Shown here one piece after another: positions 1-64,000 of a stretch of DNA of 64,000 bases. The stretch comes from Longimicrobiales bacterium (GTDB lineage: Bacteria > Gemmatimonadota > Gemmatimonadetes > Longimicrobiales > Gaopeijiaceae), in the NCBI GenBank assembly GCA_965116905.1, contig OZ220732.1, forward strand, positions 2,336,001-2,400,000, given 5' to 3'. The position numbers and the translations under genes were made by a program. Position 1 is the stretch's first letter. Every line of letters starts with the position of its first letter. The notes below the pieces were generated by a model that had not been told where the DNA came from, did not search any database, and was given only the letters and a program-made list of their open reading frames with translations.

Positions 1-1120
1 CTCGGAGCTGCCGCGCTGCCGGAAGCTGTTCGAGGTCGTGCCCCCTGTCATCTACGTGTATTTCCTGCCGATGCTGGCGACTACAGCCGGGATCACACCG
101 GCGGCCTCTCCGCTCTACGACTGGACGGTTCCGTACCTCCTCCTCTTCGCGCTGCTGATGCTGATGGTGTCCGTCGACCTCGGCAGCGTCGCCAGGCTGG
201 GCCCCGTTGCCCTGTTCATGGTGGCGGCCGGGACGGTAGGCATCGTCATCGGCGGGCCGATATCGCTGATGCTCTTCGGAGGCATGCTGCCGGAGGATGC
301 GTGGACGGGGTTCGCGGCGTTGTCGGGGAGCTGGATCGGCGGCACGGCGAACATGGTGGCGATCGCCGAAAGCGTGGGGACGTCACCCGACGCGATGGGA
401 CCTGTGATCGTGGTCGACACGGTGGTCGGGTATGGCTGGATGGGCGTGCTGATCGCGCTGGTGGGACTGCAGGGCCGCTTCGACCGGCGCATGAAGGCGC
501 GCACCGATGTCATCGAACAGACCAACCGTCAGCTGGAGGCGATGAAGAGTGAGCGGCGCCCGCTGACGCTCCGCGATGCCATTGTGATGATCGGATTCGG
601 AATGGCGTGCGCGGTGGCGGCGCATTGGCTGGGGCAGCGGCTGGGGCAGTGGCTGCCGGCGGTCGGCGATCCCCCGATCATCAGCAGCACTACATGGGCC
701 ATTCTCATTGTCGTGACCGGTGGGCTGGTGCTCTCGTTCACCCGGCTCAGGAAGCTGGAGACGGTGGGCGCTTCGCATCTGGGCTACACGGCACTGTACC
801 TGCTGCTGGCCGGGATCGGGGCGCAGGCGGATCTCAGGGCGGTGCTGGACGCGCCCGTGTACCTGCTGGCGGGCGCGGTCTGGATTGCAATCCATCTGGG
901 CATCCTCCTGATCGCTGCGCGGATCGTGCGGGCGCCGTTCTTCTTCGTCGCGACCGGCAGCATGGCCAACATAGGCGGAGCGGCCTCGGCGCCGGTGGTC
1001 GCGGGCGTCTACCACCGCGCCATGGCCCCGATCGGACTGCTGATGGCGGTCGCCGGGTACATCCTCGGGATCTACGCGGCCCTGTTGTGCGCGTGGCTGC
1101 TGGGGCAGGTCGGGGGCTGA
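1..1120 (+). CDS. DUF819 family multi-pass membrane protein (5' end outside window)
   Basis: Frame is open from position 2. Many TM segments; motifs SGSWIGGTANMVA and SMANIGGAASAPVVA are typical of DUF819. Confidence 0.85.
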   Translation, partial: SELPRCRKLFEVVPPVIYVYFLPMLATTAGITPAASPLYDWTVPYLLLFALLMLMVSVDLGSVARLGPVALFMVAAGTVGIVIGGPISLMLFGGMLPEDAWTGFAALSGSWIGGTANMVAIAESVGTSPDAMGPVIVVDTVVGYGWMGVLIALVGLQGRFDRRMKARTDVIEQTNRQLEAMKSERRPLTLRDAIVMIGFGMACAVAAHWLGQRLGQWLPAVGDPPIISSTTWAILIVVTGGLVLSFTRLRKLETVGASHLGYTALYLLLAGIGAQADLRAVLDAPVYLLAGAVWIAIHLGILLIAARIVRAPFFFVATGSMANIGGAASAPVVAGVYHRAMAPIGLLMAVAGYILGIYAALLCAWLLGQVGG

Positions 1121-1308
1121 GGGCCGCCCGAGCCGCGGCGCTCGAAATGGCACTCCACGAAGAACAGGAACGTAGGGCATTGGAGGGCGAACTCTGGATG
1201 CTGGAGCGTGCGTGGCGGGAGGCTGAGGAGATTGCTGCGATCTCGGACAATCTGTTAGTGCGGAAGAGTGCGGAGGCGTTTATCGAGGAGCACCGGGGTG
1301 AGAGCTAG
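1120..1308 (+). pseudogene. Probable C-terminal remnant of a conserved hypothetical protein (LEMALHEEQERRALEGEL...AWREAEEIAAISDNLL)
   Basis: About 55-60 codons of protein-like helical sequence (ATG 1147, TAG 1308) with less GC-biased codons. I recall it as the C-terminus of a longer Gemmatimonadota family; unverified. Confidence 0.45.
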
Positions 1309-1957
1309 TCGCCGCGGGCGGCTGCGGCGGCTGCCACTGCGGCTGCTCCGCTGGGCCGTGTTGGCAGTCATCCTGGCGATTGTCCCGTTCTTCCTCCTCA
1401 TTCGCGGCGGCGTGTTCGCGTACGAGCAGTGGGGGCTGGGTCCGTGGCCATCGCTGGCGGTGTCGGCCGCAGCGACCGCACTTCTCCTGGTCGTCTACGC
1501 CTGGGCCCTGGGCCGCCGTCTCGGCGCGGGGAAGGGGCTCAGGTGGCTGATGACCCGGGGCGCGGCGGCCCTGGCGGTGGCATACATCGCCTACTCGGTC
1601 GTCTACGTGGGAAGCGCCAACGTCAAGTCCGACGAGGTGCGCGCAGAGTACGCGGCCCTCCACCCGCTGCTGCGCCTGGCCGCGAGCGCCGTCTTCCTCG
1701 CGGACGCGGGCGCGGTCATCACGGACGCGAGCCGCACCCCCGACTTCTACCGCCGGATGGGACTCTCACCGAACGAGTCGTCGCTGCACTTCAGACAGGA
1801 CGACGGCTTTGTGCACGCGCTGGACCTGCGCACGGTCGGCCGCCCCGAGTGGAGGAACCGCGCCGTCGAACTGACGTTCCGGGCGCTTGGCTTCAATACG
1901 CTGCGTCACGTGGGGACGGCGGACCATCTGCATGTCTCGGTGAGGTCGCCGGGATAG
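1298..1957 (+). CDS. Membrane protein with C-terminal peptidase M15-like (LAS/Hedgehog fold) domain
   Basis: GTG 1298 follows GAGGAG. Three TM helices, then ITDASRT...SLH-x11-D...DHLHVS, resembling M15 zinc motifs. Confidence 0.55.
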   Translation: MRASRRGRLRRLPLRLLRWAVLAVILAIVPFFLLIRGGVFAYEQWGLGPWPSLAVSAAATALLLVVYAWALGRRLGAGKGLRWLMTRGAAALAVAYIAYSVVYVGSANVKSDEVRAEYAALHPLLRLAASAVFLADAGAVITDASRTPDFYRRMGLSPNESSLHFRQDDGFVHALDLRTVGRPEWRNRAVELTFRALGFNTLRHVGTADHLHVSVRSPG

Positions 1958-2076
1958 GGCGACCAAGGCCATCAGCGACTGCCGACTCGAAGTGACCCCA
2001 ATCCTCGTCGGCGGCTGCCATGGCTCGGTAGGTCTCCTCCCAGGTCAGTTTCCCCGCGCCACAGCCGCACCTCTCC

Positions 2077-3141
<1,065 letters not shown>

Positions 3142-3148
3142 TCTCTTC

Positions 3149-4510
3149 CTACCCTTCTTCTGCCTGAATCATCGCTGCCACGGCCTGCACTTCGTCGAGA
3201 ACGCGCAAGAGGTTGCCGCTCCAGAGCATGCCGATTTCCTCTTCGGTGTAGCCGCGCCGGACCAGCTCCAGCGTGACGTTGAAGGTTTCCGACGCGTCGT
3301 CCCAGCCCGCCACGCCGCCGCCGCCATCGAAGTCCGAGCTGATGCCGACGTGCTCGAGGCCGATGAGGTTGACCATGTAGTCGATCTGGTCGACGAAATC
3401 GGCCACGCTGACGTCGGGGGGGATGTCCATATCGGCCGCCCGCTCCGCTGCCGTGGTCCGGACCTGGGACATCTGCTCGAAGTAGGCGTCGCGTTCGTCT
3501 GGGGGAAGGGCGAACATTCCGCCCCGTCCGAGTATCTCGACGCCCATTTCGGCTGCGACCTCCGCCTCGATCGCGTCCATGGCCTCGCGGTGGGCAGCGT
3601 TTCGGGTCGTGTTGACGAAGGAGCGCAGTGCGACCGTCTGCACCACGCCGCCGTTCGCAGCCACCGCGTGCAGCTGCTCGTCGTCGAGGTTGCGGCTCAC
3701 GTCGCTCAGCCCGCGGGCGGATGAGTGCGACGCCATTACGGGCGCCCGGGTCATCTCCAGCGTCTGCATGATCGAGGGTTTCGACGGGTGCGAGATGTCG
3801 ATCATGATCCCGAGCCGGTTCATCTCGGCGACCGCCTCCCGGCCCATCTCGCTCAGGCCACCGTGCAGGAAGTCGCCGTCGTTCTCGCCGGAGTGCGCGT
3901 CGGACAGCTGGTTCGGGCCGGTGTGTGCGAGCGACATGTAGCGCGCGCCCCGCTCGTGGAACTCCTCGACGCGCGAGATGTCGGTCCCCAGCGGATACGC
4001 GTTCTCGACCCCGATCATCGCGACCAGCTTGCCCGACGTCGCGATCCGCCGGACATCGTCGGAGGTGAGCGCCAGCTCGATCCGGTCGGGCGCGTACTCG
4101 TTCACCATGCGGTGGATGGCGTCGAACTTGTCGACCGCGTTCTCGTAGGCCGTCGCGTAGCCTTCGTCGTTGAGCAGGCCCTGGGAGGTGTAGACGACGA
4201 ACCAGCCGACGTCGAGCCCGCCCGCCTCCATCTTCGGCAGCGTGACCTGAGTGGGCAGGTCCGTGGTGTAGTTTCGCTCGGCGGTGAAGTTCGACGTGCT
4301 GATGTCGATGTGCGTGTCGAGCGTGACGACCCGGTCGTGTATCTCGCGGGCCCGTTGCGTCATTGCCTCTTCGGACTCCCCGGCGGGGTCGCCGCCAGCG
4401 TCGTCGGCCGGGGCGCAGGCAGCGGCGGAGGTCGTGAAGGCCAGGGCGAGGGAAAGGGCGAGCGGCATTGCGGGGCTCGTGGCGGTGTTCGTTGGTTGGC
4501 GAATCGTCAT
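3149..4510 (-). CDS. Membrane dipeptidase (peptidase M19), probable lipoprotein
   Basis: Motifs DTHID, GVEN, DISH, ASHS, GISSDFDGG; lipobox-like AAAC. Start could be 4468. Confidence 0.9.
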   Translation of the reverse strand: MTIRQPTNTATSPAMPLALSLALAFTTSAAACAPADDAGGDPAGESEEAMTQRAREIHDRVVTLDTHIDISTSNFTAERNYTTDLPTQVTLPKMEAGGLDVGWFVVYTSQGLLNDEGYATAYENAVDKFDAIHRMVNEYAPDRIELALTSDDVRRIATSGKLVAMIGVENAYPLGTDISRVEEFHERGARYMSLAHTGPNQLSDAHSGENDGDFLHGGLSEMGREAVAEMNRLGIMIDISHPSKPSIMQTLEMTRAPVMASHSSARGLSDVSRNLDDEQLHAVAANGGVVQTVALRSFVNTTRNAAHREAMDAIEAEVAAEMGVEILGRGGMFALPPDERDAYFEQMSQVRTTAAERAADMDIPPDVSVADFVDQIDYMVNLIGLEHVGISSDFDGGGGVAGWDDASETFNVTLELVRRGYTEEEIGMLWSGNLLRVLDEVQAVAAMIQAEEG

Positions 4511-4622
4511 GGGCGGGCGCTCCGATGCTCCGGTGGGACATGCTCGGCACTCAAGATAGGGGACGGGGCGGCGCTCGGCATCTACGGTGCTCCCGTCGGT
4601 ATCTTTGTGGACGAGACCTGTT

Positions 4623-4666
4623 CACATCCTCCAGCAACTCCACCCACATCCTCCAGCAACTCCACC
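4623..4666. repeat. Perfect 22-bp tandem duplication CACATCCTCCAGCAACTCCACC x2
   Basis: Read directly at 4623-4644 and 4645-4666, just upstream of the cupin ATG. Confidence 0.9.
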
Positions 4667-4677
4667 GGGACCTCGCC

Positions 4678-5001
4678 ATGGGAATCATCGACTCCACCCG
4701 CCAGCGCCGCTTCTCGCCCGAGAAGATGCAGAAGCTCAACCTGTTCGAGACCGACCAGATGTTCTGCGACATCTACTGCCTGGGGCCCGGGCAGGTCCAG
4801 CACGTCCACACCCATGCGGGCGCGACGAAGTTCTACTATGTGATCGAGGGCGAGGGCCGCTTTACGGTGGGTGAGCGGCGCGAGCGCCTGGGCCCCGGTG
4901 CGGTGGCGTGGTCGGAGCCGGACGAGCCGCACGGCGTGGCGAACGAGTCCGATGGCGACCTGGTTTTGCTGGTGGCGATGGCGCCGAATCCGAATCGGTA
5001 G
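4678..5001 (+). CDS. Cupin domain protein
   Basis: PGQVQHVHTH...YYVIEGEG...HGVAN cupin-2 motifs; ATG 4678. Confidence 0.85.
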   Translation: MGIIDSTRQRRFSPEKMQKLNLFETDQMFCDIYCLGPGQVQHVHTHAGATKFYYVIEGEGRFTVGERRERLGPGAVAWSEPDEPHGVANESDGDLVLLVAMAPNPNR

Positions 5002-5013
5002 GGGGGTCCGCGC

Positions 5014-5562
5014 ATGTCCACGATGCTGTTCGGTGTCGCGGTCGTGATCCTCGTGGCCGCGTTGGCGGGCGCGGTGTGGTCGGTCGCCGTCCCGGACAGG
5101 CGGTTGTGGCCGCCGCCAAGCCTTAGTTCCTGGCCGTACCGGCTGAACTGGGCGGGCTTCTGGGTGGTGTGCGGGATCAATGTCCTGCTGCTTCTCATGT
5201 ACTGGAACTCGTGGGTCTTTCAGAGTCCCTTCCGGTTCCTTTTCGGGGTCCCGCTGGTGGTGCTCGGCGGCCTGCTGGCCCTGTGGGGAATGGTTGCCGC
5301 GGGCTGGAGGAACACGAGCGGGTTGAACGACGGATTCGTGACGTCGGGCCCCTACCGATTCACGCGCAATCCTCAGTACGTGGGAGACATCGCGTTCTTC
5401 GTCGGTGTCAGCGTGATCGCCAATTCGCTGTTCCTGTGGGTCACGCATCTGCTGCTGGTCATGGTGTTCGTGGTGGCGCCCTTCGCCGAGGAGCCCTGGC
5501 TGGATGAGCAGTACGGGGACGCCTACCGGGAGTATCGGAAGAGGGTGCGGCGGTTTTTGTGA
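5014..5562 (+). CDS. PEMT/isoprenylcysteine carboxylmethyltransferase family membrane methyltransferase
   Basis: GPYRFTRNPQY and EEPWL...YGDAYREYRKRVRRFL motifs; TM segments. Confidence 0.85.
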   Translation: MSTMLFGVAVVILVAALAGAVWSVAVPDRRLWPPPSLSSWPYRLNWAGFWVVCGINVLLLLMYWNSWVFQSPFRFLFGVPLVVLGGLLALWGMVAAGWRNTSGLNDGFVTSGPYRFTRNPQYVGDIAFFVGVSVIANSLFLWVTHLLLVMVFVVAPFAEEPWLDEQYGDAYREYRKRVRRFL

Positions 5563-5741
5563 CGGGGCGGGCGGTTCTCTGTCCAGCCCCGGTGCAGGTT
5601 CATCCGCAGACAGTCAACTCGATGCGTGCGATCATTTCAGTTCGCCGCTGTCTGCGTTCTTGCGCTCTCATAGATCATATGATAGGATTTCAGTGCGATA
5701 TACGCCCAAAATAGCAAATTATTCGGTCATGGAGAAATCAA

Positions 5742-6740
5742 ATGAGTGTACACGATTCAGGGCTCGAACCCCACGAAACTGAGTGTCGGCGGCTGGGCGT
5801 CCTCACTCCAGCTGAAATCCGGGCGCTACGTAAGGATTACGACATGTCCCGTGCCGAGTTTGCGCGGGTCACCGGCTTCGGGGAAGCCACCCTGGCCCGC
5901 TGGGAACGTGGCGAGGTGATTCAGAACACGTCCAATGACAGCTTCCTGAGAATGCTGATGGACAGGGACGCCATGAAGAGCCTGTCTCGCATGACCCAAT
6001 ACGAGGACAAACTGGGGCGCGAGTTCAGCATGATCTTTCACAGCCTGAACAACGACTGGGCCTCGGCCCTCGTGAGGTACAAGGAGTTCCGGGAACTGTT
6101 CGGTACCGCGGAGCGGGTCAAGCTCCTGAACGCGATTGGTGGCGGGTTGTTCTGGGATGTTCAGCAGGTGTTCTGGAGCGACTTGATGTTGCGCTTGACG
6201 AGATTGACCGATCCTCCGAAGAGCGCTGGCAAGGACAACCTGACGGTCCAAAGGCTCCCGGGTCTGTGTGAGGACTCGGATCTGAGAGAGGAAATCGCGG
6301 GCCTTGTCCGCGAAGCGGTTGCTGCAACAGCGTTTGCTCGCGATTGGCGAAACCGGCGCATCGGTCATGCGGACCTGGCTCGGGCGATTGATCCATGCCC
6401 GGAGCCGCTGACGGAGGCCACGCTGCCGAAGGCGAAGGCAGCGCTTGATGCGGTCCACAAGGTGTTGGACACAATCAGCGTGCGACTACTTCACACGGGC
6501 ATCGTAAACGTGGTGGTCACTCGACCTCGAGCCCGCGCGTTCATTGCGTACGTCAGCCAGCTGATCGGAGCGGTGCAATGCGTGGACTCGATCATGGACC
6601 CGAGTGGTCAAAAGCCGGTCACGGACCGAGCAGCAGCGGAGACTTTCCTGCGGAAGCTCCAATGCCGGCCCACCTGGCAGAATACGAAGCAGGTTTTCGA
6701 GCTGCGGCAGGCGGCTCGGCGTTTTCCAATGACACCGTGA
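5742..6740 (+). CDS. MqsA-type HTH fused to AbiU2-like HEPN domain
   Basis: LTPAEIRALRK...SRAEFARVTGFGEATLARWERG (XRE HTH), followed in frame by RLTDP...KDNLT...RDWRNRRIGH (HEPN Rx4-6H). Confidence 0.7.
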   Translation: MSVHDSGLEPHETECRRLGVLTPAEIRALRKDYDMSRAEFARVTGFGEATLARWERGEVIQNTSNDSFLRMLMDRDAMKSLSRMTQYEDKLGREFSMIFHSLNNDWASALVRYKEFRELFGTAERVKLLNAIGGGLFWDVQQVFWSDLMLRLTRLTDPPKSAGKDNLTVQRLPGLCEDSDLREEIAGLVREAVAATAFARDWRNRRIGHADLARAIDPCPEPLTEATLPKAKAALDAVHKVLDTISVRLLHTGIVNVVVTRPRARAFIAYVSQLIGAVQCVDSIMDPSGQKPVTDRAAAETFLRKLQCRPTWQNTKQVFELRQAARRFPMTP

Positions 6741-6812
6741 GCGTAGCCTGGATGCCAGGTGTCCATCCGACCATCGGCACCGGCCCCCGCTGGTCACGGA
6801 GGAGGGCTCGCG

Positions 6813-6828
6813 CGTTTCAGCTGAAACG
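6813..6828. promoter_or_regulatory. Perfect 16-bp palindrome CGTTTCAGCTGAAACG (parS-like), copy 1, intergenic
   Basis: Read directly; recurs at 42565 and 45545. Function inferred. Confidence 0.6.
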
Positions 6829-6848
6829 TCTCGTCCAGTTACATGCAC

Positions 6849-8624
6849 CTAATCCCACCCCACCTGCCCCTGTCCCCCCGCCGACTCCACCCGAATCATC
6901 AGGATGTCGATGTCGTGGTACTGCTGGTGGCGGATCGATGACGCGTAGTGCCGCAACAGCCGCAGCGGTATCTCGGCCTCCGCGGGGACGCTGACCGCCG
7001 CCTCGCTGAGCATCGCCAACTGATCCTCGATGTTGGTCTCGTCCGTGGTCGCGATGAACTCCAGATCGGCGGCCTTCCCGTCGGCGCGGGCGATCAGCAG
7101 CAGGCGCCGGTCGCGGTCCGCCGCCTCTGCGTCGTCACCTGTCAGGATGTGCATCGTCTCTTCACCCACGGCGCGCAGCCGCGTCTCCATCTCGTCCCCC
7201 CAGCCCTTCCGTCGGGCGGCGAAATCGGCGAGGAACGCGTCGACTTCGGGCCACGTCTCGGCGGTCAGGCGGGTCTTGAGGCGCGCCCGGCCCCCACCGG
7301 CGAACTCCCCGACCATCGTCAGCAGGATCACGGTCAGGCCACCGACGGTCATGCCGTTGCCGAGCAGCTCGCCCCAGGCCCCCGACAGGTACTCCGGGTA
7401 GACCCAGTCGAACTGGAAGGCGATGCCGAGCCAGAACGCGACGCCGACCACGAGGCCCTTTCGGTGGTCCAGTCCTTCCGACAGCAGGATCTTCATCCCG
7501 AAGACGAAGATGACCGCAACGATGATCACGTAGTAGGCCGCGACTACCGGCCCGGGAATCGCGACGAGCAGCGAGACGAATTTGGGGAGGAAGGCGAACA
7601 CGACGAACACGGCACCGACGCAGACTCCGATGCGGCGCGCGGCGACTCCGGTCAGTTCGGCCACGGCGATGCTCATTCCGTAGGTAGTGTTCGGAACGGT
7701 GCCGGCCAGGCCCGACAGAAGATTGCCCACGCCGTCGGCGCCGATTGCGCCCTGAATCGAGCGGAAGTCGATCGCGCGGGGCTTGCGCCACGAGACCCGC
7801 TGAATCGCGATGCTGTCTCCGAGCGTGTCCATCGCGCCCACGAGCGTCACCATGATGAAGGACGGCAGCAGGGCCCAGAACTCCGGCCGGAAGCTGAGGT
7901 CGACCCCGGGATAGGCCAGATCCGGCAGGCCGATCCAGGCGGCCTCGGCAACGGTGGTCATGTCGTAGATGCCGAAGCCCAGGCCTGCGGTCAGGCCCCC
8001 GGCGGCAATACCGATCGCGGGCGCCCACAGCCGCAGCACACCCGAGAAACGTAGCGGGATGAGCAGCGTGACGAGCAGCGTGACGCCTGCTGTCACCGGT
8101 CCGGCGGCCGGATGCGCGCCCGCGGGCACCTCGGCCAGCTTTTGAATGATGAGTGGGGTGAGCGTAATCGGGATGAGAATCAGGACGGTGCCCGCGACCG
8201 TTGGCGTGAAGATCTTCCGCAGCAGCGCCATCCGTGCCGCCAGGACGAACTGAATCAGCGACGAGGCGATGATGAGGGTCGCGAGCATCCCCGGCCCGCC
8301 CTGCTGGATGGCGGACACGCTCACGGCGAGAAACGCGCCGGTGCTTCCCATGACGAGGATGTAGCCGGCCCCGATGCGCCCGAACTTGCGAGCCTGGATG
8401 GCCGTCGTGAGCCCGCTGATGATCAGCGCCGCGAACACCGCCCAGGACAGGTACTCGTCGCTTCCTCCCGCGACGGTGATCATGATCATCGGGGTCAGCA
8501 CGATGCTGGCCAGGCAGATCATTGCGTACTGCACGCCGAGCCCGATGGTGATGGGCAGCGGGGGCCGTTCGTCAGGCTCGTAGCGGACGTCCTGGCGGGC
8601 GTGCGCCGGGCTTGAGCTGCTCAT
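6849..8624 (-). CDS. NCS2 xanthine/uracil permease family protein with soluble C-terminal extension
   Basis: VRYEPDERPP..GVQY start, ADGVGNLLSGLAGTVPNTTY signature, many TMs. ATG 8624 overlaps the upstream TGA (ATGA). Confidence 0.85.
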   Translation of the reverse strand: MSSSSPAHARQDVRYEPDERPPLPITIGLGVQYAMICLASIVLTPMIMITVAGGSDEYLSWAVFAALIISGLTTAIQARKFGRIGAGYILVMGSTGAFLAVSVSAIQQGGPGMLATLIIASSLIQFVLAARMALLRKIFTPTVAGTVLILIPITLTPLIIQKLAEVPAGAHPAAGPVTAGVTLLVTLLIPLRFSGVLRLWAPAIGIAAGGLTAGLGFGIYDMTTVAEAAWIGLPDLAYPGVDLSFRPEFWALLPSFIMVTLVGAMDTLGDSIAIQRVSWRKPRAIDFRSIQGAIGADGVGNLLSGLAGTVPNTTYGMSIAVAELTGVAARRIGVCVGAVFVVFAFLPKFVSLLVAIPGPVVAAYYVIIVAVIFVFGMKILLSEGLDHRKGLVVGVAFWLGIAFQFDWVYPEYLSGAWGELLGNGMTVGGLTVILLTMVGEFAGGGRARLKTRLTAETWPEVDAFLADFAARRKGWGDEMETRLRAVGEETMHILTGDDAEAADRDRRLLLIARADGKAADLEFIATTDETNIEDQLAMLSEAAVSVPAEAEIPLRLLRHYASSIRHQQYHDIDILMIRVESAGGQGQVGWD

Positions 8625-10111
8625 CCGGGGCGCCACAACTCGGGGTGAGTCTCCAGCCTGTCCACCGCTTCCCGCAGCACTTCAAGCGCCAGTTCGATGG
8701 TGTCGAGGTGAGTGCGAAACGCGAGAGCCGCCATCCGCAACATGAACGTGTCCCCGACGGTTGTGGAGGACATGAAGACGCGGCCGTCGCGGTGCGTCTC
8801 CTCGACGAGTGCCTGGTTGAACGCGTTTGCGCTGCCTGACTCCGGCACCCACCGGAAGGTCACCACGGTGAGATCCAGGTTCGGCCCCACCTCGAATCCG
8901 AGTGACTTGACCTCGCGGTGGAAGTACTTCGCCAGTTCGAGCTTCTCACGCAGGCACGCCCGGAACGGCTCCTCGCCGTGCAGCAGCAGCGGCAGCCAGA
9001 CGCGGAGCGCGCGGAAGTGCTTGGTCAGCTCGGGCGATACGGCGGCGGGCGAACGGCCTCCCCCCTCCGACTCGACCGTGTCCTGCAGGTAGCTGGCGTA
9101 GTAGGCGTGCGCGTCCTGCAGCGCGTCGCGGTTCTGGACCAGGACGGCACCCGTTCCGTACGGCAGGAACATCCCCTTATGGGGGTCGAGGACCACCGAG
9201 TCCGAGCGCTCCAGGCCGGCGAGCGCGGGCCGGAACTCCGGGAGCAGCGCGAAGAAGCCGCCGTACGCCGCGTCGACGTGGAACCACAGGTCCTCCCGCT
9301 CGGCGATGTCGGCGATGCGGTCCAGCGGATCGATCGCGCCCGTGTCGGCGGTGCCGGCCGAGCCGAGGACGAGCCAGGGCCGCAGACCGCGGGCCCGGTC
9401 CGCCGCGACGAGTTCGGAGAGCGAGTCGGGACAGAGGCGGAAGCCGTCGTCCACCGCGACATCGCGCTTTACCGTCTCGCCCATTCCGGCCACGCGGATC
9501 GCCTTGTGCACGCACTGGTGAATGTGGGGCGTGGCGTACACCACGGCCCGCTCGAAATCACGGGCCCGCAGCCCGGCCGCCTCGCGGGCTGCAACGATTG
9601 CGGTCAGGCTCGCGATGGACCCGCCCGAGGCAAGGTTGCCGTCCGCGCTCTCCGGATATCCGACGAGCCGCGCCATCCACTCGAGTACCAGGTCCTCCAT
9701 CTCGACGGATCCGGGCCCCACAAAGCGGACGCCCGCGTATTCGTTCGTTACCGCCGCGAGGTAGTCGGCGAGCGACGAGGCGTAGATTCCGCCCCCGGGG
9801 ATGTAGCCCAGATGGCCCTGGTGGGAAGGCAGGAGCCCCGGCCGCACGACGGACCGGTCGAAGCGGTCGATGAGTTGCTCGATGGGGCGGGTCTCGTGTC
9901 CCAGGTCGAGCCGTCGGAGTTCCGAGACCGCCGACTTGTCGTGGTTGTACGCCGGCGCCTCCGGCAGGGCGCTCAGGAGTTGCTGGGCGTACCCGTGGGC
10001 CGCGCGCATGAGCCGGTCCCGGCCGGCCGAGTCCGGGTCCAGCGACCGCGCCGCCTCCTCCAATTCGAGAATCCGCCTGGACGCTGCCGGGCGGGTCACG
10101 CGCACCGTCAC
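8621..10111 (-). CDS. Group II PLP-dependent decarboxylase (aromatic-L-amino-acid decarboxylase family)
   Basis: Motifs SGGS, AGTADTGAIDPL, WFHVDAAYGG, DPHK (PLP lysine). GTG 10111 overlaps the upstream stop. Confidence 0.88.
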   Translation of the reverse strand: MTVRVTRPAASRRILELEEAARSLDPDSAGRDRLMRAAHGYAQQLLSALPEAPAYNHDKSAVSELRRLDLGHETRPIEQLIDRFDRSVVRPGLLPSHQGHLGYIPGGGIYASSLADYLAAVTNEYAGVRFVGPGSVEMEDLVLEWMARLVGYPESADGNLASGGSIASLTAIVAAREAAGLRARDFERAVVYATPHIHQCVHKAIRVAGMGETVKRDVAVDDGFRLCPDSLSELVAADRARGLRPWLVLGSAGTADTGAIDPLDRIADIAEREDLWFHVDAAYGGFFALLPEFRPALAGLERSDSVVLDPHKGMFLPYGTGAVLVQNRDALQDAHAYYASYLQDTVESEGGGRSPAAVSPELTKHFRALRVWLPLLLHGEEPFRACLREKLELAKYFHREVKSLGFEVGPNLDLTVVTFRWVPESGSANAFNQALVEETHRDGRVFMSSTTVGDTFMLRMAALAFRTHLDTIELALEVLREAVDRLETHPELWRPG

Positions 10112-11508
10112 CACGGATCGTCCGGGAGCACCACGCGAGGACCCTCGCCGCGCTCCTCCATGGCGTCCATGTGCAGGAAGTACTTTCCGACGCCGGCGGC
10201 GCCCTGCATGTGCCCGGTCTGCGCAACGAGCAGTTCCGGCTGCACGCGGTGCTCGGCCTGGGTCCACTTGCGGCCGCTGCCACCGGGTCTGTCGACGGTG
10301 GTCGCACGGTGGACGAGGTCGGCGTTCAGGCGGTCGGCGAAGGCTCTGTATTCGGCCTTGCCGGTGGTGCGGTGCAGGGTCAGGAAGTGCTCCGCGGCCC
10401 CCGCTGTGCCACAGCACTGGCTGATGTTCTCCCAGAAGCCGGGGGCGCGCCGCTCCGGGATGCCCGTGGCCATGACCCCGCGTGCGCCGCGGGCGACCCA
10501 GTCGTGCCATTCGGGGTCGCCGGTGATCTCGCCGAGCTGGTGGAAGAGGCGGTTGGTGCCGACCGGGCCGTGGCACCACGAGAGGTAGTGGAGGTCTTCG
10601 CCGCCGGGGCGGGAGTGGAAGATGCGGTAGCCGTCGTCCAGGGTGGCCTGCGAGGTGAGGTAATGGCCGCCGGCCAACGCGGCCTCCAGGAAGTCGCGCT
10701 CTCCGGTGGCGCGGTGCAGGGTGGCGAGGAAGTATGCGATGCCGGCGGTGCCGTGCGAGAAGTTGGGCATCTCGCGGGCGTAGCCGGGCCACATGTCCCA
10801 GCGCAGGCCGGTGTCTGTCTCGATGGCGCGACCGAGGAGCCTCCTTCCCGCCCCCTCCGCAGCCTCCAGCGCGTTGTCGTAGCGGAGTGTGCGGCCGAGT
10901 TGGAGGAGTGCGAGACCGGTGCCGGCCGTGCCGCTGATGATGTCGTTGGATTCGATGGCGTCGCTGCCGGACCCGCGAGGCCAGGCGACACCCGGGCCCA
11001 CGCGGCGGGCCCGGTCGATCAACCGGGAGGTGGCGCCCGCGGCGGTGATGCGGTCGGACTCCCGGCCGGTTGCGCGCGCCGTCTCGGCGAGGACGAAAGC
11101 GATGCCCGCGAGCCCGGTGTAGAGGCCGGCGTCCTGAACGTCGTCGAGTCTGGCGGCCAGGTGCGCCGCGCCCTGGGCTGCCGCGTCCAGATACTGCTCG
11201 TTGCCGGTCGCGTGGTGGAGTTCCAGCGCGAACTGGATGACGCCCGGCGAGTGTGTATACAGTGTGTAACCGACGGATTCCGGATCGGTGGGGTCGGCGG
11301 GCCAGGTGGCGCCGTCGGGGGTGTCGATGCGGGCGGCGTCGACCCACCGCCAGGCCTCCATCGCGAGTTGCAGCCATGGACGCTCGGCCGCGGGATGCTG
11401 CCCGAACGCGCGGAGCAGGCCCGGCGAGAGGGCAGCGGCCGCCGCGGCCCCCGCCGTCGCGGAGATGAAGGTCCGTCGGGACGGCCGGTTGACACACAAT
11501 TCGCACAT
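10108..11508 (-). CDS. Tat-signal lanthionine synthetase C-like (LanC-like) protein
   Basis: GGAGG RBS; SRRTFI twin-arginine signal; repeated GxxG motifs GLYTGLAG, DIISGTAG, NFSHGTAG, SWCHGPVG, QCCGTAG. Confidence 0.85.
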   Translation of the reverse strand: MCELCVNRPSRRTFISATAGAAAAAALSPGLLRAFGQHPAAERPWLQLAMEAWRWVDAARIDTPDGATWPADPTDPESVGYTLYTHSPGVIQFALELHHATGNEQYLDAAAQGAAHLAARLDDVQDAGLYTGLAGIAFVLAETARATGRESDRITAAGATSRLIDRARRVGPGVAWPRGSGSDAIESNDIISGTAGTGLALLQLGRTLRYDNALEAAEGAGRRLLGRAIETDTGLRWDMWPGYAREMPNFSHGTAGIAYFLATLHRATGERDFLEAALAGGHYLTSQATLDDGYRIFHSRPGGEDLHYLSWCHGPVGTNRLFHQLGEITGDPEWHDWVARGARGVMATGIPERRAPGFWENISQCCGTAGAAEHFLTLHRTTGKAEYRAFADRLNADLVHRATTVDRPGGSGRKWTQAEHRVQPELLVAQTGHMQGAAGVGKYFLHMDAMEERGEGPRVVLPDDPW

Positions 11509-11534
11509 GCCGGTTGCCTCCTGGGAATCTGCCC

Positions 11535-14500
11535 TCAGTTCCCGGTCGTGTTCGCCACGCCGGGCAACTCGCCCGGCTCGTCGTCCCACCACCACAGCGG
11601 CGCGACTTCGCGGTCGCCCGGATGAATCTCGGCGAGCGTGTCGGCGTCGTACAGGCGCCCGTTCATCATCACCATGTGGATGCGGTTGGTGTTGCGGATG
11701 TCGTCCAGCGGGTTTGCGTCGAGGATCACCAGGTCCGCCAGCTTGCCGGCCTCGATCGTGCCCAGATCCTCGTCGAGCCCGATCGCCTCGGCGCCCATGA
11801 TGGTCGCCATGCGGATCGCGTCGAGTTCGCCGATGCCGCCTGCCGCCATCGCCCACAGCTCCCAGTGGTATCCCAGCCCCTGCAGCTGGCCGTGGCTGCC
11901 CACGCCCGCCCGCCCTCCCGCCTCGACCAGGTCCTTGACGAAAAGGGCGTGATCGGCAAAGACGTGCTCGTCGTCGCGGAACCACTGGCCGCGGCGTCGG
12001 GTGGAGGCGTCGATCACCGAGTGGGGCACGAACCGGCGCAGCTTGGCGTCGTCGTGCGGGTTCTCGCGGCTGTAGAAGTAGTTCTCGGCCCACGGCCCGC
12101 CGTACGAGACCAGCAGGGTCGGCGAATAGGCGCGCTCCTGCGCCTTGAAGAGCTGCACGTAGTCGTCGTATACGGGGTAGATGGGAATCGAGTGCTCCAG
12201 ACCCGGATAGCCGTCGATCGTCTCGTTGAGGTTCTGGCGGAGGTTGAGCGACCCCTCGGTGGTGGGCATCAGGCCAAGTTCGCGCGCCGCCATGATGATC
12301 CATTGGCGCGACTGGCGGTTCCCGGCCACGTACATCTTGATCGTCTTGGTGTCGAAGTAGTTGGCGTACTTGGAGAGGATGTCGCGCGCCTCGTCTTCGG
12401 AATCGATCATGTGCTGCCAGAAGACGCCGGGACCGGTGGAGTAGACGCGGGGGCCGACGAGGTCGCCGGTGCGGACGAGGTCGGCGTAGCTGAGTACGTC
12501 GGTCGTGCCGGTCTGCGGGTCGCGCGTGGTGGTGACGCCGTAGGCGAGATTCGCCAGGTAGGGCCAGACATCGGCGCGGTGCAGGTTGCGGGCGGGGCGC
12601 ATGTGGGCGTGGGTGTCGACGAAGCCCGGCACGATGGTCTTGCCCGCGAGGTCGATTACGCGGGCGTCGGCGGGCGCGTCGAGTGAGCCGGAGGGCCCCA
12701 CCGCGGCGATACGGTTGTCGCGCACCAGGATGTCGCCCCGCTCGATCACCCCCGCGCCGGCGACGGTGACGACGCGCGCGCCGGTCAGCAGCGCGGTGCC
12801 GCTGGGGATATCCCGCGCCGCTTCGATTCCGATCCAGACCTCGGCGGGCTCGTAGCCGGGTTCGTCCTGGTCGCTCTCATCCTCCTCCTCCTCCTCGCTC
12901 TCCTGTGCGGCCTCCTCGGCCTCGCGCGCGGCCTCCTCGAAGGCTTCCGCCGCATCCAGGTCATACGTGAAGAACGCGCGGCCGAGCGACCAGTGCACGG
13001 CCCGGCCGCTTGCCGCCCAGGCGGGGAACTCGCCGCCCATGTCCGTGAGGCGGCGGGCCGGTACGGCGGCGTTGTCCGGGTTGCCGACGTTGATCAGGGG
13101 TGCCTCGCCGCCCACCAGCGGGACGGTCGTGGTGTAGATCTGTCCCTCGATGAGGGCCATGACCTGGTCGCCGCGCGGCGCCATCCGCAGCACCGAGGGC
13201 GTGAGCGCGTTCTGGGATCCTGGCGGCGTGGGGCCGCGCACGCGCACATGCCGGCGCTCGTCGGTCCCGTCCCAGCGAATGGAGACCAGGATGTCGGGGC
13301 CGCGCTGCAGGTAGATGCGGTCGGCGGAGGGACCATCCATGCCGCCTGCGCCATGGCTTCCGCCCACCCCCTCGGCGAAGTGGGGTCCGCCGCGGCCGTC
13401 GACGGGGGCGATCACGGTGGCTGTGCCCGGCCCGCCGCCGTCGGCAACCCACACGATTTCGGCGGGGGCCGGCCCTCCCGATCCGAAGCCGCCGGCCGAC
13501 TCCTGGAAGTCGCGCGCGTAGCCTCTGAGCGCCACGATCCGGTCGCCGTCCGGGGACCAGGCCGGCATCACGTACACGGCGGCCATCGTGGTCAGCTGGA
13601 CCGGCGTCCCGCTTCCGTCCGCGCGCGTCTTGAACAGGTGGCCGCCCTCGCCGTCCCAGGTCGCGTAGACGACCCAGCCGCCGTCCGGGGACCACGCCGG
13701 GTAGTGCTCGGACATGTCCGAATCGGTCAGTCGGCGTGGGTCGGAGCCGTCCGCGCCCGCCACCCAGAGGCGGTCCAGTGCGGTGAACGCGATGCGGGAG
13801 CCGTCGGGCGAGGGGACCGCGTCGCGGATCTGCCGGACGGTGAAGGTGGGGGTGTCCTCGATCGGGTAGTCGAAGTCGACGACGGGGCCGAGCGCGAGGT
13901 CGTACCGCACCCGGAACGGGATCTCCTCGGCGCCGCCCTCCTCGATGTCCAGCTTCCAGATCCTGCCGCCGTAGCTGGTCACCAGGTAGCGCGAGTCGGG
14001 GGTGAAGGACATCCCGGGAAGCACATCGAGGGTCGCGCGCGACTCCTGGTCGTCGTGCTGAACGGGGTGGGCGAGCCAGCGTTCGTCGCCGGAAGTGAGG
14101 TCGCGGATCCGCAGCCCCGTGCGCGCATCGTGGCGCGTGCCGTAGACGAGCCAGCGGCCGTCCGGGGACAGGGTGGGGCGCACCCCCGACCCGAAGCGCG
14201 AGGTGCGGGTGTAGGTCTGGCCGGTTTCCCTGTCGTACACGGCGAGCTGGTACTGCGGCAGCTGCGCGTTGTACGTCCAGTCGCCGGTGCGCCGCGCGTG
14301 CCAGATGTAGCGGCCCGTGGGGTCGAAGGCGGCCCCGAGCGTCTTCAGGTTCTCGGGCTCGTCGACCAATTGCACGCCGGAGCCCCCGTCCACGTGGTAC
14401 AGCCAGAGCTTCGGCAGGCCGCCGCCGCGGAAGCCTCCCTTGGACGCGACGATGTAGTCACCATCGGGGGACCAGTCGGGCGACTCGGTCCGGTTGGAGG

Positions 14501-14882
14501 CGCCCTCTGTGACCTGGATGGTGTCCGATCCGTCCATTGACATGACCCAGACGTTCTGGCCGCCGCTGCGGTCCGACGTGAAGACGATGCGCGAGCCGTC
14601 GGGCGAAAACCGTGGCTGGGCGTCGAAGGCCATGCCGGAGGTGAGCTGCGTGGCGTCGCCGCCGGTGATCGGGATCGTGAAGAGGTTGCCGAGGTGGTCG
14701 AAGACGATGGTCGTGCCGTCGGGGCTCACGTCCAGCGAGATCCACGAACCGACGGTCATGTCGATCGCGAGCGTGCGGTCGATGGGGAGGGGGAGGGCGG
14801 CGTCCTCGTCGCCGTCGGACTCCTGGGCGAAGATGCCGGCGGGGATGAGGAGCGTGGTGGCGAAGGGGAGGGTCCGCATCAT
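11535..14882 (-). CDS. Secreted TolB-like (PD40) beta-propeller + amidohydrolase protein
   Basis: Signal peptide; many SPDG repeats; PGFVDTHAH, GVTTTRDP, GTIEAGKLADLVILDANPL. Confidence 0.9.
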   Translation of the reverse strand: MMRTLPFATTLLIPAGIFAQESDGDEDAALPLPIDRTLAIDMTVGSWISLDVSPDGTTIVFDHLGNLFTIPITGGDATQLTSGMAFDAQPRFSPDGSRIVFTSDRSGGQNVWVMSMDGSDTIQVTEGASNRTESPDWSPDGDYIVASKGGFRGGGLPKLWLYHVDGGSGVQLVDEPENLKTLGAAFDPTGRYIWHARRTGDWTYNAQLPQYQLAVYDRETGQTYTRTSRFGSGVRPTLSPDGRWLVYGTRHDARTGLRIRDLTSGDERWLAHPVQHDDQESRATLDVLPGMSFTPDSRYLVTSYGGRIWKLDIEEGGAEEIPFRVRYDLALGPVVDFDYPIEDTPTFTVRQIRDAVPSPDGSRIAFTALDRLWVAGADGSDPRRLTDSDMSEHYPAWSPDGGWVVYATWDGEGGHLFKTRADGSGTPVQLTTMAAVYVMPAWSPDGDRIVALRGYARDFQESAGGFGSGGPAPAEIVWVADGGGPGTATVIAPVDGRGGPHFAEGVGGSHGAGGMDGPSADRIYLQRGPDILVSIRWDGTDERRHVRVRGPTPPGSQNALTPSVLRMAPRGDQVMALIEGQIYTTTVPLVGGEAPLINVGNPDNAAVPARRLTDMGGEFPAWAASGRAVHWSLGRAFFTYDLDAAEAFEEAAREAEEAAQESEEEEEDESDQDEPGYEPAEVWIGIEAARDIPSGTALLTGARVVTVAGAGVIERGDILVRDNRIAAVGPSGSLDAPADARVIDLAGKTIVPGFVDTHAHMRPARNLHRADVWPYLANLAYGVTTTRDPQTGTTDVLSYADLVRTGDLVGPRVYSTGPGVFWQHMIDSEDEARDILSKYANYFDTKTIKMYVAGNRQSRQWIIMAARELGLMPTTEGSLNLRQNLNETIDGYPGLEHSIPIYPVYDDYVQLFKAQERAYSPTLLVSYGGPWAENYFYSRENPHDDAKLRRFVPHSVIDASTRRRGQWFRDDEHVFADHALFVKDLVEAGGRAGVGSHGQLQGLGYHWELWAMAAGGIGELDAIRMATIMGAEAIGLDEDLGTIEAGKLADLVILDANPLDDIRNTNRIHMVMMNGRLYDADTLAEIHPGDREVAPLWWWDDEPGELPGVANTTGN

Positions 14883-14937
14883 GGCATGGCATCCTTGATC
14901 GCACATGGTTTCCGTTGACTCGCGGGCGTAGCGCGTC

Positions 14938-14977
14938 GCGGCGTAACTTGCGGCGCAATACGCGGCGTAATATGCGG
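14938..14977. repeat. 12-bp imperfect tandem repeat GCGGCGYAAYWY x3 in divergent intergenic region
   Basis: GCGGCGTAACTT / GCGGCGCAATAC / GCGGCGTAATAT / GCGG read directly. Confidence 0.7.
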
Positions 14978-15034
14978 TCGCGAGTCGCTCGGCGGCTACC
15001 GGGGACGCGATCCCTTCATCCATGTGAGACCACG

Positions 15035-15418
15035 ATGACGGACACTGGGCTCTACCCGCTCTACGACCTCCTGTTCGTCGTGTTCCACACGGCCCTCATC
15101 GTCTTCAACGTGTTCGGCTGGGCCTGGCGAAGAACGCGGCGGGCCCACCTCGTCACCATCTCCGCCACCCTGCTTTCCTGGTTCGGACTCGGAATCGCGT
15201 ACGGGTGGGGGTATTGTCCGCTCACCGACTGGCACTGGCAGGTCAAGCGGGCATTGGGAGAGACCGGCCTGCCGGCGTCGTGGGTGAAGTACTACCTGGA
15301 TCAGGTCACCGGCGTTGCGTGGAACGCGGGGCTCGTCGACGGCCTGGTCGTCGGCACGGCGCTAGCGGCGCTGGTGCTGTCGGTTGTGCTGAACATGCGG
15401 GATCGGCGGCGGGGATGA
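15035..15418 (+). CDS. DUF2784 family membrane protein
   Basis: FHTALIVFNVFGW and GYCPLTDWHW motifs. Confidence 0.8.
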   Translation: MTDTGLYPLYDLLFVVFHTALIVFNVFGWAWRRTRRAHLVTISATLLSWFGLGIAYGWGYCPLTDWHWQVKRALGETGLPASWVKYYLDQVTGVAWNAGLVDGLVVGTALAALVLSVVLNMRDRRRG

Positions 15419-15504
15419 GCTTGCGCCCGGGTCTCCAGCCGACAGATTAGCCTTCGTCCCCCTGAAGACAGGGCATCCAGACCCCATACGGAGAGAATTC
15501 GATC

Positions 15505-17184
15505 TTGAACGCAACCAGAAACGCGCGGGTCCGCTCCCGCCCGCTGTGCGCGGCTGCCCTGCGCACCGCCGCCCTGTGCGCCACCGCCCTGCGCACCGCC
15601 GCCCTGTGCGCCACCGCCCTGCGCACCGCCGCCCTGCGCACCGCCGCCGTGTGCGCCGTCGCCGTGTGCGCCGTCGCCGTGTGCGCCGCGGTCTTGATGG
15701 CCGCCCCGCCCGTGCTTGCCCAGGAGTCCGAATCGGCCCCCGCCCCCTCCCGCTGGGAGTCGAGCCACTCGATCGTGGTCGGCGGCGAGACCGTCGAGTA
15801 CGACGCGGTCGTGGCCTCCACCACCCTGACCAACGACGATGGCGAACCCGCGGCCGAACTCTTCTACACCGCCTACTTCCGCACCAACGCGGCGCCTTCG
15901 CGGGAACGGCCGCTCGTCTTCTCCTACAACGGCGGTCCCGGCTCGGCGTCGTTCTGGCTCCACATGGGGATCATGGGCCCGCGCCGGGTGGTCACGCCCG
16001 AGGTCGGCCCGCAGGGCGCGCCACCGTATCCGCTCGAGGACAACGAATACACGATCCTGGACGTCGCGGACATCGTCATGGTGGATCCGATCGGGACCGG
16101 CTTCAGCCACCTGCTCGGCGACACGCCCGGGTCCGACTACTGGGGCATCGACGAGGACGCGCGCTCGCTGGCGCAGTTCGTCAGGCGCTTCCTGAGCGAG
16201 CACGAGCGGTGGAACTCGCCGCGCTACCTCCTGGGCGAGAGCTACGGCACGACGCGCTCGGCCGTCCTGGCCCGCCACCTGCAGGGCGCGAACATCGATC
16301 TGAACGGGATCGTGCTGGTGTCGGCCGTTCTCCAGTTCAACACGATCCAGTTCGCGCCCGGGGACGACCTGCCGTACATCGTGAACCTGCCGTCGTACGC
16401 GATCACCGCGCGCTACCTCGATGCGCTGCCCGGGCCCAACCCGCCGGACCTGGAGGCGTTCATGGCCGAGGTGGAGGCGTGGTCCCTTACCGAGTACGCG
16501 ACGGCCTTGCTGGCCGGCGGCACCCTCGATGCGGACACCCGCGCCCGCGTGATCGACCGGATGCATCGCTACACGGGGCTCAGCCACGACTTCATCGACA
16601 AGTCGGACCTGCGCGTCACCGCGCCCGCCTTCGAGGCGGAACTCCTGCGCGACGAGGGGCGGATCGTCGGACGCCTGGATGCGCGTTTCACAGGTCCGGC
16701 CGGCGATGTGCTCGGCGGACGTCCGTCGCACGATCCGCAATCGACGGCGATCAGTTCGGCGTACACCTCGGCCTTCAACAGCTACGTGCGCGACGAGCTG
16801 GGCTACGACGGAGAGCGGGAATACGTGCCCAGTGGCGGCACCCGCAACTGGAACTGGGGACGCCTGGGCGGGGGTGGGGCCTTCGTCCGCGGAGGCGGCA
16901 CGCCCAACGTCTCGCCTGACCTGGCCACCGCCATGAAGCGCAATCCCAGCCTCGAAGTCCTGCTGATCAACGGCATCTACGACCTCGCGACGCCGTACTT
17001 CGCGGCCGTCTGGGCCATGGATCACATGGGGCTGCCGCCGGATCTGAGGGACAATATCGAGCGGGCCGACTTCGCCGCGGGTCACATGATGTACGTCGAG
17101 CAGTCGCTGCTTCCGCAGTGGAAGGAGACGCTGGACGCGTTCATCCTCCGGACCTCCGGGCGGTCGGCACCGGTGTCGCAGTAG
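15505..17184 (+). CDS. Peptidase S10 serine carboxypeptidase, secreted
   Basis: YNGGPGSAS, DPIGTGFS, GESYG, YDLATP, AGHMMY. TTG start after GGAGAG; start position uncertain. Confidence 0.9.
   Translation: MNATRNARVRSRPLCAAALRTAALCATALRTAALCATALRTAALRTAAVCAVAVCAVAVCAAVLMAAPPVLAQESESAPAPSRWESSHSIVVGGETVEYDAVVASTTLTNDDGEPAAELFYTAYFRTNAAPSRERPLVFSYNGGPGSASFWLHMGIMGPRRVVTPEVGPQGAPPYPLEDNEYTILDVADIVMVDPIGTGFSHLLGDTPGSDYWGIDEDARSLAQFVRRFLSEHERWNSPRYLLGESYGTTRSAVLARHLQGANIDLNGIVLVSAVLQFNTIQFAPGDDLPYIVNLPSYAITARYLDALPGPNPPDLEAFMAEVEAWSLTEYATALLAGGTLDADTRARVIDRMHRYTGLSHDFIDKSDLRVTAPAFEAELLRDEGRIVGRLDARFTGPAGDVLGGRPSHDPQSTAISSAYTSAFNSYVRDELGYDGEREYVPSGGTRNWNWGRLGGGGAFVRGGGTPNVSPDLATAMKRNPSLEVLLINGIYDLATPYFAAVWAMDHMGLPPDLRDNIERADFAAGHMMYVEQSLLPQWKETLDAFILRTSGRSAPVSQ
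15541..15690 (+). repeat. About 10 copies of a 15-bp unit (ALRTA/ALCAT/AVCAV) in the signal-peptide region
   Basis: GCCCTGCGCACCGCC / GCCCTGTGCGCCACC / GCCGTGTGCGCCGTC units read directly. Confidence 0.85.
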
Positions 17185-17241
17185 GCTCGCCGGATCCGGC
17201 CGCGGTCAGGCCGACCCACCGACCGAACCCGCCCGCCGCCA

Positions 17242-18111
17242 ATGCCCCTGACCGCGCTCGCCCTGGTGCTGGGGGCCGGGTTCCTGCACGCGTCGTGGAA
17301 CCTCATCCTCAAGCGCACGAGCGAACGGCTGCTTGTCGTATCCTGGGGACTGCTGCTCGGCGCGATCATCTTCCTGCCGGCGCTCATCCAGGCCGGGCCG
17401 CCCCCCGCGCGGGTATGGCCCTACGCCGCCGCGAGCGCCGCCGTGCTGCTGGGGTACTACACGTGCCTCGCCCGGGCCTACGATCGCGGCGCGTTCTCGC
17501 TGGTCTACCCGGTCGCGCGCGGCACGGCGCCGGCCATGCTGACGATCTGGGCGATCGTCTTTCTGGGCGAGCGGCCCAGCGCGGTCGGCATCTCCGGAAT
17601 CGCCCTCATCCTCGGCGGGCTCGTCGTGCTCGGCGGCGCGCCAATGCTGGTCGGGCGGGGCGGAGAGCGCGGCTGGGAGGCGGTTCGCACACACGCGCGC
17701 GGCGCCGGCACCGCCTTCCTCGTGGCGCTGCTCGTGTCCGTCTACACCGCAATCGACGGCGCGGCTGTGCGGCATTGGACGCCGATTCCCTACCTTGTCG
17801 TCGTGTTCGCGCTGGCGGGGGCCGCCCTGATCCCTCTGCTCGCGCTGCGCTATGGTAAACATGTGTTTACAGTGCTGCGAACGCACTGGATCCCGACCGT
17901 TGTCATCGCGATCATGACGCTGGCGGCGTACTCGCTGGTGTTGAGCGCCTTCCGCATCGCCCCGGTCAGCTATGCCGGCGCCGCCCGGGAGGTCGGCATC
18001 GTGTTTGCGGCCCTGGCGGGATGGCTTCTCCTTGGCGAGCGCTTCGGCGGCGTGCGCACCGTCGGCGCGGTCGCGGTGTTCCTCGGGATCGGGCTCCTGG
18101 CGCTGGCATGA
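17242..18111 (+). CDS. EamA/DMT family transporter
   Basis: LHASWN, SLVYPVARG, AREVGIVF...LGERFG; about 10 TMs. Confidence 0.9.
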   Translation: MPLTALALVLGAGFLHASWNLILKRTSERLLVVSWGLLLGAIIFLPALIQAGPPPARVWPYAAASAAVLLGYYTCLARAYDRGAFSLVYPVARGTAPAMLTIWAIVFLGERPSAVGISGIALILGGLVVLGGAPMLVGRGGERGWEAVRTHARGAGTAFLVALLVSVYTAIDGAAVRHWTPIPYLVVVFALAGAALIPLLALRYGKHVFTVLRTHWIPTVVIAIMTLAAYSLVLSAFRIAPVSYAGAAREVGIVFAALAGWLLLGERFGGVRTVGAVAVFLGIGLLALA

Positions 18112-18665
18112 TCTTCCGGCCGGTCACCCCGGAGCGCTGGACCGACTTCGAGCGCCTTTTCGAGGCTCGTGGCGGACCGAAGTACTGCTGGTGCATGGTG
18201 GGGCGAAGGGACGACGCCGGCAGAATTCCACGCACCAACGCCGATCGCAAGCAGGCCATGGCCTCGAAGATCCGGTGCGGTACGCCGGTGGGGATTCTGG
18301 CCTACGACGACGAGGAGCCCGTGGCGTGGTGCTCGGTGGCGCCCCGGATGACGCTTTCCGTATACAGGGGGCTCGAGTGGCCGGAGGGCGACCGGTCCAC
18401 CGTGTGGTCCATCACGTGCTTCTACGTGAAGCGCGGGATTCGGCGGGGTGGAATCATGTCCCGCCTGATCGACGAGGCGGTGGCCCACGCGCGCCGCAAC
18501 GGAGCCTCGGTCGTGGAGGCCTATCCGGTGGCGCCCGATTCGCCCAGCTACCGCTTCTGCGGCTTCGTGCCCGTGTTTGCCGAGCGAGGGTTCGTAGAGG
18601 TGGGGCGTGCCGGGTTGCGGCGCCATGTGATGAGGCGGGAGTTGCGCCGGAGGTGCGTCGGCTGA
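18108..18665 (+). CDS. GNAT family N-acetyltransferase
   Basis: CWCM, PVAWCSVAPR, WSITCFYV, RRGG motif A, VEAYP; ATGA overlap with upstream gene. Confidence 0.85.
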   Translation: MIFRPVTPERWTDFERLFEARGGPKYCWCMVGRRDDAGRIPRTNADRKQAMASKIRCGTPVGILAYDDEEPVAWCSVAPRMTLSVYRGLEWPEGDRSTVWSITCFYVKRGIRRGGIMSRLIDEAVAHARRNGASVVEAYPVAPDSPSYRFCGFVPVFAERGFVEVGRAGLRRHVMRRELRRRCVG

Positions 18666-18718
18666 GATTGTGGGACTTGGTCAAAGTCACGACGGGGAGG
18701 GGGAAGGGGAGGTGTGTG

Positions 18719-20428
18719 ATGTCACGGCAGCGCGTGAAGTCGTTCGACGAATTGCAACAGCAGCGGATCGGCAGACCGCCGGCGGGTGGCGGTCACGAAC
18801 TGCGCGTCCGCGCCTCGGCCGCCCCGCACGCGGGCCGCACGCCACTCGGGCCTTGCCGGGACATCGTGCTGGAATGGCTGCGGACGAGCCTTCAGGAGGA
18901 CCTTCCGCGCAAGGCGTTGCGGCACCGGGGTTTCTCGCTCCGGGCCGGGACGACGGTGTGCAGGGGCGTCAGGGTGCGCGACGGCGACAGTGACCAGTGG
19001 GGGGTGATGATCGAGCGAAGCCCCGCCCCGGACCGCGAGGTCGCGACGGAGGTCGTCGTTTCGGGCCGGCCCGACCGGCCGGTCGTGATCGACGTCCGCG
19101 TCGTGGATCGGTCGGTGGTTCCCGGAGAGGTGGAGAGGGAATACCCCGCGGATCTGTTTGCTGCGCTGGCGGCCCGCATTCCCCTGCGGCAAGGCGGGCG
19201 CCGGCTTGCCCACGAGCCCGTGACGGTGGAGTCGGAACAGACGATGAGGGGCTTTCTGGCCCTGTTGCTGGAGTCGGATCGGAAGACGCCGTTTGCCGTC
19301 CTGACGCTGCCCTCCGAAGAGGCCAACCGTGCAGCCGTGACGGGCTATGCGCACACCCTCGCGCGGGCGGTCACGGGATTGGCGGTGGTGTGGGTGCTTC
19401 CGCCCGCAATGACGTTCCGGTTGACGGAGTCCGTGACGAGGCAGCTGTCAGTGTTCAACGGGGCCTGGCGACTCTATCTGCCGGGCTTCAGCACGGACTC
19501 TTCCAGGACCGACCACCCCCTGATCCTGTGGGACCGGATGAACGAGGAGGGTGGCGTGGCCCGAGCGACCGAGCGTTTCCTGCGCGTGTCGGCCGAGGCG
19601 AGCCAGAGGGCTGGCGGCGGCGATCAGGCCCCGAGCTACGCGGACCTGGAGCGCGAGGCCGCCCGCATCGCCGCGCGGCGGGGTGGTCTGATGTCGTTCC
19701 TGCGCAGATCGATCTGGCGTGGGCCGAACCGGGTTGCGGTCGTTCGCGAACCCGCGCCCGCGCCCTCTCCCGCTGCTGCGCCCGCGCCCCCTGTTGCGCC
19801 CGCGCCCGCCCACTCACCACAGTCGCCGGGACCGTCGCGCCGTCTCAGGGCGGCCAGAGAGACGGCCAGCGCCCGCGCGCGGCGGTATGAACGGGTCAAG
19901 AAGCGTGTCGCCACGGCCGAGAAGGAGCGGGACGAGGCCCTGAAGCGGGCCGAACAGCTCGCCGGCCTGGTGCGGGTCCTGGGCGGAGATCCGGACGCGG
20001 GGGTCCCGTTCCCCACAACCTGGACCGAATTCGCCGCCTGGTGCGACGAGAGCCTCAGCGGCCGCCTGACTCTCACCGGCGCGGCACGGCGCGAGCTCGA
20101 TGGCGCCCGCTTCGCGGATGTGGATCTGGCCGCCCGTTGCCTCAACTGGCTCGCGAACGAGTACCGGACTGGCCGGCTCAACGGCGGCAACGCCGACCTG
20201 CGCGGGCGGATCGAGGGCATCGACGGCGCCTTCAACGTGCCGTGCGGAAGCGACAGCTTCGAACACGTCTGGGACGGCCGGCGCCACACCGTGAGCTGGC
20301 ACATCAAGCGGGGCGCCAATACGCGCGACCCCCGCCGCTGTCTGCGCATCTACTACTTCTGGGACGAGCAGGCGCGTCAGGTGGTCGTCGCCTCGATGCC
20401 CGGGCACCGCAGGAACGCGCTATCCTAG
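18719..20428 (+). CDS. Conserved hypothetical protein: alpha/beta domain, Pro-Ala linker, coiled coil, possible RelE-like C-terminal domain
   Basis: GGAGG RBS, ATG 18719, 569 aa. C-terminus WHIKRG..RDPRRCLRIYYFWD..QVVV. Confidence 0.65.
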   Translation: MSRQRVKSFDELQQQRIGRPPAGGGHELRVRASAAPHAGRTPLGPCRDIVLEWLRTSLQEDLPRKALRHRGFSLRAGTTVCRGVRVRDGDSDQWGVMIERSPAPDREVATEVVVSGRPDRPVVIDVRVVDRSVVPGEVEREYPADLFAALAARIPLRQGGRRLAHEPVTVESEQTMRGFLALLLESDRKTPFAVLTLPSEEANRAAVTGYAHTLARAVTGLAVVWVLPPAMTFRLTESVTRQLSVFNGAWRLYLPGFSTDSSRTDHPLILWDRMNEEGGVARATERFLRVSAEASQRAGGGDQAPSYADLEREAARIAARRGGLMSFLRRSIWRGPNRVAVVREPAPAPSPAAAPAPPVAPAPAHSPQSPGPSRRLRAARETASARARRYERVKKRVATAEKERDEALKRAEQLAGLVRVLGGDPDAGVPFPTTWTEFAAWCDESLSGRLTLTGAARRELDGARFADVDLAARCLNWLANEYRTGRLNGGNADLRGRIEGIDGAFNVPCGSDSFEHVWDGRRHTVSWHIKRGANTRDPRRCLRIYYFWDEQARQVVVASMPGHRRNALS

Positions 20429-20434
20429 GCGAGT

Positions 20435-20475
20435 TCAGCGCCGTCCGCCCGGTCAGCGCTGTCCGCCCGGTCAGC
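20435..20475. repeat. 18-bp tandem repeat TCAGCGCYGTCCGCCCGG x2.3 between convergent genes
   Basis: Read directly; the last partial unit contains the S9 peptidase stop codon. Confidence 0.8.
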
Positions 20476-23335
20476 CCTTCCCTGCAGCCACCCGCTTCTT
20501 CTCCTCCTCCAGCGCCCCCAGCGCGACCCCGTCCGTGATCCATGCCGGAGCCGGCTCGCCCTTCAGGTAGTGCCCGAACCACTCCAGGATACGGCGGTGG
20601 TAGTCCTTCTGGTTGGCCTCCTGGCGGAAGCCGTGGTCCTCGCCCTCGTACACGAGCAGCACCATCTGCCTCTCGGCCCGGCGCGCGAAGTTGAAGAACT
20701 CGGTCCCCTGATCCCAGTCCACGACTCCGTCCTCGTTGCCGAACGCCATCAGCAGAGGCGTCTCCATGTTGTGCACCTCGTGGATGGGCGAGTTCCGCCG
20801 GTGCGCCTCCGGATCCTCCCAGAACGGCACTTCCATCCGCGCCTGTCCCGTCTCCCAGTGGCTCACCTCCGCGATCCCCGGGTTCCAGTGCAGCTGGCCC
20901 ATGAAGCTCACGAAGTCCGTGAGAGGCGCACCCGCCACCGAGGCCGCGAAGATATCCGTCCGCGTGGGCAGGAACGTCGCCTGGTAGCCGCCCCACGAAT
21001 GCCCGATCAGTCCGACGGCATCCGGGTCGGTCACGCCCATCTCGACGGCCCTTGCCACTGCCGCGCGCACCGACTCCAGCGCGCTCACTCCCGGGTCCCG
21101 CGCCCGATACACGATGTCGGGCAGCAACACCGCGTACCCGTGCTGGGTCCAGGCCGTGTAGTTGTAGTAGTCGCGCTCGCTGGGGACGCGAAAGAAGTGC
21201 ATTTGGGGGGAGAGCATCTCGTAGGTGTACACGATCGTGGGGACCGCGCGTCCCTCCGCGTGGTTGGCGGGACGAAGGAGTACGAACTGGAGGTCGCGGC
21301 CCGATTCGCTGACGAAGTCGACCAGCTCCGCCCGGCCCCACGCCACCTCGTCGATGAAGGGGTTGATTGCGGTCGCCTGGACCGGGTTTGCAAGGTCGGC
21401 GCCCGCGACGAAGAGGTCGGGCGGGTCGCCGAAGGACTGGGACGCGTACATCATCGTGGCGGTGCTGTCCGCACGGACGAGGCCGGCCAGGAACGCATCG
21501 TCCAGGAGCAGGGTCTCGGCGGTGCCGGAGTCCGACGTGCCCGTCCCGCCGCGCGCGTCTGCCCAGCCGTCCGTGAAGCGCGCGTAGCCGCGCTGTTCCG
21601 TCTTCTCGTCGTAGAGGGACAGGTACGGGCGCGAATCGGGGTCGAGGCCGGGCTCGTCGTCATCGTCGGCGACCCGTGCCACGCGATGCGCGATCCCGGT
21701 CTCGGCGCCCCGGGTCAGCCGCTCGCCGCCCGAGCCGTCCGGGGCGACCCGCCAGATGTCGTGCTTGCCGTAGAGCAGGACCGCGTCGTCGTCCTCCAGC
21801 CAGGCGCCCGGGCCGAAGCCGTGCGGCGGGATCACGTCGGTGGGCGTGTCGTAGTCGGTGTTGGCAAAGTTTTCCGCTAACCCTGACGTTACGTCATGCT
21901 CGGCGCCGGTGCGGATGTTGAGCGTGCGATAGGCGGAGCCGTCCCACGAGAGGAGCCACTCGCCCCCCGCGCTGGGCCACTCGTAGCGGATCCGGTTCAG
22001 AAGCCGCCGCCGCTCGCCGGTCCCCGTGTCGATCGCCCAGACATCGTGGTAGGGGCGGCCGAACATCGCGCCCCACGGATAGGGTTCGTCGATGTCTTCC
22101 AGCGCGGTCTCCCATCCGTGCAACAATTGCGCGTTCGCCATGAGGTCCGAGCCGAGCACCACCACGCGGTCGTCGTCGAGGTGCCAGACGGCCAGCAGGG
22201 TGCGGTTGCCGTCGCGGCTCTCGTTGACCTTCTGTTCCGGGAAGAGGCGAACGTCCTTCGTGTGCCAGATCTGCAGGTCAGGAAGGTCGGGCTCCTCTTC
22301 GGGGGAGCCCTCTTCCTCCCCTGCCGGGTTCTGTTGCGAGGCCTCCTCGGGCCGGTCCGCCTGCCCGTCGCCGGGATCGCCGCCCTCCTCCTCCTCCTCC
22401 TCCTCCTCCGACTCCGCGGGCCTCAGCCCCACGGAGATCATGCGGCCGTCGTCGGACCAGGAGGGCGCGCGGTGGTGCACGATCTCGAGGGTGTCGGGAA
22501 CGCCGGCGGTGTTCGAGCCGAGGACCGTCATCTCGATGCCGCTGTCCAGGTCGCGCCAGGCGAGCACGTCCCACGCGGTGCCGTCGGCCGAGGCGGCGTC
22601 GCGGGAGCGGAGCGCGGCGAGGTCGTCGGAATCGTCGCGCCAGCGGAGGCTCCGGTACGAGGACCCGGAGGCGTCGGCGGAGCGCAGCGTGCCGGTCTCG
22701 GCGTCATGAACCTGGACGCCGTTGCCCACGTCGGCGCCGGTGGCGACCGCGAGTGCCAGCAGGGACCCCGCCGGGCTCCAGGCCATCTCGCTCACGTTCC
22801 CGAAGGTGGTCTCGGCACCCGTTCCCAGCGTGACGATGCGCACGTCCGCGCCCTTGCCTGCCGGCTCTTCGGGCGCTTGGCCGCGGAGCGCGATGAAGCG
22901 GCCGGAGGCGTCGAAGCGGCGCTCCGAGACGGCCTCGAAGTCGCGGGTCTCGCCGGTTTGCAGGTCCATCACCGTCGCCTTGTCGCGCACGGGTTCGTCC
23001 TGCTCCTGGAGCCTCTCGCGTTCCTCCGGAGGCAGACCGACCGTCCAGGCCAGCCAGCGGCCGTCGGGCGAGAAGGCGGGGGCCGATCCCCATGGGAAGA
23101 CGCGGGTGGAGTCGTCGGCCAGCCTGCGGACGCGAAGTTCCGAGGTCTCGTCCACGCGGGTGACCACGTACGCGACCCAGTCACCGAACGGAGAAAGGGC
23201 GTCCGCGCCAAGGCGTTCCCAGCGCCCGTAGTCGTCCGGGGTGACCAGGGGAAGATCCTGGGAGGAGGCGGCAGCGGGAATGGAGAGCAGGGCGGCGGCC
23301 GCCAACAGGGCCGTGAGGTGCGGGCGAGCGTACAT
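20471..23335 (-). CDS. Peptidase S9 prolyl oligopeptidase family, secreted
   Basis: GHSWGG nucleophile, EDGVV Asp, EDHG His; N-terminal propeller; signal peptide. Alternative start 23356. Confidence 0.92.
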   Translation of the reverse strand: MYARPHLTALLAAAALLSIPAAASSQDLPLVTPDDYGRWERLGADALSPFGDWVAYVVTRVDETSELRVRRLADDSTRVFPWGSAPAFSPDGRWLAWTVGLPPEERERLQEQDEPVRDKATVMDLQTGETRDFEAVSERRFDASGRFIALRGQAPEEPAGKGADVRIVTLGTGAETTFGNVSEMAWSPAGSLLALAVATGADVGNGVQVHDAETGTLRSADASGSSYRSLRWRDDSDDLAALRSRDAASADGTAWDVLAWRDLDSGIEMTVLGSNTAGVPDTLEIVHHRAPSWSDDGRMISVGLRPAESEEEEEEEEGGDPGDGQADRPEEASQQNPAGEEEGSPEEEPDLPDLQIWHTKDVRLFPEQKVNESRDGNRTLLAVWHLDDDRVVVLGSDLMANAQLLHGWETALEDIDEPYPWGAMFGRPYHDVWAIDTGTGERRRLLNRIRYEWPSAGGEWLLSWDGSAYRTLNIRTGAEHDVTSGLAENFANTDYDTPTDVIPPHGFGPGAWLEDDDAVLLYGKHDIWRVAPDGSGGERLTRGAETGIAHRVARVADDDDEPGLDPDSRPYLSLYDEKTEQRGYARFTDGWADARGGTGTSDSGTAETLLLDDAFLAGLVRADSTATMMYASQSFGDPPDLFVAGADLANPVQATAINPFIDEVAWGRAELVDFVSESGRDLQFVLLRPANHAEGRAVPTIVYTYEMLSPQMHFFRVPSERDYYNYTAWTQHGYAVLLPDIVYRARDPGVSALESVRAAVARAVEMGVTDPDAVGLIGHSWGGYQATFLPTRTDIFAASVAGAPLTDFVSFMGQLHWNPGIAEVSHWETGQARMEVPFWEDPEAHRRNSPIHEVHNMETPLLMAFGNEDGVVDWDQGTEFFNFARRAERQMVLLVYEGEDHGFRQEANQKDYHRRILEWFGHYLKGEPAPAWITDGVALGALEEEKKRVAAGKG

Positions 23336-23430
23336 GAGAACTCCCGGGAAGTGCATCGTGATTCATGGTGTGCGTGGGCCCAAGCATCACTGCGGGGCCG
23401 CCGCGGTGCAAACCCGCTAACTTCCGCACC

Positions 23431-24225
23431 ATGTACGAACGCATCGTCTGTCTGACGGAAGAGCCGACCGAGATCCTCTACCGCCTGGGCGAGGACCGGC
23501 GCATCGTGGGCATTTCCGGGTTCACCGTGCGGCCCGCCCGCGCGCGCAAGGAGAAGCCGAAGGTGTCGGCGTTCACCTCGGCGAAGATCGACCGGATTCT
23601 GGCACTGGAGCCGGATCTGGTCTTCGGCTTCTCGGACATCCAGGCGGACATCGCGGCCGACCTGATTCGCAGCGGCGTCGAGGTTCACATCTTCAACCAC
23701 CGGTCGGTGGCGGAGATCCTGCGGACGGTCCGGGCCATCGCGGGGCTGGTGGGGTGTCCGGAGAAAGGCGAGCGGCTGGCGGACGAACTGCAGGCGGGTC
23801 TGGACCGGGTGGCCGAACGTGCGGCCGGGCGGTCGGCGGCTGCGGCGCGGCGCCCACGCGTCTACTTCGAGGAGTGGTACGACCCGCTGATCTCGGGGAT
23901 CCGCTGGGTATCGGAGCTGATCGAGCTGGCGGGCGGCGAGGACTGCTTTCCGGAGTTCCGCGAGTGCGGGCTGGCGAAGGACCGGATCATCGCGGACCCC
24001 GGCGAGGTCGTGCGGCGAGAGCCCGATGTGATTATCGGCTCGTGGTGCGGGCGCAAATTCCGGCCCGAAAGGGTGGCGGCGCGCGAGGGGTGGGATGCCA
24101 TTCCGGCCGTGGCGGAGGGACACATCCACGAGATCAAGTCGGCGCTGATCCTGCAGCCGGGTCCGGCCGCGCTCACGGACGGGCTGGAGGCGTTGGCGGA
24201 GATCATCGGGGGGTGGCGGGGGTAG
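23431..24225 (+). CDS. Cobalamin/Fe-siderophore-type helical-backbone binding protein (BtuF-like, no signal peptide)
   Basis: RIVCLTEEPTEILY, RPRVYFEEW, ILQPGPAAL motifs. Confidence 0.85.
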   Translation: MYERIVCLTEEPTEILYRLGEDRRIVGISGFTVRPARARKEKPKVSAFTSAKIDRILALEPDLVFGFSDIQADIAADLIRSGVEVHIFNHRSVAEILRTVRAIAGLVGCPEKGERLADELQAGLDRVAERAAGRSAAAARRPRVYFEEWYDPLISGIRWVSELIELAGGEDCFPEFRECGLAKDRIIADPGEVVRREPDVIIGSWCGRKFRPERVAAREGWDAIPAVAEGHIHEIKSALILQPGPAALTDGLEALAEIIGGWRG

Positions 24226-24537
24226 CGTCCGCTCCTCTCTCTGGCTTGCGACCACTCTCACGGCCCCGTATTGTGTACAAATCGGTACCCAGTCCGGTCG
24301 CGTTGTGAAGGTTCGCCGCTTCTGACCGGGTGACCGACCCCGACTTGACGGTCATGTCAGTCGGTTCTCGCGGTACCGGGAAGGACGCAGGATGGGAGGG
24401 CTGGAGCGCTTGCGGTCGCTTGACTCCGTGCCCGACGTGCGCCCAGTGCCTGCGACTCCGCTCTGTCTCCGCCTCTTGCGGCCCGAATCCGGATCAGCCG
24501 GATCAGCCGTCCGCCCACTCTCTTTCCGGAGGTGCAC

Positions 24538-27500
24538 ATGGGCATGCCACGTATGAACCGCAGGTTCGCCATCCTTCTCACATTCAACCTGCTCCCGATC
24601 GTGGCCCTCGCGGCCGCGCCGACAGATGCGCGGGCCCAGGGCGGGACGATCACGGGCCAGGTGACCGACGCCGGAACCGGGGCCCCGGTCGAGCTGGCCC
24701 AGGTGACGGTGGAGGGCACCAGGATCTCGGTTTCGACCACCGCCCAGGGGCGCTACCTCGTGACCGGCGTATCGGCCGGTGTCCGCACAGTGACCGTGCA
24801 GCGCCTCGGGTACTCCGACGCTTCCCAGGAGGTCACGGTCCCGGAGGGCGGCGCCGTCAGCCTGGACTTCGCGTTGACCACCGCCCCCGTGAACCTCAGC
24901 GGGATCGTGGTGACAACCACCGGCGAGCAGCAGAAGATGAGCATTGCGAACGTGATCGCGACGATCGGGGCCGACTCGATCGTCACGAGCGCGCCGATCA
25001 CGAACGTGACCGATCTGCTGCAGGGCCGCGTTCCGGGCGTGATGACCTTCAGCAACGCCGGGATGACCGGCTCGTCGGCCCGTGTCCGCATCCGGGGCTT
25101 CAACAGCCTGTCCCAGGACAACACGCCCCTCATGATCATCGACGGGGTGCGCGTGGAGAACACGACCGGGGGCGGCAGCCGGATCGGACCGGGACAATTC
25201 AGTTCCGGCTGGACGGCCGGCGCGGTCACCGACCTGAACCCCGAAGAGATCGAGTCCATCGACATCGTCAAGGGACCCTCGGCCGCGACGCTGTACGGGA
25301 CGGACGGGGCCAACGGCGTGATCCTCATCCGCACCAAGCGAGGCCAGCCCGGCGAAGCCAGGTGGAGCGTCTACACCGAGGGAGGCGTGATCCAGCAGGC
25401 CGCCGACGTGCACCAGGGCTACTACGCATGGGGTCGGAACGCCGATGGCGCGAGCATACGCTGCGAAAACCGCGTGCGTGTGGTGGGCGGCTGCACGTTG
25501 GACAGCCTCACCACATGGAGCGCGTTCCGTGACTCCCCGTCGGCTCCTCTGGGGCTCGGGCACCGCGAGCAGCTGGGGGTCCAGGTATCGGGCGGGGTCG
25601 AGCGATTCCGGTACTTCTTTGCCACCGAGCTCGAGAACGAGACGGGATACCTCGAGCTATCCGAATCGGAGATTGCGCGGAAACAGGAGGAGCGCGGCGG
25701 CGTCGAGATTCCCAGCTGGCAGAGACGCCCGAACTACTTGAAGCGAATGACGATGCGCGGAAATGTCACGGCGCGTCTCAACGAGACCGCGGACATCAAC
25801 ATCTCAACCGGGGTGACCCTGCAGGAAAGCCAGATCCCGAGCAACGGCGTCTTCTGGAGAGGCAGCTGGGGACCTGGCTACAATGACGACAACGAGGGGT
25901 GGTGGCTTGGTGACCGTCCCGGGGACCTCTTTGCAACCCGGGCCGGGTCCAACATCACCCGCTTTACGACCGGCATCAACGGGAACTGGATTCCGCGGCC
26001 GTGGCTGACGTTCCGCGGCACGGTCGGCCTCGACCACTCGGCTCAGTTCTCCAACAACCTGCTCCGGCGGGGCGAAGACACGTCGGGTGCTCTCAACACG
26101 GGCTTCCGCAACCACATTCGTTCCGACATCGCACTCTATACCGTCGACCTGGGGTCCACCGCCGAGTTCGACATCAATCCGACGGTCAAATCGAGAACGT
26201 CCTTCGGGGTCCAGTACAACCGCCGCCACCAGGGGGTGGCCCAGGCATACGGTTCGGATCTGCCGCCCGGGGCCCAGACCGTGAACGGCGCCGCCAACTA
26301 CCGGGCGTCCGAGTCCAATGTTCAATCGGTGGTGGCGGGTACGTACGTGGAACAGAACTTCGACCTGGACGGCCGCTTCTTCCTCACTGCCGCGATGCGG
26401 GCCGACGGTGCCAGCAACTTCGGCAGGGACTTCAAGACGGCCTGGTACCCCAAGGGAGGCTTCTCCTGGCTGATCTCGGAGGAAGGCTTCTTCCCTCGGG
26501 GCTCCTTCATCAACAGCCTCCGGTATCGGTTCGCGTACGGCGCTTCCGGCGTCCAGCCGCAGGCGACCGACGCACTGGCCGCCGTCAACTTCGGCAGTGT
26601 CTTCGTGAACGGTCAGTCGCGGACGGGGGCGTCGCTGAACGCGCTCGGCAATCCCGACCTCGGGCCCGAACGCGTGACCGAGTACGAAACCGGGTTCGAC
26701 ATGGAGCTCCTCGATGGCCGGGTGCAGTGGGAAGCCACCGCCTATTATCGCAAGAGCGTGGATGCGCTGGTGCGGCGGGCGATGCCGCGGTCCATCGGCA
26801 TTACCGGCACCGGGCAGCTGGACAATGTGGGTTCGGTGCGGAACATGGGAATCGAGGCCGACGTGCAGGCCGAGGTCTTCAGTCTGGCCGGGGCCACGTT
26901 CAGCATGAACGTCAATGGTTCCCTGAACTCCAACGTGCTCCTCGAACTCGCCGAGGGACTCCGTCCGCCGGAAGATCGCTTCATCAAGTTCGTAGAGGGC
27001 TGGCCGCTCTACGGACAGTGGGATCGGCCGGTACTGGGCTGGAACGACGACAACGGCGATGGCGTCCTGCAGGCCGACGAAGTCCAGGTGGGCGATTCCA
27101 TCATCTTCATCGGCAACACGAACCCGACCAGGATGCTCAACTTCACGCCGACGATCTCGCTGTTGGGCGGAAGACTTTACCTGAGTTCGCTCTTCGTGTA
27201 CCGGGGCGGCTGGGTGCAGACGAATTTCAGCGAGCTCAACAAATGCAACTTCGGCAGCTGCCGGGCGCGTAACGATCCGGACGCCCCGCTTCACTTGCAG
27301 GCGCAGTACATCGCCTTCACGAAGCCCGGTCTGACCTACGCCGGATACCAGGAAGACGGGACCTTCACGAGGTGGGCGGAAGCGCTGGTGTCGTACACCT
27401 TCCGGCCGGGCTCCCTCCAGCCGCTCGGCCTCGGAGCCAGCAGCGCCACGGTATCGCTCAGTGCCAGAAACCTGATGCTGTGGACGGACTACACCGGTCC

Positions 27501-27627
27501 GGACCCGGAGGTGACGGCGAACCCGTCGCTCAGCGGAAACTTCGGGACCCGCTGGGACCTGGGCTACGACAACCCCACGGCACCGCCGGCGCGTTACGTC
27601 ATCGTGCGCGTGAAACTCAACTTCTAG
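24538..27627 (+). CDS. SusC/RagA family TonB-dependent outer membrane transporter
   Basis: Carboxypeptidase-regulatory-like N-domain, plug (RIRG, PLMIIDGV, IESIDIVKGPSAATLYG..GANGVILIRTKRG), NPDLGPE, terminal Phe. Start 24538 or 24544. Confidence 0.93.
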   Translation: MGMPRMNRRFAILLTFNLLPIVALAAAPTDARAQGGTITGQVTDAGTGAPVELAQVTVEGTRISVSTTAQGRYLVTGVSAGVRTVTVQRLGYSDASQEVTVPEGGAVSLDFALTTAPVNLSGIVVTTTGEQQKMSIANVIATIGADSIVTSAPITNVTDLLQGRVPGVMTFSNAGMTGSSARVRIRGFNSLSQDNTPLMIIDGVRVENTTGGGSRIGPGQFSSGWTAGAVTDLNPEEIESIDIVKGPSAATLYGTDGANGVILIRTKRGQPGEARWSVYTEGGVIQQAADVHQGYYAWGRNADGASIRCENRVRVVGGCTLDSLTTWSAFRDSPSAPLGLGHREQLGVQVSGGVERFRYFFATELENETGYLELSESEIARKQEERGGVEIPSWQRRPNYLKRMTMRGNVTARLNETADINISTGVTLQESQIPSNGVFWRGSWGPGYNDDNEGWWLGDRPGDLFATRAGSNITRFTTGINGNWIPRPWLTFRGTVGLDHSAQFSNNLLRRGEDTSGALNTGFRNHIRSDIALYTVDLGSTAEFDINPTVKSRTSFGVQYNRRHQGVAQAYGSDLPPGAQTVNGAANYRASESNVQSVVAGTYVEQNFDLDGRFFLTAAMRADGASNFGRDFKTAWYPKGGFSWLISEEGFFPRGSFINSLRYRFAYGASGVQPQATDALAAVNFGSVFVNGQSRTGASLNALGNPDLGPERVTEYETGFDMELLDGRVQWEATAYYRKSVDALVRRAMPRSIGITGTGQLDNVGSVRNMGIEADVQAEVFSLAGATFSMNVNGSLNSNVLLELAEGLRPPEDRFIKFVEGWPLYGQWDRPVLGWNDDNGDGVLQADEVQVGDSIIFIGNTNPTRMLNFTPTISLLGGRLYLSSLFVYRGGWVQTNFSELNKCNFGSCRARNDPDAPLHLQAQYIAFTKPGLTYAGYQEDGTFTRWAEALVSYTFRPGSLQPLGLGASSATVSLSARNLMLWTDYTGPDPEVTANPSLSGNFGTRWDLGYDNPTAPPARYVIVRVKLNF

Positions 27628-27640
27628 GAAGGAGGAACCC

Positions 27641-28930
27641 ATGTTTACGGACAACAATAAATCACGCCTCCTTGTGGCCGCCGCCGGCGTGCTCCTGATC
27701 GGTTGCGACGCGCTCACGGAAGTCGATGCGCCGGATGTCGTGCAGCCGCAGGATGTCGACAACGCGGAGGGTGCCGCGTCGTTCGGTGCCGCCGCGCTCA
27801 ACAACCTCTATGGGCAATTCGCCAGCATGACATCGACTACCGGTCGATTCTCGGACGAGTTCTACCTCTCCGATTCCTTCAACGCCTTTGCAGCAGTCGA
27901 CTACCGGGAGCAGGCCGTTACCTACACCGAGTGGGGACCGGTTGGGCTGGGCCGGGGACGAACCTTCGCGCAGCTGGGCATCGACCTGTACCTCGAGCAC
28001 GCGCCGGAGGAGCGCGCCGAGATCGGGCAGCTCTACGCCGTACGCGGCTTCGCGGCGCTGCTCCTGGGAGAGGTCAACTGCAACGGAACCCCGCTCAGCG
28101 AGGTGGTCGACCTGAAGCCGGTCTACGGCGGACCGATCACCAGCGACAGCATGACGATGCGGGCCGTGGCAGAGCTTGACGCCGCGCTCGAATACGCGGC
28201 CGCGGACGAGCGCATCCTGAATCTCGTTCGCGTGGCCCGCGGCCGGGCGCTCACAAACCTGGGCCGTTTCAGCGAGGCCGCTTCGGCGGTTGCGGGCGTG
28301 CCTACGGACTACGTCTACCACGCCGAACTGTCCGCGGCCGGAGCCGGGCTCCAGAATCCCATCTTCAACACGAACAGCATGACGGACGTGTGGGGTGCCG
28401 TCACCGTTGCGGACGGCGAGGGGACCAACGGGCTCGACTTCGTGAGCGCCAATGATCCACGCGTTCCGACCGAGTTGCTCGGGACGGGCAGGGACGGCGA
28501 GACGGAGCACTACTACTACAAGAAGTTCACGGACCGGTATGACCCGATCGTATTGGCCTCCGGAATCGAGGCGCGGCTCATCGAAGCCGAGGCGGACCTG
28601 AAGGCCGGCGGCGGCAGGTGGCTGTCGATCCTCAACGACCTGCGGGCGGTCGCGATCGATCCGCCTCTGGAGCCGCTGATGGATCCGGGATCGCCCGACG
28701 CCCGGGTGGATCTCGTGTTCCGTGAGCGCGCGTTCTGGCTCTTCGCCACGGGTCACAGGATGGGCGACCTGAGGCGGCTTCTGCGCCAGTACGGGCGGTC
28801 CCAGAACGACACGCATCCGGTGGGGCACTACAAGGGACCGCAGAGCTACGGGACCGACGTGGTGTTCATCCTGACGCTTTCGGAGCAGTCGAATCCGGAG
28901 GGGTTTGTCTGCCTGGACAGAAACCCGTAG
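27641..28930 (+). CDS. SusD/RagB-like lipoprotein
   Basis: LLIGC lipobox, EARLIEAEA, ERAFWLFATGHRMGDLRR; directly after SusC with AGGAGG RBS. Confidence 0.88.
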   Translation: MFTDNNKSRLLVAAAGVLLIGCDALTEVDAPDVVQPQDVDNAEGAASFGAAALNNLYGQFASMTSTTGRFSDEFYLSDSFNAFAAVDYREQAVTYTEWGPVGLGRGRTFAQLGIDLYLEHAPEERAEIGQLYAVRGFAALLLGEVNCNGTPLSEVVDLKPVYGGPITSDSMTMRAVAELDAALEYAAADERILNLVRVARGRALTNLGRFSEAASAVAGVPTDYVYHAELSAAGAGLQNPIFNTNSMTDVWGAVTVADGEGTNGLDFVSANDPRVPTELLGTGRDGETEHYYYKKFTDRYDPIVLASGIEARLIEAEADLKAGGGRWLSILNDLRAVAIDPPLEPLMDPGSPDARVDLVFRERAFWLFATGHRMGDLRRLLRQYGRSQNDTHPVGHYKGPQSYGTDVVFILTLSEQSNPEGFVCLDRNP

Positions 28931-28937
28931 GGCGGCG

Positions 28938-28978
28938 GGCAACGAGGGCAGGGGGTTCGCGCTCCTGCCCTCCTTGCC
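28938..28978 (+). terminator. GC-rich hairpin after susD (possible terminator or stabilising stem)
   Basis: GGCAAcGAGGGCAGGGGG-ttcg-CGCTCCTGCCCTCcTTGCC; no strong U-tract. Confidence 0.5.
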
Positions 28979-29017
28979 GCTCTCGGGGGGCGTTGCAGTT
29001 CCTCCCGATACGCAGTT

Positions 29018-29057
29018 ATTGTTCAAATGACGCATGGGAGGCGTCCAAATGAACAAT
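29018..29057. promoter_or_regulatory. Inverted repeat over antitoxin start (putative autoregulatory operator)
   Basis: ATTGTTCA...TGAACAAT with inner GACGC...GCGTC. Confidence 0.55.
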
Positions 29058-29516
29058 GACGACGTTGCGGCGGGGGGATTCAGTCTGAACAGACTTGCCG
29101 CCCGCATGGTGCGCGAAACCAGTCCGGCGTATGGCGGAACGCCGGCCGGCCTGGGCCGCGTTCGCAGGGCGGTGGAAGATGGCCTTCCGCCGGAAGTGGT
29201 CAAGGAGCTGCAAGCCGCGTTGAAGCGCTTCGGCGTCCGCCGCCCCTCGGAGTTTGTCAGCAGGATCGTTCCCAGGGCCACGCTGCGCCGCAGGGAGCGG
29301 CTCACGCCGGAAGAGGGGGAGGTGGTGGTGCGCATCGCCGCGCTGATGGCGCTTGCGGTGGACGTGTGGGGCTGCGAGAGGCGCGCCGCGAGATTCCTCG
29401 CGACTCCGCACATGTTGCTGGGACACGAGGTGCCCATCGAGGTCGCACTCTCGGAGGTCGGAGCGCGCCAGGTGGAGTACATGATCCACGCGCTGGATCA
29501 CGGACTTCCGGTGTAG
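29049..29516 (+). CDS. Antitoxin Xre/MbcA/ParS family (DUF2384-type)
   Basis: RAVEDGLP, IVPRATLRRRERLTPEEGE, FLATPHMLLGHEVPI...GARQVE. ATG 29049 after GGAGG. Confidence 0.85.
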   Translation: MNNDDVAAGGFSLNRLAARMVRETSPAYGGTPAGLGRVRRAVEDGLPPEVVKELQAALKRFGVRRPSEFVSRIVPRATLRRRERLTPEEGEVVVRIAALMALAVDVWGCERRAARFLATPHMLLGHEVPIEVALSEVGARQVEYMIHALDHGLPV

Positions 29517-29534
29517 CGGCACGGGTGCAGTCGG

Positions 29535-29978
29535 TTGGACCTCTACCGGATCCACCGCAGTCTCTACCCGGCACTTGATGGGTGGGGAGCCGCACGCTAC
29601 GGGGGACGCTGGAATCCTCCGGGCATGCCCCTGGTGTACGCTTCCCTGGCCTATGAAGGAGCTCTGCTGGAGCAGCTGGTACGAACTTCGGGAGGCGAGA
29701 TGCCGCTCGATCGCATCGCCTCCCGGATCGCTCTGCCCGCGGAGTGTGAGATCCCGGTGCTCGACCCGGCCGACCATCCGGATTGGCGGGACGGCGCAAC
29801 CTCCCGCAGAATCGGAAGGGACTGGGTCGCATCGCGTCGATCGGTCGCGTTACAGGTGCCCTCCTATGTGGCGCAACCCTGGGGCTGCAACGTGATCCTG
29901 AATCCGACCCATCCGGACTTCGACCGGGTGCGGGTGGCCGAGGTCGTCGACATTCGCTGGGACTCGCGGCTGTTCTGA
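29535..29978 (+). CDS. RES domain toxin (NAD+ phosphorylase type)
   Basis: YRI (R), GGRWN, ALLE (E), VPS (S), NVILNPTHPDF. Confidence 0.88.
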   Translation: MDLYRIHRSLYPALDGWGAARYGGRWNPPGMPLVYASLAYEGALLEQLVRTSGGEMPLDRIASRIALPAECEIPVLDPADHPDWRDGATSRRIGRDWVASRRSVALQVPSYVAQPWGCNVILNPTHPDFDRVRVAEVVDIRWDSRLF

Positions 29979-30096
29979 CCGGATCGGTCGGACTCGCCCG
30001 CGAAGCGGTGGGCACAAGGGGGTGCATCGGTTCACCGCTTGGCGGTATAGTCCACGGTCGGACCAACGTCACTCCCCAGGCTCAAGGAGCCCGCGC

Positions 30097-31113
30097 TTGC
30101 AATACGCCCGTCTCGGCGACAGCGGCCTCGTCGTCTCCCGCATCGCGCTCGGCTGCATGAGCTTCGGCAGCCGGCAGTGGCGCCCGTGGATGCTCGAGGA
30201 GGACGAGGCCCAACCCTTCTTCCGGCGTGCGGTCGAACTCGGCATCAACTTCTTCGACACGGCGGACGTGTACTCGCTCGGGGTGAGCGAGGAGATCACC
30301 GGCAGGTGGGTGCGCGAGTTCGCGGTCCGTGACGAGGCGGTGATCGCCACCAAGGTCAAGATGCGCATGGGGCCGGGGCCGAACCGGGGGGGACTGTCGC
30401 GGAAGCACATCGTCCAGTCGTGCGAGGCTTCGCTCCGGCGGCTGGGGGTGGAGCGGATCGACCTGTACCAGATCCACCGCGCCGATCCGGCGACCCCGGT
30501 CGAGGAGACGCTGGCCGCGCTGGACCACCTGGTCCACCAGGGCAAGGTGCTCTACCTGGGCGCGTCGTCGATGTACGCGTGGCAGCTCATGAAGATGTTG
30601 TCGGTCTCGGAGCGCCGCGGCTGGGCGCGTTTCGTGTCGATGCAGAACCACTACAACCTCGTCTACCGGGAAGAGGAGCGTGAGATGATGCCGCTGTGTG
30701 TTGAGGAGGGGCTCGGCGTGATCCCGTGGTCGCCGCTGGCGCGCGGACTGCTGACCGGCAAGCGCGCGCGGGGCAGCCACGAGGCCTCGGTTCGCGACGA
30801 GCACGACGCCTCCATGGCCGACGAACTGTACGACCACGAGTCCGACTGGGAGGTGGTGGACGCGACGTTGCGGGTCGCGGAGCGCCGCGGGGTTGAGCCG
30901 GTGCAGGTGGCGCTGGCGTGGCTGCTGTCGCGGCCCGCGGTGGTGGCCCCGGTCGTGGGGTTCACGAAGGTCCAGCAACTGGACGCGGTGGCGGGCGCCG
31001 TGGACGTGGCGCTGACGGACGGGGAATGCGCTGAGCTGGAGGCCCCGTACCGTCCGCATGCCGTGCGGGGGTGGCTGGATGGGCCCGTGCGGCTGCCGGG
31101 GATCAGCTCGTGA
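30097..31113 (+). CDS. Aldo/keto reductase
   Basis: LGCMSFG, FDTADVYS, ATK, DLYQIHR, QNHYNLVYREEE, PWSPLARG. TTG start after AAGGAG. Confidence 0.92.
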   Translation: MQYARLGDSGLVVSRIALGCMSFGSRQWRPWMLEEDEAQPFFRRAVELGINFFDTADVYSLGVSEEITGRWVREFAVRDEAVIATKVKMRMGPGPNRGGLSRKHIVQSCEASLRRLGVERIDLYQIHRADPATPVEETLAALDHLVHQGKVLYLGASSMYAWQLMKMLSVSERRGWARFVSMQNHYNLVYREEEREMMPLCVEEGLGVIPWSPLARGLLTGKRARGSHEASVRDEHDASMADELYDHESDWEVVDATLRVAERRGVEPVQVALAWLLSRPAVVAPVVGFTKVQQLDAVAGAVDVALTDGECAELEAPYRPHAVRGWLDGPVRLPGISS

Positions 31114-32117
31114 GCGGGGCTGCGGCGGGTGGTGGTGTGCGCGCCGGCATCCCGGGCCTGACCCTGACGCGCGCCGACTTCGAGGCCGCCTACGAGAACG
31201 TCCGGCCGCACGTCTACCGCACCCCGCTGCTGACCAGCCGTTCGCTGAGCGAGGCGTGTGGCCTCGAGGTGCGCCTCAAGGCCGAGCTGTTTCAGCGGGG
31301 CGGGTCCTACAAGGTGCGTGGCCCGCTCAACAAGATCGCCAGGCTGAGCGACGAGGAACGGGCCCGGGGCGTGATCTGCTCGTCGGCGGGCAATCACGCG
31401 CAGGGCGTGGCGATCGCGGCGCGGCACTACGGGGTGAAGGCCGTCGTGTGCATGGCCGAGAATGCGACGCCGGCGAAGGTCGCCGCCACCGAGGGTTACG
31501 GTGCGCGCGTCGTGCTGCACGGCAGCATCTGGGACGAGGCCAACGAGAAGGCGCTCGAACTGGTGGACTCGGAGGGCTACACGTATGTGCACCCGTTCGA
31601 CGACCCCGACCTGATCGCGGGGCAGGGGACGCTGGGACTCGAAATCATGGAGCAGTTCCCCGAGGTCGAACTGGTGGTCGTGCCGATTGGTGGCGGCGGG
31701 CTGATCTCGGGGATCTCCATGGCGGTGAAGTCCATCAACCCGGACGTGCGGGTCATCGGCGTCGAGTCGTCCGGGGCCCCGGCCATGAAGCGCAGCGTGG
31801 AAGCGGGGTCGCGAGTGACGCTCGACAGCGTCGACTGTGTCATCGACGGTCTGGTCGTGAAGCGTGTGGGCGGGAACACCTGTTCCGTCGTGTCCCGCTT
31901 CGTGGACGAGATCGTCACCCTTCCTGACGAGCAGATCTTCGACGCCATGCTCTGGCTGATGGCGCGCGCCAAGCTCGTGACCGAAGGCGCGGCCGCGTCG
32001 CCGGTGGGTGCGCTGCTGCAGGGGTTGGTGGAGGCGCCGGCCGGGACGAAGACCGTTTGCATGCTGAGCGGGGGCAACCTGGACGTGGAGCAATTGCGCG
32101 GTTTGTCCTGGAATTGA
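31110..32117 (+). CDS. Threonine/serine dehydratase (PLP fold II, no regulatory domain)
   Basis: KAELFQRGGSYKVRG, SAGNHAQG, PIGGGGL, LSGGN. Confidence 0.9.
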   Translation: MSGAAAGGGVRAGIPGLTLTRADFEAAYENVRPHVYRTPLLTSRSLSEACGLEVRLKAELFQRGGSYKVRGPLNKIARLSDEERARGVICSSAGNHAQGVAIAARHYGVKAVVCMAENATPAKVAATEGYGARVVLHGSIWDEANEKALELVDSEGYTYVHPFDDPDLIAGQGTLGLEIMEQFPEVELVVVPIGGGGLISGISMAVKSINPDVRVIGVESSGAPAMKRSVEAGSRVTLDSVDCVIDGLVVKRVGGNTCSVVSRFVDEIVTLPDEQIFDAMLWLMARAKLVTEGAAASPVGALLQGLVEAPAGTKTVCMLSGGNLDVEQLRGLSWN

Positions 32118-32159
32118 GTTGAGTGGGGATGACCGACAGCGTGGTGTTGTAGCCGCGAT

Positions 32160-32189
32160 GTGTCAGTATTACTATAGAGTTTCTGACAC
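32160..32189. promoter_or_regulatory. Inverted repeat GTGTCAG-N16-CTGACAC upstream of AbiEi-like gene
   Basis: Read directly; AT-rich spacer. AbiEi-type antitoxins autoregulate through promoter inverted repeats. Confidence 0.6.
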
Positions 32190-32219
32190 TTTGTCCGGAT
32201 TGGGAGGAGGAGGATCGCC

Positions 32220-32816
32220 ATGGCCAGCCTTCCCAAACGAATCATGGAACATGCGGAAGCGCTTCCGGAGGCGGCGCCGATCTGTCCTGGTACGCTGCTT
32301 CATCTGGGCAACCGGGCGGCGGTGGATCAGGCGTTGTCGCGACTGGCTCGCCGCGGAAAGCTAATGCGGGTGTGCCGCGGGGTATACATGCGGCCGATTC
32401 ATACCCGGTTCGGGGTGTGCCCACCTTCTCCGCCCAAGGTCATCGCGGCGCTGTCGGAGCTTTGGGGCGAGACGATCGTCCCCTCCGGAGGGGCGGCCGC
32501 TAACCTGCTCAGGCTAACGACTCAGGTACCCGTACGAATGGTGTATCTGACGTCGGGCCCGAGTCGGAAGCTTCGGCTGTTTGCGTTGGTCCTTGAACTC
32601 CTTCACGCGCCCCGCTGGCAACTCGTTGCGCCGGGTCGGCCAGCTGGCCTCGCAGTGCGGGCCATGGCCTGGCTCGGTCCATACGAAATCAAGGAGAGCC
32701 TCGAGGTCATCAAGCGCACGCTCTCCGCAGCCGACCTGGCTGAACTTGCGGCTACGCGAGCCATCTTGCCGTCGTGGATGGCCGGTCCGATAAGCGCTTT
32801 GGTCGCCGATGGCTAG
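32220..32816 (+). CDS. DUF6088 family / AbiEi-like type IV antitoxin (wHTH)
   Basis: LGNRAAVDQALSRLARRGKLMRVCRGVY, AANLLRLTTQVP..VYLTSGPSR; strong RBS. Confidence 0.85.
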   Translation: MASLPKRIMEHAEALPEAAPICPGTLLHLGNRAAVDQALSRLARRGKLMRVCRGVYMRPIHTRFGVCPPSPPKVIAALSELWGETIVPSGGAAANLLRLTTQVPVRMVYLTSGPSRKLRLFALVLELLHAPRWQLVAPGRPAGLAVRAMAWLGPYEIKESLEVIKRTLSAADLAELAATRAILPSWMAGPISALVADG

Positions 32817-33647
32817 CCTTGGCTTTCAGCGGCTGTCCGCGGACGACCGCCGTGAACTGCTTGATTCTGTCGTCAGAGCTACACGGCGACCGCCGCAACT
32901 GCTCGAGAAGGACATCTGGGTAGTTCAGACCCTGTCCGTCCTGTTCCGCGCACCCTTCGGAGCGGATTTGGTGTTCAAAGGCGGAACATCGCTCTCGAAG
33001 GCATATCAGGCCATCCGGCGATTCTGAAAGAGGACGGATGGGTCGCCGGGTTCCGTGCGGAAGGATACCGCGTCTACCTGAGCTACGACACGTTGTTCGG
33101 CGATTACGGATTCGTCCAGCCCGAGGTGCTGATCGAATTCGGCGCCCGGTCGACCGGTGAGCCTCACGAGCGACGGCTGGTGGAATGCGATGCCGCCGAA
33201 TACATCCCGGACGTCAGCTTTCCCACCGCACGCCCTTCCGTCATGCTGGCCGAACGCACCTTCTGGGAGAAAGCCACAGCGATACACGTTTTCTGCCGCC
33301 GGGCGCGCCACCGCGGAGCGCGTCTCTCCCGCCACTGGCACGACCTGGTTCGGCTCGACGACGGCGGCTACGTCGAGAAGGCTTTGGCCGACCGGGAGTT
33401 GGCCCGCGCCGTCGCGCGTCACAAGGCGATATTCTTCCGGGAAAAGGATGTTGCGGGAAACTGGATCGACTACATGGCTGCTGTTTCCGGTCACCTTCAG
33501 CTGGTCCCTGAACGCCCGCTGTACGATGTCCTGGCCGAGGACTATCGTCAGATGCAGCGATCCGGGATGCTCCCGGAGGAGGACGAGAGCTTTGAGGACA
33601 TCATGAACCGGTGCGCAGGAATCGAGACGAGGGCCAATGCGCGCTGA
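32809..33647 (+). pseudogene. AbiEii/AbiGii nucleotidyltransferase toxin, disrupted by internal deletion and frameshift at about 33024
   Basis: LEKDIWV..FKGGTSLSKAY..IRRF then stop at 33027, with no SEDxD. A second frame continues IEFGARSTGEP..ERTFWEKAT..RLSRHWHDL. Confidence 0.85.
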
Positions 33648-35190
33648 CACCCCCACGTCCGACGAAGAGTCTTCCACAGCGTCTTCGCGCCCGCGCAACA
33701 GTCCGCAAGGTGGCTCACGTGACACGGCCTACCTCGTCCGCCTGGCCGCCGAGGTCGCCAGCAAGTCGAACCGCACGCGGCGACGCTTCCAGAAACAACT
33801 CGCGCGCAACATCGGCGACGCCCTCCACTCCACCGGCACCACAGCCCGGATCCGCGACCGGTGGAGCCGGCTGTTCATCACCATTCCCGCAACGGGCTCA
33901 CCTGCCGCCGACCAGGCCGTATCCGCCGCCGACCGGGCCATGTCCGCCGCCGCCCGCGTGTTCGGCATCAACTCCTTCTCCCGGCTGGACGCGGTGCTCC
34001 CCGCCGACCTCGACTCCATCGTGCAGGTCGGACACGACACCTACCGGGAGGCCGTCACAGGGCGCCGCTACGCCATCGCGGCACGCCGCACCGGCCGCCA
34101 CCCCTTTTCTTCGCGCGACATCGCGGTTGAACTCGGCGCCGCCCTCAACCCCTACGGCACCGTCGACCTGACCACGCCTGAGGTCACCGTCCACGTCGAA
34201 GTGCGCGACCAGCGCACCTATCTCTTCAGCGGCCGCACCGAGGGTCCGGGCGGCCTCCCGCTTGGCGTGCAGGGCCGGGCGGTGTGCCTCATCTCGGGAG
34301 GGTTCGACTCGGCCGTCGCGGCCTGGCTCCTCCTCAAGCGCGGGGTCGCCCTGGACTACGTCTTCTGCAACCTGGCGGGCCCCGCCTTCGAGCGCTCCGT
34401 GATCCAGGTCACCCGGGTGCTGGCCGACCGCTGGAGCTACGGCGACCGCCCGCGCATGCACGTCGTCGACTTCGGAGAGGCGGTCAGCCGGCTGCAGGCC
34501 GAGGTCACGCCCCGCTACTGGCAGGTCGTGCTCAAGCGGCTCATGTACCGCGCCGCCGAAGGCGTGGCAGCCGAGATCGGCGCGGATGCCCTGGTCACCG
34601 GCGAGTCTCTGGGCCAGGTGTCGTCGCAGACACTCCGCAACCTCCGCTCGATCGAGGCCAGCGCGTCCCTGCCGGTGCTCCGGCCGCTCGTGGGTCTCGA
34701 CAAGGAGGAGATCATCCGCATCGCGAAGCGGATCGGGACCGCCGCTCTCTCCGCACGCGTCAAGGAGTACTGCGCGATTCTGGCGGGGAAGCCGGTCACG
34801 GCCGCGAAGGTGTTGGCGGTGGACCGCGAGGAGGCGCCGCTCGACCCCGGCCTGGTCGACCGCGCCGTGGCCGGGCGCAGGGTGCTGGACGTGCGGAAGC
34901 TCGCCGACTCGGACCTGCAGCGCGACTACCTGTGGCTCGATGTCCTCCCGGACGGAGCCCGCGTGATCGACTGCCGCCCCCCACAGCAGGACGACGGTTG
35001 GCGGCATCCCGGCTCGAAGCGGGTGCTGCCGCCCGACTTCCCCGAACTGGCCACGAAACTAAACAAAGATGTTAAGTATGTACTGTTCTGCGACAACGGA
35101 ATCCAGTCTGGACAGCTCGCAAATATTTTGCAGACAGTGGGTTACGAGGCCTACGCGCTGAAGGACGGGACGAAGGCGCTACGGGGATGA
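33637..35190 (+). CDS. thiI: tRNA 4-thiouridine synthase ThiI (THUMP, PP-loop, rhodanese)
   Basis: GPGGLPLGVQG, ISGGFDS, TGESLGQVSSQTL, RPLVGLDKEEI, EYC, C-terminal FCDNGIQS rhodanese cysteine. Confidence 0.92.
   Translation: MRADTPTSDEESSTASSRPRNSPQGGSRDTAYLVRLAAEVASKSNRTRRRFQKQLARNIGDALHSTGTTARIRDRWSRLFITIPATGSPAADQAVSAADRAMSAAARVFGINSFSRLDAVLPADLDSIVQVGHDTYREAVTGRRYAIAARRTGRHPFSSRDIAVELGAALNPYGTVDLTTPEVTVHVEVRDQRTYLFSGRTEGPGGLPLGVQGRAVCLISGGFDSAVAAWLLLKRGVALDYVFCNLAGPAFERSVIQVTRVLADRWSYGDRPRMHVVDFGEAVSRLQAEVTPRYWQVVLKRLMYRAAEGVAAEIGADALVTGESLGQVSSQTLRNLRSIEASASLPVLRPLVGLDKEEIIRIAKRIGTAALSARVKEYCAILAGKPVTAAKVLAVDREEAPLDPGLVDRAVAGRRVLDVRKLADSDLQRDYLWLDVLPDGARVIDCRPPQQDDGWRHPGSKRVLPPDFPELATKLNKDVKYVLFCDNGIQSGQLANILQTVGYEAYALKDGTKALRG
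35058..35077. promoter_or_regulatory. AT-rich palindrome ACTAAACA-AAGA-TGTTAAGT inside thiI (motif B, copy 1)
   Basis: 35055-35079 matches 42575-42599 at 22 of 25 positions. Confidence 0.5.
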
Positions 35191-36833
35191 TCGATCGTCC
35201 GCCGTCGGACCACCGCGGCGCCGGCCGGCGCAAGGCGGTGCTGACCGCGCTCTCCGTCCTGATCTCCGTGGCTTGCGGCGGCTCCGATGCCGGCTCGACC
35301 GACCCGGGCGACCACCTCGTCATCGCCTGGCCCGCCTCCCGTGAGCCCGCCTCGCTGGACGGCCACATCGAGCCGTACCAGACCGCCTGGCTCATCGACT
35401 ACATGATCGCCGACCCCCTGCTCATCATCGGCCCGGATGGTGAATTCCACCCGGCCCTCGCGACCGCGTGGTCGTCCAACGAAGTGGCGGACGAGTGGAC
35501 CTTCACGCTGCGGAGCGGGGTGGTCTTCCAGGACGGGACGCCCTTCGACGCCGAGGCCGTCCGATACAACGTCGAGCGCATCCTCGACCCCGCCACGCGG
35601 TCCGGCGAGATGGCGGCGCACGTCGGGCCGGTCGAGCGCGTGGAGATCGTCGACGACACCACCGTCACGCTGCACTACGCGGCCCCGTGGGTCACCGTGC
35701 TCGACGCCTTCCGGCGCGTACCCATCTGGTCCCCCACGGCCGCGGAGCGCTGGGGCATCGAGGCGTTCGACCGCCACCTGGTGGGTGCCGGACCCTTCCT
35801 GCTTGAGGAATGGGTGCCCAACGACCGCGTCACCGTGCGGCGCTGGGACGGCTACGGCGGCTGGAACTCGATCGCCGAGGAGCCCGGTCCGGCCAGAGTC
35901 GGGCGCGTCACGATCCGCTTCATCGGCGAGGAAGCCGTGCTGGGCAACGTCGTCCGGACCGGCAACGCCCACATCGCCATGAATCTGCCCACCACGTACA
36001 TCGACGACTACCGCAATGCGGACGGCTTCTCGCTCCTCACCGGCTACCAGGCCGGGACGGGCCTGCAGATGGTCATGAACACGCGGCGCCCGCCCTTTAG
36101 CGACATCCGCGTCCGGCAGGCGCTGCTCCATGGCACGGACCAGCAGGCCCTCAACGATCTCCTGTACGATGGCTACTATCTGACGGCCGACGGCCCCTTG
36201 AACACGGTGCACCGCTGCTACCGGAAGGGGGGCGCGGACGACTACCCGTACGATCCCGAGACGGCCCGGCAGCTCCTGGCAGCAGCCGGCTACAGGGACA
36301 CGGACGGCGACGGCATCCGGGAGGCCCATGGCGTCGCCGGCATCGAAAACGGAACGCCGCTGCGGGTGCGCTGGACGATCCTCGACCGCGAGGAGATGGG
36401 AGAGGCGGTGCAGGCGCAGTGGCGTCCACTCGGGATCGACCTGGTCATCGAGCTCGTTCCCGGACCTGTACAGCTCGAGAGGGTCAACGCCCGCGACTTC
36501 GACCTCATCTACGAGCGCCAGCGCAGCCCGGACCCCCTGCTGATGGACATGCTGTGGAATTCGGCCCACGACGTGGTCGGCGGTTGGGCCTGGACGGGGT
36601 TCGTGGACGCGGAACTGGACGGGATCGTGAGCCGGTTGCGCGTGATTCCGGACCCGGACGCCCGGTGCGAGCTGGCGCGGGACGCCCAGCGGATCATCAT
36701 GGACCACGCACTGATGCTGCCGACGCTGAGCGAACCGATCTTCTACGCGGTGTCAGACGAGGTGCAGGGGTTCCAGCTGGCGTCGGAGGGGCAATTCTAC
36801 TTCCTGCACAACGTGGAGCTGGTGCGGGAGTAG
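35187..36833 (+). CDS. ABC transporter substrate-binding lipoprotein, family 5 (Dpp/Opp)
   Basis: SVAC lipobox, WTFTLRSGVVFQDGTPFDAEAV, GAGPF, PFSDIRVRQAL. Confidence 0.92.
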   Translation: MIDRPPSDHRGAGRRKAVLTALSVLISVACGGSDAGSTDPGDHLVIAWPASREPASLDGHIEPYQTAWLIDYMIADPLLIIGPDGEFHPALATAWSSNEVADEWTFTLRSGVVFQDGTPFDAEAVRYNVERILDPATRSGEMAAHVGPVERVEIVDDTTVTLHYAAPWVTVLDAFRRVPIWSPTAAERWGIEAFDRHLVGAGPFLLEEWVPNDRVTVRRWDGYGGWNSIAEEPGPARVGRVTIRFIGEEAVLGNVVRTGNAHIAMNLPTTYIDDYRNADGFSLLTGYQAGTGLQMVMNTRRPPFSDIRVRQALLHGTDQQALNDLLYDGYYLTADGPLNTVHRCYRKGGADDYPYDPETARQLLAAAGYRDTDGDGIREAHGVAGIENGTPLRVRWTILDREEMGEAVQAQWRPLGIDLVIELVPGPVQLERVNARDFDLIYERQRSPDPLLMDMLWNSAHDVVGGWAWTGFVDAELDGIVSRLRVIPDPDARCELARDAQRIIMDHALMLPTLSEPIFYAVSDEVQGFQLASEGQFYFLHNVELVRE

Positions 36834-36899
36834 GGTGCCCCGCCCTGTAGGGTGGCCCGGCGCTGTACGTTGGCTCGGCCCTGTACGCTGGCCCGCCCT
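36830..36899. repeat. Four degenerate 17-18-bp tandem units (GTASGBTGGCCCGSCCT-like) between convergent stops
   Basis: Units start at 36830, 36847, 36865 and 36883. Confidence 0.75.
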
Positions 36900-37725
36900 A
36901 CTGCAGTGCCTCGATCACTCGTTCGTGCAGCGGCTGAACCGGTCGCGCGTTCATCGGATGGCGGGCGCCGAAGGCGTCGACCTGGGCCTCGGAGACCGAG
37001 ATCGATTCCGTCATCACCACCCAGCTGACGATTTCCGAACAGGGGGGCGTGGTGAGCGAGCCGGCATACCGCAGGTAGCCCGACTCCCCCGGCAGGAGCC
37101 CGCTCGGATCGAGATCCGCGACCGCCCCGGGTGACGCGCCGGGATCCGGGATTGCGTCCCAGATGTCCTGGATGACCGGATCGGCCTCGCCTTCCTCCAT
37201 GAACACCCCGATCACGGCAAGGTCTCCCTCGGCCGCCTGGTGCACGAAATGCACCTCCATCGGAGAGGCCTCCCCGTCGGCCGTGTGCTCGCTGGGCGTG
37301 TGGAAGTGGAACTGCAGCAGGGAAAACGACCGTCCCTCCAGGACGATCCCACCCGCATCCGGCATGTCGACCTGTATGGTGTGCCCGTTGTCCACTACCT
37401 GTCCCTCGGCGGGTTGCCACTGTACGTCGAGGCCGTTCCCCTCGGACGGGACCGCGCCGGTCAGGTCGACCGGTGATTGCCGCATGCCGCTGGCGCACAC
37501 CTCGAAGGAAGGGTCGAGTTCGCCCCAGCGGTCCGTGCCGGTCGCGCCCTCATAGGCCCAGTGGATCTGGCCGTCGCCGGCCTGCTCCGCGTGGTCCGCG
37601 TCCATCTGCCCCTCGTCATCGGCAGGGTCCTGTTCGCCCGGCTCGCAGGCCTGCGTCGCTGCGATCAGGAATGCGACGGCCAGACCACCGGCCAGAGTCA
37701 TGGTGAACGGATGTTGTTTCGACAT
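36898..37725 (-). CDS. Alpha-class carbonic anhydrase, probable lipoprotein
   Basis: HWAYEG, QSPVD, NGHT, QFHFHTPSEH, EVHFVH, YAGSLTTPPCSE, NARPVQP; GGAGG RBS. Confidence 0.93.
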   Translation of the reverse strand: MSKQHPFTMTLAGGLAVAFLIAATQACEPGEQDPADDEGQMDADHAEQAGDGQIHWAYEGATGTDRWGELDPSFEVCASGMRQSPVDLTGAVPSEGNGLDVQWQPAEGQVVDNGHTIQVDMPDAGGIVLEGRSFSLLQFHFHTPSEHTADGEASPMEVHFVHQAAEGDLAVIGVFMEEGEADPVIQDIWDAIPDPGASPGAVADLDPSGLLPGESGYLRYAGSLTTPPCSEIVSWVVMTESISVSEAQVDAFGARHPMNARPVQPLHERVIEALQ

Positions 37726-37866
37726 GGATTCCTCCCCGGTTTGGCGTGGGCGTGGGGAATCCTTTGTTCGTTTCGGCCGCCCCGTCAATGGTGCGGCAAC
37801 GGACGACGGGACGCCGACGGCGTCGGGAGTTCGCAAATCTCCGGGGCACGACAGTAGACTTCTGGC

Positions 37867-38811
37867 ATGCTCGCCACCTACCTGGCCCGCCGCCTGGCCC
37901 ACCTCGGCGTCGTCCTCCTCCTCGTTTCGGTGACGGTCTTCTCCATCATGCACGCCCTTCCCGGCGACCCGGTGCAGCTCATGCTCTCCGGCGCCGAGAG
38001 CGGGTCCGTCACGCCCGAACGGCAGGAGCAGCTGCGCGAGGAGATGGGTCTGAACGACCCGCTCCCCGTGCAGTACGGGCGCTTCCTGGGTGGCGCCGTC
38101 ACCGGCGATTTCGGCACGTCCGTCCGGCTGCGCCAACCCGTCCTCGACCTCATCCTCGACCGGCTGGGCTCCACGCTCGCACTCAGCCTCGGCGGCATCC
38201 TCTTCGCGGTGCTCATCGGGGTCACCACCGGCGTTCTCGCCGCCCTCAAACAGGGCTCGTGGATCGACGGCTTCAGCCGCGTGCTCGCCTATGCGGGCGT
38301 CTCGCTGCCCCTCTTCTGGCTCGGCCTGCTGCTCATCCTGGTCTTCTCATTCCGGCTGGCGTGGTTCCCGCCGGCGGGATCGGAGGGCATCCGGTCGCTC
38401 GTCCTGCCCAGCCTGTCGCTGGGGCTGGTGTCGGCCGGCGTCATCGCGCGCCTCACCCGCGCCTCCCTCCGCGAGGTCCTGGTCGAGGACTACATCCGCA
38501 CCGCCTGGGCGAAGGGTCTTCCCAGGCGCATCGTCTACCTGCGCCACGCGCTCCGGAACGCCCTGCTCCCGGTCGTGACCATGCTCGGCCTCCAATTCGG
38601 CGCGATGCTCGCGGGCGCGGTGGTGACGGAGACCGTCTTCAGCCGGCCCGGCCTGGGCCGCCTCGTGGTGAGCGCGATTCTCTGGAAGGACTATCCGCTG
38701 GTGCAGGGGATCGTGCTGTGCATGGCCGCGATGTACGTCCTCGTGAACCTTCTGGTGGACCTGCTGGCGGCCTGGCTCGACCCGCGCATCCGCGACGAGG
38801 CCCCGGCGTGA
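37867..38811 (+). CDS. ABC transporter permease (DppB-like)
   Basis: LPGDP, GLNDPLPVQY, EDYIRTAWAKGL (EAA loop), DYPLVQG. Confidence 0.93.
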   Translation: MLATYLARRLAHLGVVLLLVSVTVFSIMHALPGDPVQLMLSGAESGSVTPERQEQLREEMGLNDPLPVQYGRFLGGAVTGDFGTSVRLRQPVLDLILDRLGSTLALSLGGILFAVLIGVTTGVLAALKQGSWIDGFSRVLAYAGVSLPLFWLGLLLILVFSFRLAWFPPAGSEGIRSLVLPSLSLGLVSAGVIARLTRASLREVLVEDYIRTAWAKGLPRRIVYLRHALRNALLPVVTMLGLQFGAMLAGAVVTETVFSRPGLGRLVVSAILWKDYPLVQGIVLCMAAMYVLVNLLVDLLAAWLDPRIRDEAPA

Positions 38812-39632
38812 GGGTCGGCGGCCGCCCGCTGTCTCCCGGGTTCATCGCCGGGGCGGTGATCCTGGCGGGCTGGGTCCTGCTCGCACTCCTGGCACCCGCG
38901 GCCTCGCCCCACGATCCCCTGGCCACCGTCTCCGGCGCCCGCGAAGCGCCTTCCGCGGAGTTCTGGTTCGGGACGGACCGGCTCGGGCGGGACGTGTTCA
39001 GCCGCGTGATCCATGCCGCGCGCGTCTCGCTCGTGCTGGGGTTCATCAGCGTGGCCATCGGGGCAGCACTCGGTTCCGCAATGGGTCTCGTGTCCGGGTA
39101 CTACCGCGGCCCTGCCGACACCGTGCTCATGCGAGTCGTCGACGCCATGCTGGCCTTCCCCGGCATCCTTCTCGCCCTCGTGGTGATCGCTGCTCTCGGG
39201 CCCAGCATCACCAACGTGATGATCGCGGTCGGCGTCTCCACCATCCCCCGCTACGCCCGCCTGGTCCGCTCCACCGTGCTCACCGTCCGCGAGCAGGCCT
39301 ATATCGACGCGGCCCGGCTGATCGGCGTGCCGGACGTCCGGATCATGTTGCGGCATGTGCTGCCGAACACGGCGGTGCCGCTTCTCGTGCTGTCGACCCT
39401 CGAGTTCGGGCACGCCATCTCGGTCGGCGCGGGCCTGAGCTTCCTCGGACTGGGCGCGCAGCCGCCGACGCCCGAGTGGGGGCTGATGGTCGCGGTGGGA
39501 CGCGACGTGCTGGGACCGGCCTGGTGGATTTCAACCTTCCCCGGACTCGCCATATTCACGGTGGTGATGGCGACCAACCTTTTGGGCGACAGCCTGCAGG
39601 AGATGCTGGATCCAAGGCTGAAAGCGAGGTGA
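38808..39632 (+). CDS. ABC transporter permease (DppC-like)
   Basis: FGTDRLGRDVFSR, YIDAARLIG, LSFLGLGAQPPTPEWG. Confidence 0.93.
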   Translation: MRVGGRPLSPGFIAGAVILAGWVLLALLAPAASPHDPLATVSGAREAPSAEFWFGTDRLGRDVFSRVIHAARVSLVLGFISVAIGAALGSAMGLVSGYYRGPADTVLMRVVDAMLAFPGILLALVVIAALGPSITNVMIAVGVSTIPRYARLVRSTVLTVREQAYIDAARLIGVPDVRIMLRHVLPNTAVPLLVLSTLEFGHAISVGAGLSFLGLGAQPPTPEWGLMVAVGRDVLGPAWWISTFPGLAIFTVVMATNLLGDSLQEMLDPRLKAR

Positions 39633-39633
39633 G

Positions 39634-41040
39634 ATGAGCGACGGATTCGTAGGCGTGCAGATCGGACCCGCCAGCTTCGTGGACGAGGGCGTGGACACGG
39701 TGCTCGACACGCTGCAGGAGCGCGTGGGCGTGAACGTGATCCTGCTTGGCACGGTCAGCTGGCTGGGCCTGAAGATCGGGCGCAGCATCTCGTGGAAGAT
39801 CGACGGCTGGCCCGACCACGGCGTGCCCGAGCCGCTGGAGGTGCAGGGCGGGTCGTACCTGGCGGACCACCCCGAGTTCTACCGCAACACCTCCATCACC
39901 AACTTCCGCGCGCCGGACGAGGGCATGCGGGACCGCGACATACTCGAAATGGTCATCCCCGGGGCCCGTGAGCGCGGGATGAAGGTGATCCCGGAGCTGA
40001 TGGAGCCGCTCTTCAAGTACGCGGGGCACGGGTCGGCCAACACCGTGCAGATCCCCAACCTGGTCCAGTACATGGAGGTGGACTGCCTGGGCCGGATCGG
40101 CGGCGCGCCGTGCCTTGAGAACCCGGACTACCGCACCTGGTGGCACGCGCTGATCGAGGATCACTGCCGGAGCTACGACATCGACGGCATCATGTGGTGC
40201 AACGAGAGGCGGAGCCCACTGGACCAGCTGATCACCGGGATGGCTCCGGGGTGCTTCTGCAGGCACTGCCTGGCGAGCATGGGAGCCGCGGGCATCGACG
40301 CCGAGGCCGTGCGGCGGGCGTGCAGCCTCCTCCACTCCTGGTTCCAGAGGGCGCGCGCGGGCGAGCACTTCACCGACGGCGCGCTGATCACCGGGCTCCG
40401 CACTCTCCTCGAGAACCCCGAGTTCCTGCTGCTCGAGCGGCACTGGGTCCGGCGCAACAAGGACCTGGACCGCGAGCTGTACGGGCTCGTCAAGTGGTGC
40501 GATCCGGCGCTGGAGTTCGGGCTCAACGTGTGGAACCGCAATCACTTCAACCCGTTCCGCAAGGCGCAGTGGCCGTGGGCCGAGACGAAGGACTACGCCG
40601 ACTGGGTCAAGCCGATCACGTATCAGCACCAGTCCGGCGGGATCTACCTGGCCGAGATGAAGCAGCTGCACGCGACCCTGCTGCGCGACCTGGCGCCCGC
40701 CGAGATGACGCCGATCATGTACCGCATCCTGGGGCTCGACGAGGCCCCGTGGGACGAGCTCATGGGTGCGGGAATGCGCCCATCCACGTATGTCGGTGGC
40801 CAGTGCCGCGATACCATCGAGGCGCTGAACGGCGAGCTGCCCGTACTGATGGGGATCGGCGTCGACGCGCCCCGCTCCAGCCCGAACCAGGCCGCCTGCA
40901 CGCCGGAGATCGTGTACGACAGCGTGCACGCGGCATACTCGAATGGGGCGGCCGGCGTCATCTATTCGCCCAACTACGCGAGCATGCGCCTGACCAACCT
41001 CGACGGCGGCGCCCGCGCGCTCGCGGAACTCGGAATCTGA
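39634..41040 (+). CDS. Hypothetical glycoside-hydrolase-like TIM-barrel protein
   Basis: CLENPDYR, YDIDGIMWCNER, CFCRHC pattern as in GHL10/GH42-like barrels; no signal peptide. Confidence 0.6.
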   Translation: MSDGFVGVQIGPASFVDEGVDTVLDTLQERVGVNVILLGTVSWLGLKIGRSISWKIDGWPDHGVPEPLEVQGGSYLADHPEFYRNTSITNFRAPDEGMRDRDILEMVIPGARERGMKVIPELMEPLFKYAGHGSANTVQIPNLVQYMEVDCLGRIGGAPCLENPDYRTWWHALIEDHCRSYDIDGIMWCNERRSPLDQLITGMAPGCFCRHCLASMGAAGIDAEAVRRACSLLHSWFQRARAGEHFTDGALITGLRTLLENPEFLLLERHWVRRNKDLDRELYGLVKWCDPALEFGLNVWNRNHFNPFRKAQWPWAETKDYADWVKPITYQHQSGGIYLAEMKQLHATLLRDLAPAEMTPIMYRILGLDEAPWDELMGAGMRPSTYVGGQCRDTIEALNGELPVLMGIGVDAPRSSPNQAACTPEIVYDSVHAAYSNGAAGVIYSPNYASMRLTNLDGGARALAELGI

Positions 41041-41052
41041 CCGGGGGATCAC

Positions 41053-42300
41053 ATGCCCGAAGCACCAGCCTGGAAGTTCCAGCCCGTCCTGCAGGATCTG
41101 GCCCCGCGCGATCCCGCGTCGGTGACGCTGAGGGGCCGCGTGATTACGGGGGTGGGGGATGAGGTGATCGAGGACGGCCACGTCACGCTGGCGGGAGGTA
41201 GGATCGCCGCGGTGGGCGAGTGGAGTGCGGCCGCGCCTCCGGCGGACGGCCGGACGGTCGTCGCGACGGGCGGAACGATCCTGGCCGGCCTGATCAACAG
41301 CCACGCCCACCTCGCCTGGGACGGCATCCACGACCTCGCCGCCCAGTCGATGCACGACGCTCCCGAGATCAGCGCCTACAAGGCGGCAGCCAACATGCTG
41401 GCCAATCTGCGCGGCGGGATCACGCTGGTGCGCGACCTGGGGATGAACCGGAGCGGCGAGTTCGCCAGACAGGCGGTGGAGCAGGGCGTGTTCGCGGGCC
41501 CGCGCCTGCTGATCTGCGCGGAGGCGATCGTGCAGACCGGCGGCCACACGTACTGGTGCTGCCGCGAGGCCACCGGGGCCGACGAGATGCGGCGCGCGGT
41601 GCGCGAGCAGGTGAAGGCCGGCGCCGACCTGATCAAGATCATGATGTGCCACGACCGCCTCGAGTTCACCGACGATGAACTCGCGGCCATCGTCGACGAG
41701 ACGCATCGGAACGGGCTGCCGATCACCGCGCACGCGACCTTCGACGCGGCGATCGAGCGGGCGGTCGACTTCGGCATCGACACGGTGGAGCACGGCGGCA
41801 GCATGTCGGACCGCACGATCGGCAAGCTGGTGGAGCGGGGCGTGCCGATCATCACCACCTTCTCCCCGGTCGTGATCCAGTCGAAGCCCGAGGTCGCGCG
41901 CCGGTACAACATCCCCGAGTGGAAGATCCGGGAGCGGCAGCGGGCGGTCGCCGACAAGGGGCGCTACGACGGCCTGGTGCGCGCGGCGCGGGCCGGGGTG
42001 CGCATCGTCTTCGGGACCGACGCGGGAAGCCCCGCCGTGCGGCACGGCGTGGTGGTTCCCGAGATGGAGTTCATGATCGAAGTGGGGGTGGTCGCGGACA
42101 ATCACGCCGCGATCATGAGCGCGACCCGCGAGGCGGCGATCATGAACGGACTGGACGGCCGCATCGGCACGCTGGAGGCCGGGAAGGAGGGGGACGTGAT
42201 CGTCGTGGACGGAAACCCGCTGGACGACCTGAGCGACCTGGAGCGGGTGCGGATGACGTTCGTGCGGGGGTGCTGCCTGTACTCGCGGCCGGGGGTATGA
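41053..42300 (+). CDS. Amidohydrolase family (prolidase-like)
   Basis: GLINSHAH, GADLIK, TAHA, TVEHG, FGTDAG, GTLEAGKEGD. Confidence 0.9.
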   Translation: MPEAPAWKFQPVLQDLAPRDPASVTLRGRVITGVGDEVIEDGHVTLAGGRIAAVGEWSAAAPPADGRTVVATGGTILAGLINSHAHLAWDGIHDLAAQSMHDAPEISAYKAAANMLANLRGGITLVRDLGMNRSGEFARQAVEQGVFAGPRLLICAEAIVQTGGHTYWCCREATGADEMRRAVREQVKAGADLIKIMMCHDRLEFTDDELAAIVDETHRNGLPITAHATFDAAIERAVDFGIDTVEHGGSMSDRTIGKLVERGVPIITTFSPVVIQSKPEVARRYNIPEWKIRERQRAVADKGRYDGLVRAARAGVRIVFGTDAGSPAVRHGVVVPEMEFMIEVGVVADNHAAIMSATREAAIMNGLDGRIGTLEAGKEGDVIVVDGNPLDDLSDLERVRMTFVRGCCLYSRPGV

Positions 42301-43508
42301 CCCGGATGGCCTCGGCCCCGTCCTCGGCCTCGTCCCCGGCACCGTCCCCCCGGCTCGCCGCCCGCGCGGTCAGCGTGAAGTCGAGCTTCCGGACCCGGAT
42401 GCTCGAACTGGCCGCCGGGCTGGACGACATCATCGCGCTGGGCCGGGGCGATCCGGACTTCGAGACGCCGGCCGCGATCGTGGCGGCGGGCGCGGACGCC
42501 CTGATTGGCGGCTACACGCACTACACGCCTCCGCCGGGTCTCCGCGAACTCCGCGAAGCGATCGCGTTTCAGCTGAAACTTAACAATAATGTTAAGTATT
42601 CGGCCGATCAGGTCATTGTCACCAACGGCGCCCAGGAAGCGCTGCTGATCTCCATCCTCGCGCTGGTCGATCCCGGCGACGAGGTGATCCTCCAGGCCCC
42701 GCGCTTCAACGCCTTCGACTACATGGTGAAGCTGGCGGGCGGCCGAATCGTGGACGTGCCGACGCTCGAAGAGGACGACTACGCCCTCAGGGCCGACGCC
42801 ATCCGCACGGTGCTCACAAAGTGTTCGAAACTGCTTGTGATCGCGAATCCGAACAATCCCACCGGCGGACTGACCCCGCGGGCGGAACTTGAGCGCATCG
42901 CGAAGCTGGCGGTGGAGCACGACCTCGTGGTCATCTCCGACGAGATCTACGAGAAGCTGATCTTCGGCGGGGCCGAGCACGTGAGCCTCGGTGCCCTCGA
43001 CGGCATGGGCGACCGGACCGTGACCGTGAATGGCTTTTCCAAGGCGTACGCGATGACCGGGTGGCGCGTGGGATACCTGGCCGCGCCCGCCTGGATGATG
43101 GAGTCGGCCGTCGAGATCAAGCACACGCTGAGCATCTGCACGCCTCCCGCCCTGCAGCGCGGCGCCCTCGCGGCCCTGGAGAGCGGCGACGCGGCGGTGG
43201 CCTCCATGCGGGCCGAGTACGAGCGGCGGCTCGCTCTCGTGCTGAACCGCCTCGACGACATGGGCATCTCGTACGGGCGCCCGGGCGGCGGGATGTACGT
43301 CTACGCCAACATCTCGAGCACGGGGCTGGACGCCGAGACCTTCTGCCTCGAACTGCTGCGCCGGGGACAGGTCATGGTCTTCCCCGGCACGATGTTCGCG
43401 GACCCGGCCAACCGGCACATCCGCATCACGCTCCTGTCGCCGTTCGAGTCCATGGAGCAGGCGCTGGAGCGCATGAAACGATTCGTTGAGCAGGTGCGCG
43501 GGGCGTGA
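42297..43508 (+). CDS. Class I/II PLP aminotransferase (complete active site)
   Basis: [46 protein letters not shown]. Confidence 0.92.
42565..42599. promoter_or_regulatory. Overlapping intragenic palindromes: CGTTTCAGCTGAAACT (parS-like, copy 2) and ACTTAACA-ATAA-TGTTAAGT (motif B, copy 2)
   Basis: Read directly; strongly AT-rich patch within a high-GC CDS. Confidence 0.6.
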
Positions 43509-44592
43509 TGAACGCGGACGCCGCCAGCATCCTGCTCGTCGGGGCCGGGGTCCGCGGCCGCATGTGGGCGCGGGTCATCGCCGAGACCCCCGGCGCGGAG
43601 CTGGCCGGCGTGGTGGACCGGGACGTGGCGCGAGCCCGGCGCGCCCGCAACGACTTCGCGACCGGGGCCCCCGTGCGACGCGACCTCGCCTCCGCGCTGG
43701 CCGACGCGGACATCGACGCCGACGCAGTCGTGGTCGCGACCCCGCCCGCCACCCATCATGGCCTCGTCCGCCGCGCTCTGGCTCACCGCCTCCACGTTCT
43801 CTGCGAAAAGCCCCTTTCGGAGGCCCTGGACGAGGTGGTGGACCTGATCGCGCGGGCCGGGGGGGCCAGGCGACACCTCCTCGTCGGGATGAACTTCCGC
43901 TACCTCCCTTCGTCACGGCGCATACGCCGCTGCGTCCGCGCAGGAGAGCTGGGCGCGCTGAGTTATGCGCACTTCACCTACCACAGACAGCGGGACGGCA
44001 ACAGGGACGACCTGAACGACTACGTGATGTCGATGGCGCACCCGATGCTGCTGGAGCAGAGCATTCACCACTTCGACCTGTTGCGCCATTGCTATGGCGC
44101 GGAGGTCGAGTCGCTGGTGTGCGACACGTGGCGGCCGTCGTGGAGCACCTACGACGGGGACTGCTGCGTCTCGGTGCTCTTTCGATTCGAGAGCGGCGTT
44201 CGCGCCAATTACCTCGGGACCTGGACGGCGGCGTGGAACCGGATGGACTTCCGCTGGCGGAGCGAGTTCGAGCGGGGGACGCTGATTCAACGCGAACAGT
44301 TCGAGGATCTCGTGCGCGTGGACTTCGATCGCGGGCTGGGGCTGCGCGGGCCCAACTTCAAGGGGGACGCCGAGGCGGAGACGCCGGTTGCGGAGGCGCT
44401 GGAGGCGTGTGTGCCGTTCGTGGACGACACCCGGGGGCTGCTGAACGAGTTCCTGCGGGCCGTTCGCGGGGAGGCAGAGCCGATGACTACGGGCGCCGAT
44501 CACCTCGAGACCCTGCTCCTGGTGCATGGCTGCATCGAGTCGCTGGAGCGGGGGGAATGGGTGTCCATCGCCGAGCTGCGGGACCGTCTCCG

Positions 44593-44596
<4 letters not shown>
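43505..44596 (+). CDS. Gfo/Idh/MocA oxidoreductase
   Basis: [31 protein letters not shown]. Confidence 0.9.
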
Positions 44597-46242
<1,646 letters not shown>

Positions 46243-46309
46243 GGTCGCCCGTGCCGTCTCCGACCGGGTGACTTGACACGGCGCGCATGCAGTTGCTAGC
46301 ACCAATGCC

Positions 46310-49300
46310 ATGAGGGGTCCGCAGTTTCGTACGGTCGCAGCTGGATTGCTGGCCGGTGTTGCCCTGGCATCCGGCTGCGGCGACGGCGCGACTGTCCCTC
46401 CGCTACTACCACCCGACCCGCCTGGGCCGGCGACGATCACAGTCAGTCCCGCCGCGACCGAGCTCGCTGCATTGCAGGAGACGGTGCAGTTGACTGCCGA
46501 GGTCCGCGACCAGAACGGCCGGATCATGTCCGGGGTCACCGTGGCGTGGGTGAGCACCAGCGTGGGGGTGGCTACGGTGGACGCGGCCGGACTCGTGACG
46601 TCGGTTGCAAATGGTGCCTCTACCATCACCGCGAACGCGGGGGCGGCGACGGGGAGCGCCATGGTAACCGTAGCGCAGGTGGTGAAGGGGATCGAGGTTC
46701 TGCCCTTTCCCGGCAAGGTGTCAGCGGGCGATACACTGCGCCTGACGGCGGAGGCCTGGGACGCGAACGGGTTCACGGTGCCCGGCAGCGAATTCACATG
46801 GTCGTCGAGCGATACCGCCGTCGCCACCGTGGATGGATCGGGACTGGTCCACGGCATTGTCGAGGGCTTGATCACCATCACGGCCACGTCGGCGGGAGTG
46901 CAGGGCGCCGCGCCGATCACGGTAGCCCACCCGGACTGGGGCCCGCTCGCTGCGCTCTACAAGGCCGCGGAGGGTCCGGTCTGGATCGAAGACGATGGCT
47001 GGATGTCGGATCGACCGATCGGCCAATGGCACGGAGTTACTACCGGGCCCGATGGTCACGTCACCGCGCTGGAGCTTGCCAGGAGCAATTTGACCGGGAC
47101 GATTCCGGCGGAACTGGGCCGCCTGTCACACCTTGAGACCCTGAATCTCGAGTGGAATCGGTTGCGGGGGCCGATTCCGCTCGAACTGACCGGGCTGCAC
47201 AACCTCAGGAGCCTGCGCCTGGGCGTCAACCGCCTGACCGGCGAGGTCCCGGCCGAGTTGGCCAACCTGGCGAACCTCGAGGATCTGCGCCTGAACCACA
47301 CGCTCCTCACCGGCCGGATCCCGTCCGAGCTGAGCAACCTGTCCAACCTCACGAGGCTCAGTGTCCAATCGAATGACCTGACCGGCCTGGTTCCTTCCGC
47401 TCTCGTGCGACTCGAACGGCTCCGCTTCTTCCACTTCGCGGACAACGAAGATCTCTGCATCGCCGACGAAACCGATTTCATCGGGTGGCTGGCCCAGCTC
47501 GACGTTGCGCTCGGACCCGTGTGCAACGAAGACGACAGGAAAGCGCTCGTGTCTCTCTACGAGGCCACCGGAGGAAGCGACTGGATCCGTTCCGACGGCT
47601 GGCTGGAAGACGTGCCGGTGCGCGAATGGCACGGTGTGACCACGGATTCGGTGGGACGGGTCCTCGGACTCGATCTGGCCGACAACGCACTTGCGGGTCG
47701 CCTGCCGGAGCTGTTGGCGCCGCTTGCGAGCATGACTTCGCTTGGGCTGGACGGAAACGAGGGACTGACCGGTCCCTTGCCGCTGACGCTGTCCGCGCTG
47801 TCGCTCGAAGCGTTGAGATACCGGAACACGGGCCTTTGTGTCCCCGCCGCCGAGTCGTTTGGCGGGTGGCTCGCGGCCATCCCCTCGCACGAGGGCACCG
47901 AAACCGAGTGTGCGTCCCTGTCGGACCGGGAGACCCTCGAACTCCTGTACGGTGCTGTCGGTGGCGCTGAATGGAAAGACGACGGGAACTGGCTTTCCAG
48001 CCAGCCCCTCGGCGAGTGGACCGGAGTGGAAGCCGACACCGCGGGCCGCGTGGTTGCGCTGCGACTTCCCCGCAACGATCTGGCGGGCCGCATTCCACCC
48101 CAACTGGGCTATCTGGACCAGCTCCGCGAACTGGACCTGTCAGGCAATCGCCTGGAGGGACCGATCCCGGCCCAGCTGGGCGACCTGTCCGGCCTCACGC
48201 TGCTCAATCTCGGCCAGAACGAACTGGAAGGACCGATCTCGCCGCGATTGGGCGATCTGACCAGCCTTTCCCAGCTGCTTCTGTGGGCCAACGAGCTGGA
48301 GGGACCGATCCCACCGGAGCTGGGCAGGCTGACCAACCTGCTCGTGCTGGGACTCGGCATAAACGAACTGGAGGGACCGATTCCGCCGCAGCTGGGCGAC
48401 CTTGCCAACCTCTACTTTCTGTACCTGGACGGGAATCGCCTGGAGGGACCGATCCCGTCGCAGCTCAGGAACCTGTCGCGGTTGCACGAGTTCATCCTGA
48501 ATCGCAATCGGCTGACGGGGTCGATTCCTTCGTGGCTCGGCAGCCTGCCGAACCTGACGCGCATCGGGCTCGGCGAGAACTGGCTGACGGGGCCGATTCC
48601 GCCCGAGCTGGGCAACCTGGCTGGCCTGACCGAGTTGGTCCTCGGTCGCAATTTTCTGTCGGGGTCGATTCCGTCGAGACTGGCCAGCCTCTCCGCATTG
48701 ACGTACCTGGACCTCGGACCGAACAGGCTGACGGGAGGAATCCCATCGGAATTGGGAGCCCTGTCCAGCCTGGAACGCCTCAACCTCAGCGGGAATGAGC
48801 TGGCCGGCAGGATTCCCGCCGAACTCGGTGATCTGGCCGGGTTGCGGTTGCTGTCGATGGCGGGGAACCAGCTGTCCGGTCCACTCCCGTCCGTCCTTGG
48901 GGGACTTACCCGTCTGCGGCGGCTCCACCTGACCGACAATGCCGAAGTGTCCGGGACCCTGCCTTCGAGCCTGACCGCTCTGGGCGAGCTTGAGGAGCTG
49001 GTTCTGACGGGTACCGGTCTGTGCGCTCCCGCGGACACCGCCTTCCAACACTGGCTGTCGGAAGTGAAGGTGGCGCGCGTGCCAGGCTGTGCGGTGGACG
49101 CGGGGTCGGCGGCGTACCTGACGCAGGCGGTGCAGTCGTCCGACTTCCCGGTTCCCCTGATCGCCGGCAGAGCGGCGCTGCTCAGGGTTTTCGTGGTGGC
49201 GTCGCGTCCCGGCAGCGCAGGCATCCCGAGGGTCCGGGCGACCTTCTACCTTGACGGAGTCGAGAGTCATGCGGTCGACATTCCGGGCTCGGGGGCTCCC

Positions 49301-50597
49301 ATCCCGACCGAGATCGAACTCGCGCGGAGCTCGCTGCAGAGTTCGGCCTACGCCCTGATCCCCGGATCGGTGATCCAGCCGGGGTTGGAGATGGTGTTGG
49401 AGATCGATCCCGACGGAACGCTGCCCCCCGAACTGGGCGTGACGAGGCGGATTCCCGAGGAGGGCAGGGCGCCGGTGCAGGTGGAGTCGGTGCCCAGCCT
49501 GGACATGACGGTGATTCCATTCCAATGGGCGCCGAAGCCCGATTCGTGGATTGTCGATATCGCCACAGGCATGGCCGAAAGCCCGCACACCCACGAAATG
49601 CTTGGCGACGTGCGCGCCATGCTCCCGGTGGCCGATATCGACGTGGCAGTCCACGAAGCCGTCCTGACCTCGACGACCAGATCCCTCGACCTGCTTCGCG
49701 AGACGCATCTGATTCGGACGTTGGAAAAAGGGACCGACTACTACCTGGGGATCCTGCCCGAGCACGTTGGCGGGGCCCTGTCAGGTGTCGCGTTCCTCGG
49801 TTTCCGCATTGGCTATTCGGTTGCCGATCCCTTTGTGATCGCGCACGAACTCGGACATAACCTGGGTCTTTATCATGCGCCGTGCGGAGGCGCCGGCGGT
49901 CCGGATCCCGCATTCCCCCGGACAGACGGTTCGATCGGCTCCTGGGGATTCGACTTTCGTGACGGCGGCAGGCTGGTATCGCCGCGGACCCGGGACGTGA
50001 TGTCCTATTGTGGTCCTCCGAACTGGATCAGCGAGTTCAGCTTCACCAAGGCCCTGAACCATCGGCTCGAGGGGGATGGGCGCCGGAGCCCGCTGGCCCG
50101 GACCGCCGCCGGCGCGCCCACGCGCAGTCTGATTCTGTGGGGTGGCGCTGACGAGGACGGGAGTCCGTTTCTGGAGCCCGCGTTCGTGACTGACGCCGCG
50201 CCCAGCGTGCCGCAGTCCGACGGTGACTACCAACTCGTCGGCCGCAGCGCCACCGGCGACGAACTGTTTTCGCTGAGTTTCGACATGCCGGAGCTGGCAG
50301 ACGCGGAGGCGGGGTCGTCTTTCGTCTTCGCGCTGCCGGTGCCGGCCGAGTGGGTGGGCGTACCCGAGAGCATGACAACTATCCGGCCCTGGCGGATCGG
50401 CCACGACCGACCGGACGACCGACCGGCCCATGGCCATCCTGCGCGATTCGGCGAGCGGCGAAGTGCGAGGGGTGCTGCGTGGTGAGGACGCGATGGACGT
50501 GATGCGCATGGCGGCCGAGCCCGTCGGGCCCACCGGTCCGCGTGTGCAGGTATTGTTCAGCCGCGGGATACCTGACGACCGGGACTGGCGGCCCTGA
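46310..50597 (+). CDS. Large lipoprotein: Ig-like (Big_2) x2, plant-type LRR modules, zincin metallopeptidase; apparent +1 frameshift near 50377
   Basis: LASGC lipobox, WSSSDTAVATVD, many LxxNxLxGxIPxxLGxL repeats, HELGHNLGLYH. The annotated frame ends at 50485, but the shifted frame gives LSGPGGS..RPMAILRD..VLFSRGIPD to TGA 50597. Confidence 0.85.
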
Positions 50598-50612
50598 TCC
50601 CTGGCAGTCCTG

Positions 50613-52082
50613 CTACTCCCGCCAGGGATACGGCGGCCTGCGCAGGTGCCAGTCCGTCTCCCGCTGGTACGCCATGCCCAGATCCAGGACGCTCTGGTCG
50701 TCCATCGGCGACCCGACGACCTGCAGCGACAGCGGCAGGCCGTCCTCGTCGAAGCCGCAGGGGATCGCCAGGCCGGGGTGGCCGACCAGGTTGGCGATGT
50801 AGTTCAGGCGGGGGGTGTTTGCGCTCACGTCGTCCGGCGGTTCCCACTCGTTGCGCGCGGGGATCGGCCACCCGCCCTGCACTTCGCGCATGGCCGCCCC
50901 GTTGGGCCAGGTGGGCGCGATCACCGCGTCGTAGCGCGACAGGATCTCGTCGGCCTCGCGCACGAGCTGGTTGCGGATCCGCTGCGCGGTCAGGTAATCG
51001 GCCGCGGGCATCATGCGCCCTGCCATCCAACCGGCGCGCCGGTCTTCGTTGAACGAGAACATGCCGGCGGCGCTGCCGTCGTCGAAGAGCGACTTGAAGT
51101 TGGTGCCGCTTTCGACGGTGACGATGGTCGTGAAGAGCGCGCCCGTCGGCCGCAGCGGCAGCTCGATGTCCTCGACCTCGACCCCCATCTGCGCGAAGAC
51201 GTCCAGCGCTTCCTGGAAGACTCGGCGGGTCGTCTCGGAGCCCGACAATTCGAACTCGGCCCGGTGGACGCCGAGGCGGCGGCCGCGCATCGGGCCCGGG
51301 TCGGGGCGGAAGACGAAGGGCCGGTCGACGGTGGCGTTGTCGCGGGGATCGTGCGCCGCGATTTCCTGCAGGATGTGCCCGCAGTCCTCGGCCGAGCGGC
51401 CGACGGGCCCGATCTTGTCCAGGCTCCACGACAGCGCCATGCAGCCGAACCGGCTCACGCGGCCGAAGGTGGGGCGGAGGCCGGATGCGCCGACGGCGGA
51501 AGCCGGGAAGACGATCGAGCCCCCGGTTTCCGTGCCGATGCCGAAGCCGATCAGTCCCGCCACGGCGGCCGAGACGGTGCCGCTCGACGACCCGAAGCTG
51601 GTGCGGTCGAGTTTCCAGGGGTTGAGGGCGGAGCTCGTGTTGCCGCCCGCGAATTCGCCCAGTGACATCTTGGCCATCATCACGGCGCCGGAGGATTCCA
51701 GCAGGTCGATCACGGTGGCGTTCCGGTCCGGGACGCGGTCCCGGAAGATCCCCGAGCCCCACGTGGTGCGGATTCCGCGCGTGTCGAGCAGGTCCTTCAC
51801 GCCGTAGGGGATGCCGTGCAGGATGCTGCGGCGCCGGCCCGCGGCGAGCTCGGCGTCGGCGCGCGCCGCGGCCTCGAGCGCGTGTTCGTGCGCAATCGTG
51901 ACCATGGTGGCGAGCTTGCCGCCGTGATCGGTGCGCGGCTCGCTCGGCAGGTCGAACGGCGGCACGTCGAGGGCGTCCGCGCGATCCAGGTAGGCCTGCG
52001 TGAGGTCGACGGAGCTCACCGCACCGCTCGCCAGCCCGTCGGCGAGCTCACTCACCGTGAGGAAGAGGACGTCCTCCTGCAC
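50613..52082 (-). CDS. Amidase signature family enzyme
   Basis: HGIPYGVKD (Lys), GSSSG, GTETGGSI (Ser), GLRPTFGRVSR, GLPLSLQ; GTG start after GGAGG. Confidence 0.92.
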   Translation of the reverse strand: MQEDVLFLTVSELADGLASGAVSSVDLTQAYLDRADALDVPPFDLPSEPRTDHGGKLATMVTIAHEHALEAAARADAELAAGRRRSILHGIPYGVKDLLDTRGIRTTWGSGIFRDRVPDRNATVIDLLESSGAVMMAKMSLGEFAGGNTSSALNPWKLDRTSFGSSSGTVSAAVAGLIGFGIGTETGGSIVFPASAVGASGLRPTFGRVSRFGCMALSWSLDKIGPVGRSAEDCGHILQEIAAHDPRDNATVDRPFVFRPDPGPMRGRRLGVHRAEFELSGSETTRRVFQEALDVFAQMGVEVEDIELPLRPTGALFTTIVTVESGTNFKSLFDDGSAAGMFSFNEDRRAGWMAGRMMPAADYLTAQRIRNQLVREADEILSRYDAVIAPTWPNGAAMREVQGGWPIPARNEWEPPDDVSANTPRLNYIANLVGHPGLAIPCGFDEDGLPLSLQVVGSPMDDQSVLDLGMAYQRETDWHLRRPPYPWRE

Positions 52083-52085
52083 GGC

Positions 52086-52364
52086 TCAGCCCCTCCAGAA
52101 GACGGTGAGGGGCGGCTCATCCGCGTCCAGCGGGAACTCCCGCAACTCGCGCTGTACGTTGATCATGTTGGCGAGCGCGGCGCGGAGCCGGTCGAGCTCT
52201 TCGGCCTCTTCGTAGATGCCCCGCGGGCCCTGGTGGTCGAGGAGGGTGCGGGCGGTCGCGGGGGAAACCTCGCCCGTGTCGGCCACCTCGCCGCACGCCT
52301 GCTGCCACAGCAGAGCCATGGCGCCGGCTCCCGCGGTGGCGAACTGCCGTCGGTCCATCGTCAT
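52086..52364 (-). CDS. Small Tat-signal protein, GatC/AtzG-like amidase partner
   Basis: MDRRQF twin-arginine motif, QQAC, helical core ending LREFPLDADEPPLTVF; 92 aa. Confidence 0.6.
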   Translation of the reverse strand: MTMDRRQFATAGAGAMALLWQQACGEVADTGEVSPATARTLLDHQGPRGIYEEAEELDRLRAALANMINVQRELREFPLDADEPPLTVFWRG

Positions 52365-52393
52365 CGGCCTTCCCTTTTCCACTCCGTTACCTT

Positions 52394-52457
52394 GATCCGG
52401 CCCATCACCGGTCCGGCCCATCACCGGTCCGGCCCATCACCGATCCGGCCCATCACC
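52394..52457. repeat. 16-bp tandem repeat GRTCCGGCCCATCACC x4 in divergent intergenic region
   Basis: Units at 52394, 52410, 52426 and 52442; no spacers. Confidence 0.92.
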
Positions 52458-52484
52458 GACAATCCGCCCAAACTAACGGGGATC

Positions 52485-53786
52485 GTGACAACCTTTCCAG
52501 CGAGTCCTGCCGAGACCCTCGACCCGGCGGCACTGCAGCGCCGGCAACTCAGCCGCCTGCGAGCCATGCTGGGGCCGCTCCTGGAGAGCAACGGCTTCTA
52601 CCGCGCGAAGCTGGGACGTGCCGGGATGACCGCCGCTGCCGACCTGGGCAGCATGGACGCGTACCGCCAGCTTCCCTTCACCACGAAGCGCGAGCTGACG
52701 GAGGATCAGGCTCACACCCCTCGCTACGGCACCCTGACGACCTACCCGCTGGAACGCTACGTCCAGGAACACCACACCTCCGGCACGTCCGGGCAGACCT
52801 TACGCTGGCTCGACACGTCGGAGAGTTGGGACTGGCATGCGGCGTGCTGGGGCCGGATCTTCCGGGCCGCCGGCGTTACCGCGGCCGAACGTATCTTCTT
52901 CCCGTTCTCGTTTGGCCCCTACCTCGGGACCTGGAGCGGTGTGGAGGGAGCCCGCCGAATCGGCGCCCTGATCCTCCCTGCCGGCGGCATGTCCTCTCTG
53001 GAGCGGGTGCGGGCGATCATGACGCATCGGCCCACCGTGCTCGTGTGCACGCCCGCGTACGCGCTGCGCATGGCCGAGGTCGCCGAAGACGCCGGCGTCG
53101 ACCTCGCCGGTTCCGCCTTGCGGGTGAACATCCACGCCGGAGAGCCGGGCGCCAGCATCCCGTCGACCAGGGCCCGATTGGAGGAAGCGTACGGCGCCAG
53201 GGTCTTCGACCACCCGGGATCGACGGAAGTCGGTCCGTGGGGCTTTGAATGTCAGGAACAGGACGGCGTCCACATCAACGAAGGCGAGTTCATCTGCGAG
53301 ATCGTGGACCCCGACACGGGCAATCCATCGCAAGAGGGCGAGCTCGTCTTCACCAACCTCGGACGCGTTGGCATGCCGGTCATCCGCTACCGGACGGGGG
53401 ACTGGGGGCGTCTGCACTCGAGACCGTGCGCATGCGGCAGCAACTTCCGTCGCCTGAAGGGAGGCGTCCTGGGTCGACTGGATCAGTTCCTGGAGGTCCA
53501 CGGTGTCGGCTTCTTCCCCAGCGAGATGGAGAACGTGATCCGCGGCTTCAGGCAAGTGCGGGAGTTCGCGGTGGATGTCCACCAAAGGAATGCCCGCGAC
53601 GAGATCGAAGTACGGGTGGAGTTGCGCAGCGGAGGCGCCACACGCCTGTTGTCACGGTTGCCCGAAGCGCTGCGGGACACCCTGGGGCTGCGCGCGAGCG
53701 TGGATACCGTCCCGGTGGGCACGCTCCCGCGGTTCCCGGTCAAGGCCCGCCGCTTCACCGACCACAGAACTCCGGCGGCCCGATAA
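52485..53786 (+). CDS. Phenylacetate-CoA ligase (PaaK-like) family adenylate-forming enzyme
   Basis: LPFTTK, HTSGTSG, AGEPG, GSTEVG, IRYRTGD, KARRFTD; GTG 52485. Confidence 0.88.
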   Translation: MTTFPASPAETLDPAALQRRQLSRLRAMLGPLLESNGFYRAKLGRAGMTAAADLGSMDAYRQLPFTTKRELTEDQAHTPRYGTLTTYPLERYVQEHHTSGTSGQTLRWLDTSESWDWHAACWGRIFRAAGVTAAERIFFPFSFGPYLGTWSGVEGARRIGALILPAGGMSSLERVRAIMTHRPTVLVCTPAYALRMAEVAEDAGVDLAGSALRVNIHAGEPGASIPSTRARLEEAYGARVFDHPGSTEVGPWGFECQEQDGVHINEGEFICEIVDPDTGNPSQEGELVFTNLGRVGMPVIRYRTGDWGRLHSRPCACGSNFRRLKGGVLGRLDQFLEVHGVGFFPSEMENVIRGFRQVREFAVDVHQRNARDEIEVRVELRSGGATRLLSRLPEALRDTLGLRASVDTVPVGTLPRFPVKARRFTDHRTPAAR

Positions 53787-53807
53787 CCGGTCGCCTTCTC
53801 GAACCCA

Positions 53808-54809
53808 ATGGCCACGACGATGCAAGCCCTCCACATCGAGCCCCTGCCAGAGTGGATCCGCGACCTCTTCGAACGCACCGCGCAACAAGCCGGCGTGGAG
53901 ATCACATGGGGCGGGGAACTGGACGGGCCCGAACTGGCCCGCGCCGCCGAGCGGATGGACGTGCTCATGACGGCCATGAGGCCTGTCGATGGCGACCTGA
54001 TCCGGGCTGCGAGGGCGCTGCGCCTGGTGCAGGTGCAGGGACGGGCGCCCTGGGCGGTGGACGCGGAAGCCGCGGCCGCCGCGGGTGTGCGGGTTTCGAT
54101 GCTCCCGCACAGGGGCGCGATCGCGGTTGCCGAGCAGACCATCGCGCTCATGCTCGGCCTCTACCGCAAGCTGGTTCCGGGCCATTTGGGCACCCGAAAC
54201 GCGGACTACAGGGATCTCGAGGTCGAGCCGGTCCGCACGACGGAACGGAAGATCGCGTTCAACTGGCTGCGCTACCCCGATGTCCACCAGCTGCACGGCC
54301 GCGTGCTCGGCCTGGTGGGGCTGGGAGGCATCGGCCTCGAAGTGGTGCGCCGCGCCCGCGCGTTCGATATGGAGGTCGTGTACTTCAAGCGCTCGCCGCT
54401 GCCGCGAGAGCACGAGCGGATGGCGGGTGTGCGGTATCTCCCTCTGCATGAACTGCTCGCCGCGAGCGACATCGTGAGCCTGCACGCGCCCCACACGGAG
54501 CACACCGAGCACATGATCGACAGCGCGGCGCTACGCTCCATGAAGCGCGACGCCATTCTGGTCAACACCGCACGCGGCGGACTCGTCGACGAAGCCGCAC
54601 TCCTCGACGCGCTCAAAGCGGGGCAGATTGCGGGCGCCGGGCTGGACGTGTTCGTCGACGAACCGCTGCCCGAGGACAGCCCGCTGCGCGACGCGCCCAA
54701 CGTGCTCTTCTCGCCGCATGTGGGCGGAGGCACCGGGGGCGGCCAGGCTGGCATGGCCAGGGACGTGGTGGCTAACCTCGTAGCAACCGCATCGACAGGA
54801 ATCCCATGA
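53808..54809 (+). CDS. D-isomer-specific 2-hydroxyacid dehydrogenase
   Basis: GLVGLGGIG, SLHAP, VNTARG, LDVFVDEP, SPHVGG. Confidence 0.9.
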   Translation: MATTMQALHIEPLPEWIRDLFERTAQQAGVEITWGGELDGPELARAAERMDVLMTAMRPVDGDLIRAARALRLVQVQGRAPWAVDAEAAAAAGVRVSMLPHRGAIAVAEQTIALMLGLYRKLVPGHLGTRNADYRDLEVEPVRTTERKIAFNWLRYPDVHQLHGRVLGLVGLGGIGLEVVRRARAFDMEVVYFKRSPLPREHERMAGVRYLPLHELLAASDIVSLHAPHTEHTEHMIDSAALRSMKRDAILVNTARGGLVDEAALLDALKAGQIAGAGLDVFVDEPLPEDSPLRDAPNVLFSPHVGGGTGGGQAGMARDVVANLVATASTGIP

Positions 54810-56035
54810 TACGAGAACCGGTCCTGGTCCTGGCGTTCATGCTGGCCGTGGTGGCCTTTGCGCGCTGGCTTGAGGAGCGCTACGAGCCGATCAGGAAGAT
54901 CAGTTCCGCAGTGGTGTGCACGCTGCTAGGGATCACGCTCGCCAATGTGGGTGTGATCGAGCACACGGGGTCGGCGCACGAGGGCGTGTTCACTTTCGCG
55001 ATCCCCTACGCGATCGTGCTCGTGATCATGGGGACGCACATGAAGGAACTGGCCCATGCGGGGCGGCCGCTGCTGATCGCCTACCTGGTGGCCTGCGGCG
55101 GCAGTTTGGTCGGAGGTGCGGTGGCGGGCGCGACCATGGCTGGGTGGGTGGGTCCGGAGACCTGGAAGCTGGCCGGGGCGTTCTCGGCGGCCTTCGCGGG
55201 CGGCGGGATGAACTTCGCGGCCGTTGGGCAGGGGCTCGAGGTCGAGCCGAGCACCTTCGCCGCCGCGGCCCTCGCCGACAACATGTCAACGGTGCCGTAT
55301 CTGCTGCTGCAGGTGTGGCTGGCCGGGGTGCTGGCCGCAATGTTCCTGCGCCGCTGCGGTCCGGGTCGGGCTGCGGCTTCGTCCGGCGGCACCGGCGCAG
55401 AGAATGACCGGGAGCCGGACGAAGAGGCGATGCGTCGCCGCTGGACCGATACGGACATCAGCATCACCGACTTTGCCGTTCTCGGTGCGCTCCCTCTTGC
55501 GGCCCTGTGGGTGGCGCGCCTTGTCAGCGATGCCTTCGGCGCGGCACTTGCCACCATGCCGGAAGCCGCGCCGCTGTACGGACTGGTGGGCTTCCTGAGC
55601 GAGGTGCCGGAGGTCCTGTGGCTCACCACCATCGCGCTCATCGTGGCCCAGCTACCGTGGGTCCGGAAGCTGCGGGGCGCCGAAGTGCTCTCCTATTTCG
55701 CGCTGCACATCTTCTTCATCGCGCTGGGAGCGGCCTCCGATCTGGCGACGGTAGTCGACGCCGGCCTGCCCATCTTCAGCTTCATGATCGTGATCATCGG
55801 CATTCACGTCGTCCTTGCGTACGGGCTGGGGTGGCTGTTCCGTATCGACCTGCCTACGGTCTCCATCGCCAGCCAGGCGGCGATCGGCGGTCCCGGATCC
55901 GCGCTTGCGATCGGAATGGCGATGAAGTGGCACAGGCTGGTGGCGCCGGCAGTGATCGTCGGGATCTTCGGGTACGCGCTGGGGAACTACCTGGGCTTTG
56001 CGTGCGCCCGATTCGTAAACGCGCTCCTGGGCTGA
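54806..56035 (+). CDS. DUF819 family membrane protein (second paralog)
   Basis: AGGGMNFAAV and ASQAAIGGPGSA motifs; many TMs. Confidence 0.85.
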   Translation: MIREPVLVLAFMLAVVAFARWLEERYEPIRKISSAVVCTLLGITLANVGVIEHTGSAHEGVFTFAIPYAIVLVIMGTHMKELAHAGRPLLIAYLVACGGSLVGGAVAGATMAGWVGPETWKLAGAFSAAFAGGGMNFAAVGQGLEVEPSTFAAAALADNMSTVPYLLLQVWLAGVLAAMFLRRCGPGRAAASSGGTGAENDREPDEEAMRRRWTDTDISITDFAVLGALPLAALWVARLVSDAFGAALATMPEAAPLYGLVGFLSEVPEVLWLTTIALIVAQLPWVRKLRGAEVLSYFALHIFFIALGAASDLATVVDAGLPIFSFMIVIIGIHVVLAYGLGWLFRIDLPTVSIASQAAIGGPGSALAIGMAMKWHRLVAPAVIVGIFGYALGNYLGFACARFVNALLG

Positions 56036-56036
56036 C

Positions 56037-56849
56037 GTGAGACTCAAGGGCATCGACGCCCTCGTCACGGGAGCCGGGCGCGGGCTGGGCAGCGGCATCG
56101 CTGCCGCGCTTGCGGCGGCGGGTGCGCGAGTTTGGCTGGCGGCGGAGGTGCCGGAAGAACTCGATTGGACCGCGACGCGGATTCGCGATGCCGGCGGGCG
56201 GGCGGAGGTCTGCGTGGCCGACCTGGCACGCGAAACCGAACGCGACCGCCTGGCGCGACGGGTCACCCGCGAAGCCGACAACCTGCGCGTGATCGTCAAC
56301 AACGCCGCGATACTGGAGCGGCAGCCGCTGGAAGCGGTGGACCAAGAGCACTGGGACCGAACCATGCGCGTGAACCTCGAAGCGCCGGTCTTCCTGACGC
56401 GCGACCTGCTGCCCGTGCTGCAGCGCCGCGGTGGGTCGGTGATCAATGTGTCGTCGCGTGCGGGCGTCGAGGGCTTCCCCGCACAGATCGCGTACTGCGC
56501 GTCCAAGTTCGGGATCGAGGCGTTCACCCGCTGCCTGGCCCTGGAGCTGGCCGGGTCGAGCGTCAGCGTGAACGCGGTCACTCCCGGCATCCATCTCAAG
56601 CCGACCTCGCTTTTGCGGCGCGATGCGGAGGCAGCCGACGCCGCCACCCGGGCGCGCTGGGAAGACCCCGCGATCCTCGGTCCCGCGTTTGTCTTCCTGG
56701 CGGGACTGCGCGGCGAGGTCAGCGGGTGCCGCTTCGACGCGCATGTGCTCACGCAGGCGTTGCAGGAGTCGGGCCCGGACGGAGTCGTCGACCGCGCGAA
56801 CGAGGTGGCGCACGAGGTGGCCGAGCACGTGCAGGAGAGCGTGCCTTGA
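56037..56849 (+). CDS. Short-chain dehydrogenase/reductase
   Basis: TGAGRGLG, VNNAA, NVSS, YCASK. Confidence 0.9.
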   Translation: MRLKGIDALVTGAGRGLGSGIAAALAAAGARVWLAAEVPEELDWTATRIRDAGGRAEVCVADLARETERDRLARRVTREADNLRVIVNNAAILERQPLEAVDQEHWDRTMRVNLEAPVFLTRDLLPVLQRRGGSVINVSSRAGVEGFPAQIAYCASKFGIEAFTRCLALELAGSSVSVNAVTPGIHLKPTSLLRRDAEAADAATRARWEDPAILGPAFVFLAGLRGEVSGCRFDAHVLTQALQESGPDGVVDRANEVAHEVAEHVQESVP

Positions 56850-57496
56850 AGATCGAGGCCGCGCTGTCCTCTCGGGCACGTGCCGCGCTGGAGGAAGGGC
56901 GCCCGAGCGTCGACGGCGTCCCGGCCATCGCGGTGGCTCCGCCGGCCGCGCCGGCACCCGGGCTGCTGGACAGCTTGCGCCACCACCTGCTTGAGGGCGA
57001 AACCCATTATCCGGATCGCCCGGGTATGGCCGAACTGCGCCGTCTCGTCGGCAACGCCCTCCCGAATGTCGGCTATGCGGCACGGGGCCCGGACGGCGTC
57101 CTGATTACTGCCGGCGAAGGCGAGTCGCTGTTCGTGACGCTGCTCGCCGTGGGACCGGACGCCGAGGTCCACCTTCTCGGAGGCGCGAATGACCACGGTC
57201 CCCTGCGGCGGTGGATGAACGCTCGCGACAAGGGAGGAGCCACCGTTCACGCCCTCGGCGACCGGCTGTTCGCGGCCGGCGCGGCACCGGGCGACCGTCT
57301 GGACAACCCCGGCGACCACGCCATCGTGATCGGGTCCCTGGACGGCCTGGTCGCCATGCGCCCCTTCCGTCTCGGCTTCGTGGCGGCGCCGCCGGACACC
57401 CTGCAAGGAATCACGAAGTGGAAGCAGGCGTCGTCGATCTGCTCGCCCGCGCCCTCGCAACGGGCGGCGCTGTGGGCGCTGGGGGTGCGACCGTGA
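56846..57496 (+). CDS. Truncated, catalytically dead class I aminotransferase-like protein
   Basis: Retains ETHYPDRPGMAELR, ITAGEGESL, FRLGFV, KQASSICSPAPSQRAAL. Lacks NPxNP, DEIY, the PLP lysine and the C-terminal domain. TTG start overlaps the upstream stop. Confidence 0.7.
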   Translation: MKIEAALSSRARAALEEGRPSVDGVPAIAVAPPAAPAPGLLDSLRHHLLEGETHYPDRPGMAELRRLVGNALPNVGYAARGPDGVLITAGEGESLFVTLLAVGPDAEVHLLGGANDHGPLRRWMNARDKGGATVHALGDRLFAAGAAPGDRLDNPGDHAIVIGSLDGLVAMRPFRLGFVAAPPDTLQGITKWKQASSICSPAPSQRAALWALGVRP

Positions 57497-58677
57497 CGGC
57501 GGCACAGAAGGGCTCGGCGGCGTTGCGCAAGGGCGAGCGCGGGACCTCGCTCCGCTACCGCATGATGGCGCTGGCCCGAACGCGTGAAGACGTGATCTCA
57601 CTCGGTCGCGGCGATCCCGACATCGACACGTCCGCGGCCATCGTGGAAGGAGGACTCGCTCGGTTCGCGGAGACTGCGGACATTGGCGCCGGCCCCGTCC
57701 GCGGACTCGCCGCGCTGAGACATGGCATCGCCCGCCGCTACGCAAATGAACGGGGCATCGCAATCGACCCGGACCGCGAGATCGCCATCACCAACGGCGC
57801 GCAGGAGGGACTTTTCCTTGCCATGCTGGCGATGGTCGATCCGGGCGACAGGGTCGCGTGTCAGGATCCTCGCTACAGCTCCTACGACCAGGCGATCGGT
57901 GTCGCGGGGGGAGAGATCGTCCCGGTTCCGACCGGGGGCGATCGACCGTTCCTGCTGGGAGCCGATGAGCTGCGCGAACATGCCCGAAGCGCGAAGATGC
58001 TGGTCTTCGTCAACCCCTCCAATCCCACCGGCGCCTGCGTGGACGGAGAAGGAGTCGAGGCCCTCGCCCGTGCCGCCGCCGACCTGGACCTGCTCGTCCT
58101 TTCCGACGAGATCTACGAGGACGTGGTGTTCAACGAAACGCCCTTCCGCTCGTTTCTCGCGCCCGATGGCGCGCGCGACCGATCCGTCGTGCTTTCCGGC
58201 TTCTCCAAGGCCTATGCGATGACCGGCTTCCGTGTAGGCTATCTGGTCGGACCACCGGCGTTCATCGACGCGGTGGAGGCGCTCAAGAGCACGACTTCCG
58301 GGGCCTGTCCGGTGTTTTCCCAGTGTGCCGCACTCGCCGCGCTCGAGGCGGATCCGGATCCGCGGCCTGCGTACCTGGCACGCTATCGGGCGAGACGCCA
58401 GGCGCTTCTCGACGGTTTCGCGAGGATCGCAGTCCCGCACGGTCCGCACGGTGGCGGCCTGTTCATGTGGGCGGACATATCGCGCTTCCGCATGGATGCG
58501 GAGACCTTCTGCTATCGCCTGCTGGACGAAGCGGGCGTGCTCATGTTCCCCGGCAACGCCTTCGGCCGGCGCTGGCGCGGGTGGGTGCGCGTGTCCCTGT
58601 TGGCTCCGGAGGCGCACATTCGCGAGGCGATGGACCGGATCGAAGAATTCACGGGCGGCCTGGTGGCGGGAGACTGA
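57493..58677 (+). CDS. Class I/II PLP aminotransferase lacking the trans-acting Tyr
   Basis: [42 protein letters not shown] overlap with upstream gene. Confidence 0.9.
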   Translation: MTAAQKGSAALRKGERGTSLRYRMMALARTREDVISLGRGDPDIDTSAAIVEGGLARFAETADIGAGPVRGLAALRHGIARRYANERGIAIDPDREIAITNGAQEGLFLAMLAMVDPGDRVACQDPRYSSYDQAIGVAGGEIVPVPTGGDRPFLLGADELREHARSAKMLVFVNPSNPTGACVDGEGVEALARAAADLDLLVLSDEIYEDVVFNETPFRSFLAPDGARDRSVVLSGFSKAYAMTGFRVGYLVGPPAFIDAVEALKSTTSGACPVFSQCAALAALEADPDPRPAYLARYRARRQALLDGFARIAVPHGPHGGGLFMWADISRFRMDAETFCYRLLDEAGVLMFPGNAFGRRWRGWVRVSLLAPEAHIREAMDRIEEFTGGLVAGD

Positions 58678-58767
58678 CGGCACTCGCTATGATGCCCCGC
58701 GCCGCCGCGATACCAGGACCCGAACAGCCAGAGGAACCGACGTGACACTCAGGAGCCACCGGGGGTT

Positions 58768-60183
58768 GTGAGCGAGTTGCTGATCGCCGGGGGCACGGTC
58801 GTCACCGCGGACCGCATGGAGCGGGCCGACGTGCTTGTCCGTGACGGCCGGATTGCGGCGGTCGCGCCGAACCTCGCCGAGGGCGACCCATCCAGCCATG
58901 GCGCCGCCCGCATCGTCGACGCGCGCGGCCACTGGGTCATGCCCGGCGGCATCGATACGCACACCCACCTCGCCCACCCGATCGACCGCCTGGGAATCAA
59001 CACCGCCGACGACTTCTTCACGGGTACCGTAGCCGGCGCGTGCGGCGGCGTCACCGCGATCATCGACTTCTCCCTCCAGCGTCGCGGCGAATCGATGCTC
59101 TACGCCCGGGACCGCCGCCTCGCCGAAATCGAGCCCGACGCCATCATCGACTACGGCTTCCACACGATTGTCACGGATGTACGTGACGATGTGATGACCG
59201 AAATCCCTGCCCTGATTGACGATGGATTCCCGTCGTTCAAGATTTACATGACCTATGGGGACAAGATCGTCGACGACGCGGGTCTGATCAGGCTGCTCGA
59301 GGCCACCGGGGCCAACGGGGGCCTCGTCTACGTGCACTGCGAAAACGACTGCGCGGTCACCCACATGATCGAGCGGCACCTGTCGGCCGACAAGACCGGG
59401 CCGGCGTATCACGCCCCCAGCCGCCCGCCCGAGGTCGAGTCGGAGGCCACGCACCGCGCGATCATGCTGGCCGGTCTGGCGGGAGCGCCGCTGTGTATCG
59501 CGCACGTGACGTCGGCGGGGGCCGCGCGGCACGTCGCCGACGCTCGGGCCCAGGCCCAGCCGGTTGCGGCCGAGACCTGTCCGCAGTACCTGGTCCTCGA
59601 CGACTCGGTCTACGACCCCGACGGGGGGTTCGAGGTCGCCAAGTTCGTCTGCAGTCCCCCGATGCGCGCCGCCGAACACCGCGACGTCCTCTGGGAGGCG
59701 CTGGCCGCCGGCTCAGTCCAGCAGGTGTCCTCGGACCACGCCCCGTTCCGCTATCACGACCAGAAGACGACCGGGCGCGGCGACTTCACGCGTATCCCCA
59801 ACGGCCTGCCCGGCATCGAGACCCGGCTGCCGCTGCTGTTTGCCTACGGCGTGAAGACCGGCCGTCTGTCGCCGCAACAGTTTGTCGCGGTCACGGCCAC
59901 CAACCCGGCGCGCATTTTCGGCCTCCATCCCCGCAAGGGAACGCTTGACGTCGGCGCGGATGCGGATCTGATCGTCGTGGACCCTGCCGCGGAGGTCGCA
60001 ATCGATGCGGCCGGACTCCACTCGGCCGTCGACTACAGCCCTTACCAGGGAATGAAGGCGTGCTTCCCCACCTGGACCTTCTCGCGCGGCGAAGCGATCG
60101 TGGAGCGCGGCGAGCCCGTGGCGCAGCGGGGAAGGGGACGGCTGGCCGAGCGCGGGACGATCAACCCCGCGGCGCTTCCCTGA
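58768..60183 (+). CDS. hydA: Dihydropyrimidinase / D-hydantoinase
   Basis: PGGIDTHTH, SFKIYMTY, VHCEN, AETCPQY, CSPP, SSDH, IPNGLPGIE. Confidence 0.9.
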   Translation: MSELLIAGGTVVTADRMERADVLVRDGRIAAVAPNLAEGDPSSHGAARIVDARGHWVMPGGIDTHTHLAHPIDRLGINTADDFFTGTVAGACGGVTAIIDFSLQRRGESMLYARDRRLAEIEPDAIIDYGFHTIVTDVRDDVMTEIPALIDDGFPSFKIYMTYGDKIVDDAGLIRLLEATGANGGLVYVHCENDCAVTHMIERHLSADKTGPAYHAPSRPPEVESEATHRAIMLAGLAGAPLCIAHVTSAGAARHVADARAQAQPVAAETCPQYLVLDDSVYDPDGGFEVAKFVCSPPMRAAEHRDVLWEALAAGSVQQVSSDHAPFRYHDQKTTGRGDFTRIPNGLPGIETRLPLLFAYGVKTGRLSPQQFVAVTATNPARIFGLHPRKGTLDVGADADLIVVDPAAEVAIDAAGLHSAVDYSPYQGMKACFPTWTFSRGEAIVERGEPVAQRGRGRLAERGTINPAALP

Positions 60184-61168
60184 CCTCCCGCACCTCCTCG
60201 ATGATCCCGAAGAAGCAGCACCACTCGCCCGCGAGCACCGCCGGGCGGGACCGCAGCCCGAACACGACCCCGTCGACGGGCGCGACCACCTCCGCCTGCA
60301 CCTCGCCGTAGAGGTCGTAGACGCGCCCAAGCGGTGTGCCGGCCGGAATCTCCGTCTCGAACGGCACGTCCGCGCTGCCGACCCACATGCCGGAGGCAGG
60401 AGCCAGCAGCGCCCGCTGGTGGCCCATCCGCAGGCGCCCCGCGTACCGCGCCTCGCCGTCAAGCATGGCGTAGTGCCGCATGACGTTCACATAGCTTCCC
60501 GCCAAATCCTCGGCCACCGCGTGAAAGTCCGCAGTCAGCGTGCGACAGTTGCCGCCGAGTTCGACCGTGATCCCCGCCTTGCCGAGTTCCGCGATCTTCG
60601 AAGAGGGGTTGGCGCCGCCTACGCCGCTCCGAAAGACCAGGTCCCACTGAGGGCCCATCGCCGCGGCGAGCTCGAGACTGGGCGGGTTGTCGGCCGCGAA
60701 GATCATGTGCGCCAGGTACGAGTGCTCGCCGCCGGAGTGGATCGCGATCTGCAGGTCGCAGGCGTCGCGCATCGCACCCCAGTGCGCCCACGCCGCGCGC
60801 TCGGTGGGATAGCCGTCGGCGCGGCCGGGATAGATCCGGTTCATGTCGTGCGAAAAGGTGTCGAGCGGATCGCCGCGCTTGCCGGCCACGAACGCGGGCA
60901 CGTTCATCGCCGGCACGCCGACCACCGTGCCCCGCAACGCCTTCGGATCCAGGTCCTCGAAGAGCTTGAAGATCGACAGCGCGCCTTCGGGCTCGTCGCC
61001 ATGGGTTGCTCCGTTTATCCAGAGGACAGGACCGTCCGACTCACCCCGGCAGACCAGGACCGGGATCTCGCTCGTCCGTCCGGTGGGGTCGATGCCCACC
61101 GGGATCGCGCCCTTGGCGTGCGTACCGTGCGCCGCGGTTGCCGTCCCGACCCGGAACGCCGGCCTCAT
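60161..61168 (-). CDS. Succinylglutamate desuccinylase/aspartoacylase (M14) family deacylase
   Basis: THGDE, DMNRIYPG, IHSG, TVELGG, C-terminal barrel-sandwich hybrid (VVAPVDG). Confidence 0.88.
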   Translation of the reverse strand: MRPAFRVGTATAAHGTHAKGAIPVGIDPTGRTSEIPVLVCRGESDGPVLWINGATHGDEPEGALSIFKLFEDLDPKALRGTVVGVPAMNVPAFVAGKRGDPLDTFSHDMNRIYPGRADGYPTERAAWAHWGAMRDACDLQIAIHSGGEHSYLAHMIFAADNPPSLELAAAMGPQWDLVFRSGVGGANPSSKIAELGKAGITVELGGNCRTLTADFHAVAEDLAGSYVNVMRHYAMLDGEARYAGRLRMGHQRALLAPASGMWVGSADVPFETEIPAGTPLGRVYDLYGEVQAEVVAPVDGVVFGLRSRPAVLAGEWCCFFGIIEEVREVREAPRG

Positions 61169-62271
61169 CCCGCCACCGCCTCCGGCGCGAACGGCACCCC
61201 GAGCTCGGCGGCGAGTTCGCGCAGCCCCCTGACCGTCTCCCCGTCCACCGGGACGCCACGCTCCAGCCGCCGCCGCGCGCGCTCCTGCTCGGCCTGCCCG
61301 GGGAGCTGCACCGGCCGGGACGGGTCGATCGGCGGCGCGGACAGCACGTCGCCGATCAGCGCCTCGAAGCGCTCGGCGAAGCGCTGCCGGGGCATGAACG
61401 CGTCGATGGAGATCGCGATCATGGTGTGGGCCACGTCGTAGTTTGCGTCATCCTGAAATACCTGCGCCCCGAAGAGCGACCCCGTCAAGACGCCCGTGAG
61501 GATGTCGGTGACCAGGCTGAGCCCGTACCCCTTGTAGTCGCCGATCGGCAGCAGCGGCCCGTCCATCGCGGCGCGCGGGTCGGTGGTGCGCTCGCCGTCG
61601 GGGGTGAGCGCCCAGTGTTCGGGCATCGGCAGCCCGGCGCGCTCCAGCCACCGCATCATGCCCTTGCCCGACTGCGTAAGCGCCATGTCGAGAACGATGG
61701 GATCCCGCCCTGCGGCCGCGTCACGCGCGCGCGTCCCCCGCGGCACCGCGATCCCCCACGGGTTCGTGCCCAGCACGGGTTCCGCGGCGCCCCAGGGAGC
61801 CATCTCCGCCCCCGCGTTGGTCATCGCGATCCCGATCAGGCCCGCGTCGGCCGCGCGCTTTGCGTGGTACCCCGCGATCCCGAAGTGATTGCTATGCCGC
61901 ACGGCCACCATGGCGATCCCGGCCCCGCGTGCCATCTCGATCGACCGGTCCATCGCGCGGCGCCCGGCCACGTAGCCCAGCCCCCTGTCCGCGTCCAGCA
62001 GCGCCGTCGCGGCGCCCTCCCGTACCCACCGCATCGACGCTGCGGGCCTGATTCCGCCGTTTCGCATCCGGCGCGCGTAGCGGAACAGCTTTTCGAGCCC
62101 TTGTCCCTGTCCCGGATGCCACCAGAGCGACGCGGTGATCACGCCGTCGGCATTGACGCGCGCCTCCTCCTCCGTCGCGCCCAGCGCCCGCAGCACCGCC
62201 TCGGCGAACGCCCTGAGCGACGCCTCGCTGAAGCGCTCGACCGCGACGCGATCGTCGAGCCGGTAGGTCAA
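61165..62271 (-). CDS. Ldh_2 family oxidoreductase (malate/L-lactate/ureidoglycolate/L-sulfolactate dehydrogenase type)
   Basis: SNHFGIAG, LGTNP, LDMA, LLPIGDYKGYGL, LPG; TTG start. Confidence 0.88.
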   Translation of the reverse strand: MTYRLDDRVAVERFSEASLRAFAEAVLRALGATEEEARVNADGVITASLWWHPGQGQGLEKLFRYARRMRNGGIRPAASMRWVREGAATALLDADRGLGYVAGRRAMDRSIEMARGAGIAMVAVRHSNHFGIAGYHAKRAADAGLIGIAMTNAGAEMAPWGAAEPVLGTNPWGIAVPRGTRARDAAAGRDPIVLDMALTQSGKGMMRWLERAGLPMPEHWALTPDGERTTDPRAAMDGPLLPIGDYKGYGLSLVTDILTGVLTGSLFGAQVFQDDANYDVAHTMIAISIDAFMPRQRFAERFEALIGDVLSAPPIDPSRPVQLPGQAEQERARRRLERGVPVDGETVRGLRELAAELGVPFAPEAVAG

Positions 62272-62272
62272 G

Positions 62273-64000
62273 TCAGGGAATCAGGCGCCGCGCCCGCGGC
62301 CGGACGATGAACAGTCCTTCCCGCCGGCTCGACAACAGCACGCTCCCGCTCTCGAAGTAGGGGTACACGCTCCAGGTGCCGTCGAATCCCGCCTCGTCCG
62401 CGCTCCATGGCGTAGTGTCGAAGTAGCCCAGCTCGACGGGGTTCTCCGGATCGCTGATGTCCAGCACGCGCAGCCCGGCGCGGTTGTTCGACATGTAGAG
62501 CCGGTCGCCCTTGACGTACATGTTGTGATCCGTGGCCCGCGTGGGGTTCATGTACTCGCTGAGCAGAAGCGGGTCGTCGAGGTCCGCGAGGTCCCAGATC
62601 AGCGTGCGCGTGGCCTCCACCAGGCCGCCCACTTCGTCGAGCTCGTCGTTCGAGTAGAAGTAGCGATGATCCTCCGTCAGCCAGCCCTGATGCGCATACG
62701 CCACGTTCGGATAGTCCGCCGCGGCCACAGCGACGGGATTGTCCTTGTCGGTCACGTCGGCGATGGACAGCGCGGTCTCGTTGGAGTTCACGCAGATTTC
62801 GCGGCCGGCGTAGTCCTCGTCCGGTCCGTGGTAGATGACGCATTGCGTGTCGTGCGAGTTGCCCGTGTTGCGGCGTCCGGTGTTGGGGTGGGCGAAACAG
62901 CCCGCGAAAACGGGGTTCAACGGGTCGTTGATGTCCACCATGTGTGAGCCCCCGCCGCACGTCTCGCCGCCGTCCGAAGACCCGACCAGGTAGGCGAAGC
63001 CCGTCTCCTCGTTGATGGCGATGTTGTGCGAGGACGCGATGCCGGTGTACATCGCGTTGGCCTCGAACTCGCGCGGCTCGGTGACGTCGCGCAGCTGAGT
63101 GAGATCGAAGATCTGCATGCCGTGCTGGCCCGCCCCGTCGGCGACCACGAAGGCATGATCCCTGAACACCTTCATGTCGCGCCAGCTGTTGGCCCGGCTG
63201 CCCTCGGTCTTGGCCAGGTTGCCCAGGTAGCGCGGGTTGTAGGGGTCGGTGACATCGACGAAGGCGGTTCCGTCCATGCGGCCGACCAGCGCGTACTCGC
63301 GGCCGTCGAGCGGGTCGGTCCATCCCCACACGTCGTTCAGCCTCGCGCCCCGGCCGGCGCCCAGCTCCGCCCACGGGACGAACGAGAGCAGGTCCACGTG
63401 ATCGCAGTCATAGCCGGCGGCACCACCGTCGGCGCAGGCGATTTCGCCGCCGTTGATAGCGGGGAGGCCCGCGTAGTCTACCTTGAGCACCGCGCTGCGC
63501 GTCCACTCGCCGGAGTCGCCGGAGAACACGGTGGCGGCACCCAGTCCGAAATCGACCGAGGGGTTGCCGAGCACCGCGACATCGCCCGCCAGCGCCAGCG
63601 TCTGGCTCGGCGTGATGACGCCCCCCTCGTCGTCGGGGCCGAACAGATCCACGGTGCCCTGCAGGTTGAACGCCGTGCCTGCGCGTTCGTAGACGAACAG
63701 CCGCGGACCACTACCCACCACCAGCGCTGCGCCGTCCGAGGCGATCGACATCCCGAAGCCCGCTCGCTCAGCCGCGTCCTCCGGCCGCAGCGTGCCCACC
63801 GCCGTCCACTGACCGTCGGCGCGCGCAAAGCGGTGCACGGCTCCCTCAACGGACACGTTGCCGTCGTCACCCCGTTCCACGGTCATCTGTCCGACGAAGA
63901 TCTCGTCCTGGAACAGCGCCACGGTCGTTCCGAAGGGCATCGCGCGCGGGCCATCGGAGTCGGGCGCGTTCACCACACCGGCGGCCTCCCATCCCTGGCC
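62273..64000 (-). CDS. Choice-of-anchor B family secreted protein with FG-GAP-like repeats (5' end outside window)
   Basis: NDVWGWTDP..GREYALVG, SWRDMKV, SHNI, HQGWLTED, DELDE, DHN, WSVYPYFESG. Confidence 0.85.
   Translation of the reverse strand, partial: GQGWEAAGVVNAPDSDGPRAMPFGTTVALFQDEIFVGQMTVERGDDGNVSVEGAVHRFARADGQWTAVGTLRPEDAAERAGFGMSIASDGAALVVGSGPRLFVYERAGTAFNLQGTVDLFGPDDEGGVITPSQTLALAGDVAVLGNPSVDFGLGAATVFSGDSGEWTRSAVLKVDYAGLPAINGGEIACADGGAAGYDCDHVDLLSFVPWAELGAGRGARLNDVWGWTDPLDGREYALVGRMDGTAFVDVTDPYNPRYLGNLAKTEGSRANSWRDMKVFRDHAFVVADGAGQHGMQIFDLTQLRDVTEPREFEANAMYTGIASSHNIAINEETGFAYLVGSSDGGETCGGGSHMVDINDPLNPVFAGCFAHPNTGRRNTGNSHDTQCVIYHGPDEDYAGREICVNSNETALSIADVTDKDNPVAVAAADYPNVAYAHQGWLTEDHRYFYSNDELDEVGGLVEATRTLIWDLADLDDPLLLSEYMNPTRATDHNMYVKGDRLYMSNNRAGLRVLDISDPENPVELGYFDTTPWSADEAGFDGTWSVYPYFESGSVLLSSRREGLFIVRPRARRLIP

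Follow-up and report, generated by a model that had tools for sequence, protein, structure and literature searches.

A dispersed parS-like palindrome associated with mobile DUF222-HNH genes and scarce near the chromosome terminus in a Longimicrobiales bacterium

Introduction

Among the systems closest to the one described here, tens of Noc sites and 24–52 palindromic SlmA sites are recorded in PMC4726725, where both are under-represented at Ter. The palindrome examined here, motif 1, resembles the Noc-NBS pair of Bacillus subtilis and Staphylococcus aureus (PMC4726725) in that a ParB-type fold is predicted for its candidate binder, the palindrome is 14–16 bp long, and tens of sites are dispersed and scarce at Ter. 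Unlike Noc, the candidate has neither the ParB N-terminal CTPase domain nor an identified membrane anchor, and it has a C-terminal HNH nuclease domain and is encoded by a multi-copy mobile gene that carries its own site; the site also differs in sequence and is patchy within the genus. SlmA-SBS of Escherichia coli is likewise a set of dispersed palindromes scarce at Ter (PMC4726725), but SlmA is a TetR protein whereas the candidate combines a predicted ParB fold with HNH. Motif 1 matches canonical parS at 12 of 16 bases (12 of 14 in the core) and the same fold is predicted for its binder; it differs from the ParB-parS pair in having a central GC, in not being clustered at the origin, and in being missing from 12 of 36 congeners.

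RAYT genes with their REP/REPIN repeats offer a further parallel, being mobile, long-resident nuclease genes with their own palindrome, in which gene and repeat co-vary and abundance tracks the gene (PMC2817692). Tracking of this type was found here too, as DUF222-HNH genes were present in 35 of 35 motif-bearing family genomes vs 9 of 30 motif-free ones and G101 and G257 supply a variant pair, with exceptions at the level of subtype. However, RAYT is an IS200/IS605-related tyrosine transposase flanked by inverted REPs, and REPs are extragenic and usually exceed 100 copies (PMC2817692 and PMC3390384), whereas here the protein is DUF222 with an HNH rather than an HUH nuclease, the site is internal to the gene, 13 of 28 sites are coding, and there are as a rule no composite BIME-type arrays. 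The 13E12/REP13E12 family (DUF222, PF02720) of Actinomycetota has the same Pfam domains, DUF222 and HNH, and is multi-copy and dispersed; PMC13157036 treats 13E12 genes as inversion-mediating repeats or breakpoints and cites damage induction.

By their defining features, the motif 1 system falls outside ParABS, Noc, SlmA and RAYT-REP, and its probable workings come closest to those of a ParB-family site pair whose map resembles that of Noc. In literature searches whose coverage ended short of subscription journals and bioRxiv supplements, no paper was found that ascribes a binding site or a ParB-type fold to 13E12/DUF222, or that describes avoidance of the terminus by this family or by sites such as motif 1. 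Searches for a mention of motif 1 and for a paper on nucleoid occlusion in Gemmatimonadota also returned none.

Results

Motif 1 in the window and in the genome

The window, the whole 64,000-nucleotide stretch analysed, corresponds to positions 2336001–2400000 of genome G000, a single 4.21-Mb contig of 67.7% GC. Closely similar genes occur in records labelled Longimicrobiales/Gemmatimonadota, which points to the placement of this genome. Motif 1 is a perfect 16-bp palindrome, CGTTTCAGCTGAAACG, with the exact 14-base core GTTTCAGCTGAAAC. The original prediction had placed three copies in the window and all were found, at 6813–6828 (no mismatch), 42565–42580 (one mismatch) and 45545–45560 (no mismatch), each preceded by the base G. 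No other match with up to three mismatches was present in the window, and the count of three compares with 0.17 expected and was reached in 0 of 100 shuffles. The relevant features of the window are:

5742–6740, forward strand: gene encoding HTH and HEPN_AbiU2 domains, left neighbour of the first site; accessory, and present without the site in G021
6790–6831, forward strand: 42-bp relic of an A-type DUF222-HNH gene, holding motif 1 and reading LVTEEGSRVSAETS; 90% match to L143 2085–2044
6813–6828: motif 1, intergenic, perfect 16-bp palindrome between the HTH/HEPN_AbiU2 gene and the 3′ end of the permease gene
6849–8636, reverse strand: xanthine/uracil permease gene, right neighbour; 3′ flank occupied by a complete A-type gene (G005, G107, G020) or by a site-bearing relic (G000, G173, G015)
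35054–35081: motif 2 copy inside a ThiI-family gene
42399–43508, forward strand: class I/II aminotransferase gene, host of motif 1 and motif 2
42565–42580: motif 1 (15 of 16 bases), in frame in the aminotransferase gene as AFQLK; ancestral form ISGKLKRD-like; identical codons in 10 of 19 orthologue loci
42574–42601: motif 2 copy translated as LNNNVKY and fused with motif 1; second, imperfect palindrome of consensus CAATACTAAACAATATTGTTTAGTATTG
44593–46242, forward strand: two-domain oligopeptide ABC ATPase gene, host of motif 1
45545–45560: motif 1 (16 of 16 bases), in frame in the second ATPase domain as AFQLKR; ancestral form SFRLHR-like; in 3 of 19 orthologue loci

Beyond the ABC ATPase gene, window positions 46310–50485 encode a protein of 1391 aa that combines Ig-like domains with leucine-rich repeats and weakly matches M66 peptidase.

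The G000 chromosome was found to contain 13 exact 16-mers of motif 1 and nine with one mismatch. The exact core GTTTCAGCTGAAAC occurs 19 times, vs 0.004–0.007 expected under Markov orders 2–6, an enrichment of more than a thousandfold, and is the commonest palindromic 14-mer in the genome, the runner-up having five copies; the claim of a dispersed parS-like site, with a central GC, was thus upheld. The enrichment also held against a codon-preserving null, with 10 exact coding copies vs 0.012 expected when the same proteins were recoded by codon usage. At up to one mismatch, 28 sites were counted, 13 coding and 15 intergenic with respect to 3369 genes called with a hexamer model, and the peptides at the 13 coding sites are of AFQLK type or VSAET type.

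The central four bases are conserved. Since the flanks of the sites show no relation beyond a preference for pyrimidine at +1, a longer common REP element was rejected. A CRISPR repeat, considered on account of a 66-bp spacing in relatives, was also rejected as these pairs are in-frame duplications inside DUF222 genes, and a structured RNA had no Rfam match within the window. In two relatives (L076, and G042 C1 at 3347163–3347190), 14-bp motif copies stand in head-to-tail tandem.

Motif 1, parS and the chromosomal ParB

Two canonical parS sites, TGTTCCACGTGGAACA, were located in G000 at 873973 and 874017, beside parA-parB and the skew minimum. Motif 1 was therefore rejected as the parS of ParABS, given its central GC in place of CG, its dispersal, and this separate true parS pair at 874 kb; its copy nearest to the origin is 181 kb away. 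All five motif-free congeners examined retain parS, and the ParB recognition segment is nearly identical in motif-free G004.

The extra ParB-CTPase paralogue that the original prediction had led us to look for was not found. G000 has a single ParB_N match and no second ParB/Noc paralogue, and each of 14 out of 14 genomes has exactly one HTH_ParB match above the cut-off, the only further HTH_ParB matches, weak and under the cut-off, being the two A-type DUF222 genes of G000. The original interpretation is thus supported in part: the dispersed parS-like site stands and its map shows a Noc/SlmA-type avoidance of the terminus (see below), the chromosome-organising function is a putative one, and the extra paralogue is not supported. 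The best candidate binder is instead the product of mobile DUF222-HNH genes that lie outside the window; it lacks a CTPase domain and is predicted to contain a DNA-binding domain of ParB type.

DUF222-HNH genes as candidate binders

The two A-type genes of G000 (3587799–3589190 and 1144388–1145761) are 92% identical, and in both motif 1 lies in the reading frame and is translated as RVSAETS. It is missing from the four B-type paralogue loci, three of which are unbroken and use the usual codons for this peptide. The A protein matches DUF222 (PF02720; 63.6 bits, cut-off 24.4) and a C-terminal HNH domain (31.8 bits, cut-off 21.4), the His, Asn and Cys positions of the latter being invariant in 59 aligned sequences (58 of 120 listed homologues and one paralogue).

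A structural model of the A protein (mean pLDDT 67.6, above 85 in the folded cores, low confidence at residues 1–20) matched the DNA-binding domains of ParB, Spo0J and KorB over residues 38–150 and HNH domains over residues ~301–387. The best VIA matches were the ParB DNA-binding domain 6s6h (Z 9.0, rmsd 7.4, 114 aligned), Spo0J 1vz0 (Z 7.7, rmsd 2.5, 90 aligned) and KorB (Z 7.0, rmsd 6.7), where Z of 7–9 is middling for helical domains. For the N-terminal half alone (207 residues, pLDDT 89.1), Noc and ParB chains ranked first with probability 1.00 and E of 0.017 or higher; no Foldseek match reached E 0.001. Likeness to ParB at the sequence level is weak (Pfam HTH_ParB E 0.016, under the cut-off; hhalign probability 0.45). 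In a pairwise alignment, the invariant R111 aligns with the Arg of the ParB GHxR and S108 with its Gly. ParB R204 is described as a conserved contact, with Ser allowed at position 201 in parS-type variants, in PMC7383237, and the alignment suggests that the invariant DUF222 Arg may be equivalent to R204 of that study. The A protein has no CTPase domain, and neither a membrane anchor nor an FtsZ-binding part was identified in it.

In the tree, the A-type proteins of one other genus cluster separately, but their genes lie at differing loci. The A-type genes are long-resident and mobile, and have no fixed locus. Their relics, and tandem duplications of 46–66 bp, end just past the site. A sequence CCGAACATTTCCCGAAC (GAAC-N7-GAAC) was found ~75 bp upstream of both A-type genes in G000 (3587721 and 1145839), with related sequences in G107 and G020. 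We take this to be a possible SOS-type damage-response box; none was evident upstream of recA or lexA in G000.

The B-type units in G000 (319354–321101, 633637–638237, 1011079–1013056 and 4178639–4180574) are bounded by 37-bp terminal inverted repeats. These units hold their own parS-like site in the terminal repeats and are insertion-sequence-like, with no transposase seen except the HNH protein, and one of them is interrupted by two inserted genes. The idea of a conserved cut box, CATG/CCCAT, at a fixed distance from the site was rejected, as the box occurs only in gene-derived copies and at B-type ends.

The relic beside the permease gene

The flanks of the 6790–6831 relic match L143 at 3049–2961 and 1412–1382. 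As G005 has a whole A-type gene at this position in the same orientation, ~880 bp before and 630 bp after the 42-bp piece are missing in G000. Among 26 permease orthologue loci, the permease is followed by a complete gene in three, by a site-bearing relic in two more and by the site without a clear relic in another two; the remainder have none or too little flank. The site lies in frame within the gene, the loci of the gene shift between relatives, and sites outlast deletion of the gene around them. The HTH and HEPN_AbiU2 gene at 5742–6740 is a possible defence gene at a variable spot beside the permease.

Sites written into host genes

The original prediction also noted that both coding copies in the window read AFQLK with rare TTT and AAA codons, and this was borne out: TTT makes up 11.7% of Phe codons and AAA 9.1% of Lys codons in G000. 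Six of seven FQLK peptides in the called G000 proteome are written exactly as TTTCAGCTGAAA. The differing reading given for the paralogous N-terminal ATPase domain of the same gene was reproduced.

Ten of 19 aminotransferase orthologues have GCG TTT CAG CTG AAA CT(T/A) AAC AA(T/C) AAT GTT and the other nine have ISGKLKRDNGLDY-like sequence, intermediates being absent among the 19. The ABC ATPase site is present in 3 of 19 orthologues, the remainder being SFRLHR-like. A FAD-dependent oxidoreductase gene that lies outside the window carries the site at 22 of 25 loci in motif-bearing genomes and at 0 of 3 in motif-free genomes, some of which the orthologue cut-off may have dropped (3 of 12 retrieved). 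The rare TTT and AAA codons are kept in 10 of 10, 3 of 3 and 22 of 22 FQLK rows of these three host genes; among other conserved columns, no Lys column and only one Phe column, which abuts the site, has AAA or TTT in the majority. None of the orthologues without the site retains AFQLK (9 of 19 aminotransferase, 16 of 19 ABC ATPase and 6 of 28 oxidoreductase loci). The original prediction is thus not refuted by its own test.

These orthologue rows and the kept rare codons indicate that the coding sites are derived, arose where the sequence already matched about half of the motif and are maintained as DNA sequence, supporting the earlier suggestion that the proteins accommodate a DNA site. The sites replaced near-matching host codons and keep rare codons across species.

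Distribution of the motif, the genes and the site variants

In a first set of 24 congeners, 17 had 5–23 motif copies and seven had none. In a draw across the phylum, the motif was found in 31 of 301 genomes, mostly in the family of G000 (22 of 48) and in one family of another order (5 of 23). Among 65 family genomes, 35 have both motif and DUF222-HNH gene, none has the motif alone, nine have the gene alone and 21 have neither; the motif-free family genomes tend to be smaller. By a hand tally, the A-type gene is present in 19 of 24 motif-bearing vs 0 of 12 motif-free congeners. The other five motif-bearing congeners gave only B-type genes yet have 6–14 exact sites each, which counts against an A-type binder; these are G009 (a single contig with six exact sites), G262 (four contigs) and the fragmented G013, G024 and G242.

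In public GTDB contigs, at least 122 loci have the 16-mer, though many single matches may be chance, and 26 of those listed have DUF222-HNH homology within 300 bp, including, among the matches listed, records from Acidobacteriota, Gammaproteobacteria, Acidimicrobiia and Myxococcales. Of five genomes examined from outside Gemmatimonadota, four have 4–8 exact copies.

Of the 30 best DUF222-HNH loci of relatives, 25 carry motif 1 or a one-base variant and two carry another palindrome; the three without any palindrome are one partial A-type and two B-type loci. G101, from another order, has the variant CGTTCCCGCGGGAACG in and before its gene and in 42 exact dispersed copies, and lacks motif 1, while G000 lacks CGTTCCCGCGGGAACG. 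In 20 of the 42 copies that were inspected, only 16–32 bases are common with the gene, and three overlap a protein match. G257 has five copies of CGTTCCCGCGGGAACG but a nearly A-type recognition segment, a mismatch of protein and site such that no simple residue code for the site variants was seen. A third variant, GTTTCCGCGGAAAC, is largely confined to the genes that carry it, and a fourth, in the 37-bp terminal inverted repeats of B-type units, is not dispersed.

Position relative to the terminus

A canonical dif, ATGTCGCATAA TATGTA TTATGTAAAGT, was located in G000 at 2929977 on the reverse strand, near the skew maximum at 2932715, and similar single dif sites were found in four of five relatives. 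The motif 1 copies nearest to dif in G000 are 548 and 659 kb away, and the nearest variant sites in G101 are at 290 and 309 kb.

Mapping relative to origin and terminus, as the original prediction had proposed, placed the sites along both arms with the terminus avoided. Over 11 chromosomes, with exact sites less than 20 kb apart merged and ter set by dif in five chromosomes and by the point opposite parS/parB in six, only 1 of the 129 site clusters was no farther than 280 kb from ter, vs 16.9 expected; this radius was picked after the data had been seen, and 8 of the 11 chromosomes are in or near one genus with some orthologous sites in common, so that as kin they are not independent. A rotation test gave a combined Fisher p of 9e-5, and p of 7e-4 for G000, G122 and G101 alone, which stand for three lineages. 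The set includes G043 C1, the largest contig of a bigger assembly, and three rounded lengths, and it excludes G021, G329 and G181, which are multi-contig or have one site. One site in G107, 115 kb from dif, counts against avoidance.

The gap in G000 alone is not decisive because other words among ~100,000 are equally depleted. None of the controls was depleted in this gap: it contains 58 of 214 repeat blocks vs 61 expected and 82 of 248 AT-rich palindromes vs 71 expected, and intergenic DNA and GC are not reduced in it either. A matS-like terminus word as the cause of the gap was rejected, the best p of 3e-5 among 122,618 words being at chance level. DUF222 loci of all types are likewise missing within 400 kb of ter (0 of 54 vs 10.0 expected). 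The sites and the DUF222 genes thus both avoid dif. As B-type genes, whose own site is not dispersed, avoid ter too, the avoidance could be due to harm and not to a function in the host.

Motif 2 and other repeats

Motif 2 has 24 copies in G000, with a cluster at 2204127–2279247 and copies at 1144369, 1145881, 3587611, 3589182 and 3701283. Copies of it border both A-type genes, some overlap stop codons or lie across coding sequence, and tandem copies occur at 42–52 bp. The strict pattern was found in 10 of 62 genomes, a single clade made up of exactly the 10 congeners that have the aminotransferase patch. Motif 2 was rejected as a Xer dif because the true dif is at 2929977 and motif 2 has 24 copies and other arms; one copy is 135 kb from dif.

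A 39-bp composite of motif 1 and motif 2 in the aminotransferase gene (window 42564–42602) recurs with 95% identity in intergenic DNA 1.3 Mb away (G000 3701274–3701312). A conserved cassette of motif 2, motif 1 and motif 2 with 42-bp spacing follows a beta-lactamase-fold gene at G000 2247545–2247657 and is also seen in L019 and L024. A scan for the XerD arm revealed an AT-rich repeat, TAAACATTACATTATGTAAA, at G000 448576, 958426, 1363450, 1496515 and 2152477 (reverse strand), possibly the operator of a regulator.

Discussion

The pairing of gene and site, together with the predicted fold, suggests that motif 1 is likely the docking site of the predicted ParB-type HTH domain of the mobile A-type DUF222-HNH nuclease, bound as a dimer. 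Such a dimer would read the 14–16-bp palindrome through the ParB-type domain, and the intact HNH domain could nick nearby, aiding movement of the gene and seeding of sites, perhaps also by conversion of half-sites. Once bound, the protein may cause harm or be undesirable on the DNA that segregates last, at the site of division, and be of use in other places, for example if it holds the septum or FtsK/Xer steps away from arms that have yet to segregate, in which case the host would retain sites on both arms and leave the terminus free as a mark resembling nucleoid occlusion. We give an even chance to this chain as a whole, in which the docking site of a nuclease has been co-opted as a Noc-like mark of the arms.

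With the same binder, the sites could instead be selfish, that is, footprints of the mobile nuclease that arose from gene relics and from nick-triggered repair mirroring a half-site, and that are re-perfected likewise, the terminus being avoided only because breaks or roadblocks there are lethal. This account is possible but doubtful. The intact HNH domain and the shifting loci speak for it, relics and 46–66-bp tandem duplications do terminate just beyond the site, and the new left arm of the aminotransferase site mirrors a right half already present in G204 (AAG CTG AAA CGC); that B-type genes with terminal inverted repeats avoid ter as well, and that genome-specific site variants track the variant of the resident gene, also fit. 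It sits poorly, however, with sites that cost amino-acid changes in host enzymes and that have stayed the same at 22 of the 25 oxidoreductase loci from motif-bearing genomes, some of which have no A-type gene that could be found. A clear gene flank (22 of 30 bases) was seen at only 1 of 27 G000 sites outside the genes, with a few more at 15 of 30, and nine one-mismatch sites persist and have not been purged.

It is unlikely that a host protein, either the chromosomal ParB or an SlmA-like factor, binds motif 1 and that the DUF222-HNH genes merely carry a host site. The 12 of 14 core bases in common with parS and the persistence of sites in G009 and G262 without an A-type gene speak for a host binder, and motif 2, which also flanks A-type genes in one clade, indicates that host sites can gather on such genes. 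Against this, motif 1 lies in DUF222-HNH genes of several unrelated phyla, the dispersed site of G101 is the variant of its own gene, the ParB recognition segment is nearly the same in a genome without the motif, and no further ParB-type HTH besides the DUF222 genes was found in a screen limited to ParB-type domains. A REP-like or terminator-like hairpin in RNA or single-stranded DNA, a transcription-factor operator, or chance is very improbable and largely refuted. Many intergenic copies do lie directly after stop codons or between convergent genes, but 13 of 28 sites are coding, the central four bases, which would form the hairpin loop, are conserved, the flanks are unrelated, the window has no Rfam match, the enrichment exceeds a thousandfold, and the neighbouring genes have no common pathway.

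Returning to a DUF222-HNH binder, the papers searched give no accepted mechanism for the abundant DUF222-HNH (13E12) genes, and a cognate site makes binding, nicking and mobility testable. The natural gene and site variants, of which there are at least four, form a panel for ParB-family specificity. The sites also illustrate DNA-level selection that rewrites enzyme sequence. Two different site sequences, each in its own order, avoid ter in the manner of Noc and SlmA sites, which invites the question of how division is placed in Gemmatimonadota. It is conceivable, though we propose it only tentatively, that a mobile ParB-fold/HNH family, seeding its sites even over host codons, has been co-opted repeatedly with differing sites as a third nucleoid-occlusion or arm-marking system. 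As neither MinC nor Noc was found in G000, the co-option reading, if true, would provide both a mechanism for DUF222/13E12 proteins and a candidate division-placement factor for Gemmatimonadota.

Follow-up and report, generated by a model that had tools for sequence, protein, structure and literature searches.

The pair and its neighbours

The window, that is, the whole stretch of DNA analysed here, comprises 64,000 nucleotides from a Longimicrobiales bacterium (GCA_965116905.1 OZ220732.1:2336001-2400000). It carries two overlapping genes for aminotransferase-like chains, called beta (upstream) and alpha (downstream), in a run of putative catabolic genes that also includes a complete paralog. 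The features are as follows, in window coordinates.

42297..43508, + strand: the cluster's complete paralog, a class I aminotransferase with THYTPPPG and KHTLSICTP
53808..56035, + strand: D-2-hydroxyacid dehydrogenase and DUF819 membrane protein, upstream in the same gene run
56037..56849, + strand: SDR oxidoreductase, overlapping the start of beta
56846..57496, + strand: beta (partner) chain, 216 aa, a large-domain remnant without the small domain
57002..57025, + strand: THYPDRPG of beta, residues 53-60, with Tyr55 aligned to the Tyr70 equivalent
57422..57448, + strand: KQASSICSP of beta, residues 193-201, the second partner-side loop
57493..58677, + strand: alpha (predicted catalytic) chain, 394 aa, PF00155, without the Tyr loop
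57670..57696, + strand: ETADIGAGP of alpha, variable and indel-rich, in place of the THY loop
58768..60183, + strand: dihydropyrimidinase/hydantoinase (TIGR02033, 516.9 bits against a cut-off of 393)
60161..61168, - strand: AstE/AspA-type deacylase, a neighbour of the pair
61165..62271, - strand: Ldh_2-family 2-hydroxyacid dehydrogenase, a neighbour of the pair

The beta gene begins with a TTG codon that overlaps the stop codon of the SDR gene, and the beta and alpha reading frames overlap by 4 nt (GTGA). A programmed frameshift between the two was rejected because a 4-nt overlap is the usual pattern of coupling and is present between other genes of the run. An assembly artefact is ruled out by contigs of two other sequencing runs that cross the junction without gaps, one of run X2 covering 55979-59648 with 1 difference and one of run X1 covering 55748-57900 with 37 differences. 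Run X1 is sponge metatranscriptome RNA and contains the whole region as contigs, at a flat depth, so that it does not demonstrate transcription of the region. In runs X4 and X5, next to nothing of the region was found.

The alpha chain

In aspartate aminotransferase (AspAT), Tyr70 and the 290s loop of each active site are contributed by the other subunit. PMC6715241 describes Tyr70 as an interface residue that binds the phosphate of PLP.

The alpha chain matches PF00155 with 198.2 bits (gathering cut-off 19.7). The translation of 57493-58677 contains NPSNP (N177), DEIY (D205 and Y208), SKAY (K239, codon 58207-58209) and KSTTSGACP, and it also retains Y128, R247 and R366. NPSNP, DEIY and SKAY are the motifs reported in an earlier note on this DNA, which had also pointed to DIGAG in place of THY and to STTSGAC in the second loop; both are present. 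No NCBIfam family is reached above its cut-off. The best is the GntC cyclodehydratase model NF041364, with 259.5 bits against a cut-off of 415, and the complete paralog scores higher on it (324).

The loss of the Tyr is a family trait. None of the 119 scorable relatives of alpha (120 matches listed, 50-92% identical) has a Tyr70 equivalent, and the corresponding segment is variable and indel-rich among them. A comparison of 148 Lys-bearing aminotransferases from the fetched loci, dereplicated at 90%, gives a clean division: a Tyr five residues before a conserved Gly is found in 92/92 unpaired enzymes vs 0/56 paired ones. Genes shorter than 300 aa at locus ends were left out of this count, among them that of locus L215, an exception to the division in which a truncated catalytic gene keeps the Tyr behind a Lys-less partner. 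The alpha chain of L137 has a Tyr that is one position off. Since the paired genes are related, falling in three starred subclades with an unresolved base, the 0/56 may represent perhaps one to three losses.

The residues that alpha contributes to its own site are kept. The equivalents of Lys258, Asp222, Asn194, Tyr225 and Arg266 are present in all 56 paired chains, and that of Arg386 in 54 of the 56, with gaps in the other 2. The second loop of the paired alphas has a Gly at the position of the partner's Ile (54/56) and a Pro at that of the partner's Cys (47/56). With a dN/dS of 0.07 for residues 262-276, the loop is conserved and is thus reshaped rather than decayed. This corrects one element of the earlier note's proposal, a division into a catalytic and a minimal subunit, which the sequences support. 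Such strong conservation would fit a homodimer as well, and it therefore weighs against the one-site reading developed below.

The beta chain

The coupled short ORF lacks the catalytic Lys, DEIY and NP, and it ends before the small domain. As the earlier note had it, THYPDRPG and KQASSICSP are nevertheless kept, and their counterparts stand in the complete paralog at 42297. No Pfam family matches beta at E 0.01. The best PDB sequence match of beta is 2z61 (E 5.9e-9), and a profile of its relatives matches solved class I aminotransferases with E 2.4e-23. The predicted fold has a pLDDT of 74, and aminotransferases head the Foldseek matches that were listed (best E 3.9e-6, TM 0.46). By both kinds of match, beta is homologous to the large domain of aminotransferases. 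These matches to solved class I enzymes, together with 212 relatives found among 7597 candidates, rule out a chance ORF.

Relatives of beta are labelled Gemmatimonadota. In an alignment of the best 120 of the 212 with the query, T53-H54-Y55-P56, R58-P59-G60 and the segment from W192 to P201 are invariant, with KQASSICSP unchanged in 121/121; residues 104-159 are mostly variable in sequence and in length. Among 89 diverse partners, T53, H54, Y55, R58, G60, E93, K193, C199 and Q205 are invariant (89/89). The dN/dS values, pooled over 225 pairs from 29 loci with dS 0.05-1.0, follow the same division, at 0.14 for residues 40-100, 0.17 for residues 159-216 and 0.60 for the middle. It is thus the partner-side segments that are under purifying selection.

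Beta's own cofactor site is predicted to be dead because a Gly occupies the Lys position (113/121) and acidic residues, Glu91 (121/121) and Asp166 (109/121), stand at positions that correspond, by alignment, to phosphate-binding ones of complete enzymes; these counts again refer to the best 120 of 212 relatives plus the query. What this Lys-less chain retains is Tyr55, Lys193 and Cys199, residues that the alignment assigns to the partner's site. Chains of the beta type range from full length down to about 160 aa, and databases annotate them as hypothetical proteins or as aminotransferases.

Gene pairing and distribution

Directly downstream of 116 of 120 partner-type ORFs (a redundant count) lies an aminotransferase gene, the other 4 being at locus edges, and an in-frame start codon overlaps the beta stop codon by 4 nt in 82 of 92 distinct pairs. 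Since the partners were picked by the presence of THY and the absence of Lys, counts of these two traits among them are circular, and tests made from the alpha side matter more. With loci retrieved by the alpha alignment alone, alpha occurs in 20 of 201 genomes of the same family, and beta lies upstream in 20/20. A contig scan with the alpha alignment was dominated by generic motifs, and its 80 loci were reused as an unbiased control. They contain five Tyr-less genes, from three Chloroflexota, one Acidobacteriaceae and one Trueperaceae, and all five have beta upstream; the 74 dereplicated unpaired enzymes of this set all keep the Tyr.

Within the genus, beta, alpha and the complete paralog all occur in the same 16 of 36 genomes, with beta frames free of stop codons in every one of the 16 matches, and neither gene of the pair was found in the other 20. 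A genome has either the entire cluster, with the complete paralog, or none of it, so that co-occurrence by itself is weak evidence; the pattern shows gain or loss of the cluster and not a specific link between the two genes. Across 301 genomes of the phylum, strong matches are confined to one family. In Deinococcota, the pair is present in 7 of 251 genomes, and in all seven a Tyr-less alpha comes after the partner. With one query in Chloroflexota, a partner was found in 1 of 301 genomes, the query genome itself, and three other matches were complete enzymes. Scanning contigs with only the short protein yielded no confirmed locus, and a plasmid search with a distant partner gave no match.

The pair is found in Gemmatimonadota, Chloroflexota, Acidobacteriota and Deinococcota; it is real, conserved and widespread. 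The earlier note had allowed that the short ORF might be an unconserved, decaying duplicate. Instead, it is conserved and under purifying selection, adjoins a Tyr-less gene wherever the flank is readable, and is sometimes fused to it.

Fusions, intermediates and history

A profile search of 1.84 billion representative sequences gave 464 matches, of which 150 were listed. Proteins without the Lys that keep the Tyr, recognized by regular expressions that may miss variants, number 75 at 200-320 aa, 41 at 321-420 aa and 8 below 200 aa. Natural fusions have an N-terminal module without Lys and a C-terminal module with Lys but no HY (P0229, P0292/P0389, P0295, P0307, P0351 and P0373). The linkers of P0292/P0389, P0295 and P0307 are short, with no Met ahead of the catalytic part. 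P0229 has a Met just ahead of it and may be a read-through rather than a true fusion. An AlphaFold2 model of P0295 (655 aa) has a pLDDT of 88 and a pTM of 0.92; this single, uncontrolled model of a relative, rather than of the present pair, would imply a confident relative placement of the two modules, yet it may mirror likeness to solved homodimers. Another fusion, P0256 (616 aa), has no THY and a His at the catalytic Lys position, and it looks decayed.

Several loci hold forms that could be intermediates. L179 (1747-4315) has a tandem of two complete aminotransferases and is a candidate for the ancestral state; in trees, its upstream gene falls among the partners and its downstream gene among the catalytic chains. 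L215 (1384-3432), the second pair of genome G341, has a full-length Lys-less partner followed by the Tyr-keeping catalytic gene mentioned above. Reciprocal loss at full length is seen in L163, and the partners of L130 and L135 are only about 160 aa long. At the end of locus L145 (6458-7261), aminotransferase-like frames lie on both strands of one stretch, which is perhaps a chimeric contig.

A quick tree of 74 rows places L215 and the downstream gene of L179 with the paired catalytic chains in a single group (support 90), which contains the three starred subclades and is nested with complete paralogs in a clade of support 99. In a tree on 132 shared columns, 41 partners, Lys-bearing members included, form one clade (95) that is sister to the catalytic group (90). 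Removal of the Tyr-loop and Lys columns lowers the support for partner monophyly to 78 (from 95) and leaves the catalytic group unresolved, with two changes needed. Given this drop in support, a single origin is compatible with the trees and is not shown by them. The history is read most simply, if not conclusively, as one old tandem duplication followed by repeated shortening and fusion. The paralog at 42297, to which a copy in a Longimicrobiales genome is 91% identical, lies outside both the partner and the catalytic groups in all three trees and is not the direct parent of the pair; these trees also speak against a recent origin of the pair by duplication of this paralog.

It is tempting to propose a fuller scheme, about which we are slightly more doubtful than convinced. 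A single old tandem duplication would have been turned stepwise into a one-site enzyme, with the steps surviving in L179, in L215, in L163, in partners without a small domain, in the 160-aa partners of L130 and L135, and in the single-chain fusions. In this scheme, the small chain would amount to a minimal module for half a site, would determine which substrate is used and might be exchangeable. If so, the 556-aa fusion P0389 would be a monomeric class I aminotransferase.

A proposed one-site heterodimer

The residues kept and lost in each chain, the constant gene order, the purifying selection and the natural fusions can all be read directly in the sequences. We consider it highly probable that alpha and beta, two paralogous chains with a PLP lysine on only one of them, form an alpha-beta aminotransferase that has a single active site. 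On this reading, PLP would be bound by K239, D205, N177, Y208 and R247 of alpha, whose R366 would hold the substrate carboxylate, and alpha would also supply the small domain. In place of a second subunit, beta would bring Tyr55 to the PLP phosphate and lend its K193-C199 loop to the substrate pocket. There would then be one active site for each alpha-beta pair.

The most serious competitor on assembly is that alpha is an active homodimer that tolerates the loss of the Tyr, with beta as an optional activator or a subunit that changes specificity. Alpha keeps all of its own-side residues and a conserved second loop, L215 retains the Tyr in spite of its Lys-less upstream partner, and the Y70F mutant of E. 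coli AspAT reportedly keeps some activity; work on Y70F is cited in PMC12429042 and PMC11286295. Yet no readable flank of alpha is without beta (20/20 and 5/5), the Tyr loop is variable and indel-rich, and the second loop has the Gly and Pro described above where pocket-lining side chains are usual. We regard the homodimer as improbable. That alpha is instead completed by the paralog at 42297-43508, beta doing something else, is less probable still: the paralog carries the two loops itself and shares its 16 genomes (of 36) with the pair, but it is beta that overlaps alpha and is fused to it in other genomes, and the conserved residues of beta are the partner-side ones. As for a decaying duplicate or a frameshift artefact, the missing Pfam match, the hypervariable middle (dN/dS 0.60) and the decayed look of P0256 would suit it, but the 212 relatives with their invariant motifs, the dN/dS of 0.14-0.17, the gap-free contigs from other runs, the absence of stop codons in 16 same-genus matches and the occurrence in four phyla refute it, and we hardly give it credence.

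A further alternative concerns the chemistry only and is compatible with the alpha-beta enzyme. The heterodimer may be real and catalyse another PLP reaction, such as an elimination, a decarboxylation or a cyclisation. The failure of alpha to reach any NCBIfam cut-off (GntC, 259.5 vs 415) and the invariant Arg58 that beta has of its own (89/89) could be taken in this sense. However, alpha keeps every transaminase-type residue, both the paralog and the fusion model find their closest solved structures among aromatic and aspartate aminotransferases, and 2-hydroxyacid dehydrogenases are common neighbours. Another reaction is thus unlikely, though less so than an alpha homodimer.

Gene neighbourhood and likely reaction

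Neighbours were counted in the 53 pair loci longer than 5 kb, which are related and partly redundant. An SDR is present in 35 of the 53, a hydantoinase-like amidohydrolase in 32, an AstE/AspA deacylase in 31, an Ldh_2 protein in 29, a DUF819 protein in 22, a VOC protein in 19 and a D-2-hydroxyacid dehydrogenase in 18. From this neighbourhood, it is possible, though the balance lies somewhat against it, that the pair carries out a catabolic transamination of an unusual amino acid freed by the neighbouring hydantoinase and deacylase, and that the resulting 2-oxo acid passes to the hydroxyacid dehydrogenases. The order of steps would be ring opening, deacylation to the amino acid, transamination, and redox conversion of the oxo or hydroxy acid. 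A search for the substrate with the ergothioneine-pathway ErtD, allantoinase, DoeB, ComC and AllD models gave scores that were all below cut-off.

The surroundings hold other genes worth recording. An amidase at 50613-52424 (-) in the window is preceded by a small ORF of 112 aa and adjoins a phenylacetate-CoA-ligase-like gene; amidases of this type lie near the pair in 15/53 loci. The cluster also has a 468-aa ORF at 39634-41040 (+) with no Pfam or NCBIfam match, and L172 encodes a similar protein close to its pair. A gene at 46310-50485 (+), which separates the two halves of the catabolic cluster, encodes a protein of 1391 aa with a lipoprotein-like start, leucine-rich repeats and, read by eye, a HELGH motif. 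Locus L021 has tandem paralogs at 3631-4710 and 4707-5579 that are 35% identical and belong to no NCBIfam family. Tandem paralogs of this type are next to the pair in a number of loci of the Chloroflexota type (L154, L163, L172 and L175), had no tblastn match in the window's genome, and are possibly a second heteromeric pair.

Relation to known enzymes

Class I aminotransferases are textbook homodimers. The solved structures that best match the paralog, the partner and the fusion model are 1dju and 1gd9 (P. horikoshii aromatic aminotransferase), 1bkg (T. thermophilus AspAT) and 2z61 (M. jannaschii MJ0684), class I enzymes whose subfamily we take to be I-gamma-like. They have the same fold and the same own-side residues as the chains described here. 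They are homodimers with two sites, with Lys and Tyr on every chain, whereas here the Lys and Tyr sets are split over two genes. The partner profile matched 36 sequences in the PDB, all of 370-475 aa, with no short chain of the partner type among them. Among the structures listed, the nearest are aromatic, aspartate and prephenate aminotransferases, which does not place the pair with the serine palmitoyltransferase (SPT)/alpha-oxoamine synthase group.

Duplicated fold type I halves are known from the glycine decarboxylase P-protein, in which one of GcvPA and GcvPB has the Lys and the two are encoded by two genes or fused; this is a decarboxylase of another subfamily, and both halves are of full size. 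SPT is membrane-bound, and its LCB1 is a full-length chain. According to PMC3794620, LCB1/LCB2 is a heterodimer of paralogs with the PLP lysine on LCB2 only, and a single active site is a working hypothesis. The alpha-beta pair resembles it as a predicted fold type I heterodimer of paralogs with one Lys chain, here known from sequence, and differs from it in subfamily and reaction. Unlike LCB1, the partner here is a chain of 160-280 aa that lacks the small domain, and the Tyr loop is missing in turn from the catalytic chain. For ACC synthases, PMC5258695 describes active sites shared between subunits, as judged by complementation of mutants, and natural heterodimers; that pairing is facultative and between full-length isoforms, and all functional ACS are there called homodimers.

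The earlier note's author did not know of such an arrangement in this family. Our literature search, which covered mainly open-access papers, likewise found no one-site heterodimer among class I aminotransferases, but one-site heterodimers of fold type I are already known in SPT and glycine decarboxylase. Given the LCB1/LCB2 precedent, the new elements are that the enzyme is a predicted class I aminotransferase, that loss has been reciprocal and that the partner has shrunk to an extreme degree.

For annotation, the pair carries a warning: the catalytic gene resembles that of an ordinary aminotransferase and is predicted to fail when expressed alone. The extant intermediates would form a series for studying subfunctionalisation and the entrenchment of heteromers, and a natural single-chain version would be useful for structural work and engineering. 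The pair would also show which residues, about 160 of them, suffice to complete an active site.
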